Source of the DNA: Nitrosopumilus sp.
GTDB taxonomy: Archaea > Thermoproteota > Nitrososphaeria > Nitrososphaerales > Nitrosopumilaceae
Assembly: GCA_965214775.1 (NCBI GenBank)
Contig: OZ243974.1
Location: forward strand, 1,184,001 to 1,248,000
Length of the DNA stretch: 64,000 bases
Direction: 5' to 3'
Positions 1 to 64,000 of this stretch are shown one piece after another (the first letter of the stretch is position 1; every line of letters begins with the position of its first letter). The notes beneath the pieces are model-generated. The model searched no databases, had not been told where the DNA came from, and saw nothing but the letters and a program-made list of their open reading frames with translations. Both the position numbers and the translations under genes were made by a program.

Positions 1-3000
1 TAGAAAAACCAGATATTCGCCCCGGGCACTCTTGGATGCATGGTTGTTGATTTTTGCAAAGGAGTATTCGCCATCATAAATCAGAACCTTGTGCCTGATC
101 CCGTCAAGGTATCGCCGCATCTCCGAATCTCCATCTTTGTTGTTTGTGACAATGATGATCTCATAGTTTTTGTATGTCGTCTTTGACTCTATAGACTCTA
201 GGTTCTTTCTGAGATAATCGGTTTGGTTGAGGGTGGGGATGATTATGCTGACCTTTGGATTTCTTGGAAGCGTGAGGATTTCTGCCGATCCTATCTGAAT
301 GTGCTCTCTCAGATCTTCGTCAGGCTCGGCGGGGTACTCGTTGCAGAATATCCTTGAGTTCAATTTGGGATCATCAAGTTTGATCGTCTCCGAGTATCGC
401 CTGACTCTTTCGGACAGGATGTTGGTGGCAACATCCAAGGAGGGGGGGGGGGAAGGCTGCTCCAAAGTGGCAAAACCCATGTCTGAGCTTCTAGAGCCTG
501 AGCTGTTGCAACTAAGAGACTGAAGGAAACCGTTGAGAATTTTCTCACCTACCTTAAGAGAATGGTATCTATCAAAATACGTTTTTCCATTTTGGCTGAG
601 CCTTAACCAAAGATTCTCATCATCAAGAAGAGTGAAGACTGCATCGGCAAACTCTTCTTCATTGCTTGCGACAAGAACATCTTTTTTGCTTTTTAATTCA
701 GTGCCGGCAAGTCCTAGAGGCGTCGTAATGACTGGAACGTTGAAGTTTAAAGACTCTAAGATTTTACCTTTTATTCCACCTACCACCATCATATATGCAA
801 TGGTGGCAACAGCTCCGTCGTAATAAGGGAAAAGATCCTTTACAAAACCGGAAAAATGGATGTTAGAATTTTCCATTTTTGTTAGTTCTTTAGGCGGGTC
901 ATTGCCTACAAAATACATCTCTATTGCAGGCATTTTTTTGAGAATAAGTGGAAATACGTCATCGATGATTTTTTTCGCGGACACCACGTTTGGGGTGTGA
1001 GAAAACCCACCCACAAAAAGAAGATACTTTCTCTCATTGAATTTTTTTACTGGCCTGGTATTTAAATGGCGAATGTCAGGAAGCAGTAAAAGTTTTTCGG
1101 AGGGAACAATTTTTTGTAACAGATTTATTTCTCGCTGGGTAATCACCATTAGGTGATCAGAGATATTGGTGAAATCTCTACCAAATTTAGTTAGTGTGTC
1201 TAGTGCTTTTTGATCATCGTCAACTTGTATGTTTTTATCTTGACTAACCAACCTGCAAAATCCGTAGAGATCATCAATATGGAGTAGAATTTTTGTTTGG
1301 GGGGAAGTAGTTTTAGACTGATGAAGATATTGTTTGCATTGAACAGAAGACATTCTGTTTGTATTGATAACTATCAAATCATAGTAATTTTTTCGATCTT
1401 CAAGCAAGACGGACACATCAAAATTTTGTGCGGGGATTATTTCAATCCCCAAACGTCGTAATCCGTCATTATATTCTGAGGCGCCATAGTGGCTTACAAA
1501 AAGTGTAATTTTTGAATTTAGCTGAGAAAGCAATTTTAGAATATTATACACGCGAAGATCTCCTCCGCTCTTATCGTGTTCTGTTATCCACCCATCAATT
1601 ACAAGAATTCTAACCGAATCGCGCATGTCCCGGGCAAGTAAAACGTTAGAGTCCGAAGGGATGTGCTTTGTAGAAAGGGCTTCCTTCCAAGTTTTCTGGA
1701 ATTTGGGGCGGTTGATTATCTCGAATCGCTTTGTACCGGAGGGATTTTGCGGATCCCTGGTTGAAGAAATTCCCTCATAGTGAACTATCGAAGAGAACGG
1801 AGTATACATGACACGTAGTGAGTTTTTGTGTGCGTTGAAACAAAGATCAACATCTTCATAATATGCAGGAATGTATTTTTCGCTAAATTTGCCCAATTTC
1901 TCAAAAATACTTTTCTTTACTAGTAAACATGCGCCAGAAACATAATCGACATCTCTAACAAAATTATATTCCGGTTTTAAATGATCATCATTTCTGCCAT
2001 ATGCTCGTGCTGATCCGTCATTCCAAATTATTGAACCTGCTTCCTGCAGACTGCCGTCAGGGTACAAGAACTTGGGTCCGACAATTCCAACTTTCTCATA
2101 ATGTTCAAAAATATCAAGTAAAGACTCTAACCAATTTTTTAACACAAGAGTGTCGTTGTTTAAAAACAACAGGTATTTTCCAACCGCATGGCATGATGCA
2201 AAATTATTTCCGGCAATAAACCCCAAATTAGATTTTAAATCAAACGATTTTGTATTTTTAATTTGTTTTAAAAGAAGCTTACTTGCGTTTTCAGTACAGC
2301 CGTTGTTGATTAGTATTATCTCATAAGGGATTTTGGTGTTATGTAAAACAGACGCAAGGCAATTAAATGTATATGCGGCTTTGTTATGATTTAGTATAAT
2401 TATAGAAACAATAGGCGAATCATGTTTTGGAAATGTTAGGACAGAGTTAGTGTTTGCGTATTCTAATTCTTCTCTAAATTGTTCAGCTACATTACTGCCT
2501 TCTATTTTGGGAATAAGAACCGGTTTGAATGTAAGTACTGAAGTTAAGCTAGATTTGTTCTTTTTAGCTATGAATTCCTCAATTAATTTTTTTAGACCAT
2601 GGGTTTTGGTGATGTACAAGCTAGATCTCATCACGCGTAAAAACTCGCCACTCCTAGTATTTGGCTTGAAAGTTCTATCTAGACTATTTGTAAATCCATT
2701 AAGAAATGAGAAAATCAGTGAGCTGTTGATTTGTTCTAATTCATATGCCAACGAATTATATTTTGATTGTAATTCTGCCAACTCGGAGTTTTTGTAAGTA
2801 ATCTGCTCTTTTAGAGAAAGTACACGCAAGTTTTTCGCGTCAACCTCTGCCTGTAGCCTCTTGACCATAGTGCCCAGCTCGGCCTTGTCGCCCTCCAGCG
2901 TGTCGACCTGCCTGCCCAGCTCGGCCTTGTCGCCCTCCAGCGTGTCGACCTGCCTGCCCAGCTCGGCCTTGTCGCCCTCCAGCGTGTCGACCTGCCTGCC

Positions 3001-5538
3001 CAGCTCGGCCTTGTCGCCCTCCAGCGTGTCGACCTGCCTGCCCAGCTCGGCCTTGTCGCCCTCCAGCGTGTCGACCTGCCTGCCCAGCTCGGCCTTGTCG
3101 CCCTCCAGCGTGTCGACCTGCCTGCCCAGCTCGGCCTTGTCGCCCTCCAGCGTGTCGACCTGCCTGCCCAGCTCGGCCTTGTCGCCCTCCAGCGTGTCGA
3201 CCTGCCTGCCCAGCTCGGCCTTGTCGCCCTCCAGCGTGTCGACCTGCCTGCCCAGCTCGGCCTTGTCGCCCTCCAGCGTGTCGACCTGCCTGCCCAGCTC
3301 GGCCTTGTCGCCCTCCAGCGTGTCGACCTGCCTGCCCAGCTCGGCCTCCCTGTCTTGCAGCTTGGATGCCAGTGAGGAAGATTCTTCCGCTAGCCGAAAT
3401 GAAGAAAGCAGTGATTCGTAATAGTGCTTGTATTTTCTTAGTTTCACCTTGTGAGAATCCGTGGAATCATCTGAAATTGCCCATTCGAGGAGGCGTGTGT
3501 AATCTCCGTTCTTGACTTCCGGAAAGGCCTTCCGCAGATCCGGTCTCAAGCGGTATATTTTCAATAGTTCGTCTAGCTCGATCTTGTAGCTCTCCAGATC
3601 GATCCGGCTTGGCTGTTGATCAGATATACTGGCCTCTTCAACTCGCATTTTCTGCATCTGTGATCTGATAAATTCACTTGAATTTTCTTCATGTGTGTTT
3701 TTATAGCAAATTTGCAACAGATCAAGAGCAGCTGCGTCGGTTGTGATAATCAGCGAGAGCTCTAACCACACCATTGCATTTTCAAATTTGCCACTGTCCA
3801 TCAACACATTGCCCTGCAACAGGTATCTTGCGTGATCGCTTTTATCGTGTTCAATCATTCGATCTAAGATCTTGGAACACTCGTGGTATTCCTGCAAGTT
3901 ATACAGGCAGTTTGCACATCCCTCCAAGGCTGGAATGTATCCCCAATCTGTTTCAAGTATGCCCCTGTAAATTCTTAGTGCATCTGTCCACTTTGATGAC
4001 TCTGCCAGCTTGTCTGCGTTGTAAAGATCTAGCAACACTTGGTTCTTTGTTAGACAATACTTTGTAGTTATATGTTTATAGACAAAGTCCTTGTTTTTCT
4101 CCATCAGTATGCTGGAGTTGCGCGTCGAGCCCTGCGTGTTGATCCAGTATTCTCCAGTGGCTTTTGGAACTCGCACAAAATAGGCGTGCTTGGAAAACCT
4201 CCTTAGAACGTCCCAGTCCTCCCAAAAATCTAGTGCCTCATCATACCTCTCAACCTTGGACAGCTCCTTTCTGTGCACCACCGCAAAATTGGGTATGAAG
4301 TTGTCCTGATCTACTGGATCATATCTCGCATTCTTCAGCTTCTTCAGCTTCTTTTCGATCGGAATCTGCACCCCGTCCTCATTCACCATACAGTTGACTT
4401 GGACGTAATCCGCATATACGAGCATCCTAGACTCAAATCTGACAAGCTCCCCCACGGTAACCTCCAGATGATCCGGATACAGCCTGTCATCGTCATCTAG
4501 ATACGCAATGAGCTCGCCTCCAGCTGCTGTATCTATTGCATAGTTGTTGGCATAGGACTTGCCCCTGTGTTCTTCTAGCCTGATATACCTGATCCTAGGA
4601 TCCTCAAACCCGTCAATTATACCCTTGATGTCCCTTCCCCCATCATTGACTATAATCAACTCGAAATTCTCATACGTCTGCGACAATACCGACCTTATCG
4701 CAAGTGGGATTATGGATTCCCTGTCTCGTGTGGCCATTATTACAGAAACAAGCGGGCTTTTGGGCGGCTTGGACGGGACTTGGCCTCCGCCTCGTGGCAC
4801 CCACTTTCGCAGGAAATAGTCCTTGTTCTTCTGATCCACAAACGGTGATCTCAAGTCCGGATCCCCGGCGTGCGTAGGATCACCGGTATCGGTGCGGTAG
4901 ACAAAGACGTCCCTAGCAACCAGGATCGTCCCCCCAGCCTCCCGTATCCGCCTGCAATAGTCGTCATCATACAGCGGCCCGAAGCTGAATCCCTCGTCCA
5001 AGGGCCCTATGTCGGCTACAATCTTTGATCTTGCCACCATACAAAAGCCCCCGACCCGGTGGTATTTGGCCGTCAGACCCTCATACTTGGCGTGAAAGTC
5101 CCTGCCGTATTCGGCAATATGCACGGGATCGGATCCCACGCCGCACGAATAGTCGCACTGCATGACACCTGCCGAGTTGCTCATGGGCCCGACCGCCCCC
5201 GCATCCGGGTTGCCCTCAAGGTGTCCCACGAGCGTGTCCAGCCAGCCCGGGGTCACGATGACGCTGCTGTCCAGCCAGACGGCATACCTAGCGCGAATCT
5301 TTTCCAGTCCCTGATTCATGGCCCTTACGAACCCGGCGTCTTTTTTGTTTCTGATCAGTACCGAGCCGTCAAACCTTTTGAGGTACTGCAAGGTTCCGTC
5401 CGTCGAGCCGTTGTCTACGAATATGTACCTGTAGGATATGGCGCCTTTGCTTGCCTCTACGCTCTCGATACACCTTTTTGTGCCATCCAGATCGTTACGG
5501 GTCACGATGATGATGTCGCACGTAGACGGTGTGCTCAT
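1..5538 (-). CDS. Giant multi-domain glycosyltransferase (GT2-GT2-TPR-like-coiled coil-GT2-GT4-like-GT2), 3' end runs off the window
   Basis: ATG at 5538 gives MSTPSTCDIIIVTRND...FVDNGSTDGT. Further GT2 starts: LVSVIMATRDR...IIVNDGG, IVSIIILNHN, KVSIIIPTLNQ...GEYLVFL at base 1. GT4-like RILVIDGWITEHDKSGGDLR. Start and base-1 ends are in the same frame, and the ORF's absence from the track fits having no stop inside the window. Confidence 0.85.
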   Translation of the reverse strand, partial: MSTPSTCDIIIVTRNDLDGTKRCIESVEASKGAISYRYIFVDNGSTDGTLQYLKRFDGSVLIRNKKDAGFVRAMNQGLEKIRARYAVWLDSSVIVTPGWLDTLVGHLEGNPDAGAVGPMSNSAGVMQCDYSCGVGSDPVHIAEYGRDFHAKYEGLTAKYHRVGGFCMVARSKIVADIGPLDEGFSFGPLYDDDYCRRIREAGGTILVARDVFVYRTDTGDPTHAGDPDLRSPFVDQKNKDYFLRKWVPRGGGQVPSKPPKSPLVSVIMATRDRESIIPLAIRSVLSQTYENFELIIVNDGGRDIKGIIDGFEDPRIRYIRLEEHRGKSYANNYAIDTAAGGELIAYLDDDDRLYPDHLEVTVGELVRFESRMLVYADYVQVNCMVNEDGVQIPIEKKLKKLKNARYDPVDQDNFIPNFAVVHRKELSKVERYDEALDFWEDWDVLRRFSKHAYFVRVPKATGEYWINTQGSTRNSSILMEKNKDFVYKHITTKYCLTKNQVLLDLYNADKLAESSKWTDALRIYRGILETDWGYIPALEGCANCLYNLQEYHECSKILDRMIEHDKSDHARYLLQGNVLMDSGKFENAMVWLELSLIITTDAAALDLLQICYKNTHEENSSEFIRSQMQKMRVEEASISDQQPSRIDLESYKIELDELLKIYRLRPDLRKAFPEVKNGDYTRLLEWAISDDSTDSHKVKLRKYKHYYESLLSSFRLAEESSSLASKLQDREAELGRQVDTLEGDKAELGRQVDTLEGDKAELGRQVDTLEGDKAELGRQVDTLEGDKAELGRQVDTLEGDKAELGRQVDTLEGDKAELGRQVDTLEGDKAELGRQVDTLEGDKAELGRQVDTLEGDKAELGRQVDTLEGDKAELGRQVDTLEGDKAELGTMVKRLQAEVDAKNLRVLSLKEQITYKNSELAELQSKYNSLAYELEQINSSLIFSFLNGFTNSLDRTFKPNTRSGEFLRVMRSSLYITKTHGLKKLIEEFIAKKNKSSLTSVLTFKPVLIPKIEGSNVAEQFREELEYANTNSVLTFPKHDSPIVSIIILNHNKAAYTFNCLASVLHNTKIPYEIILINNGCTENASKLLLKQIKNTKSFDLKSNLGFIAGNNFASCHAVGKYLLFLNNDTLVLKNWLESLLDIFEHYEKVGIVGPKFLYPDGSLQEAGSIIWNDGSARAYGRNDDHLKPEYNFVRDVDYVSGACLLVKKSIFEKLGKFSEKYIPAYYEDVDLCFNAHKNSLRVMYTPFSSIVHYEGISSTRDPQNPSGTKRFEIINRPKFQKTWKEALSTKHIPSDSNVLLARDMRDSVRILVIDGWITEHDKSGGDLRVYNILKLLSQLNSKITLFVSHYGASEYNDGLRRLGIEIIPAQNFDVSVLLEDRKNYYDLIVINTNRMSSVQCKQYLHQSKTTSPQTKILLHIDDLYGFCRLVSQDKNIQVDDDQKALDTLTKFGRDFTNISDHLMVITQREINLLQKIVPSEKLLLLPDIRHLNTRPVKKFNERKYLLFVGGFSHTPNVVSAKKIIDDVFPLILKKMPAIEMYFVGNDPPKELTKMENSNIHFSGFVKDLFPYYDGAVATIAYMMVVGGIKGKILESLNFNVPVITTPLGLAGTELKSKKDVLVASNEEEFADAVFTLLDDENLWLRLSQNGKTYFDRYHSLKVGEKILNGFLQSLSCNSSGSRSSDMGFATLEQPSPPPSLDVATNILSERVRRYSETIKLDDPKLNSRIFCNEYPAEPDEDLREHIQIGSAEILTLPRNPKVSIIIPTLNQTDYLRKNLESIESKTTYKNYEIIIVTNNKDGDSEMRRYLDGIRHKVLIYDGEYSFAKINNHASKSARGEYLVFL
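2873..3346. repeat. 42-bp tandem repeat, 11 full copies plus a partial, encoding (LEGDKAELGRQVDT)n on the minus strand
   Basis: Unit cccagctcggccttgtcgccctccagcgtgtcgacctgcctg, read directly; 14 aa = two heptads. Confidence 0.97.
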
Positions 5539-5582
5539 ATCAATGAAAAAAGGCTCCACGTATTAATAACATACTGCATGCC

Positions 5583-5703
5583 CAGTCTTCCCAGAAGTAC
5601 CGCATAAAATCATCCCGGGCCAGAAACAATTCAGATGAGGATGCCTGCAGATCTGCATGTCACCTACTGCACTGCCGTGAGTCGGTTACTTCTGGGAAGA
5701 CTG
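5583..5703. mobile_element. MITE family A (TIR CAGTCTTCCCAGAAGTA, ISH3-like ends)
   Basis: Terminal inverted repeats. Related copies at 14529-14650, 20599-20720 (5-bp TSD AAGAC), ~23996, 48159-49360 (interrupted) and 49366-49484. Confidence 0.75.
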
Positions 5704-5747
5704 ACTATTACAGTCTAATATATATTGATATTTTTGGAAGCTCTGTT

Positions 5748-6524
5748 GTGCCCAACCTATTTTCAGATCTAATTCGTCAACGAACAATCGTATTTTCATT
5801 GGCTATTACTGATGTAAAATTGCGATACAAAAATTCGGCTCTGGGGTTTTTCTGGACATTTCTAGAACCTGTATTGATGCTAGGAATACTCTATGTTGTA
5901 TTTAGCAATATTTTGCGAAGTGAGATTGAACACTACCCGATGTACTTGCTGATCGGGCTGGTATTTTGGTATATGTTTTCAAGAGCTACAACTGCTGGAA
6001 TGACAAGCTTGCAAGACAAATCGTTTATAATCCAAAAAACATCTTTACGTCGTGAAATTATTGTTATTAGTTCTACGCTTACCGCTTTCATAATGATGAT
6101 GTTTGAACTGTTGGCGTTTGGTGTATTTGTAATAATTTTTCAATTTGTTCCGCCATTAACAATATCGTTCTTGCCTATTTTACTACTGGAGATACTCGTT
6201 TTATCTCTAGGCATAGCGTTCATCCTCTCTATTCTTAATGTTTATTTTAGAGATATTCGCTTTATTTGGCAAGTGATTCTTCAGGCGTCTTTCTTTCTTT
6301 CTCCCATAATCTATACACTTGACATGTTTCCTGAAACCATTCGTGGCATATTGGAAATTAACCCCTTCGTCCACATGTTAAACATAACTCATAGTTTAGT
6401 ACTGTATGGAACAACGCCCGAATTAAATTCCTTGTTTTACCTGATATCCACCACTGGAGCTCTGCTGGTGTTTGGATACTATTTATTTAAATCAAAAGGG
6501 AAAAAAATTGCGGAGAAAATATAA
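5748..6524 (+). CDS. wzm: ABC-2 polysaccharide exporter permease (Wzm/RfbA-like)
   Basis: DVKLRYKNSALGFFWTFLEP and FFLSPIIY...INPF motifs; multi-pass hydrophobic. Confidence 0.9.
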   Translation: MPNLFSDLIRQRTIVFSLAITDVKLRYKNSALGFFWTFLEPVLMLGILYVVFSNILRSEIEHYPMYLLIGLVFWYMFSRATTAGMTSLQDKSFIIQKTSLRREIIVISSTLTAFIMMMFELLAFGVFVIIFQFVPPLTISFLPILLLEILVLSLGIAFILSILNVYFRDIRFIWQVILQASFFLSPIIYTLDMFPETIRGILEINPFVHMLNITHSLVLYGTTPELNSLFYLISTTGALLVFGYYLFKSKGKKIAEKI

Positions 6525-7270
6525 TGTCTGAAAGCATTGCTTTAAGATTAGAAAATGTTTCAAAAACATTTCGTATTCGATCAAATAAAGACAGTACACT
6601 GTTTGAATTTTTAACCTCTTTTTGGAAAAATAATGTTGATGAAGAATTGAAAGTTTTACAAAATATCAACCTAACTATTCACAAGGGTGAGACATTAGGA
6701 ATATTGGGTCTTAACGGAGCTGGAAAAAGCACACTATTAAAAATTTTAGCACAAATCTACGCTCCTGACTCTGGAACATTGCACGTTAATGGGAAATTAA
6801 CCCCTTTCTTGGATCTAGGTACTGGATTTAATGGAGAGCTTTCTGCACGAGAAAATGTTTATGTTTATGGCATATTGTTAGGATTATCAAAGAAACAAAT
6901 TACTGATAAAATAGGTGACATTTTTGAGTATGCAGAACTTGAAAAATTCAAAAACACAAAATTGAAGAATTTTTCTTCTGGCATGGTGGCAAGATTGGCA
7001 TTTTCGACAGCTATTACCGTTGATCCTGATGTCCTGTTGGTTGACGAAGTTCTGGCAGTCGGCGATGCACTATTTCGCCAAAAAAGCTACAAAGCATTTT
7101 TAGACTTTAAACAGAAAAACAAAACAATAATTATTGTCTCTCACTCAGTAACCCAAATTCAAGATCTGTGTGACCGAGCAATACTACTTTTCAACGGAAA
7201 AATTATTTCTGACGGTGTTCCTGATGTTGTTGCTAAAGAATATGCAAAACTAATTGACACTAAATCGTAA
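6524..7270 (+). CDS. wzt: ABC polysaccharide exporter ATPase (Wzt/RfbB-like, no C-terminal carbohydrate-binding domain)
   Basis: Walker A GLNGAGKST, FSSGMVARLAF, LLVDEVLAVGD; overlaps the wzm stop. Confidence 0.92.
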   Translation: MSESIALRLENVSKTFRIRSNKDSTLFEFLTSFWKNNVDEELKVLQNINLTIHKGETLGILGLNGAGKSTLLKILAQIYAPDSGTLHVNGKLTPFLDLGTGFNGELSARENVYVYGILLGLSKKQITDKIGDIFEYAELEKFKNTKLKNFSSGMVARLAFSTAITVDPDVLLVDEVLAVGDALFRQKSYKAFLDFKQKNKTIIIVSHSVTQIQDLCDRAILLFNGKIISDGVPDVVAKEYAKLIDTKS

Positions 7271-7329
7271 TTACGTTGTTGCGTTTTAACCACGGGTGTG
7301 AGGTCACGTAGTATTCACGGCTACCGTAT

Positions 7330-7621
7330 GAGACGTTATATCAAACCTTATCTGTAGCGGACGCCATATTATCCGTGTTGGACCCAAGAGCCCAAGTAAA
7401 CTTGCCACATATGAGGGCGTGTAAGAGACTGGCTCAGAGTAGGCGGACAACGAAATGCCACATCATCGAGGGCGAATGGGAGTTTTCCGTTCAGTTGGGC
7501 ACACACACTTTGATCAACATGGAGGTGATATCATGATCAACATAGGAATAGACGTTCATAAGAAGACATGTATGGTAACCATCAAAGAGTAAGAGACGTT
7601 ATATCAAACCTTATCTGTAGC
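7330..7621 (+). mobile_element. IS110-family 5' remnant (non-coding leader plus MINIGIDVHKK...) between 29-bp direct repeats
   Basis: GIDVHK motif from ~7533; gagacgttatatcaaaccttatctgtagc at 7330-7358 and 7593-7621. Confidence 0.65.
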
Positions 7622-7784
7622 TAGTTTGTTGCATAACCCTTCCTAAAATTTGAAATCTGACCGAAAATCACCAAAATGATCAACTAATCCTTACCGAAAA
7701 AGTAATGGATCATGAGGATGCCTCGTATGGTATACATTGACACAAACAGACAATGCAAAGTACGTAAAGAGGGGGGCAGGCCTA

Positions 7785-10011
7785 TACTGACGATCATTGA
7801 AAATTTCGCCTGATTACACGTCTTGTGAAGGTTTATAGATCTCCGCCATGGCCATTCTGACATGAACAAGACGAAAATCCTCACGGATGCCATGCGTGTG
7901 GAAAAGGATACCAGGATTCACACCAGAATTCTGGCGGTGCGTAGTATCTACGTCAGCCATTTGTTCATCTTTACCACCTTTATCTCGCCCCTGCGCGTCA
8001 TACTGCGCAGTGATCTCTGCATCTCCTTGACGGTCTTGTAAAGGCAGTTTGAAGTCGCCTTTTTGAACCCGCGCCACTGCCCCTCCGAGTTGTTAAGCTC
8101 CGGCGCGTACGGTGGCAGGTACTTTAGCACCACGTCCCCGTTCCACTTGGCCATCTTTCTATTGAGTTCTGCTGACTTGTGGTACGATGCGTTGTCGACA
8201 AACAACAACACCTTGCCGTACTTGCGGCGCAGTGTCCTGAGAAACTTGTAGAATGTTCCCGTGTTGGCCTTTTCGTAAAAGCGATAGTCAAACCTGTTTC
8301 TTGAGAGGGCCCCTATGACATAGAACCTTCCTGGACAGGCTGACGGGCGTATAGACCGGCTCTCCTACGGGGTACCAGCTGTTCTTGACGTTCCATCCCA
8401 GTATGAACATGGACTCGTCGCCTATCATTACCATGTACCCCTTTTTTGAATAGTACTTTGCGCTCTGCCTAGCTTTTTTTTTGAACTCCTTTTTCTCGGA
8501 TTCTGAGGCTGATTTTGGGTGTTTTGGCCTGGGCTTTCTGCATGAGAAGCCGATTCTGTGCAGCAGGTCGTACATGCTCGTTTCTGCATACGTGATGCCG
8601 AACTTCTTTTTGACGTGGGCAATGACCAGCGGCCCTGTCCATGTTGTGGCCTTAAAGCCGCAGTTGTCCGGGCCCTTGATCAGGTCTGCGCGCAGCCGTT
8701 CAAGCTGTTTCTTGTCGAGCCTGCACGGGGCGCCATGCTTTATGTCAAACCTGCCCTCCAGGCCATGCTTGTGCGCACGCACCAGCCAGTATCGTACGGT
8801 TCCATACGGCCTGCTCAGCTTCTCGGCAATATCATATATGCTCGCGCCGCACTTTCTCATGTGGTATGCAAGGAGCCGGATTGCCGCCTTGGCGTCCTTC
8901 TCGGACTTGTGCATCCTAAAAAGCTCGTCCTTGCTTGCTATCCCGTACAGGAACGCTGTTCCCGTCGGTAATTCCTTCTTTCCTTTCATGTGTATATATG
9001 GGACTAATAGCTCTTAGATCCTTTGGTTGAAAAAAATTGTCCTTTTTGTGATCAATTGGTAGCCGAGGATACTACGCTCCGTACTGCTTGGCAACACCAC
9101 TGCACAGACCGCAGAGATTGCCGACGTGACACAGCGTACCATACAGATGTGGGTCGAGAGGTTTGAGCTTGACGGCGTTGACGGTCTCCGTGACTCCCCC
9201 AACAGGGGCAAAAAGCCAAAGGTTCCAATCAACAGAATAAAAAAGATCGCCATGAGGCTGCGCAGGATGGAAAAGCTCACCCCAAAGAAGATGCGCAACT
9301 GGGTGCGCCGCAAACTGCATGTAACATACAGCGTTGGAAGCATCAGAAGAATCCTGCGCACGATGGGATTCTCGCTAAAGACGTCAACTACCAAGCTGGC
9401 AAATGCTGCCGACGCAAAGGAGGTAAGACGGTGGCAAAGGGAGGCAAAAGACACGATTAGGCTTGCAAAAAGGCGCGGATTCAGGATAACCGTACAGGAC
9501 GAGTCGATATTCGTCAGTACGGGAAGGGACGGCAAAAAGTTCTGGTCGCCAGTGGGGGACAGAATCGAGGTGCAACGATCCGGCAGAAGGGAGCGCGTCG
9601 TGGTATACGGAACGGTTGCAGACGACGGAACCAGGCTGATGCGTACATACGACAAGTTCAACAGCATAAACTTTGTGCGTTATCTCAAGCAGGCGCGCAA
9701 AAGTGGGGAAAGGTTCTGATTGTGATGGACAACGCAGCACAGCACAAGACCGGAAGGGTCCACAGGTACCTGAAGAAAAATCCCGACGTTGTCCTGCTGT
9801 ACCTGCCGGTAGCTAGGCCGGAGCTGAGCGCCATAGAGCCAATCTGGAAGGATGCCAAGTACAGGCTGGTCACATCTGCCTTTTATGATACGGCAGATCA
9901 CCTCAAAAGGGCCGTCTCAGAATACTTTAGGACGTGTTCCATCAAGGTTGACATCTACAAGTATCTTGAGCGCAGCGTGTAATCAGGCGAAATTTTCAAT
10001 GATCGTCAGTA
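7785..10011 (+). mobile_element. IS630-family element A, copy 1 (interrupted by element B and frameshifted near 9700)
   Basis: TIR tactgacgatcattgaaaatttcgcctgattacac; near-identical to 24230-25322; ORF pieces 9126-9719 and 9722-9982. Confidence 0.92.
7942..9074 (-). mobile_element. IS630-family element B nested in element A; transposase frameshifted (8288-8989 and 7948-8211)
   Basis: Ends TAGTATC...GATACTA; HTH region, GDES, VDNASYH, LPPYAPELN motifs; flanked by duplicated CG. Confidence 0.9.
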
Positions 10012-10054
10012 TAGGTGTGTCAATTACGCATAAAGTCTAATATAATTATCGTCC

Positions 10055-11098
10055 TTGATACCGTATGTGGAAATAATCCGAAGTCGTGCCCCGCTGCGTA
10101 TTAGCTTTGCAGGAGGCGGAACAGACGTGTCCCCGTATCCTGAATTAAAGGGAGGCGCAGTAATCAGTACCACCATAGACAGATACGCCTACGTATCATT
10201 ACAGGCAAATCAAGAAAACCGAGTGCAGGTCAAATCCCACGACTATAATCTTTTGGAAACATTTGAGAACATCTCTGATATGACATACGACGGAAGATTA
10301 GACTTGGCCAAAGCCGCAATAAAGATATTGAATCTGGAAAAAACATATTTTGACGCACTGATACATGTCGATTCCCCGCCAGGATCCGGCCTAGGATCAT
10401 CTTCTGCTGTGGCCGTAAGCCTGATCGGTTCGCTGTCTTATCTCCTGAGGAAAGATCTCTCTACTTACGAGATAGCAGAAAAGGCCTATGACGTGGAAAG
10501 AGTCGAATTGGGAATCAAGGGCGGCAAACAGGATCAATACGCATCATCTTTTGGCGGGTTCAACCTTCTGGAGTTTAAAAAATCATCCGTTGACGTTACC
10601 CCGCTTCGAATAAGACACGAAGTTTTAAACGAATTACTGGCCTCTATTGTGATCTGTGACACGCAGGTTACTCGACTGTCTGCTAACATCCTTGAAAGAC
10701 AGTCAAAGAGCTACTCAAAGGGAAGCAATACCATTGATTCTAACCTAGATTTCATAAAAAAATCTGCCTATGACATGAAAGCCTCTCTAATCAAAGGCGA
10801 CATGACAAGTATGGGCGAACTGCTACACGAGGGCTGGATGTATAAAAAGAGACTTGACAGCGAGATTAGCAATTCGTCAATTGATAAAATTTATGACACT
10901 GCCTTGGAAAATGGCGCATCCGGAGGAAAACTGCTGGGGGCCGGCGGAGGCGGGCATTTTCTGTTCATTTGTGATCCGGACAAACGCAATGAAGTCTCGC
11001 GTGTTGTAGAAAAGCTAGGCTGCAAACAAATCAAGATAAATTTTGATACTGAGGGACTGCAGGTGTGGAAAAAAAACAACGATCACATCACATATTGA
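10055..11098 (+). CDS. hddA: D-glycero-D-manno-heptose 7-phosphate kinase (GHMP kinase)
   Basis: SRAPLRISFAGGGTD, PPGSGLGSSSA, GGKQDQYA, GGKLLGAGGGG. Confidence 0.85.
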   Translation: MIPYVEIIRSRAPLRISFAGGGTDVSPYPELKGGAVISTTIDRYAYVSLQANQENRVQVKSHDYNLLETFENISDMTYDGRLDLAKAAIKILNLEKTYFDALIHVDSPPGSGLGSSSAVAVSLIGSLSYLLRKDLSTYEIAEKAYDVERVELGIKGGKQDQYASSFGGFNLLEFKKSSVDVTPLRIRHEVLNELLASIVICDTQVTRLSANILERQSKSYSKGSNTIDSNLDFIKKSAYDMKASLIKGDMTSMGELLHEGWMYKKRLDSEISNSSIDKIYDTALENGASGGKLLGAGGGGHFLFICDPDKRNEVSRVVEKLGCKQIKINFDTEGLQVWKKNNDHITY

Positions 11099-11145
11099 CG
11101 ACAACATCAAACAGTTTAATACCGTACGCTGATGATGCCTAAAGC

Positions 11146-11754
11146 ATGAAATACACTCATTTTATAGAACGCGAACTACAAAGCAGCATAGACATAAAAA
11201 AATCACTTTTGGCAGACATCCAGACAATTCAAAAAATCGGAAAAATTATGATCAAATCCATCAACTCAAACCACGGCATATTCTTTCTTGGAAATGGCGG
11301 CAGTGCTGCCGATGCGCAACACATGGCAGCCGAATTGGTGGGGCTGTTTGGCCACAACGTAAAGCGAGCTGCACTTCCTGCAGTTGCCCTGACTACTAAC
11401 TCGTCCATTCTTACTGCAGTATCCAACGACATTTCCTTTGATATGGTATTCTCAAGACAGGTTGAAGCTTTTGTTAAAAAGGGCGATGTGGTGGTGGGGA
11501 TAAGTACCTCTGGACGCTCAAAAAACATTATTGAGGCAATAAGGCTTGCCAAGAAAAAGGGCGCCATCACAATTGCTCTTACCGGAAAAAACAAGAGTCC
11601 CCTCTCAAAAATTGCCGATGTTTCCATGCATGCTCCCTCAAACAATACCCAAAGAATTCAGGAATGCCACATTACACTGGGCCACATCTTCTGTGGAATG
11701 ATTGAGAATTCCCTCAAGCCTGATTTCATTCTGACTGCAGGAAAGAAGGCTTAA
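11146..11754 (+). CDS. gmhA: Phosphoheptose (sedoheptulose-7-P) isomerase
   Basis: GNGGSAADAQHMAAEL, GISTSGRS, TQRIQECH. Confidence 0.93.
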   Translation: MKYTHFIERELQSSIDIKKSLLADIQTIQKIGKIMIKSINSNHGIFFLGNGGSAADAQHMAAELVGLFGHNVKRAALPAVALTTNSSILTAVSNDISFDMVFSRQVEAFVKKGDVVVGISTSGRSKNIIEAIRLAKKKGAITIALTGKNKSPLSKIADVSMHAPSNNTQRIQECHITLGHIFCGMIENSLKPDFILTAGKKA

Positions 11755-11778
11755 TATTGAATCGTACTTTGCCCAATA

Positions 11779-12741
11779 ATGTTGAGGGTATTTGTTACTG
11801 GAATTACCGGCTTTGTGGGAAGCCACCTGGCAGAATACATCCTGGACAAGCACCCCGAATACGAGGTTCACGGTGGTTCCAGATGGAGAAGTGATCTGCA
11901 AAACGTCAGACACCTAGATGGAAAGATCTCCATGCATGACTTTGAGCTGCGTGACGGAAAATCCGTAGAGAACGTAATTAAAAACGTTCGGCCGGAAAAA
12001 ATATTCCACCTTGCGGCCCAATCCTATGTGATGTCAAGCTACGAGCATCCGCGCGATACCATCGAAACAAACGTTATTGGAACGCTGAACCTTTTTGAGG
12101 CCATTAGAAAGTCAGACATCGATCCGGTCGTGCATGTCTGCAGTTCTTCAGAGGTGTACGGCAAGGTTAACCCTGATGAGATACCCATCAAGGAAACCAA
12201 CGAATTAAGGCCTGCCAGTCCGTATGCCCTGAGCAAAGTGGGCGAAGATCGGCTTGGATTTCAGTATTTTAATTCCTACGGGATCAAAAACATCATGACT
12301 AGGGCATTTACCCACACCGGCCCGCGCAGAGGCAGCGTATTTGCAGAATCCAGTTTTGCCAAGCAAATAGCCGAAGCTGAAAACGGAAAACGCGAGCCTG
12401 TTGTCAGTACAGGCAATCTGGACTCTGTTCGAACTTTTCTTGATGTAAGGGACATTGTTCACGCATACTGGCTGCTGACTGAAAAATGCGTTCCCGGCGA
12501 GGCATACAATGTAGGCGGAAAAACCACAATGAAGGTCGGAGAGATGCTTGACCTGATGATTGGCATGAGCGACAAAGAAATCACGACAAGGCAGGATCCA
12601 AGGCGCATGAGGCCCTCAGACGTCACATTACAAATTCCTGATACCTCCAAGTTTGCAGAAAAAACCGGCTGGAAACCCACAATTCCGGTTGAAAAGACGT
12701 TCAGGGATCTTTTGGATTACTGGCGTGATCTAACAAAATAA
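11779..12741 (+). CDS. GDP-sugar 4,6-dehydratase family (Gmd/DmhA-like)
   Basis: TGITGFVGSHL, HLAAQSYV, SSSEVYG, SPYALSK, HTGPRRG; sits inside the heptose cluster. Confidence 0.8.
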   Translation: MLRVFVTGITGFVGSHLAEYILDKHPEYEVHGGSRWRSDLQNVRHLDGKISMHDFELRDGKSVENVIKNVRPEKIFHLAAQSYVMSSYEHPRDTIETNVIGTLNLFEAIRKSDIDPVVHVCSSSEVYGKVNPDEIPIKETNELRPASPYALSKVGEDRLGFQYFNSYGIKNIMTRAFTHTGPRRGSVFAESSFAKQIAEAENGKREPVVSTGNLDSVRTFLDVRDIVHAYWLLTEKCVPGEAYNVGGKTTMKVGEMLDLMIGMSDKEITTRQDPRRMRPSDVTLQIPDTSKFAEKTGWKPTIPVEKTFRDLLDYWRDLTK

Positions 12742-12973
12742 AAGGCCTAAAAATTATGGGACATGACGGCAGAGAGTTGATTTGAACTTTACAGACAGAC
12801 AATTCACCATTTGCAGGCATCATTTTGATCGATTTGATGCAAATCTGCTTATGTGTGATCCGAGTCTGCTGATTTCGAGCCAACCCTCCGGCAAACGTGA
12901 TTTTCATATAAAACGTGTCACGTGACCGGGGTTGTAATGACAAATTTTTATTGAATACAAACTACAAGACGAC

Positions 12974-13459
12974 ATGAAGCGCGGATTATTTCTGGATCGT
13001 GACGGCGTACTAAATTTCAAGGCTGAATCCTATGTGACTACAGCAGATGAACTGGTGCTGCTTCCAGACGTTGGAAAACATCTGAGAAAGTTTCAAGAAT
13101 GCGGTTTTCAGTTGTTTGTAGTTACTAACCAGTCTGCAATAAACCGTGGACTGCTAAGTCATGAAACCCTGAATAAAATCCACCAGAAGCTGTTACATCA
13201 ATTATCCGCAGATGGCGTTACCGTAAAAAAAATCTATTACTGCCCGCACAAACCAGAAGAGAGGTGTGCATGCCGCAAACCAAAAAACGCATTGTTTGAA
13301 AAAGCCCTAAGGGACAACCGTCTTGATCCCTCACAATCCTGGATGATAGGAGATTCAAACTCCGATGTTGAGGCTGCAATCGCTTCCGGCATAAACCCAT
13401 TTAAAATAAAAACCAATTCCTCCTTGCTGGCCTGCATTGAGAAGATCTTAGACGGCTGA
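12974..13459 (+). CDS. gmhB: Heptose 1,7-bisphosphate phosphatase
   Basis: FLDRDGVLN, VTNQS, CPH...C.CRKP, MIGD. Confidence 0.9.
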   Translation: MKRGLFLDRDGVLNFKAESYVTTADELVLLPDVGKHLRKFQECGFQLFVVTNQSAINRGLLSHETLNKIHQKLLHQLSADGVTVKKIYYCPHKPEERCACRKPKNALFEKALRDNRLDPSQSWMIGDSNSDVEAAIASGINPFKIKTNSSLLACIEKILDG

Positions 13460-13659
13460 AACCCATCTGTTTTTTAGAACTTTACGAAATAGATGCCTGT
13501 TATTTTTTCCTTGATCAAAGAATCGGGAGACCGCAGATGCGTCTGTGATCGTATGAGGTTACCCCGTCTCGAGGAATACGGCGCGATAGACACGATCATA
13601 AAGGTCCCGGCCAGTCCTGTCGCCTGAGGGGTAAATTCGTACAAAACGAGGATCGCCCT

Positions 13660-14045
13660 CAACTAGTTTAACGCAGATTAAAGTTCTAACTGTAATGACA
13701 ATAATGATGATGACGTTCATTTCACACGCATGTCTCCTATGCACGGCTTGAAGGTCATCTCCTTCTTTAGCATCCAGTATGATATGCGCAGCAGCTTGGA
13801 TGCTGCGGCCTTGGATCTTTCCACTCTTCTTTATCTCGCTTTCCTTGTTGCTTATTTTTGTGTTCCCCAGGACCTTGCCGTCCTTGTCCATCACTGCAAC
13901 CTGGATGGACTTCTTGTGCACGTCCAGACCGACATACTGCTGCACCGCCTTTGATTTCACACATATCCTTTTTTTTTGCGCTAATCTGTCTGTTTGCATT
14001 GCAATTTATCTTGGTACCATCTGAATTTTGTTTTTGAGACACATA
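13660..14045 (-). pseudogene. Internally deleted IS110-family transposase remnant
   Basis: YVGLDVHKKSIQVAVMD; homologous to 26990-27382. Confidence 0.75.
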
Positions 14046-14046
14046 T

Positions 14047-14918
14047 CAGTACTTCCTAGGTGTACTTTTACAGGCACGGTAATTACGTAATTTGGAGAAG
14101 ATCTTATGCGTAAACGAAGTTAGCGGCTATGGCGTGCCGGGTCTGCAAAAGCACATCTAGGAAGTAGACTTTATGCGTAATCGATCCAAAACTAGGATTA
14201 TTACGAACAAATTCATCTCATTCAGATCGATTACGCATAAAGTCTAGTACTGATATGGCGTTGTGTTTCCCGGACATTCTGACACACGAGAGCATGTTCC
14301 TTCCGCCATCTGCAACATGTTCATATATGCGCGGGTTGTTCTCAAGATCGCGGCACTGTCTGGATTTTTGCTTCAACAAAAACCACGGGGCCGCACCCCA
14401 ATTGATCTGTCTGTTTGCTTCAACAAAAACCACGGGGCCGCACCCCAATTGATCTGTCTGTTTGCATTGCAATTTATCTTGGTACCATCTGAATTTTGTT
14501 TTTGAGACACATATGGTTACTCTGTGATCAGCCTTCCCAAGTTCCACGTAAAACGGCTCCAAATTTGACACAACTCAGACTATGATGCCTGCAGATCTGT
14601 ACATCATCATCGTCTGCGCCGACATGGGCCGGGTTACACGGGGAAGACTGGCGTGAGACAGCCAAGTGAAAAGTAAATGAGGTTTGTTGTTTTGTCCTGA
14701 TATTGAGGTATCGTACCTCCTGTTCATCTTCTGTTTTTACTTGATTTTTTAGTACTTTTCACTTGGCTGTGAGAAGCTAGTTTGTTGCATAACTCGATTT
14801 TTTTACTCGAATTCGTCCTAAACGACAAATCCAGATAAAAACCACAGTTGATTTCGGATCTATCTGTGATCGAAATCAGGAGTTTTTTGACGAAAAAAGA
14901 AGTTATGCAACAAACTAT
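14047..14918. mobile_element. Cluster of MITEs and IS fragments
   Basis: TIR pairs cagtacttcctag...ctaggaagta, tagactttatgcgtaatcgatc...gatcgattacgcataaagtcta (14165-14246), family A (14529-14650), tagtttgttgcataac...gttatgcaacaaacta (~14778-14918). Confidence 0.7.
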
Positions 14919-14938
14919 GAGAAGCAGCTCAATTTTAT

Positions 14939-15850
14939 ATGGGTCGGTTCATCAACGAATGCCTGATGCACACTCCCGACGTCATAGCATGGCCCAACCT
15001 CTATTATGTAGCCCCCGAAAAAACAGGAACGACTACAATATACCACATTCTGAGGCAGATTCGTGGAATATATGTTCCCCACGTAAAGGAGCCGGATTAT
15101 TTTTTACGGGCTATTACCAAGAGGCAGTATCTTTCGCTTTACGGGAATGCCAGAGGCGAGAAGATACTTGCCGATACCTCGCATTATTATTTTAGCAGTA
15201 CCGCGTGCAGGAGGATCCGCGCAGTAAGGCCGGACGCAAAAATCCTGATCAGCCTGCGGGATCCCGTCGAACAGCTGTTTTCACGGTGGCTATACTACAT
15301 CAAAGCAAAGTCAAACTCCCTTACTCCTACGCAAAGAATTGATCGCTTCATAAACGACGATTACGGTGTTCTGTGTATCAACACCATCAGAGACAACTCA
15401 GATCTGCTGGATATCAGAAAGTCAAACAAGTACTACTACTCCGAGCCACTGTCCATGTGGATTTCTGCCTTTGGAAGGCAGAACGTCAAGGTGATACTCC
15501 TTGAGGATCTGGTCGAAAACCCGAGGGATACGGTGGCCGGCCTGCTGGACTTTGTGGGGGGGGGGTGCACTGCCGACCTTGACTCGTTAGTTCTCAAGGA
15601 CTATAACCCCTTCCGTATCTATCGCTCCCACACGCTGTCCGGAATCCTGAGACGCATACCTGCATCGATCCGTACCCGCATCCCACTAGGCATAAAGACG
15701 TTTGCTGATGAAAAAATCCTGACACAACGCAGGCAAAAGCCGCAGATGAACCCCCAAGACAGGCGCCGGCTGCGGCACTTTCTCCGGGACGACGTGTCTG
15801 AGACAGAGAGGATCCTAGGGCGCAGGCTTCCCTGGAAGAACTTTCGGTAG
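14939..15850 (+). CDS. Sulfotransferase family protein
   Basis: PAPS-binding-like PEKTGTT, KEPDYF, ISLRDPVEQLFS. Confidence 0.85.
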   Translation: MGRFINECLMHTPDVIAWPNLYYVAPEKTGTTTIYHILRQIRGIYVPHVKEPDYFLRAITKRQYLSLYGNARGEKILADTSHYYFSSTACRRIRAVRPDAKILISLRDPVEQLFSRWLYYIKAKSNSLTPTQRIDRFINDDYGVLCINTIRDNSDLLDIRKSNKYYYSEPLSMWISAFGRQNVKVILLEDLVENPRDTVAGLLDFVGGGCTADLDSLVLKDYNPFRIYRSHTLSGILRRIPASIRTRIPLGIKTFADEKILTQRRQKPQMNPQDRRRLRHFLRDDVSETERILGRRLPWKNFR

Positions 15851-15956
15851 CGCGGCCGCATAGGTGATGCACCGTGTGATGTACAGATGCATGCCTGCAA
15901 CCATGACCTCTTGAATGTCATCTGCCGTTTGTAGGTGTGTCTGATCATAAAATACT

Positions 15957-18557
15957 TTAAGGGTCTTTGCTAGTCAGTATGGCATACCTGGCATCCCCGT
16001 GCGCCGTATCACCACCCGAGGAGTCTGACAGGTCACCCTCGAACTCTAGGTGCACCAAGAGCGCCATGTCATAAACTCCCATGCACGCATGGTTGCCGAC
16101 AGATCCGGCGGCCATCTCCACGTGACATTCGTGCACATCTGATATGTAGCTCGCAGGCAACCGTGCCGAATATATCATGACATCATCCAGCACGATATCA
16201 TGTGCAGACCACTTGCCGGTGCTACCGGCGCCCACGACAAGCGGATGATCGTTTGCAACGGAGCCGGCCAGCGATGTACTGATCCGGCGCCGGTTGTCGA
16301 TCTGTCCGTCCACGTACACGTCAAGTCCGTCACTGCTTCTGGAGCCATCATAGGTGAACACGACATGGTGCCAGCGGCCGTCGGCCACACTAGAGAACGT
16401 ATCGACGGTGATCCTACCTTGCGCGTCGTCTGCCATCTGAAGCGAAATACCGCCGGCGTGGCCTCCCCACACGATGATGCCCTGCTGTTTGGTCGTGTCG
16501 GCCTTTGAGATGATCGGTGCGTCAGGACTGTCTGGTCTGGGCATTTTGATCCAAAACGCGATGCTGAACGGATCGCCCCCGCCAAGATCGAGGCCGGGCG
16601 CATCTGCCAGTTCTACGTATGCGGTGCCGTCAAGGTGAAGGGCTCTGCCAACGGGGCCATACGTGGGCAGGGAGGCCCATCCTGGCGGGCGCCATTCTGT
16701 CACTTCCACCGTTCGATCGACGCGGGGGTAGATCTTTGATACTATCGGCGTGGACTGAAACGGGATGTCGTATGAGAACATCCAGTGGTTGACACGCGTA
16801 TAGACTTTTACTGGTATCGGCGTGTCCGGTTTTGGAATGCTATGAAACTCGGCCACCCTACTGCCGCCGTCGTATAGCTCTAGATACCGCTGCGACCAAT
16901 CTGCTTCCGGAGACGATGTCACATTGCCGCCGCCGTGATAGGCCTCCAACACGATCCTTTTCCAGCCTATTCTGTCGACAGAGTCTATCATCACGATCTT
17001 TTTGGTTTTTTGCGGCTGCGCGGTGAAAAAATCATATATGTCCATGTCAGAGTGTGCAAGAATGTGGGTGTGTATTAACCGCGATTCCCGAAGCAACTGC
17101 ATGATTATTCCCGCATCAGAGTCGGCATAGTTTTGCAGCGTAAAGGCCAGCGCATCAGTGTACACAGATGTTGCGTCCCAGTGTACAAGTACGCCAGACG
17201 TGGACAGGCCTAATGCCGCGGCCGCAAATACTGCCGCCAGCAGCAGCGCGTTGTTGTACTGCCCCCTCGGGCCCCATCTTCCCGCCGACGCCCTTTCTAT
17301 TCCGCCGCCGATCAGTGCGGCAGCAGCAATACACATCACAGTCCACAGCATGCCCAGATGGAACCACGATACGTATCCGATTGATCCAAAGAACAGCAGA
17401 ACGGGTGCAGTCCAAAGCATCAGAAACCTGCTGCGTGTGACAACCGCAAAGACGAGCCCTGCAGTGCCCAGCGATACCAGAACAGGATCCATCTCGAACA
17501 ATGATATGGCGGCCATCAGCGCGATCGCAGGGCGGGTCAGTATTTCAGAATCCTGGCTCCGCACCAGGTCTATTGGTATGTACTGTTGCAGCAGGTCAAG
17601 CCTGCGCTGGTCGATCCTTTCTGTATGCCACAGGACGTCGTTGATCCACTGATCGGACTGGCCTTCGAGCACCGCAGACGCGGGCCAGACTGCCGCAACC
17701 AGGATTACGGGCGCAAGCCACAGCAGCATCCGCCTTTTTTGTCTCATTCTGCCGGCAGAATATACCAGGAAGAGAACCAGTGGGATCATTACAAGCGAGG
17801 GGATCTTGACGAGTATGGCACATCCCATGCAGACGCCAGACAGGAGGATCAGCAGACACGTCTTGTCGGGATCAGCGGCAGCAGCGGCTCCCTCCCTTGG
17901 GATGGTAACTGATCGAGCTCTGGAATCTGTTTCTGATTTTAGGCACAAATTCCATTTGAACAGCCCTTTTGGTGGCAGAATTCGTCCCTGAACTTCCAGA
18001 TCCCGAGCTGTTGCTTGGGGTGGGCAGCGCGCGTACATGGCAAGCAGGACAGAGGAGAGGACAAACGGGAGGAGGATCGAGTCCAGCAGAACATGTCTGA
18101 GCGTCAGCGATACGGGCATCACCGCAAACAGGACGGCTGCAATCGGTGCGGCCCTGCGCCCAAAACCCCTCTCGGCTATCTTGTAGATCAGAAAGGTATC
18201 TAGGATCGCAAGCAGGCCCATGAGGATGCGCGGGCCCCCGTAAAGCATGTCAAGCGAGGACACATCCTCTAATGTGACAAAGGAGTCGGGATATCCGGTG
18301 GCATACATGAATCCTGCCAGTATCGTCCAGCCAAGGAACGGGTGGTCGTACCTGTCGTGCAATATGTCGTAATTCATGGCGTCTAGGGCCCGTTCCGTAT
18401 AGGCCGTCTCATCTACGTGCCACGGTGGAAATCCTGCCGGGTTCCACAGGTGCGTATATCCAGAAAGCACCAGTATGACCGCAAGCAGGAGTAGATGCCC
18501 GTGCCCTGACAGGAGGAGGCGACCCGTGCGAAAAGTGGCATGTCTGAGGCCAAGCAT
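15957..18557 (-). CDS. GT-C (PMT/ArnT-like) membrane glycosyltransferase fused to a C-terminal LamG domain
   Basis: PPWHVDETAY...YDHPFLG and multiple TM helices; PFSIAFW...DGRWHHVVFTYDGS; paralog of 49637-52033. Confidence 0.8.
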   Translation of the reverse strand: MLGLRHATFRTGRLLLSGHGHLLLLAVILVLSGYTHLWNPAGFPPWHVDETAYTERALDAMNYDILHDRYDHPFLGWTILAGFMYATGYPDSFVTLEDVSSLDMLYGGPRILMGLLAILDTFLIYKIAERGFGRRAAPIAAVLFAVMPVSLTLRHVLLDSILLPFVLSSVLLAMYARCPPQATARDLEVQGRILPPKGLFKWNLCLKSETDSRARSVTIPREGAAAAADPDKTCLLILLSGVCMGCAILVKIPSLVMIPLVLFLVYSAGRMRQKRRMLLWLAPVILVAAVWPASAVLEGQSDQWINDVLWHTERIDQRRLDLLQQYIPIDLVRSQDSEILTRPAIALMAAISLFEMDPVLVSLGTAGLVFAVVTRSRFLMLWTAPVLLFFGSIGYVSWFHLGMLWTVMCIAAAALIGGGIERASAGRWGPRGQYNNALLLAAVFAAAALGLSTSGVLVHWDATSVYTDALAFTLQNYADSDAGIIMQLLRESRLIHTHILAHSDMDIYDFFTAQPQKTKKIVMIDSVDRIGWKRIVLEAYHGGGNVTSSPEADWSQRYLELYDGGSRVAEFHSIPKPDTPIPVKVYTRVNHWMFSYDIPFQSTPIVSKIYPRVDRTVEVTEWRPPGWASLPTYGPVGRALHLDGTAYVELADAPGLDLGGGDPFSIAFWIKMPRPDSPDAPIISKADTTKQQGIIVWGGHAGGISLQMADDAQGRITVDTFSSVADGRWHHVVFTYDGSRSSDGLDVYVDGQIDNRRRISTSLAGSVANDHPLVVGAGSTGKWSAHDIVLDDVMIYSARLPASYISDVHECHVEMAAGSVGNHACMGVYDMALLVHLEFEGDLSDSSGGDTAHGDARYAILTSKDP
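17904..18014. mobile_element. MITE (GGTAAC-ended family) inserted in frame in the GT-C gene
   Basis: Homologous to the intergenic element 60843-60955; absent from the paralog. Confidence 0.75.
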
Positions 18558-18726
18558 GGGCTATTTTCTACCCGTCGGCCAAATAACGGTTTGGAGGCAG
18601 GGGCATGGGATCACGTCTCCTTACTGCCATGCATGCGAGTCATTACACTGAGTTGAAGGGTGTTTTTGACAAATTCTGAATTTTCAATAAGGTGTAAAGC
18701 TAGGCTGGTGCTGTTGACAAAACTAA

Positions 18727-19113
18727 TCATCTGATACTTTTTGCATCTTGGTTTTCCCTATGCATTTTTTTGGCAAAGTATTCCTTAATCATCTCAAATC
18801 CAAGATAGTATCTGCCCATCTCTTCTCTGATTGCTGTCACCTGACCCGAATCCAAAAAAGGATCTAAAACCAGATCATTGGGCTTGCTTGTGTATTGAAG
18901 AATCTTTTTGATTGTCTCAGAGGATAATTTGGCAGGTGTCTTCTTTTCATTCTTCCAATACTCGCGCTTGATATCCCATACGTCTTCCATGTCTCTATAC
19001 CTTTCACTGTCGTATGCTGTACGAAAAGTAGTTCCCCCCTTATTCGAACGTGTAAAGTCGGCCAAGATCAGATGCACAAACTTCATGCATGGAATTGGAA
19101 ACAAGGGTGTCAC
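18727..19113 (-). pseudogene. C-terminal fragment of an N4/N6 DNA methyltransferase
   Basis: SKPNDLVLDPFLDSG...GRYYLGFEM; catalytic N-terminal half is missing. Confidence 0.7.
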
Positions 19114-19225
19114 GCATTCAATTCTGCTTGGGGACTATCCTATTACTCATGATTTTCATATCTGTTCAGCAATGATCAGGCAGGCCACAGAATTAACTCT
19201 CAGGGGCTAACCTGTTACGTTGCAA

Positions 19226-20170
19226 TCATTCCTTGGATGTTTTCCTTAACCTGTACAATATCTCCTCCTGTAATACTGACTGCCTGCTCAATATGGAGGA
19301 TATGACGATCATCAGCGAGGATATCGAGGCAGTTATCAGAAAAAGCGAGGCCAGCGCCATTGTGGGATAGTGTGGCCGGATCTGTCCGGTCTCCCCAAAA
19401 TGGACAAGCAGGAAAACGGACAGCCAGATGCCAAAGGCAAACAGGATGGCCGCGATAATACCAAAAAACCTTGCTGACTTGTAAAAGATCACCGTGGAGA
19501 TGATCAGGGATACGGTTTCTACCGCATACATGAAGATACTTGAGACAAGCTTGGATTTGCCTGCCTGCCTCTTCCGAAACACTACGGGAACCTCGACTAT
19601 TGTCAGTCCCTTGAAGCTTGCCTGCAACAGCGTTTCCTGCGTGTAGGTGTAACTCGAAAATATGTGCAGCTTTGCAATCGCATAGCGGTTAAATGCTCTA
19701 AATCCGGTTTGTGCGTCGTTGATTCTTTTGCCCATTATGCGTGAAACCGTCTTGGATACCAGTCTGTTTCCGATCCTTTTTTGCAGAGGCATGTGTTCAA
19801 GCCTGTGAACCTGCCTGTCGCCCAGAACAATGTCTGCCTTGCTGTCTATTATTGGCTTTAAAATGACGGGTATTTGTGCCGGGTCGTACTGATCGTCGGC
19901 ATCCAACGTAACCATAATGTCTGCCTTGAGTTCTAGACACTTGGAAAAACCAAACGATACGGCTCGTGCAAGCCCGTTGTTTTTTTCAAAGGAGTACACG
20001 ATCGCGCCTGCGTCCCTTGCAGTCTTTTCGGTGCCGTCCGTAGAACCGTCATTGATTACAACGACGGATATCTCGGCAATGTATGGGATTGACTTTGGTA
20101 TTGCCGCAATGACGTTTCCTATTGTAGACTCCTCGTTGTACGCCGGGATTAATACAACCAGTCTCATCAT
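19226..20170 (-). CDS. GT2 polyprenol-phosphate glycosyltransferase (DPM1-like) with C-terminal TM helices
   Basis: VLIPAYNEE, INDGSTD, TLDADDQYDP, DAQTGFRAF; start placed at MMRL. Confidence 0.88.
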   Translation of the reverse strand: MMRLVVLIPAYNEESTIGNVIAAIPKSIPYIAEISVVVINDGSTDGTEKTARDAGAIVYSFEKNNGLARAVSFGFSKCLELKADIMVTLDADDQYDPAQIPVILKPIIDSKADIVLGDRQVHRLEHMPLQKRIGNRLVSKTVSRIMGKRINDAQTGFRAFNRYAIAKLHIFSSYTYTQETLLQASFKGLTIVEVPVVFRKRQAGKSKLVSSIFMYAVETVSLIISTVIFYKSARFFGIIAAILFAFGIWLSVFLLVHFGETGQIRPHYPTMALASLFLITASISSLMIVISSILSRQSVLQEEILYRLRKTSKE

Positions 20171-20825
20171 GACATGTCGGCACCATCCAAAATATAAGCT
20201 TTGGAATTTTTCGGTTGTACTGTGTTCCCTCCCACTGCAATCAGGCATGAGTCTGCCCGGGAGGTCTCCGAGGTGGCAAAACTCACATCTGAACTTCCAT
20301 GACCCGAGCTGTTGTGTCTTGATCTCGGCGATTACACGGGCATCCCAGAGAGAGCGCATATGGCATCTGATGATTCAGGGGCTAGGAAGAGCTTCCAAGT
20401 GCTTAACTTCAAGTGGACCAAAGAGTTGCTGAATTTTATGAGTGGAATAGTCGACGGCAAGACATGTTGCTCCAAACTCACCAAACTTCAAAACTCTACA
20501 TTTTATTAAGACAGGAATCATGACGACGCACCTAGAAATTGAGACGCTCTCAAGCGACCACAGCAACAAGTCTCTCTTTAAGAGTCAAAGTACAAGACCA
20601 GTCTTTCCAAAAGTAATCCATAAAACGATTCTAAAACTCGAAACAGTTCAAACCAAGCTGCCTGCAGATTCACATATGGCCGTCTGCGCCGCGATGAGTC
20701 GGGTACATTTGGGAAGACTGAAGACTGAATGGCAAAAAGGCGGTGACTCCACTCAAGGCAACAGATCTCATGACTGGGATTCTACCTAACGCTATTATAT
20801 TGCATGCATACTGCATGTACCACGC

Positions 20826-21821
20826 ATGCAGCTGTCAGAGGATGTGATGGTGTCGATCGTAATTCCCGTCTATAACGGAAGGCGGTTCATCAGAAGTGCC
20901 TTGGAATCCGCGCTGGGCCAGACCTATGGCAACGTGGAGGTCGTCGTAGTGGACGACGGTTCAGACGACGGCACCGAGACGATCCTAGAAAGGCAGTACA
21001 AGGGAGGGATAACCCTGGTTACACATGAGGGCAACAAGGGGCTTGCGTTTGCGCGCAACAGCGGCATAAGGCATGCCGGGGGGATGTTCGTCCTGTTTCT
21101 TGATTCGGACGACATCCTGGCTCCTGACGCAGTAGAGCAGATGGTGCAGGCCGCAAAAAAGGCAGACGATCCTGACAACACTGTGTTTGTTTCGTGTAGT
21201 TGGAGCATACGCGAGAATGATGGCTATCCCGTGCCCATAATACCTCGAAAGACAACCGCGGACAAGATCAAATCCGTTGTAAGCGAAGGATTTGCGCCCG
21301 GATGCTTTTTTACTGCCAGAGACATATTTGAAAAGTACGGATATTTCAGAGAGGATATTGCCATTGCAGAGGACTTGGAGATGATCTCGCGGCTGTATCT
21401 CCTGTGCAACGTGGATGTCTGCATAATAAAAAGAATGTTGTGGATACGCAGAATACACGACGACAGCTTCACCCACCGCGAGTCTGATGAGGAAATCCAC
21501 TCAAAACGCCAGATAACGTACAGGATAATAGCAGACGGGCTGGATCCAGAGTCTGCCAAGGCGTTTCTGTCTGCGTGCAGAATGGAGAGACAAAAGAGGG
21601 TTGACAGGCTAGAAACGGAGAGAGTAAGGGAGGCGGGAAATGCAAACCGGATCCGATCCAAGATGCGTAGGACAGTGATGGGCAGTATGCTCCTAAGAAG
21701 ACTATACATGTACATGTCTGGCCTCCTAAACAGCAGGATACTGGAGGAGAGGCTGCGGCGTAGCGGTGTTGATAGCGGAAGGTTTACGGCACGCTACGTC
21801 GCCGAATCCAAGTTCTTTTAG
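20826..21821 (+). CDS. GT2 glycosyltransferase
   Basis: VSIVIPVYN, VDDGSDD, ARNSG, FLDSDD. Confidence 0.9.
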   Translation: MQLSEDVMVSIVIPVYNGRRFIRSALESALGQTYGNVEVVVVDDGSDDGTETILERQYKGGITLVTHEGNKGLAFARNSGIRHAGGMFVLFLDSDDILAPDAVEQMVQAAKKADDPDNTVFVSCSWSIRENDGYPVPIIPRKTTADKIKSVVSEGFAPGCFFTARDIFEKYGYFREDIAIAEDLEMISRLYLLCNVDVCIIKRMLWIRRIHDDSFTHRESDEEIHSKRQITYRIIADGLDPESAKAFLSACRMERQKRVDRLETERVREAGNANRIRSKMRRTVMGSMLLRRLYMYMSGLLNSRILEERLRRSGVDSGRFTARYVAESKFF

Positions 21822-22203
21822 CGGTACAACATCGGGTTCTGTTTATGCTGACAGGCAAACATTTCCTGAGAGGTGATCTGAAATTAGAAGCCGTATGAAT
21901 TTTTCAAGTGGTTTCACAGGTAACTTGCATTTTGTTGGCGTTCTGAGCCGTTCCATACAAATTCGTTCACAAATAATCAGTATGCTAATTTCGAATCAAC
22001 TCTCTGGGGCGGCAGGATCTCTTTGTGTTTGGCAGGAATTTGCCTCCCTCCGGTTCTATGAATTCTGTCTGCTTTCTCATGCATGTGCGTATGGCTTGGC
22101 CGATCTTGGATCCTTGGGTCACAGTTGCTAAAATTATACGTTTTTTATGAGTTGACTACGTCCGAAAATTCAGTCCAGTCTCCTCAGCTGGAACTATGAA
22201 GTG

Positions 22204-22352
22204 CCAAGCCGGGTGGCGTGACGCCCGTCACTCTGCCCTGATTTCCTTGACGATCTTGATGAACTTTTCGGCGGCCACGACGTTGTCCCAGCTGTCCTGC
22301 ACGAATCTGCGTCCCTGCCTGCCCATGTCCCGCGCCCTTTCTGCGTCGTCTA
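22204..22352 (-). pseudogene. GT4 C-terminal fragment (second copy at 58825-58974)
   Basis: ARDMGRQGRRFVQDSWDNVVAAEKF; near-identical DNA at both sites. Confidence 0.6.
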
Positions 22353-22604
22353 TAGCAACGGGCAGAAGTCTTTGAGTCAAAGTAGGTCATAACTACACGT
22401 AAAAAACCTCAATTATTTCTGCTCGTTGCTATAGCACAAACATCAGCACCATGATCTTCTTGTAGACTTTGACATCCTTTTCCTTGCGCATGGCCTCTGA
22501 CAGGCTTTTGTCTGTTTCTTTTGCCATGCATACTGCGCCAGTTGTGTGATCATTATACTTTTCGAATGACCTTGTTTTGGCTCAAAGACTTATGCTCGTT
22601 GCTA
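22353..22604. mobile_element. IS630-type MITE plus 5' fragment of IS630 element C
   Basis: tagcaacg...cgttgcta ends; 22433-22604 matches ~35247-35416. Confidence 0.75.
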
Positions 22605-22731
22605 TAATGATTCTAGATCTGGATCGATTACGCATAAAATCTAATCCCATCAGTTTGATTTGCACATTTTTGAATTTTTTTGTGCACCTCGTCCGGATAG
22701 CACAGCGTGTCCTTTGGCAATTCTGATGAAT

Positions 22732-23952
22732 TCAGCCACAATCATCATCCCGTAGCGTCTTGATTGCATCGCAGAACTCGCGCACCATCACTTGAACGGA
22801 CATGCTTTTTTCAACATGCCTCCGTCCCTCCCTTCCCATCCTGTCCATCATCTCAGGATCGCCAAGCAGCATCTCGATCTTTTCCTTCCATGATGCATGA
22901 TCCCCCGGATTTACCAGGAATCCGCTCTTGTTCTCCAGCAGTGTCTCCGGGATTCCCCCGACCTTGGTGGCAATCACCGGTTTTTGCAGCAGCTGCGCCT
23001 CTAGCACAGTTGATACAAACCCGTCCATTCCGCTGGCAAGACCGTATATGTCAACTGAGGATAGAAACTCCCTTATCCCGTCCGGGTATTTCATCCATCC
23101 AAGATGCCTAAAGTTCTCATACCTGTCCAGTTTTGACAGGACTATGTCCTCAAACCACCCGCCCCCTGCCCAGTAGAATGTGACCTCTGGCATCGACGCT
23201 ATGACGTTTTCCAAGGTAAGCATCTCCCTTGCCTTTCCAAGCACGTCTGCCTTTTGCACAAGCCCTACGCACGGATGCCTCAGATCCATACTCTTCCTTG
23301 CGGGGCGCATGGTCTCAGCATTGATGCATAAATGCACTGTTGAAATCCTTTTGTGCGGGAACCGCGCCCTTGTCAGATTTTCCATGTATTTGGAATGTGT
23401 CAGTACCAGTTTGGCACCATCTATGCATCTGCGGACAGTTACCAGGCTATCACGTATGCTTGTCTTGGCATCAGAAAATGTCAGATTGGATGTAGTCTCC
23501 TGCTGCCTTCCAATAAATCGAGTCAGATGTCTTATGACAGCAGTATAGAGCGTCGAGTCAGATGCCGTATCCAGCTCCGCCCTTTGGATGAGGCGCCGCC
23601 GAAGAAGGGCCGCATCATAGAGCGTCGAGTCAGATGCCGCCTGCAGCTCCGTTTCTGCCTCGCTCCAGAAATCCCCCTTCACACAGTATATCAGGGGAAT
23701 GCCTTCCCTGATTGCCGACAACCCAAAGTGATGCCTCATATCAGTCATGACAAAATCGGGCCGGAATTCTGCAACAAGCGACTTGAATTTTTTTCTTCCA
23801 GAGAAATAATCACTGTCTGGAATATTAGAGTATCCGTCAAATTTTTTGTTGTTGCTGATCATCCTGCAACGAATGCCGTGTTTTGACAGCTCCTTGCCAA
23901 ACTCTACAAAGCGGAAAAACGTCGGATCCGAGCCGTTAAGTAACAGTCTCAC
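22732..23952 (-). CDS. GT4 glycosyltransferase
   Basis: LEAQLLQKPVIATKVGGIPE...SGFLV...MGREGRRHVE. Confidence 0.88.
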   Translation of the reverse strand: MRLLLNGSDPTFFRFVEFGKELSKHGIRCRMISNNKKFDGYSNIPDSDYFSGRKKFKSLVAEFRPDFVMTDMRHHFGLSAIREGIPLIYCVKGDFWSEAETELQAASDSTLYDAALLRRRLIQRAELDTASDSTLYTAVIRHLTRFIGRQQETTSNLTFSDAKTSIRDSLVTVRRCIDGAKLVLTHSKYMENLTRARFPHKRISTVHLCINAETMRPARKSMDLRHPCVGLVQKADVLGKAREMLTLENVIASMPEVTFYWAGGGWFEDIVLSKLDRYENFRHLGWMKYPDGIREFLSSVDIYGLASGMDGFVSTVLEAQLLQKPVIATKVGGIPETLLENKSGFLVNPGDHASWKEKIEMLLGDPEMMDRMGREGRRHVEKSMSVQVMVREFCDAIKTLRDDDCG

Positions 23953-24229
23953 ACTGCATTGTCCATACTCACGGATTATTAACGTAGTGCGATAGCAGTC
24001 TTCCCAAGTTCCACGTAAAACGGCTCCAAACCGTGAAACAGCTCCTGTATCAAATTATGCTGATTCCCAGCTAAGTGAAAAGGTAAGAGAGTATAAAATG
24101 ATGGAATGTCTAGCAGATGCGTCTGACTGAAAAACGCACACTCGCAGCGGCCCGTGCAGGGAATCAGCATAATTTGATATGGAAGTTTACCCCCTCCCGA
24201 AAATACGACGCGGTAGGCACGGTGATCAA

Positions 24230-25322
24230 TACTGACGATCATTGAAAATTTCGCCTGATTACACACGGCGCTCAAGATATTTGTAGATGTCAACCTTGAT
24301 GGAACACGTCCTAAAGTATTCCGAGACATCCCTTTTGAGGTGATCTGCCGAATCGTAAAAGGCAGATGTGACCAGTATGTACTTGGCATCCTTCCAAATT
24401 GGCTCTATGGCGCTCAGCTCCGGCCTGGCTACCGGCAGGTACAGCAGGATAACGTCGGGATTTTTCTCCAGGTACATGCGGACCCTTCCGGTCCTATGCT
24501 GTGCTGCGTTGTCCATCACAATCAGAACCTTTCCCCACTTTTTGCGCGCCTGCTTGAGATAACGCACAAAGTTTATGCTGTTGAACTTGTCGTATGTACG
24601 CATCAGCCTGGTTCCGTCGTCTGCAACCGTTCCGTATACCACGACGCGCTCCCTTCTGCCGGATCGTTGCACCTCGATTCTGTCCCCCACTGGCGACCAG
24701 AACTTTTTGCCGTCCCTTCCCGTACTGACGAATATCGACTCGTCCTGTACGGTTATCCTGAATCCGCGCCTTTTTGCAAGCCTAATCGTGTCTTTTGCCT
24801 CCCTTTGCCATCGTCTTACCTCCTTTGCGTCGGCAGCATCTGCCAGCTTGGTAGTTGACGTCTTTAGCGAGAATCCCATCGTGCGCAGGATTCTTCTGAT
24901 GCTTCCAACGCTGTATGTTACATGCAGTTTGCGGCGCACCCAGTTGCGCATCTTCTTTGGGGTGAGCTTTTCCATCCTGCGCAGCCTCATGGCGATCTTT
25001 TTTATCCTGTTGATTGGAACCTTTGGCTTTTTGCCCCTGTTGGGGGAGTCACGGAGACCGTCAACGCCGTCAAGCTCAAACCTCTCAACCCACATCTGTA
25101 CGGTACGCTGTGTCACGTCGGCAATCTCTGCGGTCTGTGCAGTGGTGTTGCCAAGCAGTACGGAGCGCACCGCCAGGATTCTGGTATAAACCCTGTTATC
25201 CTTTTCTACATGCATGGCGTCCGTGAGGATTTTCGTCTTGTTCATGTCAGAAGGGCCATGGCGGAGATCTATAAACCTTCACAAGACGTGTAATCAGGCG
25301 AAATTTTCAATGATCGTCAGTA
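24230..25322 (-). mobile_element. IS630-family element A, intact copy
   Basis: Long TIRs; flanked by AA on both sides. Confidence 0.95.
24259..25245 (-). CDS. IS630 transposase
   Basis: HTH, QDES, MDNA, LPVARPELSAIEPIW. Confidence 0.93.
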   Translation of the reverse strand: MNKTKILTDAMHVEKDNRVYTRILAVRSVLLGNTTAQTAEIADVTQRTVQMWVERFELDGVDGLRDSPNRGKKPKVPINRIKKIAMRLRRMEKLTPKKMRNWVRRKLHVTYSVGSIRRILRTMGFSLKTSTTKLADAADAKEVRRWQREAKDTIRLAKRRGFRITVQDESIFVSTGRDGKKFWSPVGDRIEVQRSGRRERVVVYGTVADDGTRLMRTYDKFNSINFVRYLKQARKKWGKVLIVMDNAAQHRTGRVRMYLEKNPDVILLYLPVARPELSAIEPIWKDAKYILVTSAFYDSADHLKRDVSEYFRTCSIKVDIYKYLERRV

Positions 25323-25369
25323 AAGGCTCCGGCCAGCAGTGTGCACAGTTGAAATCCGGACATTTTTTA

Positions 25370-25820
25370 TCAAAATAGGCACGATATGTCAAAGTTACGG
25401 TCCGTTTTTTTGATGTGCGCACTACAGCAACAGCAGCAGTAGTCCCGCCGTCATGCTGCTGGTGCTGCCTGTGGCATTTTGAGGCCTGCCTGCGAAGATG
25501 CGTCACGGCAGACCTGACAAACATCTTCCTATCAGACATGAGGCTTAGCACGCGCAGTACGTCGGCATGGCCGTACACCACGTTGTGACTCTGAGACTGC
25601 CATTCCGAGCTTGGGGAACCGCCGTCGCAATGTTTTAAATTGCCGTGATGCTATGTCGTACTGGTGTGCAAACACATCGTTTTGTATTGGTATCATCATG
25701 ACTATGTTTGACACACCTTCTGATCTAAGATCGTAATGGTCAAAAAATCTCGGCAAATTACGTAATTGTTGTGCCTGAAAAAGTACATCTAGGAACTCCC
25801 ATATGAAATCGTACCTACTG
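25370..25820 (-). pseudogene. 5' fragment of an ISH3-like transposase
   Basis: Homologous to ~61500-61870. Confidence 0.7.
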
Positions 25821-25937
25821 ACATGCATAAGAAGGGTTGATTCATCACCCTGACTACGGCGGGGGTGTTTTTATCATGTGTTCAACAAACTACGGCTAGC
25901 TTGTGGTTTATATGATGAAATGATTTTCGGATACTAG

Positions 25938-26318
25938 ATGAAGTACCGTCTGTTGAATCCAAACCGGATCTATCTTTACCTGCGTCAGGGGTGGATGGTA
26001 ATAGCTCCAGTATTTGGCTTTGGCAACTTTATAATGCTGATTTATCTTACACTGACATTTGATGTTCCACTGTACGTGTTTGCGCCGCTGATGGCAGCTC
26101 CGATATTGATAGGACTGGTCTTTATAGGCAAGGTATTCAGAGACAAGCAACAGCCAGTAGACACCAGTATGAACTATTTCCGATCACTGGAGATGCTGCA
26201 CACCGAATACATCCTGTGGGAACAGATCGGCAGAATCTGCAAAAACGATGGAATACCTCTCAATGAGGAGTTTGTCAGGCGTCTTGACGTGTTGAAAAAG
26301 GCGGTAAAGAAGAAATAA
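25938..26318 (+). CDS. Small hypothetical membrane protein
   Basis: 126-aa ORF with two hydrophobic segments. Confidence 0.6.
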   Translation: MKYRLLNPNRIYLYLRQGWMVIAPVFGFGNFIMLIYLTLTFDVPLYVFAPLMAAPILIGLVFIGKVFRDKQQPVDTSMNYFRSLEMLHTEYILWEQIGRICKNDGIPLNEEFVRRLDVLKKAVKKK

Positions 26319-26319
26319 A

Positions 26320-26808
26320 ACTACCATAAGACGCCATTGCATGCGCCTGCGACCGGAACCGGTGCCGGGATCCTTGCCTCTTTGCTCCCTGAACTTCTTT
26401 CCGGCCATATTGTATAATGACGATATGGACGTGGGCATGTTGGGACTCTCATACATGGCAAGCTTTGCCCGGAGCTCGGAGTTCTCCTTTTTGATGTCAG
26501 AGTTCTCCTTTTCCAGCTCGGAGATCTTCTCATCCCGCTCCTTGATCATGACAAGTGCCTTTGCAGGATCCATATGGTGTGCAGGCGTAGATTTGGAGTC
26601 CATGTGTTACATCAAACAGGCAAGATCAAAAAAGATTTCCATCGAAATTCTTTGACTAGGATGCCGATAATGGATCACCCCAGCAAATTCCAATCCTGCA
26701 ATGACTGCTCACAAATCTCTGATGCTCAGCCATGTCTGCAAGGCCATCTGATCATAATATGCTGCCCAGAAAAGTTGGCTTGTCAGTATAAAAAGGATCT
26801 GATGTTGT
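26320..26808 (-). mobile_element. Truncated IS66-family element (left end and transposase 5' part)
   Basis: Near-identical to ~55570-56025. Confidence 0.85.
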
Positions 26809-26989
26809 ATCTATGTGTCGTGCTTATAAGGATTCCACGCGTAACGGTGTTGTGAAGTATGGCTTTGGCTGGGGGTCTCTTCCTGACAATCACAAAATGA
26901 AGGTCGGACACTTATCTATACGAGGATCTCCCTCAGTACCATTCTTCATCCATTTGTCAGAACCGTTCTGCAGTTACTATACGAGGATC

Positions 26990-27382
26990 TCCCTCAACTA
27001 CATCAACGCAGATTAAAGTTCTAACTGTAATGACAATAATAATGATGATGATGACGTTCATTTCACACGCATGTCCACTATGCACTGACTGAAGGCCATC
27101 TATTTCTTTAGCATACGAGGACTCCATGACGCACCTGGTGTTATCCGGAATCTTTGCAAACATCTCTCTTATCTCGCTGTTCCTGTTGCTTATTTTTGTA
27201 TTCCCCAGGACCTTGCCGTCCTTGTCCATCACCGCGACCTGGATGGACTCCTTGTGCACGTCCAGGCCGACATACTGCTGCTCCGCCTTTGATTTCACAC
27301 ATATCCTTTTTTTTGCGCTAATCTGTCTGTTTGCATTGCCTTTTATCTTGGTACCATCTGAATTTTGTTTTTGAGACACATA
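26990..27382 (-). pseudogene. IS110-family transposase remnant
   Basis: YVGLDVHKESIQVAVMD...CVMES. Confidence 0.75.
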
Positions 27383-27416
27383 TGGTTACATCCGGTGAAT
27401 TATGAAACAACTCCTG

Positions 27417-27603
27417 TGCCTTGTCGTGACGCCTACTCCGGGGCCACCTCAGAGGGCTTTCGTCCCCCGACACACTGCGTCACTGCGTATCTGATTTGCT
27501 TTGCCTCTAGCCTTACAACCATCGGTTTTCTTGATCGGTAAAGCCTAAAGTAATCCTTTGCAATCTTCTTCAAATTAGTGCGACCTAATTTTCGTACAAT
27601 AGA
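27417..27603 (-). mobile_element. IS481-a left-end fragment
   Basis: Matches ~49066-49253. Confidence 0.8.
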
Positions 27604-27835
27604 CGCCGTAACAATTTCGGATTATTTCTCCAAAATCCACGTGTTTGCGCGGCCTCCGTCGTCGCAGGATCCGCACGCCCATGCCTTCACTGCGGGTCAG
27701 GCTTGCGCATCTGCTCCCTGCAGACTTTGCACACAGAGAAGGGGTGGTGAGCAACTTTTCGGACAGCATACACAGCCTGACTGCCGCGGCGCACCCACGC
27801 ATCTCCTGCAAGGATGCCACCACCGGATCCGATGA

Positions 27836-28921
27836 TTACAACTGCAGGTGGGAGCGTTCTCCGAGCAGAAACCTGTGCGCACTGCCTGATCTTGCCGGCT
27901 CGACTACCGAGCCCTGCGCAATTATGCTCGAGTCAATCTCAATCCTCGAGTCAACGGTGCAGTCAGGCATCACAATAGAGTTTTTTATATCACAGTTTTT
28001 TATTCGGCAGTTGTCCCCAATCGAAACATCTGGCCCTATGCGTGCCGCAGGCCCTATGTGACAATTCCTTCCGACTATTACGGGCCCGGTGACAAGGGAG
28101 TCCCGAGAGACTGTGGTGCCCCTGCCAAGAACGATGCCATCGTTGACCGTAGCATCCGAATCGATCAAGAACTGGTTCTCCGTGCCGATCGAGCCCAAGA
28201 CCAGCTTGTTTGCATGTATGACATCCTCGGGGGTTCCGGTGTCCTTCCACCACCCCGTAACGGTGTCATACCCGATCTTTTGGCCCCTCCGCAGTGACAG
28301 ATCCAAGGCGTCGGTAATCTCCAGCTCCCCGCGCCAGGAAGGCCTGAGATCGTCGATCACGTCAAAAATTTTGGGCGACAGAAAATAGATCCCTATGACG
28401 GCAAGGTTGGAGGCGGGGCTTTTCGGCTTTTCGGTGATCTTTTTGATCATGCCTAGATGATGCTCTCCACCGTCTAGCTCCGCAATTCCAAACCGCCCCG
28501 GATCATCCACCTCGCAGAGAAGAACCATCGCGTCCAGCTGCTGCTCTGAGCCGGAGAATCTTCGGGCATAACCGTCAATGCTTTTCCTCAGGACGTTGTC
28601 TCCAAGATAGACGATAAACCGGTCATCTCCTACAAAGTCCCTGCACAGCCCTATTGCATGAGAGATTCCTGCGGGCCTGTCCTGGTGGATGTAGGTTATC
28701 CTGACTCCGAATTTCTGCCCGTCGCCATAGTACTCCTTGACCTTTCCGGGATAGGCATCCCCGGTGACTATTCCAATCTCGCTTACTCCGGCCTGCTTGA
28801 GGTCTTCTAGGGCATACTGGGACATCGGCTTGTTTGCAATGGGAAGCAGTTGCTTGGGACCCGTATGCGTCAGGGGCCTCAGCCTCGTCCCGTGGCCCCC
28901 GTGAAGAATGATCCCTTTCAT
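27836..28921 (-). CDS. rmlA: Glucose-1-phosphate thymidylyltransferase, long form with hexapeptide tail
   Basis: GGHGTRLRPLT, KQLLPIANKP, YLGDN, PSWRGELEITDA, WKDTG. Confidence 0.88.
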   Translation of the reverse strand: MKGIILHGGHGTRLRPLTHTGPKQLLPIANKPMSQYALEDLKQAGVSEIGIVTGDAYPGKVKEYYGDGQKFGVRITYIHQDRPAGISHAIGLCRDFVGDDRFIVYLGDNVLRKSIDGYARRFSGSEQQLDAMVLLCEVDDPGRFGIAELDGGEHHLGMIKKITEKPKSPASNLAVIGIYFLSPKIFDVIDDLRPSWRGELEITDALDLSLRRGQKIGYDTVTGWWKDTGTPEDVIHANKLVLGSIGTENQFLIDSDATVNDGIVLGRGTTVSRDSLVTGPVIVGRNCHIGPAARIGPDVSIGDNCRIKNCDIKNSIVMPDCTVDSRIEIDSSIIAQGSVVEPARSGSAHRFLLGERSHLQL

Positions 28922-28999
28922 CTCTTGTCTATGCGGCGGCCCCTCAATATAAAATCAGTCACACATGACGCAACGCGTGCGGGCGCAAAAGGCGGCCCC

Positions 29000-30019
29000 T
29001 CAGAGTATTTGCCCGTTCATCGAGACCGAGTCGTAGGTGGCCTTTGCCCCAAGAAGATGTTTGTACCACTCGACGGTTTTTGTCTGCATGGAATCCGTGG
29101 TCTTTCCGGACTTTAGTGCGGCATAGATCTCCTGGGTGCCATCGGCTACGGTCCATCTCGTTTTATATCCTAGCGTGTCACGGATCTTCTCAAAACTGAT
29201 CTTGTAGGAGCGCAGATCCGGATCCCCGTACCATTGTTTTTTAAAGGGGATCTTGATTGCTCTGGCCACCTCTTTGGCCAGCGGCAGTATCTGGTAATTT
29301 TGGGTGTCTGATCCCACGTTGAATATCTGGCCGCCGACCCTCTCCTTTGGCGATTTGATTACGGTTACATAGGCTTCGGCAACGTCTTTTACATGGATAA
29401 ACGGCCTCCATTGCATCCCATCCCGCATGATTGGAATTTGCCTGTTCTTGAAGAAGCCAAGCACCATCCCGTTTACTGCCAAGTCAAACCTCATCCTAGG
29501 AGACAGTCCAAAGACGGTGGCAAACCTCAGCATGGTTACCGTAAACTTCCTGTCGGCAAGCCTTTTGGCGGCAATCTCTGCCTTCCTGTTGGCCTTGGCA
29601 TAGGTGGTCAGCGGGTTGATTGGGGACTTTTCGTCCAGCTCCCCGTCACGGAAGCCATAGATGCTGCAGCTTGATGCCAAAACGTACCTGTCCACGCCCT
29701 GTTGCTTGGCCAGCTTTGCCACCCTTGCGCGCCCCCTAAAGTTGATATCCATCGTTCTCTTGGGATCCAGCTCCCCGCTGGGATCATTTGAGAGTGCGGC
29801 CAGATCCATAACTACATCGATGCCGTCGAGGATTTTCTTATCAAAGTATCTGGTGTCATCTTGCACAAGCCTTAGTTTCGGGTTTTTGGAGACCTGGTTT
29901 AGTTTGTCCTTGCCGAAATAGAACCTGTCAAGCACGGTCACACGGTATCCCTCCCCGAGTAGCCTGGGGACAAGCACGGTTCCGATATAGCCGCCTCCGC
30001 CAGTCACCAAAACCCGCAT
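29000..30019 (-). CDS. NAD-dependent nucleotide-sugar epimerase/dehydratase
   Basis: TGGGGYIG, LAALSNDP, ASSCSIYG, RMRFDLAVN. Confidence 0.88.
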   Translation of the reverse strand: MRVLVTGGGGYIGTVLVPRLLGEGYRVTVLDRFYFGKDKLNQVSKNPKLRLVQDDTRYFDKKILDGIDVVMDLAALSNDPSGELDPKRTMDINFRGRARVAKLAKQQGVDRYVLASSCSIYGFRDGELDEKSPINPLTTYAKANRKAEIAAKRLADRKFTVTMLRFATVFGLSPRMRFDLAVNGMVLGFFKNRQIPIMRDGMQWRPFIHVKDVAEAYVTVIKSPKERVGGQIFNVGSDTQNYQILPLAKEVARAIKIPFKKQWYGDPDLRSYKISFEKIRDTLGYKTRWTVADGTQEIYAALKSGKTTDSMQTKTVEWYKHLLGAKATYDSVSMNGQIL

Positions 30020-30054
30020 GATCCATAAAAAGGCAGTATGTATTTAATTGGTAC

Positions 30055-30136
30055 GAGTTTACCCCTTAGCCGCCATTGCTGTCTGGAGCCTTTATGATCA
30101 CGCCTGCTGCGCCGTATATCGGAGAGGGGTAAACTC
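30055..30136. mobile_element. MITE family D (GAGTTTACCCC...GGGGTAAACTC)
   Basis: Related copies at ~13556-13640 and 61391-61473. Confidence 0.7.
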
Positions 30137-30183
30137 TTGCAATCAGTACATGCCGGAATCAGAACCGCCACGGTTATGTATTG

Positions 30184-30201
30184 TGGACCCCCCGGGATCC
30201 G
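30184..30201 (-). other. Putative attR carrying the displaced tRNA 3' end
   Basis: Minus strand CGGATCCCGG-GGGGTCC-A; shares the core CCCCCGGGA with 42407-42415 and pairs fully with the tRNA 5' GGGCCCC. Confidence 0.6.
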
Positions 30202-30235
30202 TCACAATATTGTACCTTTTATGCGTTCCAGGAAC

Positions 30236-31513
30236 ATGGAGATCAAGATGAAGCTTACGATGGAGGAATTTGAAAGGGTGGAACAGGCGGCCCCGCTTGT
30301 CCTGTTCAACCAGGGGATCAAGGCGGAGATGACGCGCGAAAAGTACACCCGCACGCTACGCCAGGTGCTCTGCGGCATGCTAGAGGACATACTGGAGGGA
30401 GACCTTGAGGGACGCGCAGAGCAGCTGGTACAGCACGGCCGGGAGGATCCGGCATGGGTGCGCGACCTGCTGCTGAGCCTCTCGCGCAAGCTGCTCGAGC
30501 GGACCAGGCTTGCCCCCGACAATCCAGAGTATCTCAGACCGGTCTCGTTTGGCGGGTATTTCAAGCCGGTCAAGAAGCTGCTGGATATGAACGACGTCGT
30601 GATCCCGTGGAAGCGCATATACGCCACGTTTCCCGAAGAGACCGGCCTCCCGTCGTCCTCCCGCGGATGGACGCGTGCCGAGGTACAGAAGATGCTCAGG
30701 TTCTGCCGGGGGCCGCTTGAGCGGGCAATCATACTGGTGGCCGCAAGCTCCGGGATCAGGATAGGGGGTTTTGAGGAACTCGAGTGGAGGGATCTCGTCC
30801 CCGTGTACAGGATGCCGGACGGCACACTTGAGATGGGGGATGCAGCAGACGGCAGGGAGATGGACGGCGCAGGGAACCCGGCCTGCGCAAAGCTGCAGAT
30901 ATACCGCGGATCCGGCGAGAGCTATCCGGCCTTCATCACGCCGGAGGCGTATGCGGCGCTTGACGACTATCGTGCAGAGTGTGCCGACAGGATTGGACGA
31001 AAGCTGCTCCCCGGCGATCCCCTGTTTATCGGATCCGGCTGCCTCCCGAGAAGGCTGTCGGTAGTCATGATAAAAAAGCACATACTCGACGTGCTGACAA
31101 GGTCGGGTCTCCGCGGCAGGCCCGGCCCCGACGGCAGCAGAAGCAGCAAGACGCGCAGACACGACGTCCCGATGACCAACGGGTTCAGGCGGTTCTGGAA
31201 CAAGACGTGCAAGGAGGCCTCCTCCCGGGAATCCCCGCTGTCCAGCCTGATCAAAAAGGAGTACATGATGGGCCACTCCGGGCTGGTAAAGCTTGACCGC
31301 AACTACTTCAAGACCCACACGCTGGAGCTTGCCGAAGAGTACCTCCAGGTGGTGCCGGCCCTCACCCTGGATGACGCGGCAAGGCTGCGCATGGAAAACG
31401 ACCTGCAGGCGCAGAGGATAGCGAGTCTGGAGGACGAAAAGGGCGCAGAGATTGCCGACCTGCGCCTCATGGTAGAGCAGCTTGCAAAAAGGATAGGGCC
31501 AGACGTGAAATAG
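30236..31513 (+). CDS. Tyrosine recombinase/integrase
   Basis: SSGIRIG (R), NGFRRFW, MMGH, DRNY catalytic motifs; C-terminal coiled coil; start uncertain (30137/30236/30248). Confidence 0.9.
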   Translation: MEIKMKLTMEEFERVEQAAPLVLFNQGIKAEMTREKYTRTLRQVLCGMLEDILEGDLEGRAEQLVQHGREDPAWVRDLLLSLSRKLLERTRLAPDNPEYLRPVSFGGYFKPVKKLLDMNDVVIPWKRIYATFPEETGLPSSSRGWTRAEVQKMLRFCRGPLERAIILVAASSGIRIGGFEELEWRDLVPVYRMPDGTLEMGDAADGREMDGAGNPACAKLQIYRGSGESYPAFITPEAYAALDDYRAECADRIGRKLLPGDPLFIGSGCLPRRLSVVMIKKHILDVLTRSGLRGRPGPDGSRSSKTRRHDVPMTNGFRRFWNKTCKEASSRESPLSSLIKKEYMMGHSGLVKLDRNYFKTHTLELAEEYLQVVPALTLDDAARLRMENDLQAQRIASLEDEKGAEIADLRLMVEQLAKRIGPDVK

Positions 31514-32130
31514 GGCCCTTTTATGGTACCCGCGTCTTGTGTGCATGAACGGTAACAACAGGTGTCCTGTCTGCAAGGATGACCTAGACAGGCACACGGA
31601 CAGGGACCTGGCAACGTGCGCGTACCGCATGATCTCGGACTGACTGGCATCCATACATGCTGGCTCCCGTTTTTACTACACTTACTTTGCCCGTGCTCTG
31701 TATGAGGTATACGACTTTGATCGGCTGGTGGGCGTGTATGAAGGAGCCAATTTCTGCTGCAAGGCTTTGGGCGTGGCTGAAAACCAGGGCGGCCTGACCG
31801 GCCATCCTTCAGGCATTCTGTCTTGCCGCATAGTCTTGCCTGAAGTTTGAAATTTGGCAAAAAATCACCAGGATGATCAGCGGATCCCCGGCCAGGAGGG
31901 CCAAGGATCGTTGGTGGTGGGAGATTGCCCCTGGATGGCATTGCCTGCCGGGGTCTTGATGATCATGTCCTCACATTGCATCCTAGGGAGGGGGCAAGCT
32001 CTTGCCTTGGCGATCCCCCCCGTGATGTCTGCATTTATCCTGTCTGAGTTCTCCTCGGGCAGGCAGCAGTGGGGATTTTCCTAAAGCGTCAGAGGCCGAG
32101 CCGGATGACCGCAATGCAACACCGCAATCG

Positions 32131-32209
32131 TCCCTGTTACTGGCAACAGTTGCCCACTAGCGGGAACTTTTCTTCCCTGTTACTGGCAACAGTTGCCCAC
32201 TAGCGGGAA
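32131..32209. repeat. 36-bp direct repeat, two copies, with internal hairpins
   Basis: tccctgttactggcaacagttgcccactagcgggaa at 32131 and 32174. Confidence 0.9.
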
Positions 32210-32346
32210 TCAGTAGAACGCCTGTGTCTGAAGACACGGCAAAACGCCACGTTTTGACGATCATCTGATCCAGAGCAGTGAGCAGGGCACAAAGATCCAT
32301 GGGGAGCCAAACAAGAATGAGAAAAAAGATGGGGTATGTGCAATCG

Positions 32347-32564
32347 TCATTTGATCTCCGGCCTCGAGAGCGGATCAAAGCCGGGATCATCAAAGGGATT
32401 GTCGTGTCTGGGCCTGGTGTCAGCACAATTTTGCCGCCAAGGTCGTGGAACCGTATGTGCTCGCCTGGTCTCAAACCCAGGCTTTGTACCATCACGGGCG
32501 GAACGACCGCAAAAAATGAAGAGTTGTCCTTGATGCTGAGCCTTCACTCATGTATCTTTTCCAT
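32347..32564 (-). pseudogene. AbrB/MazE/SpoVT-like DNA-binding protein pseudogene
   Basis: MEKIHE*RLSIKDNSSFFAVVPPVMVQSLGLRPGEHIRF...; in-frame TGA and a probable frameshift; similar to 33391-33684. Confidence 0.65.
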
Positions 32565-32599
32565 GCCATCAGCAAATACCGGAGATTCGTTTAAGACTG

Positions 32600-32696
32600 T
32601 GGTGCCAATGGCGCCAAAAAACGGCGCCAAAGGTGCGTTTGGTACCTATCCCACAGGGGCCAAAGGCGCCAAAAAACGGCGCCAAAGGCCCCAATC
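32600..32696. repeat. Degenerate 9-bp GGCGCCAAA repeat cluster
   Basis: ggcgccaaaaaacggcgccaaagg occurs twice, plus variants. Confidence 0.8.
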
Positions 32697-33033
32697 TCTG
32701 AGGGCCAGTAACGGACTTTCAACTCGCATTAATACACAAAACACGAAAAACGAGACCATGACGTCCGGGTCCCCTGACCCCGACAGTCCCATGGGACGAC
32801 GGAGTCGTCCCAGACCCTAGAACCTACCTGGGTGAAGAACTTCCCCGGACTCCATCGAACCCGGCGACCGTCCCCGGATCGACGAGACAAAATCATACCT
32901 ACGAACCTAGAATCATTACAGTCAGCCACAGATGACTGATCAGAACCTCATAATGGTGTCATGTCAGGAGGCAGTACCAGAATGTCAAAAACATGACGGG
33001 AATCAAGAACATGAAAAACAGAGCTTGTCAATT

Positions 33034-33138
33034 CTGAGGGCACTGGCTATTTCCCTATCTATCCTGTCATATCATATCATACATCTCAGAATCCTTTGAA
33101 CCTTTTGATCATCAAAAACCTACAATTTTTAATCATTC
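33034..33138. promoter_or_regulatory. Conserved non-coding block, copy 1 (oriT/ori-like, function inferred)
   Basis: 24-bp identity gctatttccctatctatcctgtca with 36001-36024, plus flanking similarity. Confidence 0.5.
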
Positions 33139-33390
33139 ATTGACTGCCATCGGATCAATCCGAGGAGATTGCCTTCCCGAGGACATGACGGGCCTTGTCG
33201 CCTGTGGCTACAGGATGCCCGACAGGCAGAGTCCGCAGCCCCGGATAAAGCCGTCCCGGGCATGTCAGGCACGGCATGACAAAGTGGGAAAACTTGGCTT
33301 AGCAGTGTCACGCGTGGTCAGGTAACCCAAAGGTCCGCGAGATTCTCGCCGGCCTTGAAAAAAAAGAAAGGCGGGGTGTAACGGCAGGCG

Positions 33391-33684
33391 TCATTTGATG
33401 TGCAGCTTTTTGAGCTTTTCTGCAGGCAGATCCGCCTCTTCCATCATCTCGTCCAGGACCCTGTCGTACTTGGTCTTGCTGCCTTTCTTTGAGGAAGTGC
33501 GCTGGGTCTGTATGGGGATCAGCTCCATCCGATCCTCAAAATTCACAAACTCGACGAGCTGGCCGCTTTCGATACCGTGGGCATCCACCATGCTCTTTGG
33601 GATGACGACGATGGTGCTGCTCCCGTATCTGTACGCCCTTCTGTACTGCTTTTTTTCTGTCATGCTCTTGAATCTGTTTTTCAT
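33391..33684 (-). CDS. AbrB/MazE/SpoVT-family DNA-binding protein
   Basis: YGSSTIVVIPKSMVDAHGIESGQLVEF swapped-hairpin signature. Confidence 0.8.
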   Translation of the reverse strand: MKNRFKSMTEKKQYRRAYRYGSSTIVVIPKSMVDAHGIESGQLVEFVNFEDRMELIPIQTQRTSSKKGSKTKYDRVLDEMMEEADLPAEKLKKLHIK

Positions 33685-34310
33685 TTAAAACCAGTCTAAT
33701 TTCATGATTCTTGCCATTTTCATAATTTTTGGTATCGTTGTTTTCACTACTCTCACTACTTTTCAAATCCATACTTTCACTACTCTCACTACTTTTCAAA
33801 TCCATACTTTCACTACTCTCACTACTTTTCAAATCCATACTTTCACTACTCTCACTACTTTTCAAATCCATACTTTCACTACTCTCACTACTTTTCAAAT
33901 CCATACTTTCACTACTCTCACTACTTTTCAAATCCATACTTTCACTACTCTCACTACTTTTCAAATCCATACTTTCACTACTCTCACTACTTTTCAAATC
34001 CATACTTTCACTACTCTCACTACTTTTCAAATCCATACTTTCACTACTCTCACTACTTTTCAAATCCATACTTTCACTACTCTCACTACTTTTCAAATCC
34101 ATACTTTCACTACTCTCACTACTTTTCAAATCCATACTTTCACTACTCTCACTACTTTTCAAATCCATACTTTCACTACTCTCACTACTTTTCAAATCCA
34201 TACTTTCACTACTCTCACTACTTTTCAAATCCATACTTTCACTACTCTCACTACTTTTCAAATCCATACTTTCACTACTCTCACTACTTTTCAAATCCAT
34301 ACTTTCACTA

Positions 34311-35416
34311 TAGCAACGGTCATAAGTAATTGAGGGCTTTGACCGGCGATCTGTAAATGTACTTGTACATGCTAAGGTGGGCAAACGACACCGTCCTGTA
34401 ATATTCGGATATGGCATGCCGTAGCTCGCTGATTTTCCTGTACACTATCCCCCTGAAAACAAAATGCTTGCCCAAGTTCCAGCATTCTTCCACGATATTG
34501 AGGTACGGCGATCCTTTCGGGATCATTATCAGTTTGACATAGGGATGGTCGACCAGATATTCTGCGACATCAGTAGATCTGTGCACACTCCACCTGTCGC
34601 AAAAGACGGCAACCTTACCAAACTTGGCGCGCAGCGCCTCCAGACATTCTATGAACTGCACCGACGTAAAGGATCCCGTAAACGTCCTGAACAACCTTCT
34701 GCCGTCTTCTGCGATGCTTCCAAACACGGCCACCTTTGTGTGGTCTCCAGAGTACGATGCCACGCTTCTGGTGCCGACCGGACCCCACACGTATCTGTCA
34801 TATGCGCCCTGCACGAAGAACGCCTCATCAGATGACACCAGCGTAAAACCGTCGTTTTTCAGGCACGGAATACGCACGTTTTCAAGATACCACTGCCACG
34901 AGTATACCGAGCTTGGGGTGGCATGGTTGACATGTATGTTTTGCACCTTGCGGCGCGACAGGCCATGCTGGCGCATCATTCTCCGGACATGCTCTATGCT
35001 GTATTGTGTCCCGGTGGCATCCCTTATGTCATCGCGTACCGTCATGACATCGGTACTTTTGCATGCAGTAGACAGATCCATTATGGCTGCAATACTTTTC
35101 CTGTCCACCTTTGGCCTGCATCCGGAACGGGGAAGATCCCGGAGACCGTCTATGCCGCCCTCCGAAAACCTCGCCAGCCAGTTACGCACGGAATTCTCAC
35201 TGCACCGGATCTTTCTTGCAGTCTCGGGTACGCCCATGTCGTCTTCTAGCACAAACATCAGCGCCATGATCTTCTTGTAGACTTTGGCATCCTTTTCTTT
35301 GCGCATGGCCTCTGACAGGATGTCTGTTTCTTTTGCCATACATACTGCGCCAGTTACGTGATCATTATACTTTTCGAATGACCTTGTTTTGGCTCAAAGA
35401 CTTATGCTCGTTGCTA
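34311..35416 (-). mobile_element. IS630-family element C, TA duplication
   Basis: TIR TAGCAACG..CATAAGT; the repeat unit is restored when the element is removed. Confidence 0.95.
34320..35339 (-). CDS. IS630 transposase
   Basis: HTH, SDEA, CDRWSVH, PKGSPYLNIVEECW. Confidence 0.92.
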   Translation of the reverse strand: MAKETDILSEAMRKEKDAKVYKKIMALMFVLEDDMGVPETARKIRCSENSVRNWLARFSEGGIDGLRDLPRSGCRPKVDRKSIAAIMDLSTACKSTDVMTVRDDIRDATGTQYSIEHVRRMMRQHGLSRRKVQNIHVNHATPSSVYSWQWYLENVRIPCLKNDGFTLVSSDEAFFVQGAYDRYVWGPVGTRSVASYSGDHTKVAVFGSIAEDGRRLFRTFTGSFTSVQFIECLEALRAKFGKVAVFCDRWSVHRSTDVAEYLVDHPYVKLIMIPKGSPYLNIVEECWNLGKHFVFRGIVYRKISELRHAISEYYRTVSFAHLSMYKYIYRSPVKALNYL

Positions 35417-35987
35417 TACTCTCACTACTTTTCAAATCCATACTTTCACTACTCTCACTACTTTTCAAATCCATACTTTCACTACTCTCACTACTTTTCA
35501 AATCCATACTTTCACTACTCTCACTACTTTTCAAATCCATACTTTCACTACTCTCACTACTTTTCAAATCCATACTTTCACTACTCTCACTACTTTTCAA
35601 ATCCATACTTTCACTACTCTCACTACTTTTCAAATCCATACTTTCACTACTCTCACTACTTTTCAAATCCATACTTTCACTACTCTCACTACTTTTCAAA
35701 TCCATACTTTCACTATTTTTTGCCCTATGGTTTCCACTCCCACACGCATCAAACCTCTCGCATTACACCACACAGTCACAAAAAACGAGACCAAAGCACA
35801 CCGAATCATTCCGACGGAACGGTCTCCCCACGGGAGCCCTTAGCATCCCCTCCTTGATCTGGGACATATTCATCGTCCCAGAAACTCTACGACAATTGAG
35901 GGAGTCCTCCCCTCAAACTCCTCAACACACCGGTGACTCAAATTATCAGGAATCATGACAGGAGTCAAATGACATAACACAAGAATG

Positions 35988-36094
35988 TCTGAGGGTATTA
36001 GCTATTTCCCTATCTATCCTGTCACGATATACAGTACGTCTCGGAATCTTTTGAACTTTTTGCCCCTCAAGATTCATGATATTTTTAATCATTC
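35988..36094. promoter_or_regulatory. Conserved non-coding block, copy 2
   Basis: Homologous to 33034-33138. Confidence 0.5.
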
Positions 36095-36629
36095 TTTGGT
36101 TATCGTCAGATCATTTGAGAATATTATCCTCTAGGTTCCGTAATATGACATTGATCGACACAATCATGGTTTTTTCTGATGATAACTGGCGATATTGTAT
36201 CATGTCGGTTTGTCTTGGATTCGAGAAAAAAATAGCTCATCCGTTCCAGATGTCTCTTCTCCCCATCCTTGAGTTTAAGACACGCCAAGACTTTTGCTGT
36301 AATCGCCGCCCTCATTTTGATTATCCACCTTCATATCTAAAAGCCGTTTCCGGAGCCAAATTTTTTGATTTGGAGTCATGAAAAAATAATCCGACTCTCA
36401 GTAACCTTGTCATGTTTTCTGATGGTATCTTTTGCCTCAGAATGATTCCTGGAATTTTTTGGATTTTCATTATTTTTCACGCACGGATATGCCTTCCGAG
36501 CTATGGAAAAAAGTGCAAGATGCCCGCCGGATTCAGGACGCCTGAAAAGGGAGGCAAATCTGTTGAAAGTAATGGTGCATGGCAGGCAGTGCCAATACAG
36601 CGTGTTTGGTTTGAGACAGGCCTGACACC

Positions 36630-36764
36630 GAGACTGTCGTCTAATTCATAAGAATTGCTGAAAATCATACGGTGTCGTCTGGACTAGACGTGCAAAGGGA
36701 GTGGAAATTCGGAGAAATGTGCAGGTTGAGTCAAGCAAGGGGAACTACGTGACGACCCCCCCCC
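36630..36764. mobile_element. MITE family C (GGGGTTGTCGCCTAATTC ends), degenerate
   Basis: Related copies at ~47601, 56845-56976 and 58652-58783. Confidence 0.65.
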
Positions 36765-37025
36765 TCCACTGCGACGGGTTCATCGGGTTCTGCAACGAGT
36801 GCAGGACGTATTATTCGCTGGATATTGGGTGCGCCGGGATGCCCACGACGGCGCAGAGCCGGGATGCCGCAGATGCGATCAGGAAAAATGGCCCAAAATG
36901 GACGGAGATGGACACCAATGACTAGCGAGCATGATTTTCATATAACACAATGTCTGGCCAGCAAGAGCGTAATCTCACACACTACGCGGCGGCAGCCTTT
37001 TTAACTACATGCCTGTAGAGCTGCC

Positions 37026-37964
37026 ATGATTAGACGCTTTTCCGTAGGACTCTTTCTTGTTCTGGCTGTAGTGGCCCTTACTGCCACCGCGCACGCAGAG
37101 GTGCCGCCCCCACTAAAGCAGCTTGCGGCAGGCGTCTCTCCAGAGGACATCCGGTGCAACCACGACAGGATCCTTGTGATGCGTGACGGCGGCTCCCCTG
37201 CGTGTGTGTATGCCGAGACGGCGCAAAAAAAGGACTGGCGTACGGTAAACACAGCAAGCACGGCACCGTCAGCTACCGATTACGGCGAAGTCCACGAGGC
37301 CGTCATAAACTCGATTCGGATGGGGGATGTAGGGGAGCCGGTAATCCTCAACGTGACCATGATCAACCACACCCCGGATGGTTCGTGGTCCTCCCATGGG
37401 GAGTTCGTCGACAAGAACTTTTCGCTGAGAATAGGGGTGCCGGACTCTTTTGAGGTGGACGAGTCCCAGGAATACTTTGGAGGAATGAGGGGTGTAGACT
37501 CGTGGCCTCCAAATTATGTGGTATATTTCGGGATCGACGAGAGCGCCGACAGGCTTGACATGGAAAACCTGACATTCATCCCCACCGAGGCCGGCACATA
37601 CTGGATGAACATACAAAACAAGACTGCGACTGATAGGGTCGGGCACTACTACATATGGTTTGCAATCGACGAGTCGGGCTCGTACTGGTCATACGACGAA
37701 CCCCCGAAGCCGGCGGCCCCTCCTGAGCCCCCTACCCCAAAGAGGGACTCGCCCACCATGACTGCCGTGCAGCTTACAGACTCCGAGGTAAGGGAGTTTC
37801 TGCAAAAGCTGTCCGCAAGACACGGCACGGAGGTCACCCTTGACAATGTGCCGCAGTACATCTCCGAGGACGACGACGTCTACCTTATGAAGAGCGCCGA
37901 GAAGGTAAACGACAGGTGGGAGGATATACTGCTGTTCTTCAGGGACGTGCCATATCGTGGATAG
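37026..37964 (+). CDS. Secreted/surface protein with a Nitrosopumilaceae-type N-terminal motif
   Basis: Signal peptide, then PPLKQLAAGVSPEDIRC...SPACV. Confidence 0.8.
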   Translation: MIRRFSVGLFLVLAVVALTATAHAEVPPPLKQLAAGVSPEDIRCNHDRILVMRDGGSPACVYAETAQKKDWRTVNTASTAPSATDYGEVHEAVINSIRMGDVGEPVILNVTMINHTPDGSWSSHGEFVDKNFSLRIGVPDSFEVDESQEYFGGMRGVDSWPPNYVVYFGIDESADRLDMENLTFIPTEAGTYWMNIQNKTATDRVGHYYIWFAIDESGSYWSYDEPPKPAAPPEPPTPKRDSPTMTAVQLTDSEVREFLQKLSARHGTEVTLDNVPQYISEDDDVYLMKSAEKVNDRWEDILLFFRDVPYRG

Positions 37965-40900
37965 GTGGCCGGGTTTCTTCGCCATCCTGCTGGCAGTTCC
38001 TCTTGGCGGCCACGCCCTTGCAACCGACACGTTTGACACAATGGGCCTTGTGAACATAGAAGATGTCAGGGGGGACGGATATTCATACACCGAGCTCATC
38101 TTTGACGCCCAAGTGTGCCTCAAGATATTCGGAAGCTCCTCTTACCTGCAGTTTGCAGGCGAAAACAGAGACGCCTGCACGCACATAACCGGCAGCAGCT
38201 GGTACTCCCTGTCCGACGTCGAGCTGCCAGACAACCCCACAAGGGTGCAGTATGTTCTAGTGACAAACGGGGAGCAGATGGACGTTCGGGACAGCAACAA
38301 CGACTACCACAAGATCGCCGATCCAGTCACGGAACTAATCTATTCCGGCTATAGACTCAATCACAACATAGTGGTGCCCTCTGAACCGAGCAATGCGCTG
38401 TGGCTTTATCATGACTGGATGACCTTCACCAGATTTGTCGAAAGTGAGTTTGGCAAGACGATGGATCTTGGTTTGACCGTCATGTATGAAGAGGGCGAGT
38501 TTCCTGGAAGCAACTACAAAGGTAGAAACAGGGTAGTCACTCTTCAGGGTGAAGGACTACATGAACCTCATGATAATGCCATTGATGACCAATGGATAGT
38601 ACTACATGAATTCTCTCACCATCTGATGAACGAGGCATACGATGATCACTTTTCAACCTACAAAAGTTATCCTCATGCCTGCGTCGATGAAAACTCGCAG
38701 ACCATTGACCATTACATCCACAAGGCAAGCAACGGCAAATGCGCGTTTTCAGAGGGATTCGCCAACATGATGCCTCATCTAATCCTGGATGAAACCGTAA
38801 TAGAAGTAAAAACCTCCGACTATACGTTTGACATAGAAACCCCGGAATATATGGAAGGCAACGTGGTGATGGACATCGCGGAGGGCGTCGCTGTAGAAGG
38901 CAGGGTGGCTGCCGCCTTTTTTGATCTGCTGGATCTGGGAAACGGCAACGACGAGCGCGTTACGGAGGACAAGGGCGACTTTTGGGAGGTCACCGAAGTC
39001 TTCCAGCTAGGCATCGCGCCCGTTGTCGGCGACTTTTATGAGAACTGGAAGGATCGGCACGGATACGACAGTAGGCTGGACAGTATCTACGAGCTAAACA
39101 CGTTGTCTGCCGTCCTGAGAAGCAGAGACGTGATCGAGGTAGAGGATCCGGTCGTCTCACCCTCCGGCATCGTCCTGAGTTGGGACGCGCCCGCTACCGG
39201 CCCTCCACCTGAGTTTTACGAGATCCTGAGATCCTCGTCACCGTTCGTGTCCATTGCAAACGTCACCTCCACCACATACGTGGACGGCGACGTCCTGCCG
39301 TCGACCACCTACCGGTACCAGATCATCCCCCACTCCAACTACGGGCCAGGCACGCCTTCGCTGGCCGTCAATGCAACCACGGCCGACACAGTGTCACTGG
39401 CAATAACCGCGCCGCCGGACGTTACGGTGGAGGCCACAGGAGTCCTGAGCACCGTCAGTATAGGGACTGCCACGATAACCGGTGGTCAGGATCCTGGTAC
39501 GACGATAACAAACGATGCCCCCGTCTCTGGGTTCCCGGTAGGCAACACCACGGTAACGTGGACCGTGACTGACACCTTGAACATGACGGCCACCGACATC
39601 CAGACAGTGACGATACGGGACACGGCGCCGCCCCGGATCGCCGTACCGGCAGACATCACGACCGAGGCTTCTGGTGTGCTGACTATGGTATCCATCGGAC
39701 AGGCCACTGCCACCGACATTGCGGATCCGGATCCGGCAGTAACAAACGACGCACCGGAATCGTTCCCGCTCGGCGATACGGTAATCACATGGACTGCCAT
39801 TGATTCCTCCGGCAACGCGGCCACTGACATCCAGACTGTTACGATACAGGACACGACACTGCCGAGCATAACCGCACCGCCAGATGTCACAACCGAGGCT
39901 TCCGGCGTACTGACTGTAACATCCATAGGGCAGGCCACCGCCATCGACACTGCAGATCCCGACCCGGCAATCACAAACGACGCCCCCGAGTCGTTCCCGC
40001 TCGGCGATACAGTAATCACATGGACTGCCACTGATTCTTCCGGCAATGCTGCCACGGCCACACAGACCGTGACGATACAGGACACCACGCCGCCGAGCAT
40101 CACCGCACCTGCAAACCATACGGCCGAGGCAGCCGGCATCATGACGATCCTGAATGTCGGCGACTATGGGACTCCCACCGTATCTGACATTGCCGATCCC
40201 AGTCCCACAATCACAAACGACGCACCAGAGTCGTTCCCGCTCGGCAACACCACGGTAACGTGGACTGCCGCCGATTCCTCTGGCAACGAGGCGACGGCCG
40301 CCCAGACTGTTACAATACAGGACACCACGCCGCCTGCCATCTCCGGCCTGCGCAATATATCCGTGGATGATCCGGCGGGCCGTGGAATGGAAGTCAGCTA
40401 CGATGCGCCGACTGCCGCCGACCTCGTGGACGGGGTCGTGGCAGTATCATGCACGCACGAGTCCGGATCGACGTTTGCGCCCGGATTCACCGAGGTGTCA
40501 TGCACGGCGACAGACGGCTCTGCAAACTCGCAGAGGGACTGGTTTATCATACACGTGGACGCCTCAGACGCCATCCTGGACGTCTTCCAGACCGTGAGCA
40601 CGGGCCGGTCCACGTGGAGTGTTACGGGCCCGGACAGGGTATTCGCGGGGCAGACCTTCGAGTATACGGTAACCCTCGAGGACGGGGCGAGGCCGAGGCT
40701 GGAGTCGCTTGCCGTGTACAGCACGGCGCCGGAACGGGACCTCGGATGGTACGATCCCGATACGGACTGTCAGACCGTGATATGCGCGGGGTTTCCCGAA
40801 CAAAAGCACGACACGTACAAGATAGCCAGTGACGAGGACTCGCCGTATACTGCCATGCACAACAAGATGAAAAAGTCCAGATCCAGCCATACCATACTGC

Positions 40901-42105
40901 TGCAGCCGGCAGCCGACGCGCCGGCGGGCACACAGGCCACAGTCGGCATGATGGACGGTAACAACAACCAGGTGGGAGGCATACCCGTGACGGTGCTGCC
41001 GCCGTCCGCAAAGACGATAACGGGCGAGCGCGCCACCTGGAGGATCACGGGCCCCGACAGGATATTTCCGGGACAAACCTTCGAGTATACGGTAACCCTT
41101 GATGGCACAAGGCACCAGCACGACGCCCTTGCAATATACAGCAGCTCGCTTACAGTGGACGACTTTGGGGGACTCGCGGATGACTCTGCATGCGGCACGA
41201 CCGTATGCACGGACTTTCCGGGGCAGCGGCGCCGCACGATGGAGCTTGACAACCACGCAGGCTCGGTATACGACGTGAGGTATCACACGATCAACGCGCC
41301 CGGCTCCCAGTATACGATACTGCTGAGGACGGCCGACGACGCGGAGGCGGGAGGCACGTTCAGGGTCGGCCTGGTGGACGGGGACGGAAGTCCGATGGGC
41401 AGCATACGGGTTACGATCGCCGATCCCGTGGCCGTAACGGCCCCATATGAGGAGCTCGTGGCAGGCCTGTCCTTTGAGGGCAGCCTGGCCGATATCACGG
41501 GGGACAACAACGGTACGGCTGCAGGGGATGTCACGTACGTGCCTGGCAGGATAGGCAGGGGGCTGCAGCTTGACGGCTCTACGAACGTCACCCTTGCAGG
41601 GGAGGCCGACTTTGACTTTGGGCGGACCGACCCGTTCAGCATTGCGTTCTGGCTCAGGCAGGACGTGCCCGTCAACAACAGCACCATGATAATGTCCAAG
41701 GTAGAGTCGTTCGGTCATACCGGCTCGTACGTGTGGATATGGGGAGGGGCGCCCAACAGGATCCTGCTTTCGATACACGACAACTCCACGTTCATAAACG
41801 TGCACACCCCCAACCACCTGAACATGTCAGACGGTGCATGGCACCATATCGCATTCACGTACGACGGCTCGGGTGTAAAGGAGGGCCTGAACGCGTATAT
41901 CGACGGCGAGCACCGGGACTATGACGGCTACCGTAGGGGCCTAGGACTGGAAGGCAATACAACAAACGACCATGCGTTTACGGTGAGAACCACCAGCTGG
42001 GGGGACCCCGACAGGATCGACTCGGTGCTCGACGAGTTGCGCGTGTATGGCGCCGAGCTGTCGGCCTGGCAGATGCGGTTGCTGCATGCGGCAGGCCTCG
42101 ACTAG
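37957..42105 (+). CDS. Large secreted HExxH metalloprotease-like protein with FN3, HYR-like repeats, a duplicated unknown domain and LamG
   Basis: LHEFSHH...FSEGFA; LSWDAP...Y.Y.I; about five TNDAPESFPLGDTVITWTA-type repeats; DGAWHHIAFTYDG. Confidence 0.85.
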   Translation: MDRWPGFFAILLAVPLGGHALATDTFDTMGLVNIEDVRGDGYSYTELIFDAQVCLKIFGSSSYLQFAGENRDACTHITGSSWYSLSDVELPDNPTRVQYVLVTNGEQMDVRDSNNDYHKIADPVTELIYSGYRLNHNIVVPSEPSNALWLYHDWMTFTRFVESEFGKTMDLGLTVMYEEGEFPGSNYKGRNRVVTLQGEGLHEPHDNAIDDQWIVLHEFSHHLMNEAYDDHFSTYKSYPHACVDENSQTIDHYIHKASNGKCAFSEGFANMMPHLILDETVIEVKTSDYTFDIETPEYMEGNVVMDIAEGVAVEGRVAAAFFDLLDLGNGNDERVTEDKGDFWEVTEVFQLGIAPVVGDFYENWKDRHGYDSRLDSIYELNTLSAVLRSRDVIEVEDPVVSPSGIVLSWDAPATGPPPEFYEILRSSSPFVSIANVTSTTYVDGDVLPSTTYRYQIIPHSNYGPGTPSLAVNATTADTVSLAITAPPDVTVEATGVLSTVSIGTATITGGQDPGTTITNDAPVSGFPVGNTTVTWTVTDTLNMTATDIQTVTIRDTAPPRIAVPADITTEASGVLTMVSIGQATATDIADPDPAVTNDAPESFPLGDTVITWTAIDSSGNAATDIQTVTIQDTTLPSITAPPDVTTEASGVLTVTSIGQATAIDTADPDPAITNDAPESFPLGDTVITWTATDSSGNAATATQTVTIQDTTPPSITAPANHTAEAAGIMTILNVGDYGTPTVSDIADPSPTITNDAPESFPLGNTTVTWTAADSSGNEATAAQTVTIQDTTPPAISGLRNISVDDPAGRGMEVSYDAPTAADLVDGVVAVSCTHESGSTFAPGFTEVSCTATDGSANSQRDWFIIHVDASDAILDVFQTVSTGRSTWSVTGPDRVFAGQTFEYTVTLEDGARPRLESLAVYSTAPERDLGWYDPDTDCQTVICAGFPEQKHDTYKIASDEDSPYTAMHNKMKKSRSSHTILLQPAADAPAGTQATVGMMDGNNNQVGGIPVTVLPPSAKTITGERATWRITGPDRIFPGQTFEYTVTLDGTRHQHDALAIYSSSLTVDDFGGLADDSACGTTVCTDFPGQRRRTMELDNHAGSVYDVRYHTINAPGSQYTILLRTADDAEAGGTFRVGLVDGDGSPMGSIRVTIADPVAVTAPYEELVAGLSFEGSLADITGDNNGTAAGDVTYVPGRIGRGLQLDGSTNVTLAGEADFDFGRTDPFSIAFWLRQDVPVNNSTMIMSKVESFGHTGSYVWIWGGAPNRILLSIHDNSTFINVHTPNHLNMSDGAWHHIAFTYDGSGVKEGLNAYIDGEHRDYDGYRRGLGLEGNTTNDHAFTVRTTSWGDPDRIDSVLDELRVYGAELSAWQMRLLHAAGLD

Positions 42106-42401
42106 CCTGTGCGATCGCGGCGAGCCAAGCCTGCGGCAAGAGATTGCACTGGCCAGCAAGGATTCTCGAGGTACTTCATGATCAGACACCTCTGCAAACG
42201 GTCGATGACATTCAGGAGTTTGTGATTGCAGGTATACCACACAGACGGCACTGCCTGCCGGGGCCTTTGCTGCCGCGCATTCCGCGCGGTATCTTCTGGA
42301 TGGGGTAAGACTCTTACCTCCTATCGTGTATTGCTGCACAATACCTAAATCAGGCGTGTAAAACTCAATTGTTGGAACGTAAAAAAGATCCAATATGGTT
42401 G

Positions 42402-42472
42402 CGGTACCCCCGGGAATCGAACCCGGACCTCTCGGATTTCAGGCGAGTGTACTACCATTATACTAGGGGCCC
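42402..42472 (-). tRNA. tRNA-like gene with GAA anticodon and Ala-like body; mismatched acceptor and anticodon stems (possible pseudo-tRNA)
   Basis: GGGCCCC TA GTATAATGGTAGTAC A CTCGC CTGAAAT CCGAG AGGT CCGGG TTCGATT CCCGG GGGTACC G. Confidence 0.7.
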
Positions 42473-42536
42473 ACAAGGTTTAAAATGTAACATTCTCTAT
42501 AATCCTTGGGTTTCAGGCGAGTAGTGCTAGCGTTAT

Positions 42537-43601
42537 TCTATTGTACGAAAATTAGGTCGCACTAATTTGAGGAGGATTGCAGGGGATTACTTTAGGCTTT
42601 ACCGATCAAGAAAACCGATGGTTGTAAGGCTCGAGGCAAAGCAGATCAGATACGCAGTGACGCAGTGTGCAGGGGGACGAAAGCCCTCGGAGGTGGCCCC
42701 GGAGATAGGCGTCACGACAAGGCACGTCCAGCGGATGTATGCCCGGTTCAGGAAGACAGGCGACACGCACCACGTGCCGCTCAAGCCGGGAAGGAAAAAG
42801 AGCGCCCCGGTTCCCGACGGGGACGTGCGCGCAGTCCTGGAGGAGTACAAACACAGTGCAGCAGGGGTGGTTCATACGGCCAAGAGGCTGCGAAGGCAAC
42901 TCGATATAAGCTACTACGAGGTATACAGGATAATGAAAGAAAACGGGCTGGTGACGCCATCGGCTGCAAAATCAATGCCCAGAAAATACGTCCGTTTTGA
43001 GCGCAAATACTCCAATGCCATGTGGCACGTGGACTGGCATACCATGAAGGATCCGCGCTTTGCAGGGCTCAATTTGGTCACGTTCCTAGACGACTCGTCC
43101 AGGTGCGTGACTGGTGCGGGCCTGTTCAGGGAGGCCACCTCAGAAAACGTCGTGGCGGTCCTGCGGCAGGCCGTGGCCCAGTTCGGCGCGCCTGCCACCA
43201 TACTCTCAGACAACGGCAAGTGCTTTGTCGGGGCGCGCTCGGATCCGAAGAAGAAGAAGAGTCCGCCCAAGGGCGGATGGAGGCCCACTGCCTTTGAGGA
43301 GGAGCTGCTCAACTGCGAAATCGGGCTGATAAACTCCAGGCCGTATCACCCGCAGACCAATGGCAAACTGGAGAGATTCCACAGGAGCATCGAGGAGGAG
43401 ATATGGAACCACAAGAGTCTGTCTGCATACATCGACTACTATAACGAGGACAGGCTGCACTGGTCGCTTGACATCGACAACTACGAGACGCCGCTGCGGG
43501 CATTCTCCGACAGGGAGGCCACAGAAGCGATCAGGAAAAACAACCCAAGATGGATGGAGGAGGACATTGGTGATGGTGCGACATAATTTTCATATAATAC
43601 A
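42537..43601 (+). mobile_element. IS481-family element a, copy 1 (17-bp TSD)
   Basis: Imperfect TIRs TCTATTGTACGAAAATT / TGTATTATATGAAAATT; agtagtgctagcgttat on both sides. Confidence 0.95.
42618..43586 (+). CDS. IS481 transposase (rve integrase core)
   Basis: WHVD, LDDSSR, LSDNG, PQTNGKLERFH. Confidence 0.93.
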   Translation: MVVRLEAKQIRYAVTQCAGGRKPSEVAPEIGVTTRHVQRMYARFRKTGDTHHVPLKPGRKKSAPVPDGDVRAVLEEYKHSAAGVVHTAKRLRRQLDISYYEVYRIMKENGLVTPSAAKSMPRKYVRFERKYSNAMWHVDWHTMKDPRFAGLNLVTFLDDSSRCVTGAGLFREATSENVVAVLRQAVAQFGAPATILSDNGKCFVGARSDPKKKKSPPKGGWRPTAFEEELLNCEIGLINSRPYHPQTNGKLERFHRSIEEEIWNHKSLSAYIDYYNEDRLHWSLDIDNYETPLRAFSDREATEAIRKNNPRWMEEDIGDGAT

Positions 43602-43836
43602 AGTAGTGCTAGCGTTATACTAGCCTTTTTTTTAATTAAAAATAACAAGTTCTAGCTGGATCACCTATGATGGTTAGTCCCCGCCCGGTTTTTTCGGGCT
43701 TTAAAACAGCGCGGTTTTTTACGTCATGTCCGATGCAAAGGGATTGCTGCAGGAGCTGGCAATCGAGATGATACGGGAGATCAGGCTGCACGGCTCCCTC
43801 AGGAGGCCGCGGTTCCCGAGATACAGCAGGTTCCCC

Positions 43837-44653
43837 GTACAACATCAGGTCCTTTTTATACTGACAAGCCAACTTTTTTCCAAGAACTTTTTGATCATTT
43901 CGCATCATCTGTTGTGACAGACTAGATACGCTGTTACTGACACATCCTTTGTACATGCAAGACTTACTGACGCCGTGCATACAACAGATTGGCATACGGC
44001 ACTTGCCATGCAGTCAGAAATTGCTACACTTGCAAGGCGTTGTCAATTGGCAGACTTGCCTACACGGTCAGATCTTCGGACATGAAGCTACGGGTTACGC
44101 CGTCCCGTAGGCGCCAGACGGATCATGTTGTTGTAGGAGCTGCTGCTACTGGTACGACGGCCGTCCGGTCCCGGCGTACCGCTCCCCTGCCTGCGTCATC
44201 ATCGGCGGCAGGCGGCCACACCGGCGGCGGCCCGGGACACTTAAAGACGCTGTATCTTGTACCGTCCGTATTGACAAGCGAGGACAGCAGGCGCATATCA
44301 TCATTATTATTATCATTATTATCGCCTGCTTCTGCAAAGACATCCCAGCCCGGATCCCGCAGGTATTCCAAGAGTCCACCGGCAGGATGTATGTTTTGCT
44401 TGCGGCATGTCATCGAGAACGTCAGCAGCGCAGAAGCCGTCTTTCTTTCACCGTCAGTTACGATCTTGTGGCGCGCATTGCGCTGCGGTATGATCCCGTC
44501 GCGTATGCACCGCTCCGTATCGTTGTTGTGCAGCGGCATTCCCCGATGCGCCAGACACGTAAACATGTTGGGCATGGCGTTTTGCATGTGTGTACGCACG
44601 TGATCGTCCTCATACGGGCTGATTATTTTGTATGCCTCCCTGGAAAGCTCCAT
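43837..44653 (-). mobile_element. IS66-family element, 3' part
   Basis: HNNDTERCIR motif; ~40-bp TIR GTACAACATCAGGTCCTTTTTATACTGACAAGCCAAC matches the end at 56025. Confidence 0.88.
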
Positions 44654-45718
44654 TCTATTGTACGAAAATTAGGTCGCACTAATTTGAGGAGGATTGCAGG
44701 GGATTACTTTAGGCTTTACCGATCAAGAAAACCGATGGTTGTAAGGCTCGAGGCAAAGCAGATCAGATACGCAGTGACGCAGTGTGCAGGGGGACGAAAG
44801 CCCTCGGAGGTGGCCCCGGAGATAGGCGTCACGACAAGGCACGTCCAGCGGATGTATGCCCGGTTCAGGAAGACAGGCGACACGCACCACGTGCCGCTCA
44901 AGCCGGGAAGGAAAAAGAGCGCCCCGGTTCCCGACGGGGACGTGCGCGCAGTCCTGGAGGAGTACAAACACAGTGCAGCAGGGGTGGTTCATACGGCCAA
45001 GAGGCTGCGAAGGCAACTCGATATAAGCTACTACGAGGTATACAGGATAATGAAAGAAAACGGGCTGGTGACGCCATCGGCTGCAAAATCAATGCCCAGA
45101 AAATACGTCCGTTTTGAGCGCAAATACTCCAATGCCATGTGGCACGTGGACTGGCATACCATGAAGGATCCGCGCTTTGCAGGGCTCAATTTGGTCACGT
45201 TCCTAGACGACTCGTCCAGGTGCGTGACTGGTGCGGGCCTGTTCAGGGAGGCCACCTCAGAAAACGTCGTGGCGGTCCTGCGGCAGGCCGTGGCCCAGTT
45301 CGGCGCGCCTGCCACCATACTCTCAGACAACGGCAAGTGCTTTGTCGGGGCGCGCTCGGATCCGAAGAAGAAGAAGAGTCCGCCCAAGGGCGGATGGAGG
45401 CCCACTGCCTTTGAGGAGGAGCTGCTCAACTGCGAAATCGGGCTGATAAACTCCAGGCCGTATCACCCGCAGACCAATGGCAAACTGGAGAGATTCCACA
45501 GGAGCATCGAGGAGGAGATATGGAACCACAAGAGTCTGTCTGCATACATCGATTACTATAACGAGGACAGGCTGCACTGGTCGCTTGACATCGACAACTA
45601 CGAGACGCCGCTGCGGGCATTCTCCGACAGGGAGGCCACAGAAGCGATCAGGAAAAACAACCCAAGATGGATGGAGGAGGACATTGGTGATGGTGCGACA
45701 TAATTTTCATATAATACA
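44654..45718 (+). mobile_element. IS481-a copy 2 (transposase ~44735-45703)
   Basis: Near-identical to copy 1. Confidence 0.95.
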
Positions 45719-45897
45719 CGCCTATGGTATCCCTACAATTATTTTTGTACGAGGCCCCCCTCGCCGGACGCGCTAATCCCCAACCACACCAAGAATGCAG
45801 ACGAGTTTGGCAGGCTACACGGCAACGCCAGAGGGGCTAGCGCCAATGGGCGGCCTGAGATTGCCTGAACACACGATTTGTAAAGCCTAGAAATTTT

Positions 45898-47388
45898 TCA
45901 CACCAGCAGCAAGAACAGGGAAGCAGGGATTAAAACCGCCTCGTTTTTCACCCGAAGATCATTTTTGGTTATGATGATTCCTCTTTTTGTCTTGGTTGCC
46001 TTTTTAAAATCAATCAGGCCGCCAAAATCGTCTTTTTTTATGTTATTTTGATACTTTACTTCAATTGGGATTAGCGAATCGCCATCCCTCACTACAAAAT
46101 CTACCTCTCGTTTATCCTTACTTTTCCAATAAAACACCGAAGACTGGTAATCAAATCCCGTCTTTTTTCTAGCCATGTTAAATGCCATTCGGATGCAGTG
46201 GTCTGCTACCGTCTGCTCGACCAGAGGGCCTTTGAATTCTGCGTTATCTAATAGTTTTATGCTATATTCATAGGGGCTCTTTTGAGAGATGTGGCCGTTC
46301 AAAGCGTGAAAAAAGAAGGGATCCTGAAAGAATATTTTCTTTAAACCGTCAAATTTTGGCTTGTCCTCACTGGAATTATACCTATAAAAAACTGAGAGGA
46401 CAAACATGTCCGACAGGGTTTTTACATATTCCTCGACTGTGTGGTGGCTGCCAATATCGGAGTTTTTCTTTAGCGAGTCCCACGATACAGGATTGCTGAT
46501 AGACTTTATTACGTTTGGGATCAGTTGAACCATATACGACGCATCTTTGTCTGCACGACGCAAATCCCCAATTGCAGAATCAACATAAATCTGATAAACA
46601 GAATCTTGAACGAACCCATTTTTTAAAAATTCGTTGATTGCTGTCGGAACACCTCCGGTAATCAAATAATCGTCAAGGCATCTATCCAGTTCATTTTGGA
46701 AAGCAGACATTTCAAGCAATGCATCGTCCGTCCTTCCATCTGCCAACCCCCTAATCGCGGAGAAGCGATTTTTTGCAAGAGTCAAGGATCTGTCCGAAAT
46801 TTCCTTGGCTAAGCTTTTATCGATGGTTGGGATATATTCGCCAAACTTCATGGGGAGCATAATCTTATCCAGAGTTTCGTTTGTCGGAATCCCCCTTCTT
46901 CCTGGTAACAGCTCCGTGGCATGTCTTAGATCGATAGAATGAGAGCCGGTTGCTAGGACGGTGCAATTTTTTAATTTTCCCTGATCCTTTAGTTTTTTTA
47001 TTGCCTTGTGCCAGTCTTTTACGTTTGAAATCTCGTCAAGGTAGATGAAACGGCGTTTCTTCTCGTCATGTTTTGCCCTATTCAAATACTCGTTTATTAC
47101 ACTAATAACATCTCGGGGACTGTTTTCAAGCTCGAATGAATAATACACCACATTCCATTTTGGCACCATTTGTAACACCCGTTGAATCTCAAGCTTGGCC
47201 AAGGTAGTCTTGCCTACCTGTCTGGGCCCTTTCAGGGAATATACAAAATCTTCATCTTGAAGGGTCTTTCTGATTCTGGGATCCCATCTCAGGCTGGATT
47301 GTTTCCAAGCAATTATGTGAGGATCCTTTTCTATCGCAGTTTCGTCCTTCCACCAAGGGTTGTATTCCAAAAGCTCACTGGCATACAT
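45898..47388 (-). CDS. AAA+ ATPase (AAA_14 with DUF4143-type C-terminal domain)
   Basis: YNPWW, GPRQVGKTT, YLDEI, TGS, EVDFV...PIEVK. Confidence 0.9.
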   Translation of the reverse strand: MYASELLEYNPWWKDETAIEKDPHIIAWKQSSLRWDPRIRKTLQDEDFVYSLKGPRQVGKTTLAKLEIQRVLQMVPKWNVVYYSFELENSPRDVISVINEYLNRAKHDEKKRRFIYLDEISNVKDWHKAIKKLKDQGKLKNCTVLATGSHSIDLRHATELLPGRRGIPTNETLDKIMLPMKFGEYIPTIDKSLAKEISDRSLTLAKNRFSAIRGLADGRTDDALLEMSAFQNELDRCLDDYLITGGVPTAINEFLKNGFVQDSVYQIYVDSAIGDLRRADKDASYMVQLIPNVIKSISNPVSWDSLKKNSDIGSHHTVEEYVKTLSDMFVLSVFYRYNSSEDKPKFDGLKKIFFQDPFFFHALNGHISQKSPYEYSIKLLDNAEFKGPLVEQTVADHCIRMAFNMARKKTGFDYQSSVFYWKSKDKREVDFVVRDGDSLIPIEVKYQNNIKKDDFGGLIDFKKATKTKRGIIITKNDLRVKNEAVLIPASLFLLLV

Positions 47389-47396
47389 GCATTATG

Positions 47397-47470
47397 GACT
47401 GCCAGACTCTTTATAAATAAAACCAATTTGACTGCCAGACTCTTTATAAATAAAACCAATTTGACTGCCA
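47397..47470. repeat. 33-bp tandem duplication containing TTTATAAA upstream of the ATPase
   Basis: gactgccagactctttataaataaaaccaattt, ~2.3 copies. Confidence 0.85.
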
Positions 47471-47778
47471 GGTTCTGTGTAAGATTGGTGACCTAGAATG
47501 TGGATCTTCTCTGAATTGAGATTTTATTTTATGCCTAAACCGAATGCTTGCTTAGCGAGGCATTCTGGATGATGGTCTTCCACTTGTTGATGCCGTCTAC
47601 GGGGGTTGTCGCCTAATTCATCAGAATTTCTGAAAATCATACGATGTTATCCTGACTAGGCGCGCAAAAATGTCGGAGATTCAGAAAAACGTGCGGATTG
47701 AGTCCGGAGAGGTGATCCGAAATTAGAAATCGAGCGCCCCGTTCGCAGTTGTTCTGTTGCCGCCACTCATTAGGCCGC

Positions 47779-48158
47779 TCTATTGTACGAAAATTAGGTC
47801 GCACTAATTTGAGGAGGATTGCAAAGGATTACTTTAGGCTTTACCGATCAAGAAAACCGATGGTTGTAAGGCTCGAGGCAAAGCAGATCAGATACGCAGT
47901 GACGCAGTGTGCCAAGGGACAAAGGCCCTCGGAGGTGGCCCCGGAGACAGGCGTCACGACAAGGCACGTCCAACGGATGTACGCCAGGTTCAGGAAGGCA
48001 GGCTGTATGCACCACGTGCATCTCAAGCCTGGAAGGAGGAGCGCCCCGGTTCCCGACGGGGCAGTGCGCGCCGTCCCGGGGGAGCACGGGCTGGTGACGC
48101 CGTCGCCTGCAAAATCCAGACCCCGAAAATACGTCCGATTTGAGCGCAGGTACTCCGA
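47779..48158 (+). pseudogene. Divergent, internally deleted IS481-a 5' fragment
   Basis: Left TIR plus N-terminal coding region. Confidence 0.8.
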
Positions 48159-48188
48159 CAGTCTTCCCAGAAGTAACCGACTCGTGGC

Positions 48189-49253
48189 TGTATTATATGA
48201 AAATTATGTCGCACCATCACCAATGTCCTCCTCCATCCATCTTGGGTTGCTTTTCCTGATCGCTTCTGTGGCCTCCCTGTCGGAGAATGCCCGCAGCGGC
48301 GTCTCGTAGTTGTCGATGTCAAGCGACCAGTGCAGCCTGTCCTCGTTATAGTAGTCGATGTATGCAGACAGACTCTTGTGGTTCCATATCTCCTCCTCGA
48401 TGCTCCTGTGGAATCTCTCCAGTTTGCCATTGGTCTGCGGGTGATACGGCCTGGAGTTTATCAGCCCGATTTCGCAGTTGAGCAGCTCCTCCTCAAAGGC
48501 AGTGGGCCTCCATCCGCCCTTGGGCGGACTCTTCTTCTTCTTCGGATCCGAGCGCGCCCCGACAAAGCACTTGCCGTTGTCTGAGAGTATGGTGGCAGGC
48601 GCGCCGAACTGGGCCACGGCCTGCCGCAGGACCGCCACGACGTTTTCTGAGGTGGCCTCCCTGAACAGGCCCGCACCAGTCACGCACCTGGACGAGTCGT
48701 CTAGGAACGTGACCAAATTGAGCCCTGCAAAGCGCGGATCCTTCATGGTATGCCAGTCCACGTGCCACATGGCATTGGAGTATTTGCGCTCAAAACGGAC
48801 GTATTTTCTGGGCATTGATTTTGCAGCCGATGGCGTCACCAGCCCGTTTTCTTTCATTATCCTGTATACCTCGTAGTAGCTTATATCGAGTTGCCTTCGC
48901 AGCCTCTTGGCCGTATGAACCACCCCTGCTGCACTGTGTTTGTACTCCTCCAGGACTGCGCGCACGTCCCCGTCGGGAACCGGGGCGCTCTTTTTCCTTC
49001 CCGGCTTGAGCGGCACGTGGTGCGTGTCGCCTGTCTTCCTGAACCGGGCATACATCCGCTGGACGTGCCTTGTCGTGACGCCTATCTCCGGGGCCACCTC
49101 CGAGGGCTTTCGTCCCCCTGCACACTGCGTCACTGCGTATCTGATCTGCTTTGCCTCGAGCCTTACAACCATCGGTTTTCTTGATCGGTAAAGCCTAAAG
49201 TAATCCCCTGCAATCCTCCTCAAATTAGTGCGACCTAATTTTCGTACAATAGA
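48189..49253 (-). mobile_element. IS481-a copy 3 (16-bp TSD), inserted in a family A MITE
   Basis: gtaaccgactcgtggc on both sides; intact transposase. Confidence 0.95.
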
Positions 49254-49636
49254 GTAACCGACTCGTGGCGGCGCAGGAGGTGGCAAGCGGGTATGCAGGC
49301 AGCCTCGTTTGAATTGCTTCGAGCCTGGGATAATTTGATGTGGTACTTTTGGGAAGACTGTGTATCAGTCTTCCCAGAAGTAACCCGGAAAACGGCCCCG
49401 GATTTGAAACAAATCAAATTATGATGCCTGCAGATTTGCCCGCCGTCATCTGCAGTCATGAATCACGTGCTTCTGGGAAGACTGTGGATGGAGAATGATT
49501 ACTAATGAGGGGCGGAACTAATTTCCATATGAAACATCGTTTGAAGCCGTTTTGTGGACTACTGGGAAGACTGAATGCAGTGTCCTAACTCCGAAGCTGG
49601 CTAAACCGTTATTTGACTGGCGGGTAAGGATAACAC

Positions 49637-52033
49637 ATGCTTGGCCTCGGATACCTCGCTCTTCACACGGGACGCCTGTCAGGGCACGGGCCGCTCCTCC
49701 TGCTTGTTGCAATACTGGTGCTTTCTGCATATACACACCTGTGGAACCCGGCGGGATTTCCGCCGTGGCACGGAGATGAGCCGATCTACATAGATCGTGC
49801 CTTGGATGCCATGGATCACAAGATATTGTCAGACAAGCACGACCACCCGTTCCTTGGCTGGACGATACTGGCCGGATTCTTTCATGTCATCGGATACCCC
49901 GACTCTGTTGCAACGCCGGAGGATGCGTCCTTGCTCGGGATGCTTTACGGGGCCCCGCGCATCCTCATGGGCCTGCTTGCGGTCCTGGACACCTTTCTGG
50001 TATACAAGATAACGGAGGGGTGGTTCGGGCGCAGAGCCGCACCGATTGCGGCGGTTCTGTTTGCGGCAATGCCCGTATCGCTGACGCTCAGGCTGGTTCT
50101 GCTGGACTCGATCCTTCTCCCGTTCGTCCTGTCCTCCGTTCTGCTTGCCATGTATGCACGCGGCCCGTCCAAGGGAGTGCCGCCGCCGCAAGCCCCGGAC
50201 AAGACCCGCATGCTGATCCTCCTGTCGGGCGTCTGCATGGGATGCGCCTTGCTTGTCAAGATCCCCTCGCTTGTCATGATCCCGCTGGTCCTCGTCTTGG
50301 TCTGGTCTGCCGGCAGGAGGCCGGGGCGGATGCTGCTGTGGCTTGTACCCGTGATCCTGATTGCGGCAGCATGGCCGGCGTCTGCTGCGCTGACAGGCGA
50401 TTTTGACGGGTGGGTAAACGGCGTCCTGTGGCAGACCGACAGGGACGGTCAATACCTGCTGGATGCGCTGCAGCGACACACGCAGGTGGCCTTGGTGCAG
50501 GGCCAGGATCCCGACATACTGACCCATCCTGCGATCATGCTGTGGGCAGCGATAAAGATGCTCGTGATGGATCCTGTCATGGTGTCGCTGGGTACGGCAG
50601 GACTCGCCTTTGCGCTGGTCGTCATGCGCAACAGGTTTCTGCTGCTGTGGGCCGTACCCGTCCTGCTGTTCTTCGGATCAATTGGATACGTGGGGTGGTC
50701 CCACCTGGGTATGCTGTGGACTGCCATGTGCGTTGCCGCCGCCGTACTGATCGGCGTCGGAATAGAAAGGGTATCTGCGGGACGGTTGGGCCCGGGGGGA
50801 AGGCGCACGCTGCTGCTGGTGGCCGTACTAGTGATCGCGGCACTAGGCCTGTCCACGTCGGGCGTGCTGGTACACTGGGACGTGACGTCTGCGTACCCTG
50901 AGGCGGCATCCTTTGTGCTGCAAAACTATGCGGACTCTGAGGCGGGAATAATCATGCTGCAGTTTCGGGAGTCGTGGCTGCCGCACGACGACAAACTTAC
51001 CGACTCCGGCATTGTTGTATATGATTTGTGGGGCACGCATGCCATGCAACCGCAAAAAACCAAAAAGATCGTAATAATAGACTATGTCGACAGAAACGAC
51101 CGGAATCGGAACCTGCTGGCGGCCAGTCACGGCGGCGACAGTGCGACGGCGTCTCTAGTAACGGATTGGCTGCGGCGGTATCTGGAGATATACGACGGTA
51201 GCAGCAGGGTGGCCGAGTTTGAGATCGCCCCAAAACCGGACACGCTGATACCATCAATGGTCCACCCGCGAGTCGACCGCAGCGTGGAGGTGACGGAGTG
51301 GAACCCTCCCTGGTGGGCCGCCATGCCCACGTACGGGCCCTCCGGCCAGGCCCTCCGCCTTGACGGCACCGCATACGTCACGCTTGCCGTCCCGCCGGGC
51401 CTCGATCTAGGCGGGGACGATCCGTTCAGCATCGCCTTCTGGATCAAAATGCCCGGCCCCGGAGAGCCGGGCTCGTCGATCATATCAAAGGCCGACGCGG
51501 ACATGCACCAAGGCACCACCGTGTGGAGCCGCCCCGGCGGCGGGATCTCTCTCCGAATAGCCGACGACGCGCAAGGCCAGATTGCCGTCGACACGTTCTC
51601 CGGCGTGGCCGACGGCCGCTGGCACCACGTCGTGTTCACCTATGACGGCCCCAGGGACAGGAGCAGACTCGACGTGTACGTGGACGGACGGATCGACAAC
51701 CGGGGCCAGCGCGGCACGTCACTGTCAGGATCCGCCGCAAACGACCATCTGCTTGCGATAGGCGCCGGCAGCACAGGCAGGGGGCCTGCGCAGGATACCG
51801 CACTGGATGGCATCATGATATACTCGGCACGGCTTCCTGCCGGCTACATATCCGGCGTTCATGAGTGCCACGTGGAGATGGCCACCGTACCGGCCGCCGG
51901 AGGAGCCGGCGATCATGCGTGCATGGGAGACTATGATGGGGCGCTCTTGGTGCACCTGGAGTTCGAGGGAGACCTGTCGGACTCCTCGGGCGGGGGAGGC
52001 GGCACGGCGCACGGGAGTGTCAGGTATACATAG
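49637..52033 (+). CDS. GT-C (PMT/ArnT-like) glycosyltransferase-LamG fusion
   Basis: Paralog of 15957-18557. Confidence 0.8.
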   Translation: MLGLGYLALHTGRLSGHGPLLLLVAILVLSAYTHLWNPAGFPPWHGDEPIYIDRALDAMDHKILSDKHDHPFLGWTILAGFFHVIGYPDSVATPEDASLLGMLYGAPRILMGLLAVLDTFLVYKITEGWFGRRAAPIAAVLFAAMPVSLTLRLVLLDSILLPFVLSSVLLAMYARGPSKGVPPPQAPDKTRMLILLSGVCMGCALLVKIPSLVMIPLVLVLVWSAGRRPGRMLLWLVPVILIAAAWPASAALTGDFDGWVNGVLWQTDRDGQYLLDALQRHTQVALVQGQDPDILTHPAIMLWAAIKMLVMDPVMVSLGTAGLAFALVVMRNRFLLLWAVPVLLFFGSIGYVGWSHLGMLWTAMCVAAAVLIGVGIERVSAGRLGPGGRRTLLLVAVLVIAALGLSTSGVLVHWDVTSAYPEAASFVLQNYADSEAGIIMLQFRESWLPHDDKLTDSGIVVYDLWGTHAMQPQKTKKIVIIDYVDRNDRNRNLLAASHGGDSATASLVTDWLRRYLEIYDGSSRVAEFEIAPKPDTLIPSMVHPRVDRSVEVTEWNPPWWAAMPTYGPSGQALRLDGTAYVTLAVPPGLDLGGDDPFSIAFWIKMPGPGEPGSSIISKADADMHQGTTVWSRPGGGISLRIADDAQGQIAVDTFSGVADGRWHHVVFTYDGPRDRSRLDVYVDGRIDNRGQRGTSLSGSAANDHLLAIGAGSTGRGPAQDTALDGIMIYSARLPAGYISGVHECHVEMATVPAAGGAGDHACMGDYDGALLVHLEFEGDLSDSSGGGGGTAHGSVRYT

Positions 52034-52204
52034 ACATTTATGTTAAAAACACCCGCTCAGAGCGGCGGCGCTTCAAGTTTCTTTTGATCCGTGCCTGTTT
52101 GGCCGCCGTATGATTTGGCTAACACTGCTTGGGGTGGTACGCACACCACTACGGCGGTCACATCATCACATCCTAATGCGGATCATTATTGGGTGGGTGG
52201 GGGC

Positions 52205-52348
52205 ACAGAGAGTTGATTCGAAATTAGCAAACTCTGATTATTTGTCAACGAATTTGTATAGAACGGCTCAAAACACCAACAAAATACAAACTATCTGTGC
52301 AATTACATGAAAAATTCACACTGTTTCTAATTTCGGATCATCTCTCAG
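52205..52348. mobile_element. MITE family B (GAGAG.TGAT.CGAAATTAG ends)
   Basis: Related copies at ~21867-22006, 58356-58584 (interrupted) and 59088-59228. Confidence 0.7.
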
Positions 52349-53570
52349 GTGCATCTTCCCGGCTCCGGTCAGTCAGGATGATCTTGGGGGGGGGGGGTGA
52401 TGGTGGTGATGGTGGTGATGGTGGTGGTGGGGCCGAGTCGGGGATGCGCTGCGCACGGACGCCGCTTGCCTGGCAGTCCAGACTCACATTGCTGCACAGG
52501 CTCCTCATGTACCGATCCAGCTGTCTGCCTGACCGATCAATTGACAGTCTTTTGAGGTAGTGCAGTCGTCCTTGCATGGCAACGCGCCTCCGGAGGACGT
52601 CGTCGTCCCTCAGCTGCAAGATGCACCGGGCCAGCTCCTCAGGCGAGTCGGACTGCACCAGCATGCAGTTCTCCTTGTCGACCAGGCCGGCCTCGCGCGT
52701 CGTGGGCGTGCTTAACGTAATCAAGGGCTTGGCCGATGACAGGGCCTGGTTAATCTTGTTGGGCATGGATCCCTTCATCTTGTCGTTTATCTGGAACAGT
52801 CCGAGGCACACGTCGCTACCCTGTATGCATTCTAGCAGCGGTGACGACGTCAAGAGTCCTAAGAATCTCATGTTGGACAGGCGGTTTTGCTTGGCGTACT
52901 GTCTGATTTCGTCCTCGCCTTGGCCGCTGCCACAGAAGACAAACGTTATGTCCTTTTCATCGGACAGCTGCTTGGCGGCCTTTGCTATGGCCTCTACGCC
53001 AGACATGGGAATGAACGTCCCAAAATACAGCACGACGAACTCGTCCGTCCTCTCCTTGAACGGAAGCGGCGCAAAAAGCGGCTCGTATGCAGCAGGCCAG
53101 AGCCGGCGAAACTTTTCCCTAGGCAGGCCATATTCCCTGACAAAGAATTCGATCTGAAAGGTGCTTTCCATCACTACCAGATCCGCCCACCTGCAGGCGG
53201 TTTTTTCTGCAAAGCGGACGAATTTTGCCCTCAGCGAGTTTTTGTGGATTTTTTTGCGGTAGGTCACTAGCGTCTCGTAGATCAACAGCGTAGGAAAATA
53301 CACGATCGGCTTTTTGTGGATCAGCTTGGCAAGCGGGAGCGTGACTATTCCCTTCCACGGGATTATCATCACATCATAGTCGATTCTCCTGTGCTTTAGG
53401 AACAGCCGAATATACACTCCAATGACCTGGCCGTAGGAATCGCAGTGCTCATGACACTCCGCCGTTTCATGTCCCTGCGACTCGCAGATTGCCTTTAGCA
53501 GCTCTCCACTATTGTTCGACGGAATACCGTTAGCCGATCTAACATAGGAGCCAAAGAGACACACCCTCAA
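52338..53570 (-). CDS. GT4 glycosyltransferase with a low-complexity tail
   Basis: VLYFGTFIPMSGVE, SDVCLGLF, PNKINQAL...KPLIT. Confidence 0.85.
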   Translation of the reverse strand: MRVCLFGSYVRSANGIPSNNSGELLKAICESQGHETAECHEHCDSYGQVIGVYIRLFLKHRRIDYDVMIIPWKGIVTLPLAKLIHKKPIVYFPTLLIYETLVTYRKKIHKNSLRAKFVRFAEKTACRWADLVVMESTFQIEFFVREYGLPREKFRRLWPAAYEPLFAPLPFKERTDEFVVLYFGTFIPMSGVEAIAKAAKQLSDEKDITFVFCGSGQGEDEIRQYAKQNRLSNMRFLGLLTSSPLLECIQGSDVCLGLFQINDKMKGSMPNKINQALSSAKPLITLSTPTTREAGLVDKENCMLVQSDSPEELARCILQLRDDDVLRRRVAMQGRLHYLKRLSIDRSGRQLDRYMRSLCSNVSLDCQASGVRAQRIPDSAPPPPSPPSPPSPPPPKIILTDRSREDAPER

Positions 53571-53638
53571 TGGTATTCAGAGCATATCTTGAAATAATAT
53601 CTTTTCTGTTGCCATCGGGATTGGTGGCGATGGTGCGA

Positions 53639-54691
53639 TGTCTTATACAGAAATTAGGTCCGCCTAAGATAAGGCGTACGATCGCTGACTATTTCAGGCT
53701 GTACCGATCAGATAAAGACATGACAAGAAAGATGTCGGACAAAGAGATCAGGTATATCGTCAAGGGACGTAATGCCGGAAAGAGCGCCACGTCGCTGGCC
53801 CGTGACATGAAGGTGACGCCACGGCACGTGAGGAGGATTTACGCCAGGTACCGCCGGACCGGAAAGATGCATGTGCAACAAAAGGCTGGAAGAAAGGCCG
53901 CACCGCAGCCCGCGGCAGGCCAGGTGCAGGCAGTCTTGGACATGCACTGTATAGAGCACGTGGGCGTGATGCGCACTGCCATGCGCCTGCAGGATGCAGG
54001 TCACATTATAAGCTACAACAGCGTATATCGGATAATGAAGGAGCAGGGACTCGTTGCCGCATCAGATACCAAGTCGGGCCAAAAGAAATGGCTGCGCTAT
54101 GAGCGCAAGTACTCCAACGCAATGTGGCACGTGGACTGGCACGAAATGAAGGATCCACGCCTGAGAGGGCTCAAATTAGTCACGTTTTTGGACGATTCCT
54201 CCCGGTGTGTCACGGCGGCACGGACGTTTGCAGATGCCACATCAGAAAACGTGGTGATAACACTCAGGGAGGCCATAGGCAGGTTTGGCAAGCCGGCCAC
54301 CATACTGTCTGACAACGGCAGGTGTTTCAACGGCGGCCGCAGCAAGAAGAACATGCCACGCGGGACGTGGACGCCGACTGCCTTTGAGGCCGAGCTGCTG
54401 GATCGGGGCATCGGGCTGATAAACTCCAGGCCGTACCATCCGGAGACCAACGGCAAGTTGGAACGGTTCCACGGCAGCATAGAGGCTGAGATCCGCCACT
54501 ATGAGAGCTTGGATGCATACATCAAGTATTACAACGAGCGCAGGCTACACTTTGGGCTGGACATAGCCCACCGCCAGACACCCATCATGGCGTTCTCGGA
54601 CAAAACTGCCACAGAAGCGATCAGGAAATCCGACCCAAAATGGATGGAGAGGGACATCAATGAATAGCGGACATTATTTCCATATAACACA
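53639..54691 (+). mobile_element. IS481-family element b (transposase 53720-54667), 14-15-bp TSD
   Basis: TGT...ACA ends; tggcgatggtgcga on both sides. Confidence 0.92.
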
Positions 54692-54726
54692 ATGGCGATG
54701 GTGCGACATAATTTTCATATAATACA

Positions 54727-56025
54727 CCTGGAAAGCTCCATGTATGTAAGCGGCGCAAGCGTCTTGATTTTATCTATCTTCCTGTAGAATTCCAGCAGCA
54801 AGTCATACCTTTTCTCATCATCGCCTTCGGGCATCTTTACTGCAAGCTTTTCTGCATACGCCAGAAGGTGCCTCCAACACCTCTGGATTGTCACAAAGAA
54901 CAGCTTGTACTGGGCCAGCCCGTCTACGACTATGGGAGTCCTGGGATCCAGCCATCCAAAGTATTCGTGCAGTACCTCGGAGGACCGGGAATCTGCAAAT
55001 ACCACAAAGCACGCCCCCGCACAGTTGAGCACCCAGACGTATCCCATGTGTCCGTCGCCGCGCTTAAAGTCGGTCTCGTCCATCTGTATCCACGGCCTGC
55101 CCGCAATGAATGACTGTATGCGTTGTATCGTGTTTTATTGAATCGCCTCTGCCATTGCGTGCCGGGCGGCAGTCACGGCATTTGGGGCCATCTTGAATCC
55201 AAACATAAACTGAAAGTACTCTGCAATGTCCTCGTCTATGTTTCCCTTCTCAAAGAACATCATGATTAGAGAGAGTGAGACGGGCCCAAGTGACGTGCCG
55301 CTTAGAAACGGGGTAGCTGCGACATGCACGGTATTGCACTGTGGACACATCGCGTTTTGGATGATGGCATTGGCAGTGAGCATGCGCATGGAGTCATCCA
55401 GGTCGTTTACAAGCTTGTGGATCGGCTTGAGCATCCGTAACTGGATGTTGCACCTTGGGCATATTTTGGAGCCAAGATCGTACCTTAATGTCATGGATGG
55501 CCGGTTGCCGTGCGATGTACCATGGTGTCCGCATGGAGGGCCGCGTTTCTTGCCCCGAGCAGCATCGCCGGGACTGCCTCCGGGATCCTCGCCCCTTTTC
55601 TCCCTGAACTTTCTTCTGGCGTTATTGTATAATGACGGCGTGGACGTGGGCATGTTGGGACTCTCATACATGGCAAGCTTTGCCCGGAGCTCGGAGTTCT
55701 CCTTTTTGATGTCAGAGTTCTCCTTTTCCAGCTCGGAGATCTTCTCATCCCGCTCCTTGATCATGACAAGTGCCTTTGCAGGATCCATATGGTGTGCAGG
55801 CGTAGATTTGGAGTCCATGTGTTACATCAAACAGGCAAGATCAAAAAAGATTTCCATCGAAATTCTTTGACTAGGATGCCGATAATGGATCACCCCAGCA
55901 AATTCCAATCCTGCAATGACTGCTCACAAATCTCTGATGCTCAGCCATGTCTGCAAGGCCATCTGATCATAATATGCTGCCCAGAAAAGTTGGCTTGTCA
56001 GTATAAAAAGGACCTGATGTTGTAC
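54727..56025 (-). mobile_element. IS66-family element, 5' part (in-frame TAA at 55135)
   Basis: Coiled coil, CPRC...CPQC, MDET, VVDG, QRCWRHL; continues at 44653 through MELSR. Confidence 0.9.
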
Positions 56026-56032
56026 CTTACAT

Positions 56033-56620
56033 TTAATTGGCATGGTCTGCCGCTGTCGCTGCTGCAAGGAAGACAAAGTCGTTGTCTGCGCTTTTTAGGG
56101 GGGGCTGCCGCGAATCCTTTTCGGAGAGTATCGGCTCGGTAGCAGGCCAGTCAATCCCAATATCAGGATCATTCCACAGTATTCCGCGATCATTTTCAGG
56201 AGAGTACTCGTTGCTCACCTTGTAGGTGACGTCTGCTGTTTCGCTCATCACGCAAAAGCCATGGGCAAACCCCTCCGGGACATAAAGAAGCATGTGGTTT
56301 TGCTCGGACAGTATCTCCCCCACCCATCTTCCGTAAGTCGGCGAGTTTTTGCGGATATCCACTGCGACATCAAAGATCTCCCCCTTGACGGCCATTACGA
56401 GTTTTGCCTGCGCCATGGGATCTTTTTGGTAGTGCAGTCCCCTCAGCGTGCCCTTGGCAGAACGGGAATGGCTGTCCTGGACAAACTTTGTCCCTATCCC
56501 GTTTCTGACAAATTCGGATTCCTTGTAACTCTCCAGAAAGAATCCACGATCATCAGGAAAGGATTTGGCGCCTATGAGGAGCACGTCGGGGATCTCTAAT
56601 GTCTTAAAGGAGAACGGCAA
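56033..56620 (-). CDS. rmlC: dTDP-4-dehydrorhamnose 3,5-epimerase
   Basis: DDRGFFLE, LRGLHYQ, DVAVDIRKNSPTYG, GFAHGF. Confidence 0.95.
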   Translation of the reverse strand: MPFSFKTLEIPDVLLIGAKSFPDDRGFFLESYKESEFVRNGIGTKFVQDSHSRSAKGTLRGLHYQKDPMAQAKLVMAVKGEIFDVAVDIRKNSPTYGRWVGEILSEQNHMLLYVPEGFAHGFCVMSETADVTYKVSNEYSPENDRGILWNDPDIGIDWPATEPILSEKDSRQPPLKSADNDFVFLAAATAADHAN

Positions 56621-57057
56621 TATACGTCAACGCAAATGACGCATATAATAATTTTTAAGATTAAAAAATTTGATTTTAAAATGGGCAGGTTTTGGAGTTT
56701 CTTGTATTGCAGTGCGCATAGTTGAAATCCGGACATTTTTTATCAAAATAGGCACGGCATATCAAAATTACGATCCATTTTTTTGATGTGCACACTAGGC
56801 GCAATATGGCAATGTTGTAATCCGTTATTTGGCAGACGTGCTATGGGGGTTGTCGCCTAATTCCACTTGTTTGGCTCAATCCGCACGTTTTTCTGAATTT
56901 CCGCCATTTTTGCACGCCTGATCCACTGACATCTCAGTGGTTTTCAGGAATTCTGATGAATTAGGCGACAGCCCCCGTGCTATGAGAGAAAAGTTGGGCG
57001 ATCCCGTCTGAAAGAATTGTCCTTTGACATATATTGACTATAAACGGATCCAGATCA

Positions 57058-57240
57058 TGAGAACAGGGGATCGTCTGCCCTGTACCGGGGAGCGTTTTTT
57101 TCTGCCTTGGCCGGATATGGGAAAAACCCGTTACGAACACTTGCATCGTTATTATCCTGATCAATCTGTTGCAAATGGCAGGTCGGCACCGCCGGATGAT
57201 CTGGGACGTGACAAAGGTTGTGGATGCAGTATGCACTCAC
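57058..57240 (+). pseudogene. Remnant of a SAM-dependent methyltransferase
   Basis: TGERF...YEHLHRY...GCG signature, degraded. Confidence 0.5.
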
Positions 57241-57346
57241 AATCTGCCGGCACTGCAACCGGAACCGGCATTGCTAGGCAAGCAGCTGAACATGCAACAG
57301 CAAATTGCAAAAGCAAAGAATTCGTTAGAGGAGGCACGACGGCCTG

Positions 57347-58297
57347 ATGACAAAAAAGCTGTTGGTTTTTGGCGCAAGCGGACTGACCGGATATAAGATC
57401 GCAAGCCTTGCATCTGGGCAATACGACGTTCTTGGAACATATAACGCCAGAGCAACTCGGATTGAAAACTGCCATACAAAGAAAGTGGATGTTACCAACG
57501 AGGACGAGTTGGGGGATCTTTTCTCTGCGTTTCAGCCTGACTTTGTGATCAACACCACTGCGTTACACGATGTTGATTTTTGCGAGGACAACCCGTCCCG
57601 GGCGTTTTCTGTGAACAGCAAAGCTGTCAGACTAGTGAAAAAAAACTGTGACAAGCATAACTCCAAGCTTGTGCACATCTCAACTGACTATGTATTTGAC
57701 GGGAACAGCAGCTTTCCGTATTCTGAAAATGACGTTCCTGTACCGGTGAGCAAGTACGGCGAGTCAAAACTGTCCGGCGAAAAAATACTGGAAGACTCAC
57801 ATTATGTGATTCTGCGTCCCAGCGTGGTCTATGGGTGGACCCCCCTAGAGCTGTCCGGGGCCGCCTCTAGTTCGGGCAAACCAATGAATTTTGCAATGTG
57901 GCTGCTAATGAAACTGAACGGTGGCGAACCGCTAAACATTGTGACTGACCAGTTTGCCACGGCGACTCTGGCTGACTCTTTGGCCGACGCTTCTCTGAAA
58001 CTCGTAGACACCGAGGCCAGCGGCATTTTTCATGTAGCGGGAACCTCATGTGAGAGCAGATTTGATTTTAGCGCAAAGTTTGCAAAAGAGTTTGGCTTTG
58101 ATCCGGGTCTTATCCGTCCTGCCGCCTCTTCACAACTCAAACAAAGGGCAAAAAGGCCCTCGTTTTCCTGCCTGAACTGCAGCAAGGCGACAGAAAAATT
58201 CGGTTTGAAACTTCTTAGCACCGAAGAGTCTCTAAAAATAATGAAAAGGCAGGTGCTCTCCGAGTCCCCAAACCTGCTTCCAAATACTGATAAATGA
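57347..58297 (+). CDS. rmlD: dTDP-4-dehydrorhamnose reductase family
   Basis: GASGLTG, HISTDYVFDG, YGESKLSGE, RPSFSCL. Confidence 0.88.
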   Translation: MTKKLLVFGASGLTGYKIASLASGQYDVLGTYNARATRIENCHTKKVDVTNEDELGDLFSAFQPDFVINTTALHDVDFCEDNPSRAFSVNSKAVRLVKKNCDKHNSKLVHISTDYVFDGNSSFPYSENDVPVPVSKYGESKLSGEKILEDSHYVILRPSVVYGWTPLELSGAASSSGKPMNFAMWLLMKLNGGEPLNIVTDQFATATLADSLADASLKLVDTEASGIFHVAGTSCESRFDFSAKFAKEFGFDPGLIRPAASSQLKQRAKRPSFSCLNCSKATEKFGLKLLSTEESLKIMKRQVLSESPNLLPNTDK

Positions 58298-58355
58298 AAT
58301 AAATGGTTCCTCCACCATTTGAATGACGTACGGAAACATCGTATTTTTACGCCCT

Positions 58356-59228
58356 AGGAACTGATTCGAAACTATAGTGACGAGCAAAAATTCTTCAACA
58401 TATGTGGGCATAAACCATGCAGGGAGGTGCTTTCTGTTGTTGAAGAACTTGTGCTTTTCACTATAGCAAACTCATTATTTGTAAACAAATTTGCAGAGCG
58501 GCTCAAAACGCCAACAAAATACAAGTTATCTGTGAAATTACTTGAAAAATTCGCACGGTTTCTAATTTCGGATCACCTCTCTGGGGCGTCACTGTTGTCT
58601 GGAGCATTTATGATTACGCCTGCCGCGCCGTATCTCTGGGGAGGGGAGGGGGGGGGTTGTCGCCTAATTCCACCTGTCGGACTCAATCCGCACGTTTTTC
58701 TGAATCTCCGCCATTTTTGCGCGCCTAGTCCGGATAACATCGTATGATTTTCAGAAATTCTGATGAATTAGGCGACAACCCCCTGGGGAGGGGTAAACTC
58801 CTACGTGGTGGTGGTGGTGGTGGGCCAAGCCGGTGGAGTGGCGACTCCGTCACTCTGACCCAATTTCCTTGACGATCTTGATGAACTTTTTGGCGGCCAC
58901 GACGTTGTCCCAGCTGTCCTGCACGAGTCTGCGTCCCTGCCTGCCCATGTCCCGCGCCCTTTCTGCGTTGTCTATAGTGTCAAACGAAAATTCTTCACAT
59001 ATGGGTATGAACTACGCAGGAAAACGCTTTCTGTTTTTGAAGAACTTTTAATCGCAACTATAGCAGCAGCGTGATCCACTATCCATCCCAGAGAGATGAT
59101 CCGAAATTAGAAACCGTACAAATTTTTCAAGTAATTTCACAGATACTTGCGTTTTGTTGGCGTTTTGAGCTGATTTATGCAGATTCGTCCACAAATAATC
59201 AGAGTCTTCTAATTTCGAATCAACTCTG
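58356..59228. mobile_element. Nested MITE cluster (families B, C, D and TAGTG-ended) around a GT4 fragment
   Basis: Several TIR pairs shared with other loci in the window. Confidence 0.65.
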
Positions 59229-59281
59229 CCACGCAAGCTGGGATCAACAGCAATATATCAAGTACGTAGGGGACAGTACCC

Positions 59282-60826
59282 ATGAGGTGGAGGTTACCCG
59301 TTCTCGTCTTTGCGTTCCTGTTCCTGATAAACCTGTCCGTCAGCCACGGGGCCCCCGACGTGACAGACGGCAAGAAGGCGTTCCTTTACGCGGAGAATCT
59401 GGCGTTGAACGGAAGGCTGGGCCTTGCGCTGGGTCTGCCGTCGGCAGAGACTGAGGTCTTTCCATCCCACAGCATAAGGAGCATGGAGGAGTCGCTGTGG
59501 ATAGTGGCAGACAGATCCTACGGCATCCTGAAGCCTGAGGGAATCACCAAGGAGGAGTACATGGAGGCGTTCATGAAGCAAAACCGCGACGAGTTCTACA
59601 AGCAGATGCCGCTGGCCCTGCCGGTGCTGGCAGCGCCCCTGTATGTAGTAGCCGAGGCCGTCGGCGCGGTGCCCATCGAGTTCGTTCCTCTCTACCTGAA
59701 CTCGGTCATAATCGCCGTCTTCGGGGTGGTGCTTTTTGCAATGGGACGGGAGATGTTCGGCTCAGACAGGGTCGGATTCGTCATGGCGCTTCTGCTGGGC
59801 CTGACCACGTTCATATGGCCATACGTCTCGAGCATGTTTTCTAGGCCGCTTGCCATTATGTTGCTGTTCCTCGGCCTGTACCTGATTTTGTACTGCAAGA
59901 ACAGGCCGGGCCTCCTGCTTCCTGTCCTGGCAGGCGCCGCCATCGGGTTCTCGTATATAGCGCACCCCAACCTGCTCACCCTGGCACCGGCCGCCTTGGC
60001 CTTTGGCATACTCCGGTTCAGGAGGAACAGGAGGCAGATCATCGCCCTCATCCTGGTCTCCATTGTAATGATCGGCTTCATGGCCCTCCTGAACCAGTAC
60101 AGGTTCGGCGCCGTCGACGCGTTTGGCTGGCATGCAAAGCCGATACAGCACCATGCCGGCAATATTGCCGCCGTCGACATTCGTCCAGGCGGGTTTGTAG
60201 ACCTGCTGATCAGCCCCAGTGACAGCGTGTTCCTATACGTCCCGCTGATAGTGCTGCATCCGTTAGGCCTGTACTACGTCTACAGGAGGGACAGGGCCCT
60301 TGCGCTACTCTTGGCATATGTCACCGTGGTGACGTACATGGCCACGGCCAACGTGCTTGCGTGGAACACGCTAGGAAACGGTTGGGGGCCCCACAGGTAC
60401 CTGCTTCCCATGGTTCCGGGTATAGTGGTCTCTGCCGGGGCCGTAGTCGCAAGACACTCGCACTCGTTAAAGGCGGTGATACCGGTGGCAACCCTTGCAT
60501 GCGTAGGCTTTTACGTAAACCTGCACGGCGCCCTGGTATTCTTCCTCTGGTACAGTTCGTACCTGACCGGGGAGCTCGGCGTGACCGACGTAGTTTCTGC
60601 GATACGCAGACTCGAGCACTCTGTCATACCCATAACCCAGAGGATCATAGAGGAGGGGTACATCCACTCGCATACGGGATGCCACATTACGCCCTACTAT
60701 TACTGCGAGTATGGTGTCTGGGCCGTCGCCGCCCTTGCCGCACTGATCGCCATTTCGGGATTCATGATACTGCACTTGTTGGGGATCCGGACTCCGCGGC
60801 AGGCAGGGCGCGGAACCGTCGCGTAA
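59282..60826 (+). CDS. Multi-pass membrane protein, GT-C/PMT-like
   Basis: More than 10 TM segments; WGPHRYLLP motif. Confidence 0.7.
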   Translation: MRWRLPVLVFAFLFLINLSVSHGAPDVTDGKKAFLYAENLALNGRLGLALGLPSAETEVFPSHSIRSMEESLWIVADRSYGILKPEGITKEEYMEAFMKQNRDEFYKQMPLALPVLAAPLYVVAEAVGAVPIEFVPLYLNSVIIAVFGVVLFAMGREMFGSDRVGFVMALLLGLTTFIWPYVSSMFSRPLAIMLLFLGLYLILYCKNRPGLLLPVLAGAAIGFSYIAHPNLLTLAPAALAFGILRFRRNRRQIIALILVSIVMIGFMALLNQYRFGAVDAFGWHAKPIQHHAGNIAAVDIRPGGFVDLLISPSDSVFLYVPLIVLHPLGLYYVYRRDRALALLLAYVTVVTYMATANVLAWNTLGNGWGPHRYLLPMVPGIVVSAGAVVARHSHSLKAVIPVATLACVGFYVNLHGALVFFLWYSSYLTGELGVTDVVSAIRRLEHSVIPITQRIIEEGYIHSHTGCHITPYYYCEYGVWAVAALAALIAISGFMILHLLGIRTPRQAGRGTVA

Positions 60827-60842
60827 TTTTGCACACCACCAT

Positions 60843-60955
60843 GGTAACAGGTCGGGCTCTGGAAGTTCAGGCATGAATTTTGTCACTAATGAATGCCGAT
60901 CAAACAGAATTTGTGCCTAAAATCAGAAGCGACTTCCAGAACCCGATCAGTTACC
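60843..60955. mobile_element. MITE (GGTAAC...GTTACC)
   Basis: TIRs; homolog of 17904-18014. Confidence 0.7.
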
Positions 60956-62329
60956 TGATCTCCCGTATCATCTCGATTGTCAGTTCCTGCAACAATCCCC
61001 TTGCCTCTGACATGACGTAAAAAAACCGCGCTGCTTTAAAGCCCGAAAAAGATGGGCGGGGAGTATTCGTCACAGAGGATCCGGCCTTGCCGGTGGCCGG
61101 CCGCACTGCGTATAATTGAAAATCGAACACCCTTTTGTCGAAATGGGCATGGCATGTTAAAATTATGTTCCAATCTTTGATGTGCATGCTACGGACATGA
61201 GGGCCACAGCTGCATGAGGGCCAGGCATAATATTCGATTGTGTAAGGCATTTTGTGCAGGATTGGGGGACGTACTTGCAGGCAATTCAAGTGTGTGATGT
61301 CTGTGCCAAATAACCGATCATAGTTTTGACATATCGTGCCTGTCTAGATAAGAAATAATCCGTTTTCAACTGTGCGCACTATGGTCGTACGAGTTTACCC
61401 CTTAGGCGTCACTGGTGTCTGGAGCCTTCATGATCACGCCTGCCACATCGTATCTCAGGTGAGGGGTAAACTCGTACCTATGGTCACAGTTTATGACGTC
61501 AGTAGTTCCCAGATGTACTTTTGAAGGCACGATAATTACGTAATTTGCCGAGATTTTTTGACCATTACGATCTTAGATCAGAAGGTGTGTCAAACATCAT
61601 CATGATGATACCAACACAAAACGATGTGTTTGCACACCAGTATGACATAGCATCACGACAGTTTAAAACATTGCGACGGCGGTTCCACAAGCTCGAAATG
61701 GCAGTCTCAAAGAGTCACAACGCGGTGTACGGCCATGCCGACGTACTGCGCGTGCTAAGCCTCATGTCTGATAGGAAGATGTTTTTCAGGTCTGCCGTGA
61801 CGCATCTTCGCAGGAAGGCCTCAAAATACCGCAGGCAGCAGCAGCATGACGGCGGGACTGCTACTACTACTACTGCTGCTGCTGCTGCTACCTTCTCCAA
61901 GAAGGGCGGCGCATACAGCTCCCGTACGCCCCACCCGGAGTGGATCTTAAAGACCATCCGGAGCGTCAGCCCGGATCGGATGCAAAGGTGGTGCAACTCC
62001 ATGCTACAGCACACGGTAAGAAACGGCCGCAGGTCCGGCATGTTACACAACACGGACGTAGTGGCAGTGGATGTCACCGACGTCGAATACTATGGCAAGG
62101 GCCTAAAGGACGTCGCCAGAAAGTCAAAGCCCAAGAACGGCACGTCTACTTTTCTCTCGCACATTACCGTGCACGGAGTAGGATCAGATGACGGCTCAGA
62201 CCTCGTGCTTTCCTCGCTGCAGCTTCCAAAAGATGCAAAACTGGCCGATTTCGTGCCTAAAATGATCCGCAAAGCGTCCAGATCAGGGACGAAGATCAGG
62301 ATGTTCCTGTATGACCGGGGATTCTTTAA

Positions 62330-63679
62330 CAGTAGACGGAAATGTACCCCCTTTAAATACGTCTGACAGACGACAGCGTAAAAAAATCTACCAAAAATGT
62401 AAACAAATCTAGATCACACAGATCAACTGTAAGGCGCCCCTACCCGCTATAGTGATTGGACAAAATAGCGGGCAAAAGCACCGCATCAACATGGGCAACA
62501 GGGTGCTTAATACCTTGGCAAACATCATAGGCGGCGGGGGCGAGATCAAGTTCTCCAAGCAGCATAACGCGCTATACGGACTGTCACAGTTTGTGATGAT
62601 CCTGGCATCCATGTGCAAATCAGGCCAGACTGCAACAGAGAGCGTGATAGAGTTTGAAGACAGCGAGAACCTGCCCACTGCCAGGTGGTTTCACGGAATG
62701 GTCCGAACCGCAGGCCTTGACGGAATAAGGAGGATCTGCGATGACCTGATGGATATTGCAATCAAGGCCGCCAAAAAGGGCGGCATTCACAGTAACGGCC
62801 CCGTCATGATTGCAATAGACAAGCACGAGATACCGCGGTATGACAAGGACAACATGAAGTATCTGATAAGATCAAAGCCCAAAAAGGGAACAAGCAAGTT
62901 CGAGGCGTATGCGACCATGCAGGCAGTCGACTCTCCTGTCAATGCCACGCTCGGATGCATTCCGCTCACAAGGGAGGACTTTGACGCCGATTTCGTGCGT
63001 AAATTTGTGAATATTCTCAGGAAATCAAACATAATGTACCGGCTCTTTCTGCTGGATCGGGAGTTCTACTCAGTTGACATAATGACAGAGATGTATCGCG
63101 CAGGAAAAAAGTTCCTGATGCCTGCAATCAAGAATGCCACAGTAAAGAATGCAATAGAGGCGGCACACGCAGCAGGCAAGACCAAGGGGAGCTGCGTGTC
63201 TGATTTTACCATTACAAACCGCAAAGGCAAGACCGCATCATTTAACCTGGTCATCGTGCCGTCTGCCATGCACGGGCAGGAGGGCAAGACAGTAGTGGAA
63301 CAGTACGTGGCATTTGCCACCAACCTCCCGTTCTCCAACGCACTGCACGAGATCGATACTGCCTCACCGGACTACCGGAAGAGGTGGGGCATAGAGACAG
63401 GATACAGGCAGATAGAGCAGATACGGGCCAAGACCATAAGCAGGAACCAGGACATCAGGCTGCTTGTATTTTTTGTGTCTGTCTTTGTGTACAACATGTG
63501 GGCCATCGAGCGCAACAGGGACGACATATGGTGTGCGAGAAGGGATCTTACGTTATTGCGGGTTTCATGCGCGCTTCTCATGGCTGCTAGAAGGAATCTT
63601 GCAGAATACGGGTTTGCCGGCCCGCCACTGCCGCCGTAGGGTCGAGGTGGCCTTTGGGGGGTTACATTTCCGTCTACTG
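62330..63679 (+). mobile_element. ISH3-like element (inner), 5-bp TSD TTTAA
   Basis: TIR CAGTAGACGGAAATGTA. Confidence 0.92.
62452..63639 (+). CDS. ISH3/IS4-superfamily DDE transposase
   Basis: IAID, LLDREFYS, YRKRWGIETGYR. Confidence 0.9.
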   Translation: MIGQNSGQKHRINMGNRVLNTLANIIGGGGEIKFSKQHNALYGLSQFVMILASMCKSGQTATESVIEFEDSENLPTARWFHGMVRTAGLDGIRRICDDLMDIAIKAAKKGGIHSNGPVMIAIDKHEIPRYDKDNMKYLIRSKPKKGTSKFEAYATMQAVDSPVNATLGCIPLTREDFDADFVRKFVNILRKSNIMYRLFLLDREFYSVDIMTEMYRAGKKFLMPAIKNATVKNAIEAAHAAGKTKGSCVSDFTITNRKGKTASFNLVIVPSAMHGQEGKTVVEQYVAFATNLPFSNALHEIDTASPDYRKRWGIETGYRQIEQIRAKTISRNQDIRLLVFFVSVFVYNMWAIERNRDDIWCARRDLTLLRVSCALLMAARRNLAEYGFAGPPLPP

Positions 63680-64000
63680 TTTAATGTCAACTGCATGGTG
63701 GCTGCAGGCAAAAGCCAGGGCTTCTACGTCATGCCTGCCGCCAAGAACAAGAGGATAAAGGCGGCAATAGAGGAGCACCACCATAAAAAGCGCGACGCGA
63801 TATCTGACTATACCATGACTAACAAGGAGGGCAAAAACGTCACGTTCAGGCTGGTCATTGTAAAAAAGGAGGAGGAAGACGAAAATGAAAATGAAAATGA
63901 AAACAATGACACAGCAAAAGAGGAATGCACAGAAAAAAAGAAGGAAAAGAAAAAAGAAACGGCAGACGAATACCTGGTCTTTGCCACCAACATGCCTGCC

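Follow-up and report, generated by a model that had tools for sequence, protein, structure and literature searches.

The whole stretch of DNA that was analysed, referred to as the window, covers 64,000 nucleotides of a Nitrosopumilus sp. genome. It contains an integrated element with an integrase gene at one end and a tRNA-like gene at the other. The features are as follows, with positions counted from the first letter of the window.

30050-30136, no strand assigned: dispersed 88-nt high-copy repeat outside the element, with many genome matches (74-88% identity)
30137-30197, minus strand: displaced original tRNA 3' end (30184-30197) and its native downstream flank, with the attL core at 30189-30197; contiguous with a tRNA body in six intact copies
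30194-30233, plus strand: left inverted-repeat arm, also the likely integrase promoter region (CTTTTATGCGTTCC), from the arm match and motif conservation
30198-42406, plus strand: integrated element, 12,209 bp between two 9-bp core copies, delimited by the points where homology stops and by end copies
30248-31513, plus strand: open, full-length integrase gene of about 421 aa with a predicted tyrosine-recombinase fold (phrog_1, AlphaFold model, Foldseek)
32157-32495, minus strand: weak partial second AbrB/MazE-type copy (E 0.041, below cut-off)
33391-33684, minus strand: AbrB/MazE-type (SpoVT-AbrB) small DNA-binding protein, 97 aa (PF04014, E 3.2e-8, 33.8 bits, cut-off 24.7)
33583-35720, minus strand: 33-bp tandem array, read on this strand as (SESSESMDLKS)n
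34309-35418: IS630-like element splitting the 33-bp array, with 26-nt inverted ends
34320-35339, minus strand: DDE_3 transposase of the IS630-like element
36701-36925, plus strand: remnant of an rve-type transposase, C-terminal end (families D6 and D18)
37026-37964, plus strand: 312-aa protein with a WING-49 domain (NF058652, E 6e-13) and, by eye, a signal-peptide-like N-terminus
37957-42105, plus strand: 1382-aa surface-type protein with four HYR stretches, Laminin_G_3 and a weak fn3 match below cut-off
42370-42409, plus strand: right inverted-repeat arm, last bases GCGGTACCC (junction reading, right-end copies, arm match)
42401-42472, minus strand: chimeric tRNA-like gene, anticodon GAA (ARAGORN, Rfam tRNA, fold, intact copies)
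42407-42415, plus strand: 9-bp core copy that forms attR (CCCCCGGGA); read in the tRNA direction, it spans part of the T-loop, the 3' strand of the T-stem and the first acceptor bases
42473-42540, minus strand: spacer that resembles a promoter, with TTATAG about 30 nt upstream, and a D-arm/anticodon-arm "half-copy" farther 5' (intact-unit comparison)
42541-43601 (approximate boundaries), plus strand: IS with an rve-type transposase (42567-43586), inserted in the upstream half-copy

The preliminary description had given AbrB/repeat modules and two surface proteins as cargo, and an AbrB/MazE-type reading frame, the tandem array and two secreted/surface proteins were found. The last 2.7 kb of the surface-protein gene, together with the right end of the element, recur twice more in the genome, where 411632-408956 (89%) and 1445861-1448551 (84%) correspond to window 39724-42409. 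With the window included, the genome has four left-end copies, starting at 30194-30203, and seven right-end copies, all of which stop at 42409 after GGTACCC. The two ends of the element are imperfect inverted repeats, with 21 of 30 positions matching the reverse complement, a value reached by none of 2000 shuffles. The CTTTTATGCGTTCC motif is kept upstream of homologous integrases, and the right arm has a T-run 17 nt downstream of the tRNA gene end. Window 36861-36950 is 81-90% identical to 43513-43602. The IS upstream of the tRNA-like gene has an identical copy at 44652-45719, and the remainder of the upstream tRNA unit resumes past the insertion at 43602-43649. The 88-nt dispersed repeat is also present 3' of an intact paralog of the tRNA gene at genome 2.744 Mb.

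The left junction and the start of the integrase gene are 51 nt apart. Residues 141-276 of its product matched the PHROG family phrog_1 "integrase" (E 7.5e-6). The curated models gave no match in Pfam (E ≤ 0.01) or NCBIfam (E ≤ 0.1), and no PDB sequence matched below E 0.9. The structure was modelled with AlphaFold2 from an 11-sequence alignment (pLDDT 77.8). A Foldseek comparison of the model with the PDB gave 29 matches at E ≤ 0.001 (best E 3.3e-5), and Cre, XerA, XerD, lambda Int and Brujita Int were matched with probability 1.00 and target-normalised TM-scores of 0.42-0.52. The modelled structure assigns the protein to the tyrosine recombinase superfamily, with a predicted two-domain fold containing the catalytic domain of Cre, Xer and lambda Int. 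R174, R317/R318, H346 and Y356 were invariant across the 11 aligned sequences, with the motifs ASSGxRxGG, NGFRRFWNK, YMMGH and DxNY; by the usual motif pattern, they are the putative catalytic Arg...Arg...His/Trp...Tyr residues. The protein was 92% identical over its full length to the homolog at locus L007.

The tRNA-like gene (42401-42472, minus strand, 72 nt) was the only tRNA called by ARAGORN in the window, as Phe(GAA). Its acceptor had been described as mismatched, and this was confirmed: 5' GGGCCCC faces 3' GGGTACC followed by G, which gives G3xA70, C4xU69 and a discriminator G (G73). The Rfam tRNA score was 51.1 bits, with 3:70 and 4:69 flagged as non-standard, and an intact GAA copy scored 61.7 bits, 10.6 bits higher. 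The minimum free energy was -27.5 kcal/mol for the intact copy, which formed a clean cloverleaf, and -20.4 kcal/mol for the chimeric gene, which formed a slipped acceptor. The chimeric gene is host-derived down to 42416, and its last six bases (42401-42406) come from the element; bases 42407-42415 are the shared core and are not assignable to either parent. The mismatched acceptor 3' strand and G73 are now provided by GCGGTACCC. The swapped end was also considered as the 3' end of a foreign tRNA, and this was not supported; it is the other arm of the inverted-repeat core of the element and is found at all seven right-end copies in the genome.

The preliminary description had also placed a fully pairing 3' end about 12 kb away, just upstream of the integrase gene in the orientation of the tRNA, and had reported a common core at the two sites. 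These observations were reproduced. The reverse complement of 30184-30197 is TCCCGGGGGGTCCA, composed of CCCGG, GGGGTCC and A; it can form seven of seven pairs with GGGCCCC, including G3:U70, and lies on the tRNA strand about 50 nt 5' of the integrase start. The common core is the 9-bp CCCCCGGGA at 30189-30197 and 42407-42415. An IS fragment contains one further copy, which is unrelated (48074-48082, minus strand). Because there were three matches in the window against 0.47 expected, and one of 100 shuffles reached three, the 9-mer alone is weak evidence.

From sequence comparison, the decisive evidence for insertion is that the two flanks run on as a single unbroken unit in the intact copies that lie elsewhere. 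A tRNA unit of about 190 nt was uninterrupted across the junction in six copies, of which this genome has two and a related MAG (G041) has four, and therefore a 12.2-kb insert is located at 30198-42406. This genome has an intact paralog (2744588-2744660) in which the body and the sequence 5' of it correspond to window 42407-42540 at 80%, and its 3' end and downstream region are represented by window 30071-30196, which matches genome 2744773-2744647 at 93.7%. Among the four intact units of G041, the body (GAA) at L030 is identical to that of the window gene and ends CCCGGGGGGTCCA. Intact copies end in this way, so that precise excision would rebuild an intact gene, as had been proposed. Homology to the intact units breaks off at 30197/30198 and 42406/42407. 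The two junctions are reciprocal: the host parts sum to the intact sequence, with zero bases gained or lost and only the 9-bp core in common. Exactly reciprocal junctions are the signature of one conservative site-specific exchange. No syntenic empty site was found in G041, and all intact tRNA-unit copies were at other loci. At the G041 locus, the rmlC region directly follows the orthologous epimerase gene, and window 30052-56068 is absent.

The normal layout was obtained from 26 loci with integrase homologs. A same-strand tRNA pointing into the integrase gene was found at 11 of them, with Val (five), Ala (three), Lys (two) and one GAA family member as targets. The distance from the tRNA end to the integrase gene was about 30-50 nt at ten of these loci and 200 nt at one. 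At the other 15 loci, ARAGORN called no tRNA immediately 5' of the integrase gene; these loci may represent intron-containing genes, contig ends or other targets. The L007/L050 pair in G041, 40.5 kb apart, has CCCATCCGGTCCACC at both ends, and its tRNA-Val was restored exactly via a 15-bp core. In runs X1 and X2, the loose end of a contig had a tRNA T-arm that runs into a related element at its left end. The window element is reversed relative to this layout, and its 3' end was not rebuilt (two acceptor mismatches and G73). At L021, a second member of the tRNA family has an imperfect 3' end after insertion in the canonical orientation, so imperfect ends are not unique to backwards insertion. 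Among 47 parsed genome tRNA genes, none ended GGGTACC-G besides that of the window, and none of the near-matches in the genome to the 15-nt core of the element was preceded by a T-arm, as judged by eye.

In the part of the survey of thaumarchaeal iMGEs used here, att repeats range from 8 bp upwards with a median of 17 bp, and IS insertions inside integrated elements are reported (PMC6563490, Krupovic et al. 2019). Like the iMGEs described there, the window element is a tyrosine-recombinase element in the 3'-distal part of a tRNA gene from an ammonia-oxidising archaeon, with the integrase at one end and direct att repeats, whose 9 bp is within the reported range. Unlike the elements in that part of the survey (PMC6563490), it is inserted backwards, the gene is not rebuilt, and the target is a non-canonical extra tRNA.

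The locus is thus probably the result of a 12.2-kb tyrosine-recombinase element that recombined backwards at the point where T-stem and acceptor meet in a spare, non-canonical tRNA gene (GAA, alanine-type acceptor). We infer a one-off secondary-site insertion in a genome crowded with mobile DNA. The circular form, reconstructed from the two junctions, would have the near-palindromic overlap CCCCCGGG between its inverted arms, ...GCGGTACCC on one side and GGGATCCGT... on the other; the overlap and the cleavage positions are putative and placed by symmetry. The overlap CCCCCGGG would match the antisense strand of CCCGGGGG in the T-stem of the tRNA, in which case strand exchange would have been possible only backwards. 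The abutting arm would look like a tRNA 3' end and not fit, since both arms seem to resemble a GGTCCA-type 3' end.

Lambda-type integrases use secondary (pseudo) sites that match mainly in the short overlap and have degenerate arms. The window site is similar, with 11 of 15 core positions identical and the first nine contiguous. Unlike the lambda-type case, no cognate tRNA for the window element was found in this genome. In Cre/lox and FLP/FRT with symmetric spacers, spacer asymmetry alone sets orientation. The inverted arms of the window element would likewise flank a short central overlap, whereas these arms are only 21/30 alike. As the putative overlap is palindromic except for its central bases, the matching strand would dictate the direction of insertion.

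The insertion could also be functionally neutral, either because a usable tRNA is formed via a slipped acceptor helix or because the target was already a dead pseudogene. This is rather unlikely. In the chimeric fold, each of the seven 5' acceptor bases is paired, with a single A bulged out, and a G.U re-forms at position 3, so some tRNA function may survive; the score exceeds the Rfam cut-off of 29 bits, and the element provides a T-run after the gene. However, the slipped fold costs one T-stem pair, which reduces the T stem to 4 bp, it is 7 kcal/mol weaker, 151 of 200 shuffles folded at least as well, and the discriminator changed from A to G. As for a dead target, an IS is already present in the upstream unit and may have silenced the gene, but the body does not differ from that of the intact copy in G041, and the gene has therefore not decayed like a pseudogene. 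The chimeric gene is most likely impaired, because it has G3xA70, C4xU69 and G73 and has lost G3:U70 in the normal register.

It is very improbable that no single integration took place, and that the arrangement arose by inversion or recombination among repeated element copies or IS, or by an assembly error in a repeat-rich genome. The material for such events is present in the four left-end and seven right-end copies and in very many IS elements; G041 has a locally inverted right-end segment, the short-read contigs listed break in repeats, and two host-flank pieces end at 30106. Against this, the junctions are exactly reciprocal with only the 9-bp core in common, the genome is a single 2.83-Mb contig, and runs X3-X7 (five runs, two studies) contain 0.83-0.84 of the sampled words of 29800-31000.

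The preliminary description had left the choice between off-target integration and an excision-controlled switch. The off-target part stood, since no cognate tRNA and no T-arm-preceded core match were found and the relatives have the opposite orientation and restore the tRNA exactly where both ends were found. The switch part, in which regulated excision would turn the tRNA gene on, did not and is the least credible of the explanations: the integrase reading frame is intact and closely resembles a homolog from a complete element, neither att copy is disrupted, excision would rebuild a higher-scoring gene, and the target family is structurally conserved and probably functional, but the arrangement was seen in no other genome examined, where family members read through or (L021) carry a canonical-orientation element, such an orientation is atypical among relatives of the integrase, Pfam, NCBIfam and PHROG revealed no excisionase-like gene, the element has been invaded by an IS and contains a transposase remnant, the many solo element ends in the genome fit decay better than regulation, and no excised form or joint across the element was seen in the run contigs, which cannot show absence. 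The sigK skin element and phage regulatory switches are gene-interrupting elements excised on cue. The window is similar in that a mobile element splits a gene that precise excision would restore, and differs in that the arrangement is not conserved, shows no sign of regulation and has an atypical orientation. No evidence for a switch was found, and nothing points to the cell using the insertion as a control.

Damage to an essential tRNA by the backwards insertion is not supported, and its target was a spare member of a multi-copy non-canonical family. By sequence, the target is assigned to a Nitrosopumilaceae family of structurally conserved tRNAs and is not the tRNA-Phe of the cell. Its anticodon GAA suggested canonical tRNA-Phe, an identity that was rejected: the canonical tRNA-Phe(GAA), at genome 2523874-2523948, has a different acceptor (GCCGTGG) and departs from the family in the base that follows the anticodon (G instead of A). 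Its members combine an acceptor of alanine type (G3:U70, A73) with Phe, Leu or Ile anticodons, and their own anticodon arm is duplicated upstream. The cloverleaf of the family was investigated in an alignment of nine intact members, from which the chimeric gene and L021 were left out. In this alignment, 95.2% of cells were paired, and both-sided changes occurred in 10 of 21 pairs. The covariation score was 0.573 compared with 0.239 in shuffles (0/500 reached it), and slid registers gave ≤0.15. The cloverleaf is thus kept by compensatory changes. G3:U70 was present in eight of nine aligned members, and the ninth (a GAT copy with one extra G) has it in its own ARAGORN register; A73 was present in all nine. 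In a scripted screen of the 47 parsed genome tRNAs, G3:U70 was picked up only in Ala(CGC), Ala(TGC) and two genes from the target family, and it is also present in Ala(GGC) and an odd gene at 2746342 once an off-by-one ARAGORN call is corrected by eye.

According to the section of a review used here, G3:U70 suffices for AlaRS, which does not read the anticodon (PMC11415595). Mistranslating tRNA-Ala anticodon variants are described in the sections cited for the yeast CUG-Ala clade and for human variants (PMC11415595, PMC12084884, PMC10543346). In the target family, as in these variants, G3:U70 and A73 occur together with anticodons for amino acids other than alanine. Unlike the variants described there, the family would be archaeal, multi-copy and evolutionarily conserved, with Phe/Leu/Ile anticodons and an upstream anticodon-arm duplicate. 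Its structural conservation suggests that the family probably has a function. The insertion as such is ordinary, and the odd tRNA family is the more interesting lead.

A tRNA-like gene in the window had its 3' end displaced by a tyrosine-recombinase element. The features of the gene and of the insert are listed below.

Features of the tRNA-like gene and the integrated element
30184-30197, minus strand: displaced original 3' end of the gene, reading TCCCGGGGGGTCCA
30189-30197 and 42407-42415: 9-bp core CCCCCGGGA, one copy per junction
30198-42406: insert, 12,209 bp
30248-31513: integrase ORF, matching PHROG phrog_1 'integrase' (E 7.5e-6)
33583-34320 and 35416-35720: 33-bp tandem array, about 31 units, minus-strand reading (SESSESMDLKS)n
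42401-42472, minus strand: tRNA-like gene, 72 nt, anticodon GAA, the sole ARAGORN tRNA in the window
42473-42540 and 43602-43649: upstream half-copy (GGC, D-arm-like hairpin, anticodon arm)
Within the element: AbrB/MazE-type ORF (PF04014, E 3.2e-8) and a weak partial second one
Within the element: rve-type transposase remnant
Within the element: WING-49 protein, 312 aa
Within the element: surface protein, 1382 aa, with HYR, Laminin_G_3 and a weak, sub-cut-off fn3

By direct reading, the acceptor of the gene was GGGCCCC on the 5' side and GGGTACC followed by G on the 3' side. This left G3 against A70, C4 against U69 and a G discriminator, and the Rfam tRNA model marked pairs 3:70 and 4:69 as non-standard. 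The segment TCCCGGGGGGTCCA consisted of the T-stem 3' strand, the acceptor 3' strand and an A discriminator, and its acceptor strand paired 7/7 with GGGCCCC, including G3:U70. The preliminary description, which had placed the original end 12 kb from a mismatched one, was correct on this point. The Rfam score was 51.1 bits for the window gene and 61.7 bits for an intact GAA copy. The intact copy folded as a clean cloverleaf at -27.5 kcal/mol, whereas the window gene reached -20.4 kcal/mol, with the acceptor slipped one base and one A bulged in its best fold. These values agreed with the proposal that integration had damaged the tRNA.

The core CCCCCGGGA alone proves little, since 0.47 copies were expected by chance. 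A third copy, at 48074, sat within an IS fragment and was rejected as unrelated. The host parts of both junctions summed exactly to the intact sequence with only the 9-bp core in common, which is the signature of one conservative site-specific exchange. After precise excision the gene would be whole again, with an attB reading ...GGACCCCCCGGGAATCG..., so the suggestion that excision could repair it held. The contigs of four sequencing runs on 28000-33700 were uninformative on excision: among the 32 pieces listed, none spanned 30197. The two host-flank pieces shown ended at 30106, and no joint skipping the element was seen, which is silent on excision either way.

Intact copies of the target were found at other loci. 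The host genome is a single 2.83-Mb contig, and an intact paralog with the anticodon GAT (genome 2744588-2744660) matched both window flanks. Window 42407-42540 corresponded at 80% to its body and upstream region, and window 30071-30196 at 93.7% to its 3' end and the sequence downstream; the two matches overlapped by 7 nt on the paralog. An 88-nt dispersed repeat at 30050-30136, with many genome copies at 74–88% identity, also followed this paralog and resembles a MITE or REP element. G041, a related 3.2-Mb Nitrosopumilaceae MAG, carried the tRNA unit in at least four complete copies. At its locus L030, the body did not differ from that of the window gene, the GAA anticodon arm included, and it continued uninterrupted as ...CCCGGGGGGTCCACAA.... 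The unit common to L030 and the window was only about 190 nt (window 43649-43602, then 42540-42407, then 30197-30163). The 97%-identical unit of G041 lay in an unrelated context, and the G041 locus orthologous at the flanking epimerase was without the whole of window 30052-56068; therefore, no orthologous empty site was demonstrable. The check for an empty site thus gave intact units elsewhere (the paralog and the G041 copies) and no syntenic one in G041.

At the orthologous G041 locus, the rmlC region lay within 10 nt of the epimerase gene. Besides the element and the tRNA unit, the 26 kb at 30052-56068 encoded an AAA_14/DUF4143 ATPase, a glycosyltransferase and a PMT-Laminin_G protein, and at least four rve-type IS copies lay there as well. 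The window as a whole (1-64000) was a surface-glycan gene island with glycosyltransferases, sugar-nucleotide enzymes, rml genes and two PMT-Laminin_G proteins, heavily invaded by copies and fragments of IS630, IS110, IS66 and rve-type IS.

The integrase was identified by PHROGs and fold search only; the ORF had no match in Pfam (E cut-off 0.01), NCBIfam (E cut-off 0.1) or PDB sequences. Its AlphaFold model (pLDDT 77.8) matched the folds of Cre, XerA, XerD and lambda integrase with probability 1.00. R174, R317/R318, H346 and Y356 were invariant across 11 aligned integrase sequences. Of the 26 homolog loci, 10 entered this alignment; two references with stop codons or frameshifts were left out, as were the rest. 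In the cargo, the 33-bp array lay upstream of the AbrB-type ORF, was perfect over long runs with a strong C-over-G skew, and was interrupted by an IS630-like element with 26-nt inverted ends. No replication gene or excisionase was recognised in the element.

The orientation of the insert was compared with that at 26 loci with integrase homologs in public genomes, most of them Nitrosopumilaceae MAGs. A same-strand tRNA was detected by ARAGORN directly upstream of the integrase gene in 11 of these loci: Val(CAC) in five, Ala in three, Lys in two and a GAA gene in one. The tRNA ended about 30–50 nt from the integrase gene in 10 loci and 200 nt from it in one, and none of the 26 loci had an antisense tRNA adjoining that gene. 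At L007, the closest homolog (92% identity), and L050, the other end of that element 40.5 kb away, CCCATCCGGTCCACC occurred at both junctions, so tRNA-Val had been rebuilt exactly. In runs X1 and X2, too, a loose contig end had a T-arm leading into a related element at its left end. The window layout was reversed compared with this canonical one: the displaced 3' fragment lay next to the integrase gene in antisense, and the tRNA body was at the far end.

When the right end (42409 inward) was reverse-complemented, it agreed with the left end (30194 inward) at 21 of 30 positions, a value reached in 0 of 2000 shuffles. Given this inverted match, a circular form would hold inverted arms ...GCGGTACCC and GGGATCCGT... 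around CCCCCGGG. Two inverted arms around a central overlap are the usual core layout of tyrosine recombinases. Apart from its middle bases, the central CCCCCGGG forms a palindrome. The tRNA sense strand at the T-stem/acceptor junction reads CCCGGGGG, and CCCCCGGG is offered by the antisense strand only. In lambda-type systems, identity in the overlap is required. If the same requirement applies here, exchange at the putative cleavage points would be possible in the reverse orientation only. Both arms are like the usual GGTCCA-type landing ends of the family, so the arm abutting the gene would resemble an acceptor 3' strand, yet a mismatched one.

At the canonical 15-nt core position, the two parental sites of the window were alike at 11 of 15 nucleotides, the first nine contiguous. 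The GGGTACC-G end was absent from all 47 parsed host tRNAs save the window's own gene, and the cognate tRNA suggested for the swapped end was thus not recovered. The best near-match to the 15-nt core in the host genome, at 2203563, had one mismatch and the others at least two; by eye, none was preceded by a T-loop. Since no host-genome tRNA matched the 15-mer of the element, and the element was reversed relative to its relatives, we read the window insertion from its sequence as a secondary-site (off-target) insertion, one of the two explanations first put forward.

The other explanation, an excision-controlled switch of the tRNA gene, was judged very improbable. Although an intact gene would result from precise excision and the integrase has an open reading frame, the arrangement was unique among the genomes examined and the orientation atypical. 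An IS and a transposase remnant lay inside the element, and an IS was already present in the upstream unit of the gene. Moreover, many solo ends of such elements were scattered in the genome, and the whole of 30052-56068 was missing at the orthologous G041 locus.

The host genome held four left-end copies, the window included. One at 583959 extended over 1.46 kb at 91% identity, and a remnant at 100921 abutted tRNA-Val(CAC). Right-end copies numbered seven, again with the window, and homology was lost directly after GGTACCC in all seven. Window 39724-42409, comprising the C-terminal 2.7 kb of the 1382-aa protein gene and the right end, was repeated at genome 411632-408956 (89%) and 1445861-1448551 (84%), and the Laminin_G-containing part of this gene matched at least seven genome loci. 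The solo right end at 408956 had the same outside flank as L048, a right end in G041; this insertion is therefore older than the divergence of the two genomes. At L051 of G041 (1560-1700), a right end broke after ...AAAAAGGAT. Some 110 nt of foreign sequence came next, and beyond it the missing terminal segment lay reversed and ended in a GGTACCCCCCGGGAAC junction. Both breaks fell within GGATCC palindromes, and L051 was a second instance of the CCCGGGA core beside GGTACCC. The inverted segment may reflect a site-specific inversion mediated by the integrase.

A second insertion into the same tRNA family was found at locus L021. A frameshifted integrase homolog lay there in canonical orientation behind a GAA family member with an upstream half-copy.

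Family members in the L021 record, with Rfam tRNA scores
L021:2790-2960: GAA family member, 3' end CAGTTCTA, 39.5 bits
L073:5226-5299: intact paralog, 3' end CAGGTCCA, 46.3 bits

The L021 insertion indicated that the family is a recurrent landing site and that imperfect rebuilding is not confined to the backwards case.

The window gene is an extra gene beside the canonical tRNA-Phe(GAA) of the host (genome 2523874-2523948; 52.9 bits), which has a different acceptor. Its relatives in the host genome carried the anticodons GAT (2744588) and CAG (1617531), and those in G041 carried GAA, AAG (twice) and GAG. GAA copies occurred in two further genomes of the genus; when 151 genomes from this genus were searched at the DNA level, three gave a match, one of them the window's own. 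The family consisted of class-I tRNAs conserved in Nitrosopumilaceae, with the universal alanine identity set G1:C72, G2:C71, G3:U70 and A73 and with anticodons for Phe (GAA), Leu (AAG, GAG, CAG) and Ile (GAU). Across nine intact members, the cloverleaf was maintained: 95.2% of cells were paired and 10 of 21 pairs had changed on both sides. The covariation score was 0.573 compared with 0.239 in shuffles (0/500 reached it), and slid registers gave at most 0.15. The innermost anticodon-stem pair was unpaired in 7/9 members. A73 was invariant, and G3:U70 occurred in 9/9 (8/9 in the alignment and the ninth in its own register), though the remaining acceptor stem varied.

Elsewhere in the host genome, G3:U70 was found only in three tRNA-Ala genes and in an odd tRNA at 2746342-2746417. 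This odd tRNA, 1.7 kb from the GAT paralog, had an acceptor exactly of the tRNA-Ala type (GGGCCGG/CCGGTCC-A), the ARAGORN anticodon UCU and an irregular anticodon arm; a canonical tRNA-Arg(TCT) lay at 697625. The T-arm that precedes the related element's left end at the loose end in X1 and X2 was very similar to that of the odd tRNA.

One genome per species was scanned with a pattern of TTGT, GGG, TAGTNTA, the T-arm and a TCCA end, in which G3:U70 is built in. The scan gave 27 matches. Twelve were ordinary tRNA-Ala genes (TGC in nine, CGC in three), three of them in Patescibacteria-type bacteria. The remaining 15 had other anticodons (GAA in eight, AAG in five, GAG and GTC in one each), and all 15 came from Nitrosopumilaceae-titled records over seven assemblies. 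An upstream copy of the gene's own 15-nt anticodon-arm segment (at most two mismatches), 47–51 nt upstream, accompanied 12 of these 15 and 0 of 11 evaluable tRNA-Ala genes. Half-copies like that of the window lay at L030:1444-1568 and genome 2744470-2744587, with a TTATAG box between half-copy and gene. In members from the host genome and G041, the anticodon part of the half-copy tracked the gene, and the D-arm part was distinct from the gene's own D arm. Neighbours of intact members included methyltransferases, an aminotransferase, a class-I aaRS fragment and IS elements. No common mobile-element context was found around them, and an integrase search of 36 loci gave one fragment only, adjoining a canonical tRNA-Ala.

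According to one review, G3:U70 is sufficient for AlaRS, which ignores the anticodon (PMC11415595). Alanylation of the family is therefore plausible, and it is reasonable to hypothesize from the acceptor sequences that these tRNAs are alanylated. It is possible, though rather doubtful, that they are Phe/Leu/Ile-to-Ala mistranslators, if charged by AlaRS and used at the ribosome, or Ala donors outside translation, with integrase insertions switching members off. A narrow literature search, in which 'G3 U70' was not indexed, found no paper on such tRNAs in Nitrosopumilaceae and weakly suggested that the family is undescribed so far.

The element is one more tRNA-targeting integrase element of a known class. 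It offers a clear natural example in which a nearly palindromic crossover region would have admitted backwards entry into a tRNA gene, with damage. This bears on att-site prediction and on how seemingly 'damaged' tRNA genes of MAGs are interpreted. The more promising lead, above the element itself, is the target tRNA family, which in these ammonia oxidisers is multi-copy and conserved in structure and combines acceptor stems of alanine type with hydrophobic anticodons. If the alanine-tRNA reading is true, individual members would be shut off by insertions, either backwards as in the window or canonical with an imperfect end as at L021. Should charging follow the acceptor, the family would exemplify encoded mistranslation, or else a non-translational use of Ala-tRNA, occurring naturally in archaea.

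Follow-up and report, generated by a model that had tools for sequence, protein, structure and literature searches.

The two modules at 32.3-36.1 kb of the window (the whole 64,000-nucleotide stretch of Nitrosopumilus sp. DNA that was analysed) are diverged copies of one unit, comprising a relic of the 3′ end of a VirD4-like gene, a tail-to-tail AbrB-like gene, tandem repeats, a promoter-like motif with a hairpin-rich spacer, and a conserved block. Sequence comparisons indicate that the units represent the VirD4-proximal end of an ICE family of ammonia-oxidising archaea, because each unit carries a VirD4 relic and because an AbrB gene with private repeats lies tail-to-tail on VirD4 at all 13 close VirD4 loci. 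Next to a tyrosine integrase, the window has a stack of two units plus the remnant of a third; the parts of the two units are as follows.

32347..32564, minus strand: AbrB1 pseudogene (PF04014 E 3.6e-4, 20.9 bits, under the cut-off of 24.7 bits)
32601..32688, no strand: unit 1 repeats of the GGCGCCAAA type, a 55-nt super-unit in two copies directly upstream of AbrB1
32723..32758, plus strand: unit 1 promoter-like motif CTCGCATTA..CACGAAAAACGAGACCA, with a putative promoter role (repeat comparison)
32759..32991, plus strand: hairpin-rich spacer 1 (e.g., TGGGACG-N7-CGTCCCA at 32792-32812)
32992..33157, plus strand: block 1 (5′ arm 32992-33001; 36-mer 33034-33069; 3′ arm 33062-33071)
33249..33395, plus strand: VirD4-like coupling-protein relic, last ~50 codons (tblastn with six VirD4 C-termini, E 1e-7 to 2e-11)
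33391..33684, minus strand: AbrB2, intact, 97 aa (PF04014 E 3.2e-8, 33.8 bits)
33742..34310, no strand: left part of the unit 2 33-mer array (TRF; 17.2 copies, 100% matches)
34311..35416, minus strand: IS630-like insertion splitting the 33-mer array (transposase 34320-35339, DDE_3 E 9.5e-21)
35417..35715, no strand: right part of the unit 2 33-mer array (TRF; 9.1 copies, 100% matches)
35757..35793, plus strand: unit 2 promoter-like motif (repeat comparison)
35794..35953, plus strand: hairpin-rich spacer 2 (TCTGGGAC-N9-GTCCCAGA at 35858-35882)
35954..36113, plus strand: block 2 (5′ arm 35954-35963; 36-mer 35989-36024; 3′ arm 36017-36026)
36114..36620, plus strand: non-coding "right arm" common to loci A, C (ICE), and D at 72-77% identity

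The first-pass annotation had described the same order of parts twice, and every item that it listed is in place. Its view of the modules as paralogous and stackable extends beyond the window, with stacked pairs at three loci in this genome, in genome G250, at three loci in G227, and at two in G343. The two promoter-like motifs share AAAAACGAGACCA (within 32742-32758 and 35777-35793; 94%); the motif is kept in 6 of 10 aligned modules, and in the ICE of genome G357 it adjoins the repeats in the same position and orientation. ORF lists gave no conserved ORF in the right arm. The repeat tracts are present as proposed, but their supposed 9-bp periodicity is local, with TRF reporting period 9 at 32651-32673 alone (2.6 copies); likewise, the 33-mers exist but do not form two separate tracts, being one array of ~26 units split by the IS630-like insertion, which has 26-nt terminal inverted repeats and a TA duplication and belongs to an element with about 21-24 copies in the genome.

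AbrB1 in the window is a true pseudogene, the product of a deletion, and AbrB2 is intact, as noted at first pass. The AbrB1 remnant reads MEKIHE*RLSIKDNSSFF...IVLTPG, with TGA as codon 7, and beyond ..LTPG it continues, in another frame, into the 3′ terminus of a third (unit-0) AbrB (..DNPFDDPGFDPLSRPEIK*). Loci A and B have intact AbrB1 orthologues of ~102 aa that share 95% identity; no copy of AbrB2 is disrupted, and its orthologues at loci A, B, and C are 89, 54, and 45% identical to the window copy. AbrB pairs can be as low as 30-36% identical, while a LEKLRIK C-terminal tail and a TKKD linker are conserved in, and specific to, this AbrB family; only six proteins match AbrB2 at E≤1e-3 in a set of 5.8 billion. 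The repeats immediately upstream of the AbrB promoter differ with each AbrB type, which agrees with the earlier proposal that each AbrB reads its own repeats, the binding itself being predicted. The GGCGCCAAA-type 33-nt copies of unit 1 (32601-32633 and 32656-32688) are 94% alike at a spacing of 55, and the 55-mer is present in 2.5 copies at locus A. AbrB1-like genes of two genomes (36% identity) both retain GCGCCAAA-type repeats, and the AbrB1-like gene of G227 has 33-mers containing GCGCCAAAAGCGCC. AbrB-repeat pairs have been exchanged as alleles between conserved flanks.

A link to conjugation, suspected from the window alone, was borne out: in archaeal ICEs, this unit makes up the stretch beyond the gene for the VirD4-like coupling protein. 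In intact ICEs, AbrB and VirD4 lie tail-to-tail with stops overlapping by 4-5 nt. In the window, the relic stop overlaps the AbrB2 stop (CGTCATTTGAT) and the identical 11-mer also occurs at 32345, being retained at both AbrB 3′ ends; the VirD4 relic is decayed at the start of each unit. At locus C of this genome, a full unit directly follows an 860-877-aa VirD4/TrwB-like gene (PF10412, 24.8-25.9 bits; cut-off 20.5 bits) in a cluster that also includes TadC-like, prepilin-peptidase, and ParM-like genes as well as a VirB4-like gene, which the first-pass annotation had suggested seeking elsewhere in the genome. This VirD4, the only one in the genome, is cut short (877 aa vs. about 1050). Among VirD4 loci at ≥68% identity, a convergent AbrB homologue was found at 13/13 distinct loci with room downstream, with tandem repeats upstream of the ICE AbrB at all five loci scanned with TRF and, by eye, at the others shown. 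Ten VirD4 loci at lower identity (40-60%) were also compared, and at six of them there is a convergent ORF of 71-110 aa with 9- or 18-bp tandem repeats immediately upstream; PF04014 matched four of the nine ORFs scanned, two of them over the cut-off. VirD4 is present in 12/13 genomes with this AbrB family vs. 51/401 overall, a figure inflated by genome relatedness. The C-terminal part of VirD4 in intact ICEs is predicted to combine a winged-helix-like segment with a restriction-endonuclease-like domain: for residues 135-250 of an AF2 model of the C-terminus (pLDDT 59-92 in ten-residue blocks), the best matches were restriction-endonuclease folds (AF1548, Z 8.1; PaqCI, 7.7; NucS, 7.6; Can2; Hjc), although the tool warns that such scores (Z≤8.1) can reflect a common arrangement, and there were weak MarR-like matches (E 0.002-0.05).

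The units are part of an island with the following further features.

30137..31513, plus strand: tyrosine-integrase-like gene of the island (phrog_1 "integrase", E 9e-6, residues 175-310)
32128..32209, no strand: two 39-43-nt direct repeats with internal palindromes, between the integrase and unit 1 (97% alike, spacing 43)
37026..42105, plus strand: probable island cargo, a 312-aa ORF and a 1382-aa HYR/LamG protein (Pfam)

The integrase (458 aa by the longest start; 418 aa for the locus A orthologue) gave no Pfam, NCBIfam, or PDB sequence match; its orthologues are 91% identical at locus A and 55% identical in G227, where the gene is beside stacked units. The 39-43-nt direct repeats are also found at locus B and near G250g. 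The genes at 37026..42105 probably belong to the window island; the equivalent position in the sister island B holds a serpin and a 1828-aa subtilase/HYR/LamG protein, inside a transferred 15.3-kb segment (integrase, units, serpin, and subtilase). Island B, which is flanked by an ~11-bp direct repeat, is 99.94-99.96% identical between this genome (G000) and G250, a member of another genus, and the similarity stops at the island; given ~99.95% identity across genera, this class of element has moved recently, for which a virus, vesicles, or transformation may also have been the route. The window island is without relaxase, Rep, or conjugation genes, as the earlier idea of mobilisation in trans presupposed, and no ParA or ParM gene was found in the islands. 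These retain two or three units with no target operon, and the order integrase-unit-VirD4 relic-unit recurs with three different integrases in G227. Because a piece of an ICE end is kept in islands unable to transfer themselves, the units may be a DNA tag that lets such non-self-transmissible islands hitch a ride.

The 24 identical bases reported at first pass are indeed shared by both blocks (at 33046 and 36001), and the blocks themselves stand, although at a greater length (32992-33157 and 35954-36113) than the ~105 nt first given; they align at 33033-33115 with 35988-36070 (80%) and at 33125-33157 with 36081-36113 (79%). Across units, the block is 140-190 bp, and an 8-10-bp inverted repeat encloses ~55 nt with an invariant 36-mer; block 1 also contains a T-rich double AATCYTTTG and a TTTTG-N5-CAAAA hairpin. 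Eighteen copies show almost no variation in the 36-mer; their flanks are 67% identical or unalignable. With up to five mismatches allowed, the 24-mer occurs exactly eight times in the 2.83-Mb genome, each time with no more than one mismatch, and a reversed-pattern control gave no matches in 401 genomes. In the inverted repeat, 93.5% of cells are paired, with double changes at 3/10 pairs; overall pairing is 94.0% vs. 92.4±0.4 in shuffles (1 of 500) and 46-56% when slid. The block is present in 6/401 family genomes and, when VirD4-downstream regions were scanned with a block profile, in one of six, in addition to locus C of this genome; in G227, none of the three stacked loci had a profile match at E≤1. 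Solo blocks exist beside host genes (e.g., a proteasome gene), and in the G357 ICE the block is inverted relative to AbrB, spacer, and promoter-like motif. Given such sparse occurrence, the sequences do not support the block as a general ICE part.

The best reading, which we advance tentatively, is that the unit is a recognition cassette of the clt/oriT type that needs no relaxase and is mobilised in trans. Each AbrB, as a dimer or tetramer, would coat its own private repeats, and this coating would autoregulate the gene and form a nucleoprotein mark beside the cis-acting block; the VirD4 ATPase of a resident ICE would recognise the mark, through a predicted contact, and would then pump or process the excised island, so that the cassette would act as a relaxase-free clt/oriT equivalent. 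Stacked units of differing specificity would let an island ride different ICEs. Several observations count against this reading: the block is sparse among genomes, VirD4-downstream regions, and the G227 stacked loci, occurs solo beside host genes, and is inverted in G357; repeats abutting the AbrB promoter fit a plain autoregulated repressor equally well; the window AbrB1 is a pseudogene; and with the VirD4 relics decayed and the genome's VirD4 shortened, a working helper is not visible in this genome.

A regulatory, incompatibility, or partition module is a possible, if rather doubtful, alternative, in which AbrB would be an autoregulated repressor or centromere-binding protein and the private repeats its operator or centromere, the units diversifying against cross-talk of co-resident elements and the block being a distinct adjacent element (e.g., a terminator or insulator). 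Each AbrB start is preceded at 25-30 nt by a TATA-like box, which the repeats abut on its upstream side; the pairs are swapped as alleles (AbrB2 of locus B vs. window, 54%; AbrB1 of A vs. B, 95%); and the locus C ICE encodes a ParM/actin-like protein. However, it would be unusual for a regulator gene to converge on the 3′ end of the gene for a coupling protein so that the two stops overlap, a small ORF already adjoins the ParM-like gene in the ICE, and the islands carry two or three units in the absence of a target operon and of ParA or ParM genes.

We consider it unlikely that the block, or spacer and block together, is a structured ncRNA gene, with transcription beginning at the CTCGCATTA..ACGAAAAACGAGACC motif, or at TATA-like sequence ahead of the 5′ arm, and ending at T-runs. 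The layout resembles that of a gene (several hairpins and a promoter-like motif, all conserved, a compensated closing stem, and T-rich runs on the plus strand), and an RNA gene could also occur as solo blocks, but there was no Rfam match at E≤1, wobble-compatible variants are about equally frequent on both strands (counted on aligned copies), and in G357 the block's orientation is reversed with respect to the motif. Covariation analysis, proposed with the first-pass annotation, gave a weak result, with an RNAalifold covariation term of +0.12 kcal/mol and a double change in 1/41 pairs.

Somewhat less probable again is that the islands are genomic fossils, i.e., deletion derivatives of ICEs with units that are functionless today and a block homogenised by gene conversion. 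The VirD4 relics, the AbrB1 and AbrB0 pseudogenes, the unit-0 blocks without core at loci A and B, the IS within the repeat array, and the truncated VirD4 of this genome would all be expected of decay; against this, the integrase-unit-relic-unit layout is maintained beside three different integrases and even where AbrB pairs share as little as 30-36% identity, other genomes, beyond the reach of conversion, retain the 36-mer, no copy of AbrB2 is broken, and island B moved recently.

The first-pass annotation had read the block as a classical MOB-P-type oriT, nicked by a relaxase at TATCCTG|T as at RP4 nic or T-DNA borders, which we regard as very improbable. The string is there, 17/18 block copies retain ATCCTG, and the element has a VirD4-like gene in linkage, but the likeness is a short post-hoc string match, and the motif is within the 3′ arm of the inverted repeat rather than beside it. 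Relaxases, sought elsewhere in the genomes, were not found, so that this nick-site reading is unsupported: PF03432 and PF08751 searches matched none of five module-bearing genomes (positive controls matched), the 11 unassigned ORFs of the neighbouring ICE gave no relaxase-like NCBIfam match, and no relaxase is reported for thaumarchaeal ICEs in the main text of PMC6563490. Least probable of all is an orphan MazE/VapB-like antitoxin with its operator as a toxin-antitoxin remnant, for although PF04014 "MazE_antitoxin" is the only Pfam family match, more than 20 copies have no adjacent toxin ORF, the neighbour is always VirD4 or a VirD4 relic, and the LEKLRIK tail and TKKD linker set this AbrB family apart.

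Among known systems, clt/TraB is similar in that the clt repeats lie at the 3′ end of the translocase gene. By analogy, the units here may likewise serve relaxase-free transfer by an ATPase and a double-stranded cis locus: in Streptomyces AICEs, TraB recognises the double-stranded cis-acting locus clt and a relaxase is not needed, and mobilisation in trans is considered plausible for elements with clt-like sequences (PMC3429521). Here, in contrast, the ATPase is VirD4/TrwB-like in a VirB4-type system, whereas TraB is FtsK-like, each repeat array is accompanied by a separate protein of predicted AbrB fold, and there is a further conserved block.

TraM of the F plasmid is a relaxosome accessory protein that binds several oriT-proximal sites and contacts the coupling protein TraD. 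AbrB would resemble it as a small, allele-specific DNA-binding protein encoded by the transfer origin, with repeats overlapping its own promoter, that links DNA to a coupling ATPase; it differs in its AbrB swapped-hairpin fold, the lack of a relaxase, and a VirD4 contact that is predicted. The likeness to RP4 nic and T-DNA borders consists of ..TATCCTG.. in the most conserved part of the block and, in the first-pass annotation's comparison, a minus strand one base off the border 13-mer; the differences are the absence of a MOB-P relaxase, a different geometry relative to the inverted repeat, and a different domain of life.

As in the IMEs/MGIs with an ICE oriT mimic described in PMC5704250 and PMC3429521, the islands have their own integrase, short att repeats, cargo, no mating machinery, and a cis site from a conjugative helper, with recent horizontal spread represented here by island B; unlike them, they have an archaeal host and a helper class without a known relaxase or oriT, and their cis region consists of stacked AbrB-repeat units, each with a VirD4 relic. 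Thaumarchaeal ICEs, described as without relaxases, may move dsDNA (Krupovic et al., 2019; PMC6563490); their VirB4 and VirD4 clusters match locus C (prepilin peptidase, TadC-like, no relaxase), and the "cryptic integrated elements" of the same paper are small integrase-only islands with short direct repeats, like those here. "AbrB" and "oriT" have no occurrences in its main text, where the VirD4-AbrB-repeat module and the block are undescribed, and its supplementary tables may list such islands by coordinates. New here are the VirD4 relic in each unit, the AbrB with private repeats tail-to-tail on VirD4, and the cross-genus transfer of island B.

Direct reading of the region bears out the paired repeats, AAAAACGAGACCA motifs and conserved blocks that the first-pass annotation had placed here, and its observation of two like modules is confirmed as a whole and extended. 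The repeating unit is a VirD4 3′ relic, an AbrB-like gene, its repeats, a motif and spacer, and the block, in that order. It is well supported, as a structural and evolutionary statement, that units from the end of an integrative-conjugative element (ICE) are stacked here in a mobile, non-conjugative integrase island. The fuller statement that the unit is an AbrB-marked, VirD4-recognised transfer cassette, with its inferred mechanism, is tentative, and we place it somewhat below an even chance. The main features are as follows.

32347-32564, AbrB1 (unit 1), pseudogene; PF04014 20.9 bits, under the cut-off
33249-33395, plus strand, VirD4 relic, the last ~50 residues of VirD4; E to 2e-11
33391-33684, minus strand, AbrB2 (unit 2), 97 aa; PF04014 E 3.2e-8, 33.8 bits against a curated cut-off of 24.7
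34311-35416, IS630-like insertion sequence (IS) splitting the 33-mer array; 339-aa DDE_3 transposase, 26-nt terminal inverted repeats, TA duplication

AbrB1 reads MEKIHE*RLSIKDNSSFF..IVLTPG, with a TGA as codon 7 of the AbrB frame, and past ..LTPG the frame is lost and ..DNPFDDPGFDPLSRPEIK* follows. The latter is the tail of a third AbrB gene, which two sister loci still keep apart from AbrB1; in the window a ~0.9-kb deletion has fused two units. The intact AbrB2 belongs, by its PF04014 match, to the SpoVT/AbrB (swapped-hairpin) DNA-binding proteins. The AbrB of the ICE locus of this genome (locus C) exceeds the PF04014 cut-off (28.6 bits), as do the ICE copies L098, L103, L106, and L112, and the other ICE copies fall short of it. 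Every AbrB type has a private repeat type immediately upstream of its start, beside a TATA-like box; it is the position of the repeats that is seen, and binding by an AbrB dimer or tetramer is predicted. The two 33-mer tracts of the window form a single array of ~26 perfect units, interrupted by the IS630-like element, whose family has ~21-24 copies in the genome. The repeat types are:

AbrB of the window and locus A: 33-mers with TTTCACTAC sub-repeats
AbrB of locus B: 33/32-mer, related to the window/locus A type
AbrB of locus C and G250a: 32-mer x5.8, unrelated
AbrB1: GGCGCCAAA 55-mer
AbrB of G250g: 22-mer

Two direct repeats of 39-43 nt with nested palindromes (GGCAACAGTTGCC) lie at 32128-32209, between the integrase gene and unit 1, and recur at locus B and near a block in the relative G250; they may be recombinase or regulator sites.

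The origin of the unit is indicated by locus C, where it is adjoined by a VirD4/TrwB-like coupling protein of 860-877 aa (PF10412 24.8-25.9 bits, cut-off 20.5). The same cluster encodes a TadC-like protein, a prepilin peptidase, a ParM-like protein, and a VirB4-like ATPase (TraG P-loop E 1e-16). This cluster is an ICE of a type known in Thaumarchaeota from the text of a 2019 survey (PMC6563490). Of 401 class genomes, 51 have a VirD4 homologue, and an AbrB homologue is convergent on VirD4 in all nine loci fetched at 68% identity or more (L095-L103), in four further copies (two in G357, one each in G066 and G250), and in a partial copy in G227 (L114), the fourteenth case. The VirD4 and AbrB stop codons overlap by 4-5 nt, with tandem repeats ahead of the AbrB start; in the window this stop overlap corresponds to the 11-mer CGTCATTTGAT, shared by the 3′ ends of AbrB1 and AbrB2. 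Among distant VirD4 loci (40-60% identity), 6 of 10 have a convergent ORF of 71-110 aa that is immediately preceded by tandem repeats of 9 or 18 bp, the repeat sequence being unlike in each locus; PF04014 matches four of the nine ORFs scanned at such loci, two of them over the cut-off. In this distant ICE group (L105-L112), a TTGTGCCTRAAAT-like motif is kept ~100 nt upstream of the AbrB-like ORFs, in the position of the CTCGCATTA..ACGAAAAACGAGACC motif of the window's group.

Because 33249-33395 encodes the end of VirD4, the seeming GC-rich spacer that separates block 1 from AbrB2 is a decayed piece of the coupling-protein gene; 'ORF86' after AbrB2 was dropped, being an out-of-frame reading of this relic. 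The AbrB family profile is positive in 13 of 401 genomes, 12 of which also have VirD4; these genomes are kin, and no statistics are therefore claimed for the co-occurrence. In intact ICEs VirD4 is ~1050 aa long, and its last 250 residues match MarR-type proteins weakly. Residues 135-250 of this C-terminal part are modelled by AF2 with pLDDT 59-92 (blocks of ten residues), and nearly all of the top structural hits to them have a restriction-endonuclease fold (Z 5-8.1, values also possible for a common arrangement). These features were seen in L096, L097, L098, L099, and L101, and the modelled restriction-endonuclease-like domain is a candidate DNA-processing activity. The only VirD4-like gene of this genome (L095/L086, G000:C1:612045-614624) encodes 877 aa, against ~1050 aa in relatives, having lost the C-terminal winged-helix/nuclease-like part through a frame change, and the resident ICE may therefore be defective.

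From the integrase gene at 30203 to ~36750, the window is 84-92% identical to locus A (576.8-584.0 kb of the same genome), and the unit part has a counterpart at locus B (2474.8-2479.7 kb); loci C (610-611.6 kb) and D (1596-1598.4 kb) have one unit each. Loci A and B hold three units each, and the block of their first unit is coreless, an internal deletion having joined its left half to a VirD4 relic. Contigs covering 32200-33740 from four sequencing runs (one study, kind unrecorded, none listed as RNA) represent the same organism, and their unitigs break at paralogous repeats; a joint in the run contigs, 32196->32336, is the layout of loci A and B and has no bearing on expression or excision. 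Locus A has an additional 352-aa HNH-endonuclease ORF between integrase and units (L078:5253-6311) that is absent from the window.

The window integrase gene matches phrog_1 integrase (E 9e-6) and has no sequence match in Pfam, NCBIfam, or PDB; the integrase of locus B, of a second type, has motif-level likeness only. In G227, three loci have the window layout in reverse order (repeats-AbrB, broken VirD4 relic, 33-mer repeats-AbrB, integrase), and their three integrases differ, one being 55% identical to that of the window, one 45% to that of locus B, and one distant. At one of them the integrase-proximal AbrB is AbrB1-like (36% identity), with repeats containing GCGCCAAAAGCGCC, which echoes GGCGCCAAA of the window. 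The block profile found nothing at E<=1 at the three G227 loci, and a standalone nuclease ORF in their units was discarded because its frames are broken.

Mobility is best seen in the sister island at locus B (island B, G000 2473241-2489631; L079+L125), which is 99.94-99.96% identical over 15.3 kb to G250:C2 3206070-3190739, the sole exception being a 1.04-kb IS in G000 only. The two genomes belong to different genera and share no similarity outside this segment; on sequence grounds, island B has demonstrably crossed a genus boundary. It starts 78 bp ahead of an integrase-like gene and is flanked by a direct repeat of ~11 bp (perfect in G250, 8/11 in G000); besides the stacked units it carries an IS and encodes a serpin and a subtilase/HYR/LamG protein of 1828 aa. 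A search of ORFs with Pfam found no conjugation genes in island B or in 30-42 kb of the window, which hold only integrase, AbrB, IS, serpin or unknown, and HYR/LamG proteins. For the window island, homology has its left limit near 30203, no flanking direct repeat was found, and comparison with 20 relatives, in which the flanking genes are not syntenic, gave no empty site. By analogy with island B, the window island probably includes a 312-aa ORF and a 1382-aa HYR/LamG protein, up to 42105. The latter protein (37957-42105) is secreted-looking, with four HYR repeats and a LamG-like domain, and its signal-peptide region has paralogues at seven other places in the genome. Three unlike short high-copy repeats flank the island, at 30050-30135 (~70 copies), 36630-36755 (~20), and 36860-36950 (~50); a reading of flanking repeats as halves of one MITE was rejected, as they belong to different repeat families.

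The conserved block is 160-166 nt long, rather than the 105 nt first described. Its 5′ side has a 10-nt arm, CATGACRGGA, followed by ~55 nt ending in a 36-mer that is nearly invariant across 18 block copies and whose final bases are the complementary arm TCCTGTCA; 3′ of the 36-mer are ~20 variable nt, a doubled AATCYTTTG, a TTTTG-N5-CAAAA hairpin, and a AATTTTTAAT stretch. The block is no product of chance. The 24-mer within the 36-mer has eight sites in the 2.83-Mb genome, each with 0-1 mismatch (search tolerance five mismatches), and occurs in 6 of 401 family genomes (eight copies in G000, seven in G250, and one each in G066, G422, G036, and G357), with the reversed-pattern control giving no match in the 401 genomes; a BLAST-type search was positive in seven of 401 class genomes. 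In a collection of species-representative genomes a 19-mer was found at 26 loci, and the extended core only in four ammonia-oxidiser MAG records; the remaining loci are consistent with chance, for which we estimate ~35 matches (18 specified bases in 596 Gb). A viral contig collection gave one match, which is without the extended core and is taken as chance, and a metagenome contig collection gave none with the two patterns tried.

The constancy of the 36-mer and of the inverted repeat favours a functional cis element. In the block inverted repeat 93.5% of cells are paired, with compensatory changes at 3 of 10 pairs, and the pairing beats all but 1 of 500 shuffles and is far above slid controls. 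Loop length differs by up to 17 nt between copies and the arms are kept, so that a stem fits better than a protein site of fixed spacing. Other facts tell against a simple account: the block stands solo beside host genes at some sites, and its orientation to spacer, motif, and AbrB is reversed in the ICE of G357; its profile is positive in one of six VirD4-downstream regions scanned, and a block also lies beside the VirD4 of this genome at locus C. Past the block are cargo or defence genes (G357, locus C). In the G357 ICE (L089:1-3425), immediately after the inverted block come an HNH endonuclease gene and DndB and DndC-like genes. At locus C, the ORF pair to the right of the block (L080:2815-4368, 4352-5833) consists of a short-Argonaute-like ORF of 517 aa (NCBIfam E 9e-9, far under the cut-off) and a Schlafen/AlbA_2 ORF, with an AIPR abortive-infection-like gene close by; these resemble defence genes carried as cargo by the ICE.

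On the boldest reading, AbrB would coat its private 9-bp-periodic iterons and pass the DNA to the coupling ATPase via a conserved LEKLRIK tail; the ATPase, through its C-terminal winged-helix and restriction-endonuclease-like domain, would open or cut DNA at or near the conserved block; and small integrase islands would gather several units as stackable 'tickets' for export by ICEs of differing specificity. That relaxase-free archaeal conjugation has its missing DNA-recognition locus in the VirD4-AbrB-iteron unit, with AbrB handover, ATPase cut, and stackable tickets all holding jointly, we regard as unlikely, at roughly one chance in five.

Three explanations are the main rivals of the transfer cassette. 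The units could be a plain autoregulatory or incompatibility module, or they could be fossil DNA. Thirdly, the block could be an ncRNA. The covariation score of the named structure is above all but 13 of 500 shuffles, with double changes at three pairs only; against an ncRNA, Rfam has no block match at E<=1, the RNAalifold covariation term for the wider fold (+0.12) is essentially nil, and wobble-compatible variants, by our count, split about equally between strands.

A classical nick-site oriT, as the first-pass annotation had read the block by likeness to MOB-P and T-DNA sites, is unlikely, and its interpretation stands in part: AbrB genes with private repeats are upheld. The nick-region string YATCCTG is real, present as CTATCCTGTCA in both window blocks with ATCCTG kept in 17 of 18 copies, and is a string match only. 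A relaxase was looked for and not found: PF03432 and PF08751 are each absent from all five module-bearing genomes searched, with positive controls found, no relaxase model matches any of 11 unassigned ICE ORFs, and the 2019 survey, as far as its text goes, reports no relaxase in thaumarchaeal ICEs (PMC6563490). These three results make the classical oriT unlikely, and a relaxase-free analogue is more plausible.

A MITE is contradicted by the eight block copies in the genome, compared with 20-70 for true MITE-like repeats nearby, and by an inverted repeat that is internal rather than terminal. A coding block, decayed or otherwise, was dropped, as no frame stays open through 17 copies (median 14-51 codons, minimum 0-24); the decayed coding sequence that does adjoin the block is the VirD4 relic. 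The block as att site of tandem elements was rejected, since the integrase has no third copy of it on the left and what comes after the block is cargo; a link of the island B att core GTGTCAGG to the block arm GTGACAGG (one base apart) is post hoc and absent at loci D, A, and the window island; and integron and CRISPR readings are disfavoured on anatomy only (own promoter per unit, repeats without spacers).

How archaeal conjugative elements choose and process DNA for export is unsolved, and according to the survey text neither relaxase nor oriT is known from Sulfolobus plasmids or the ICEs of thaumarchaea (PMC6563490). Abutting the coupling-protein gene at its 3′ end, the conserved unit has also been copied into islands that lack conjugation genes, and one of these islands crossed between genera; the unit is thereby a concrete, testable candidate for the recognition step. 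In the literature searched, including the main text of that survey, neither the VirD4-AbrB-repeat module nor the block is in print. The pairing of AbrB type with repeat type offers a natural allelic series suited to binding tests, 'cryptic' integrase islands of ammonia oxidisers are reclassed as possible mobilizable elements, and a nuclease-like domain is flagged on the coupling protein. Were the units merely autoregulated repressors, the gain would be a modest annotation of ICE backbones.

The nearest worked-out parallel to a relaxase-free transfer cassette is the Streptomyces TraB/clt system. With integrative mobilizable elements, the islands have in common a recombinase (window), the absence of conjugation machinery, and horizontal movement (island B); as for the cis-acting site of such elements, the units descend, by sequence, from the VirD4-proximal end of ICEs, and their use of a helper is putative.
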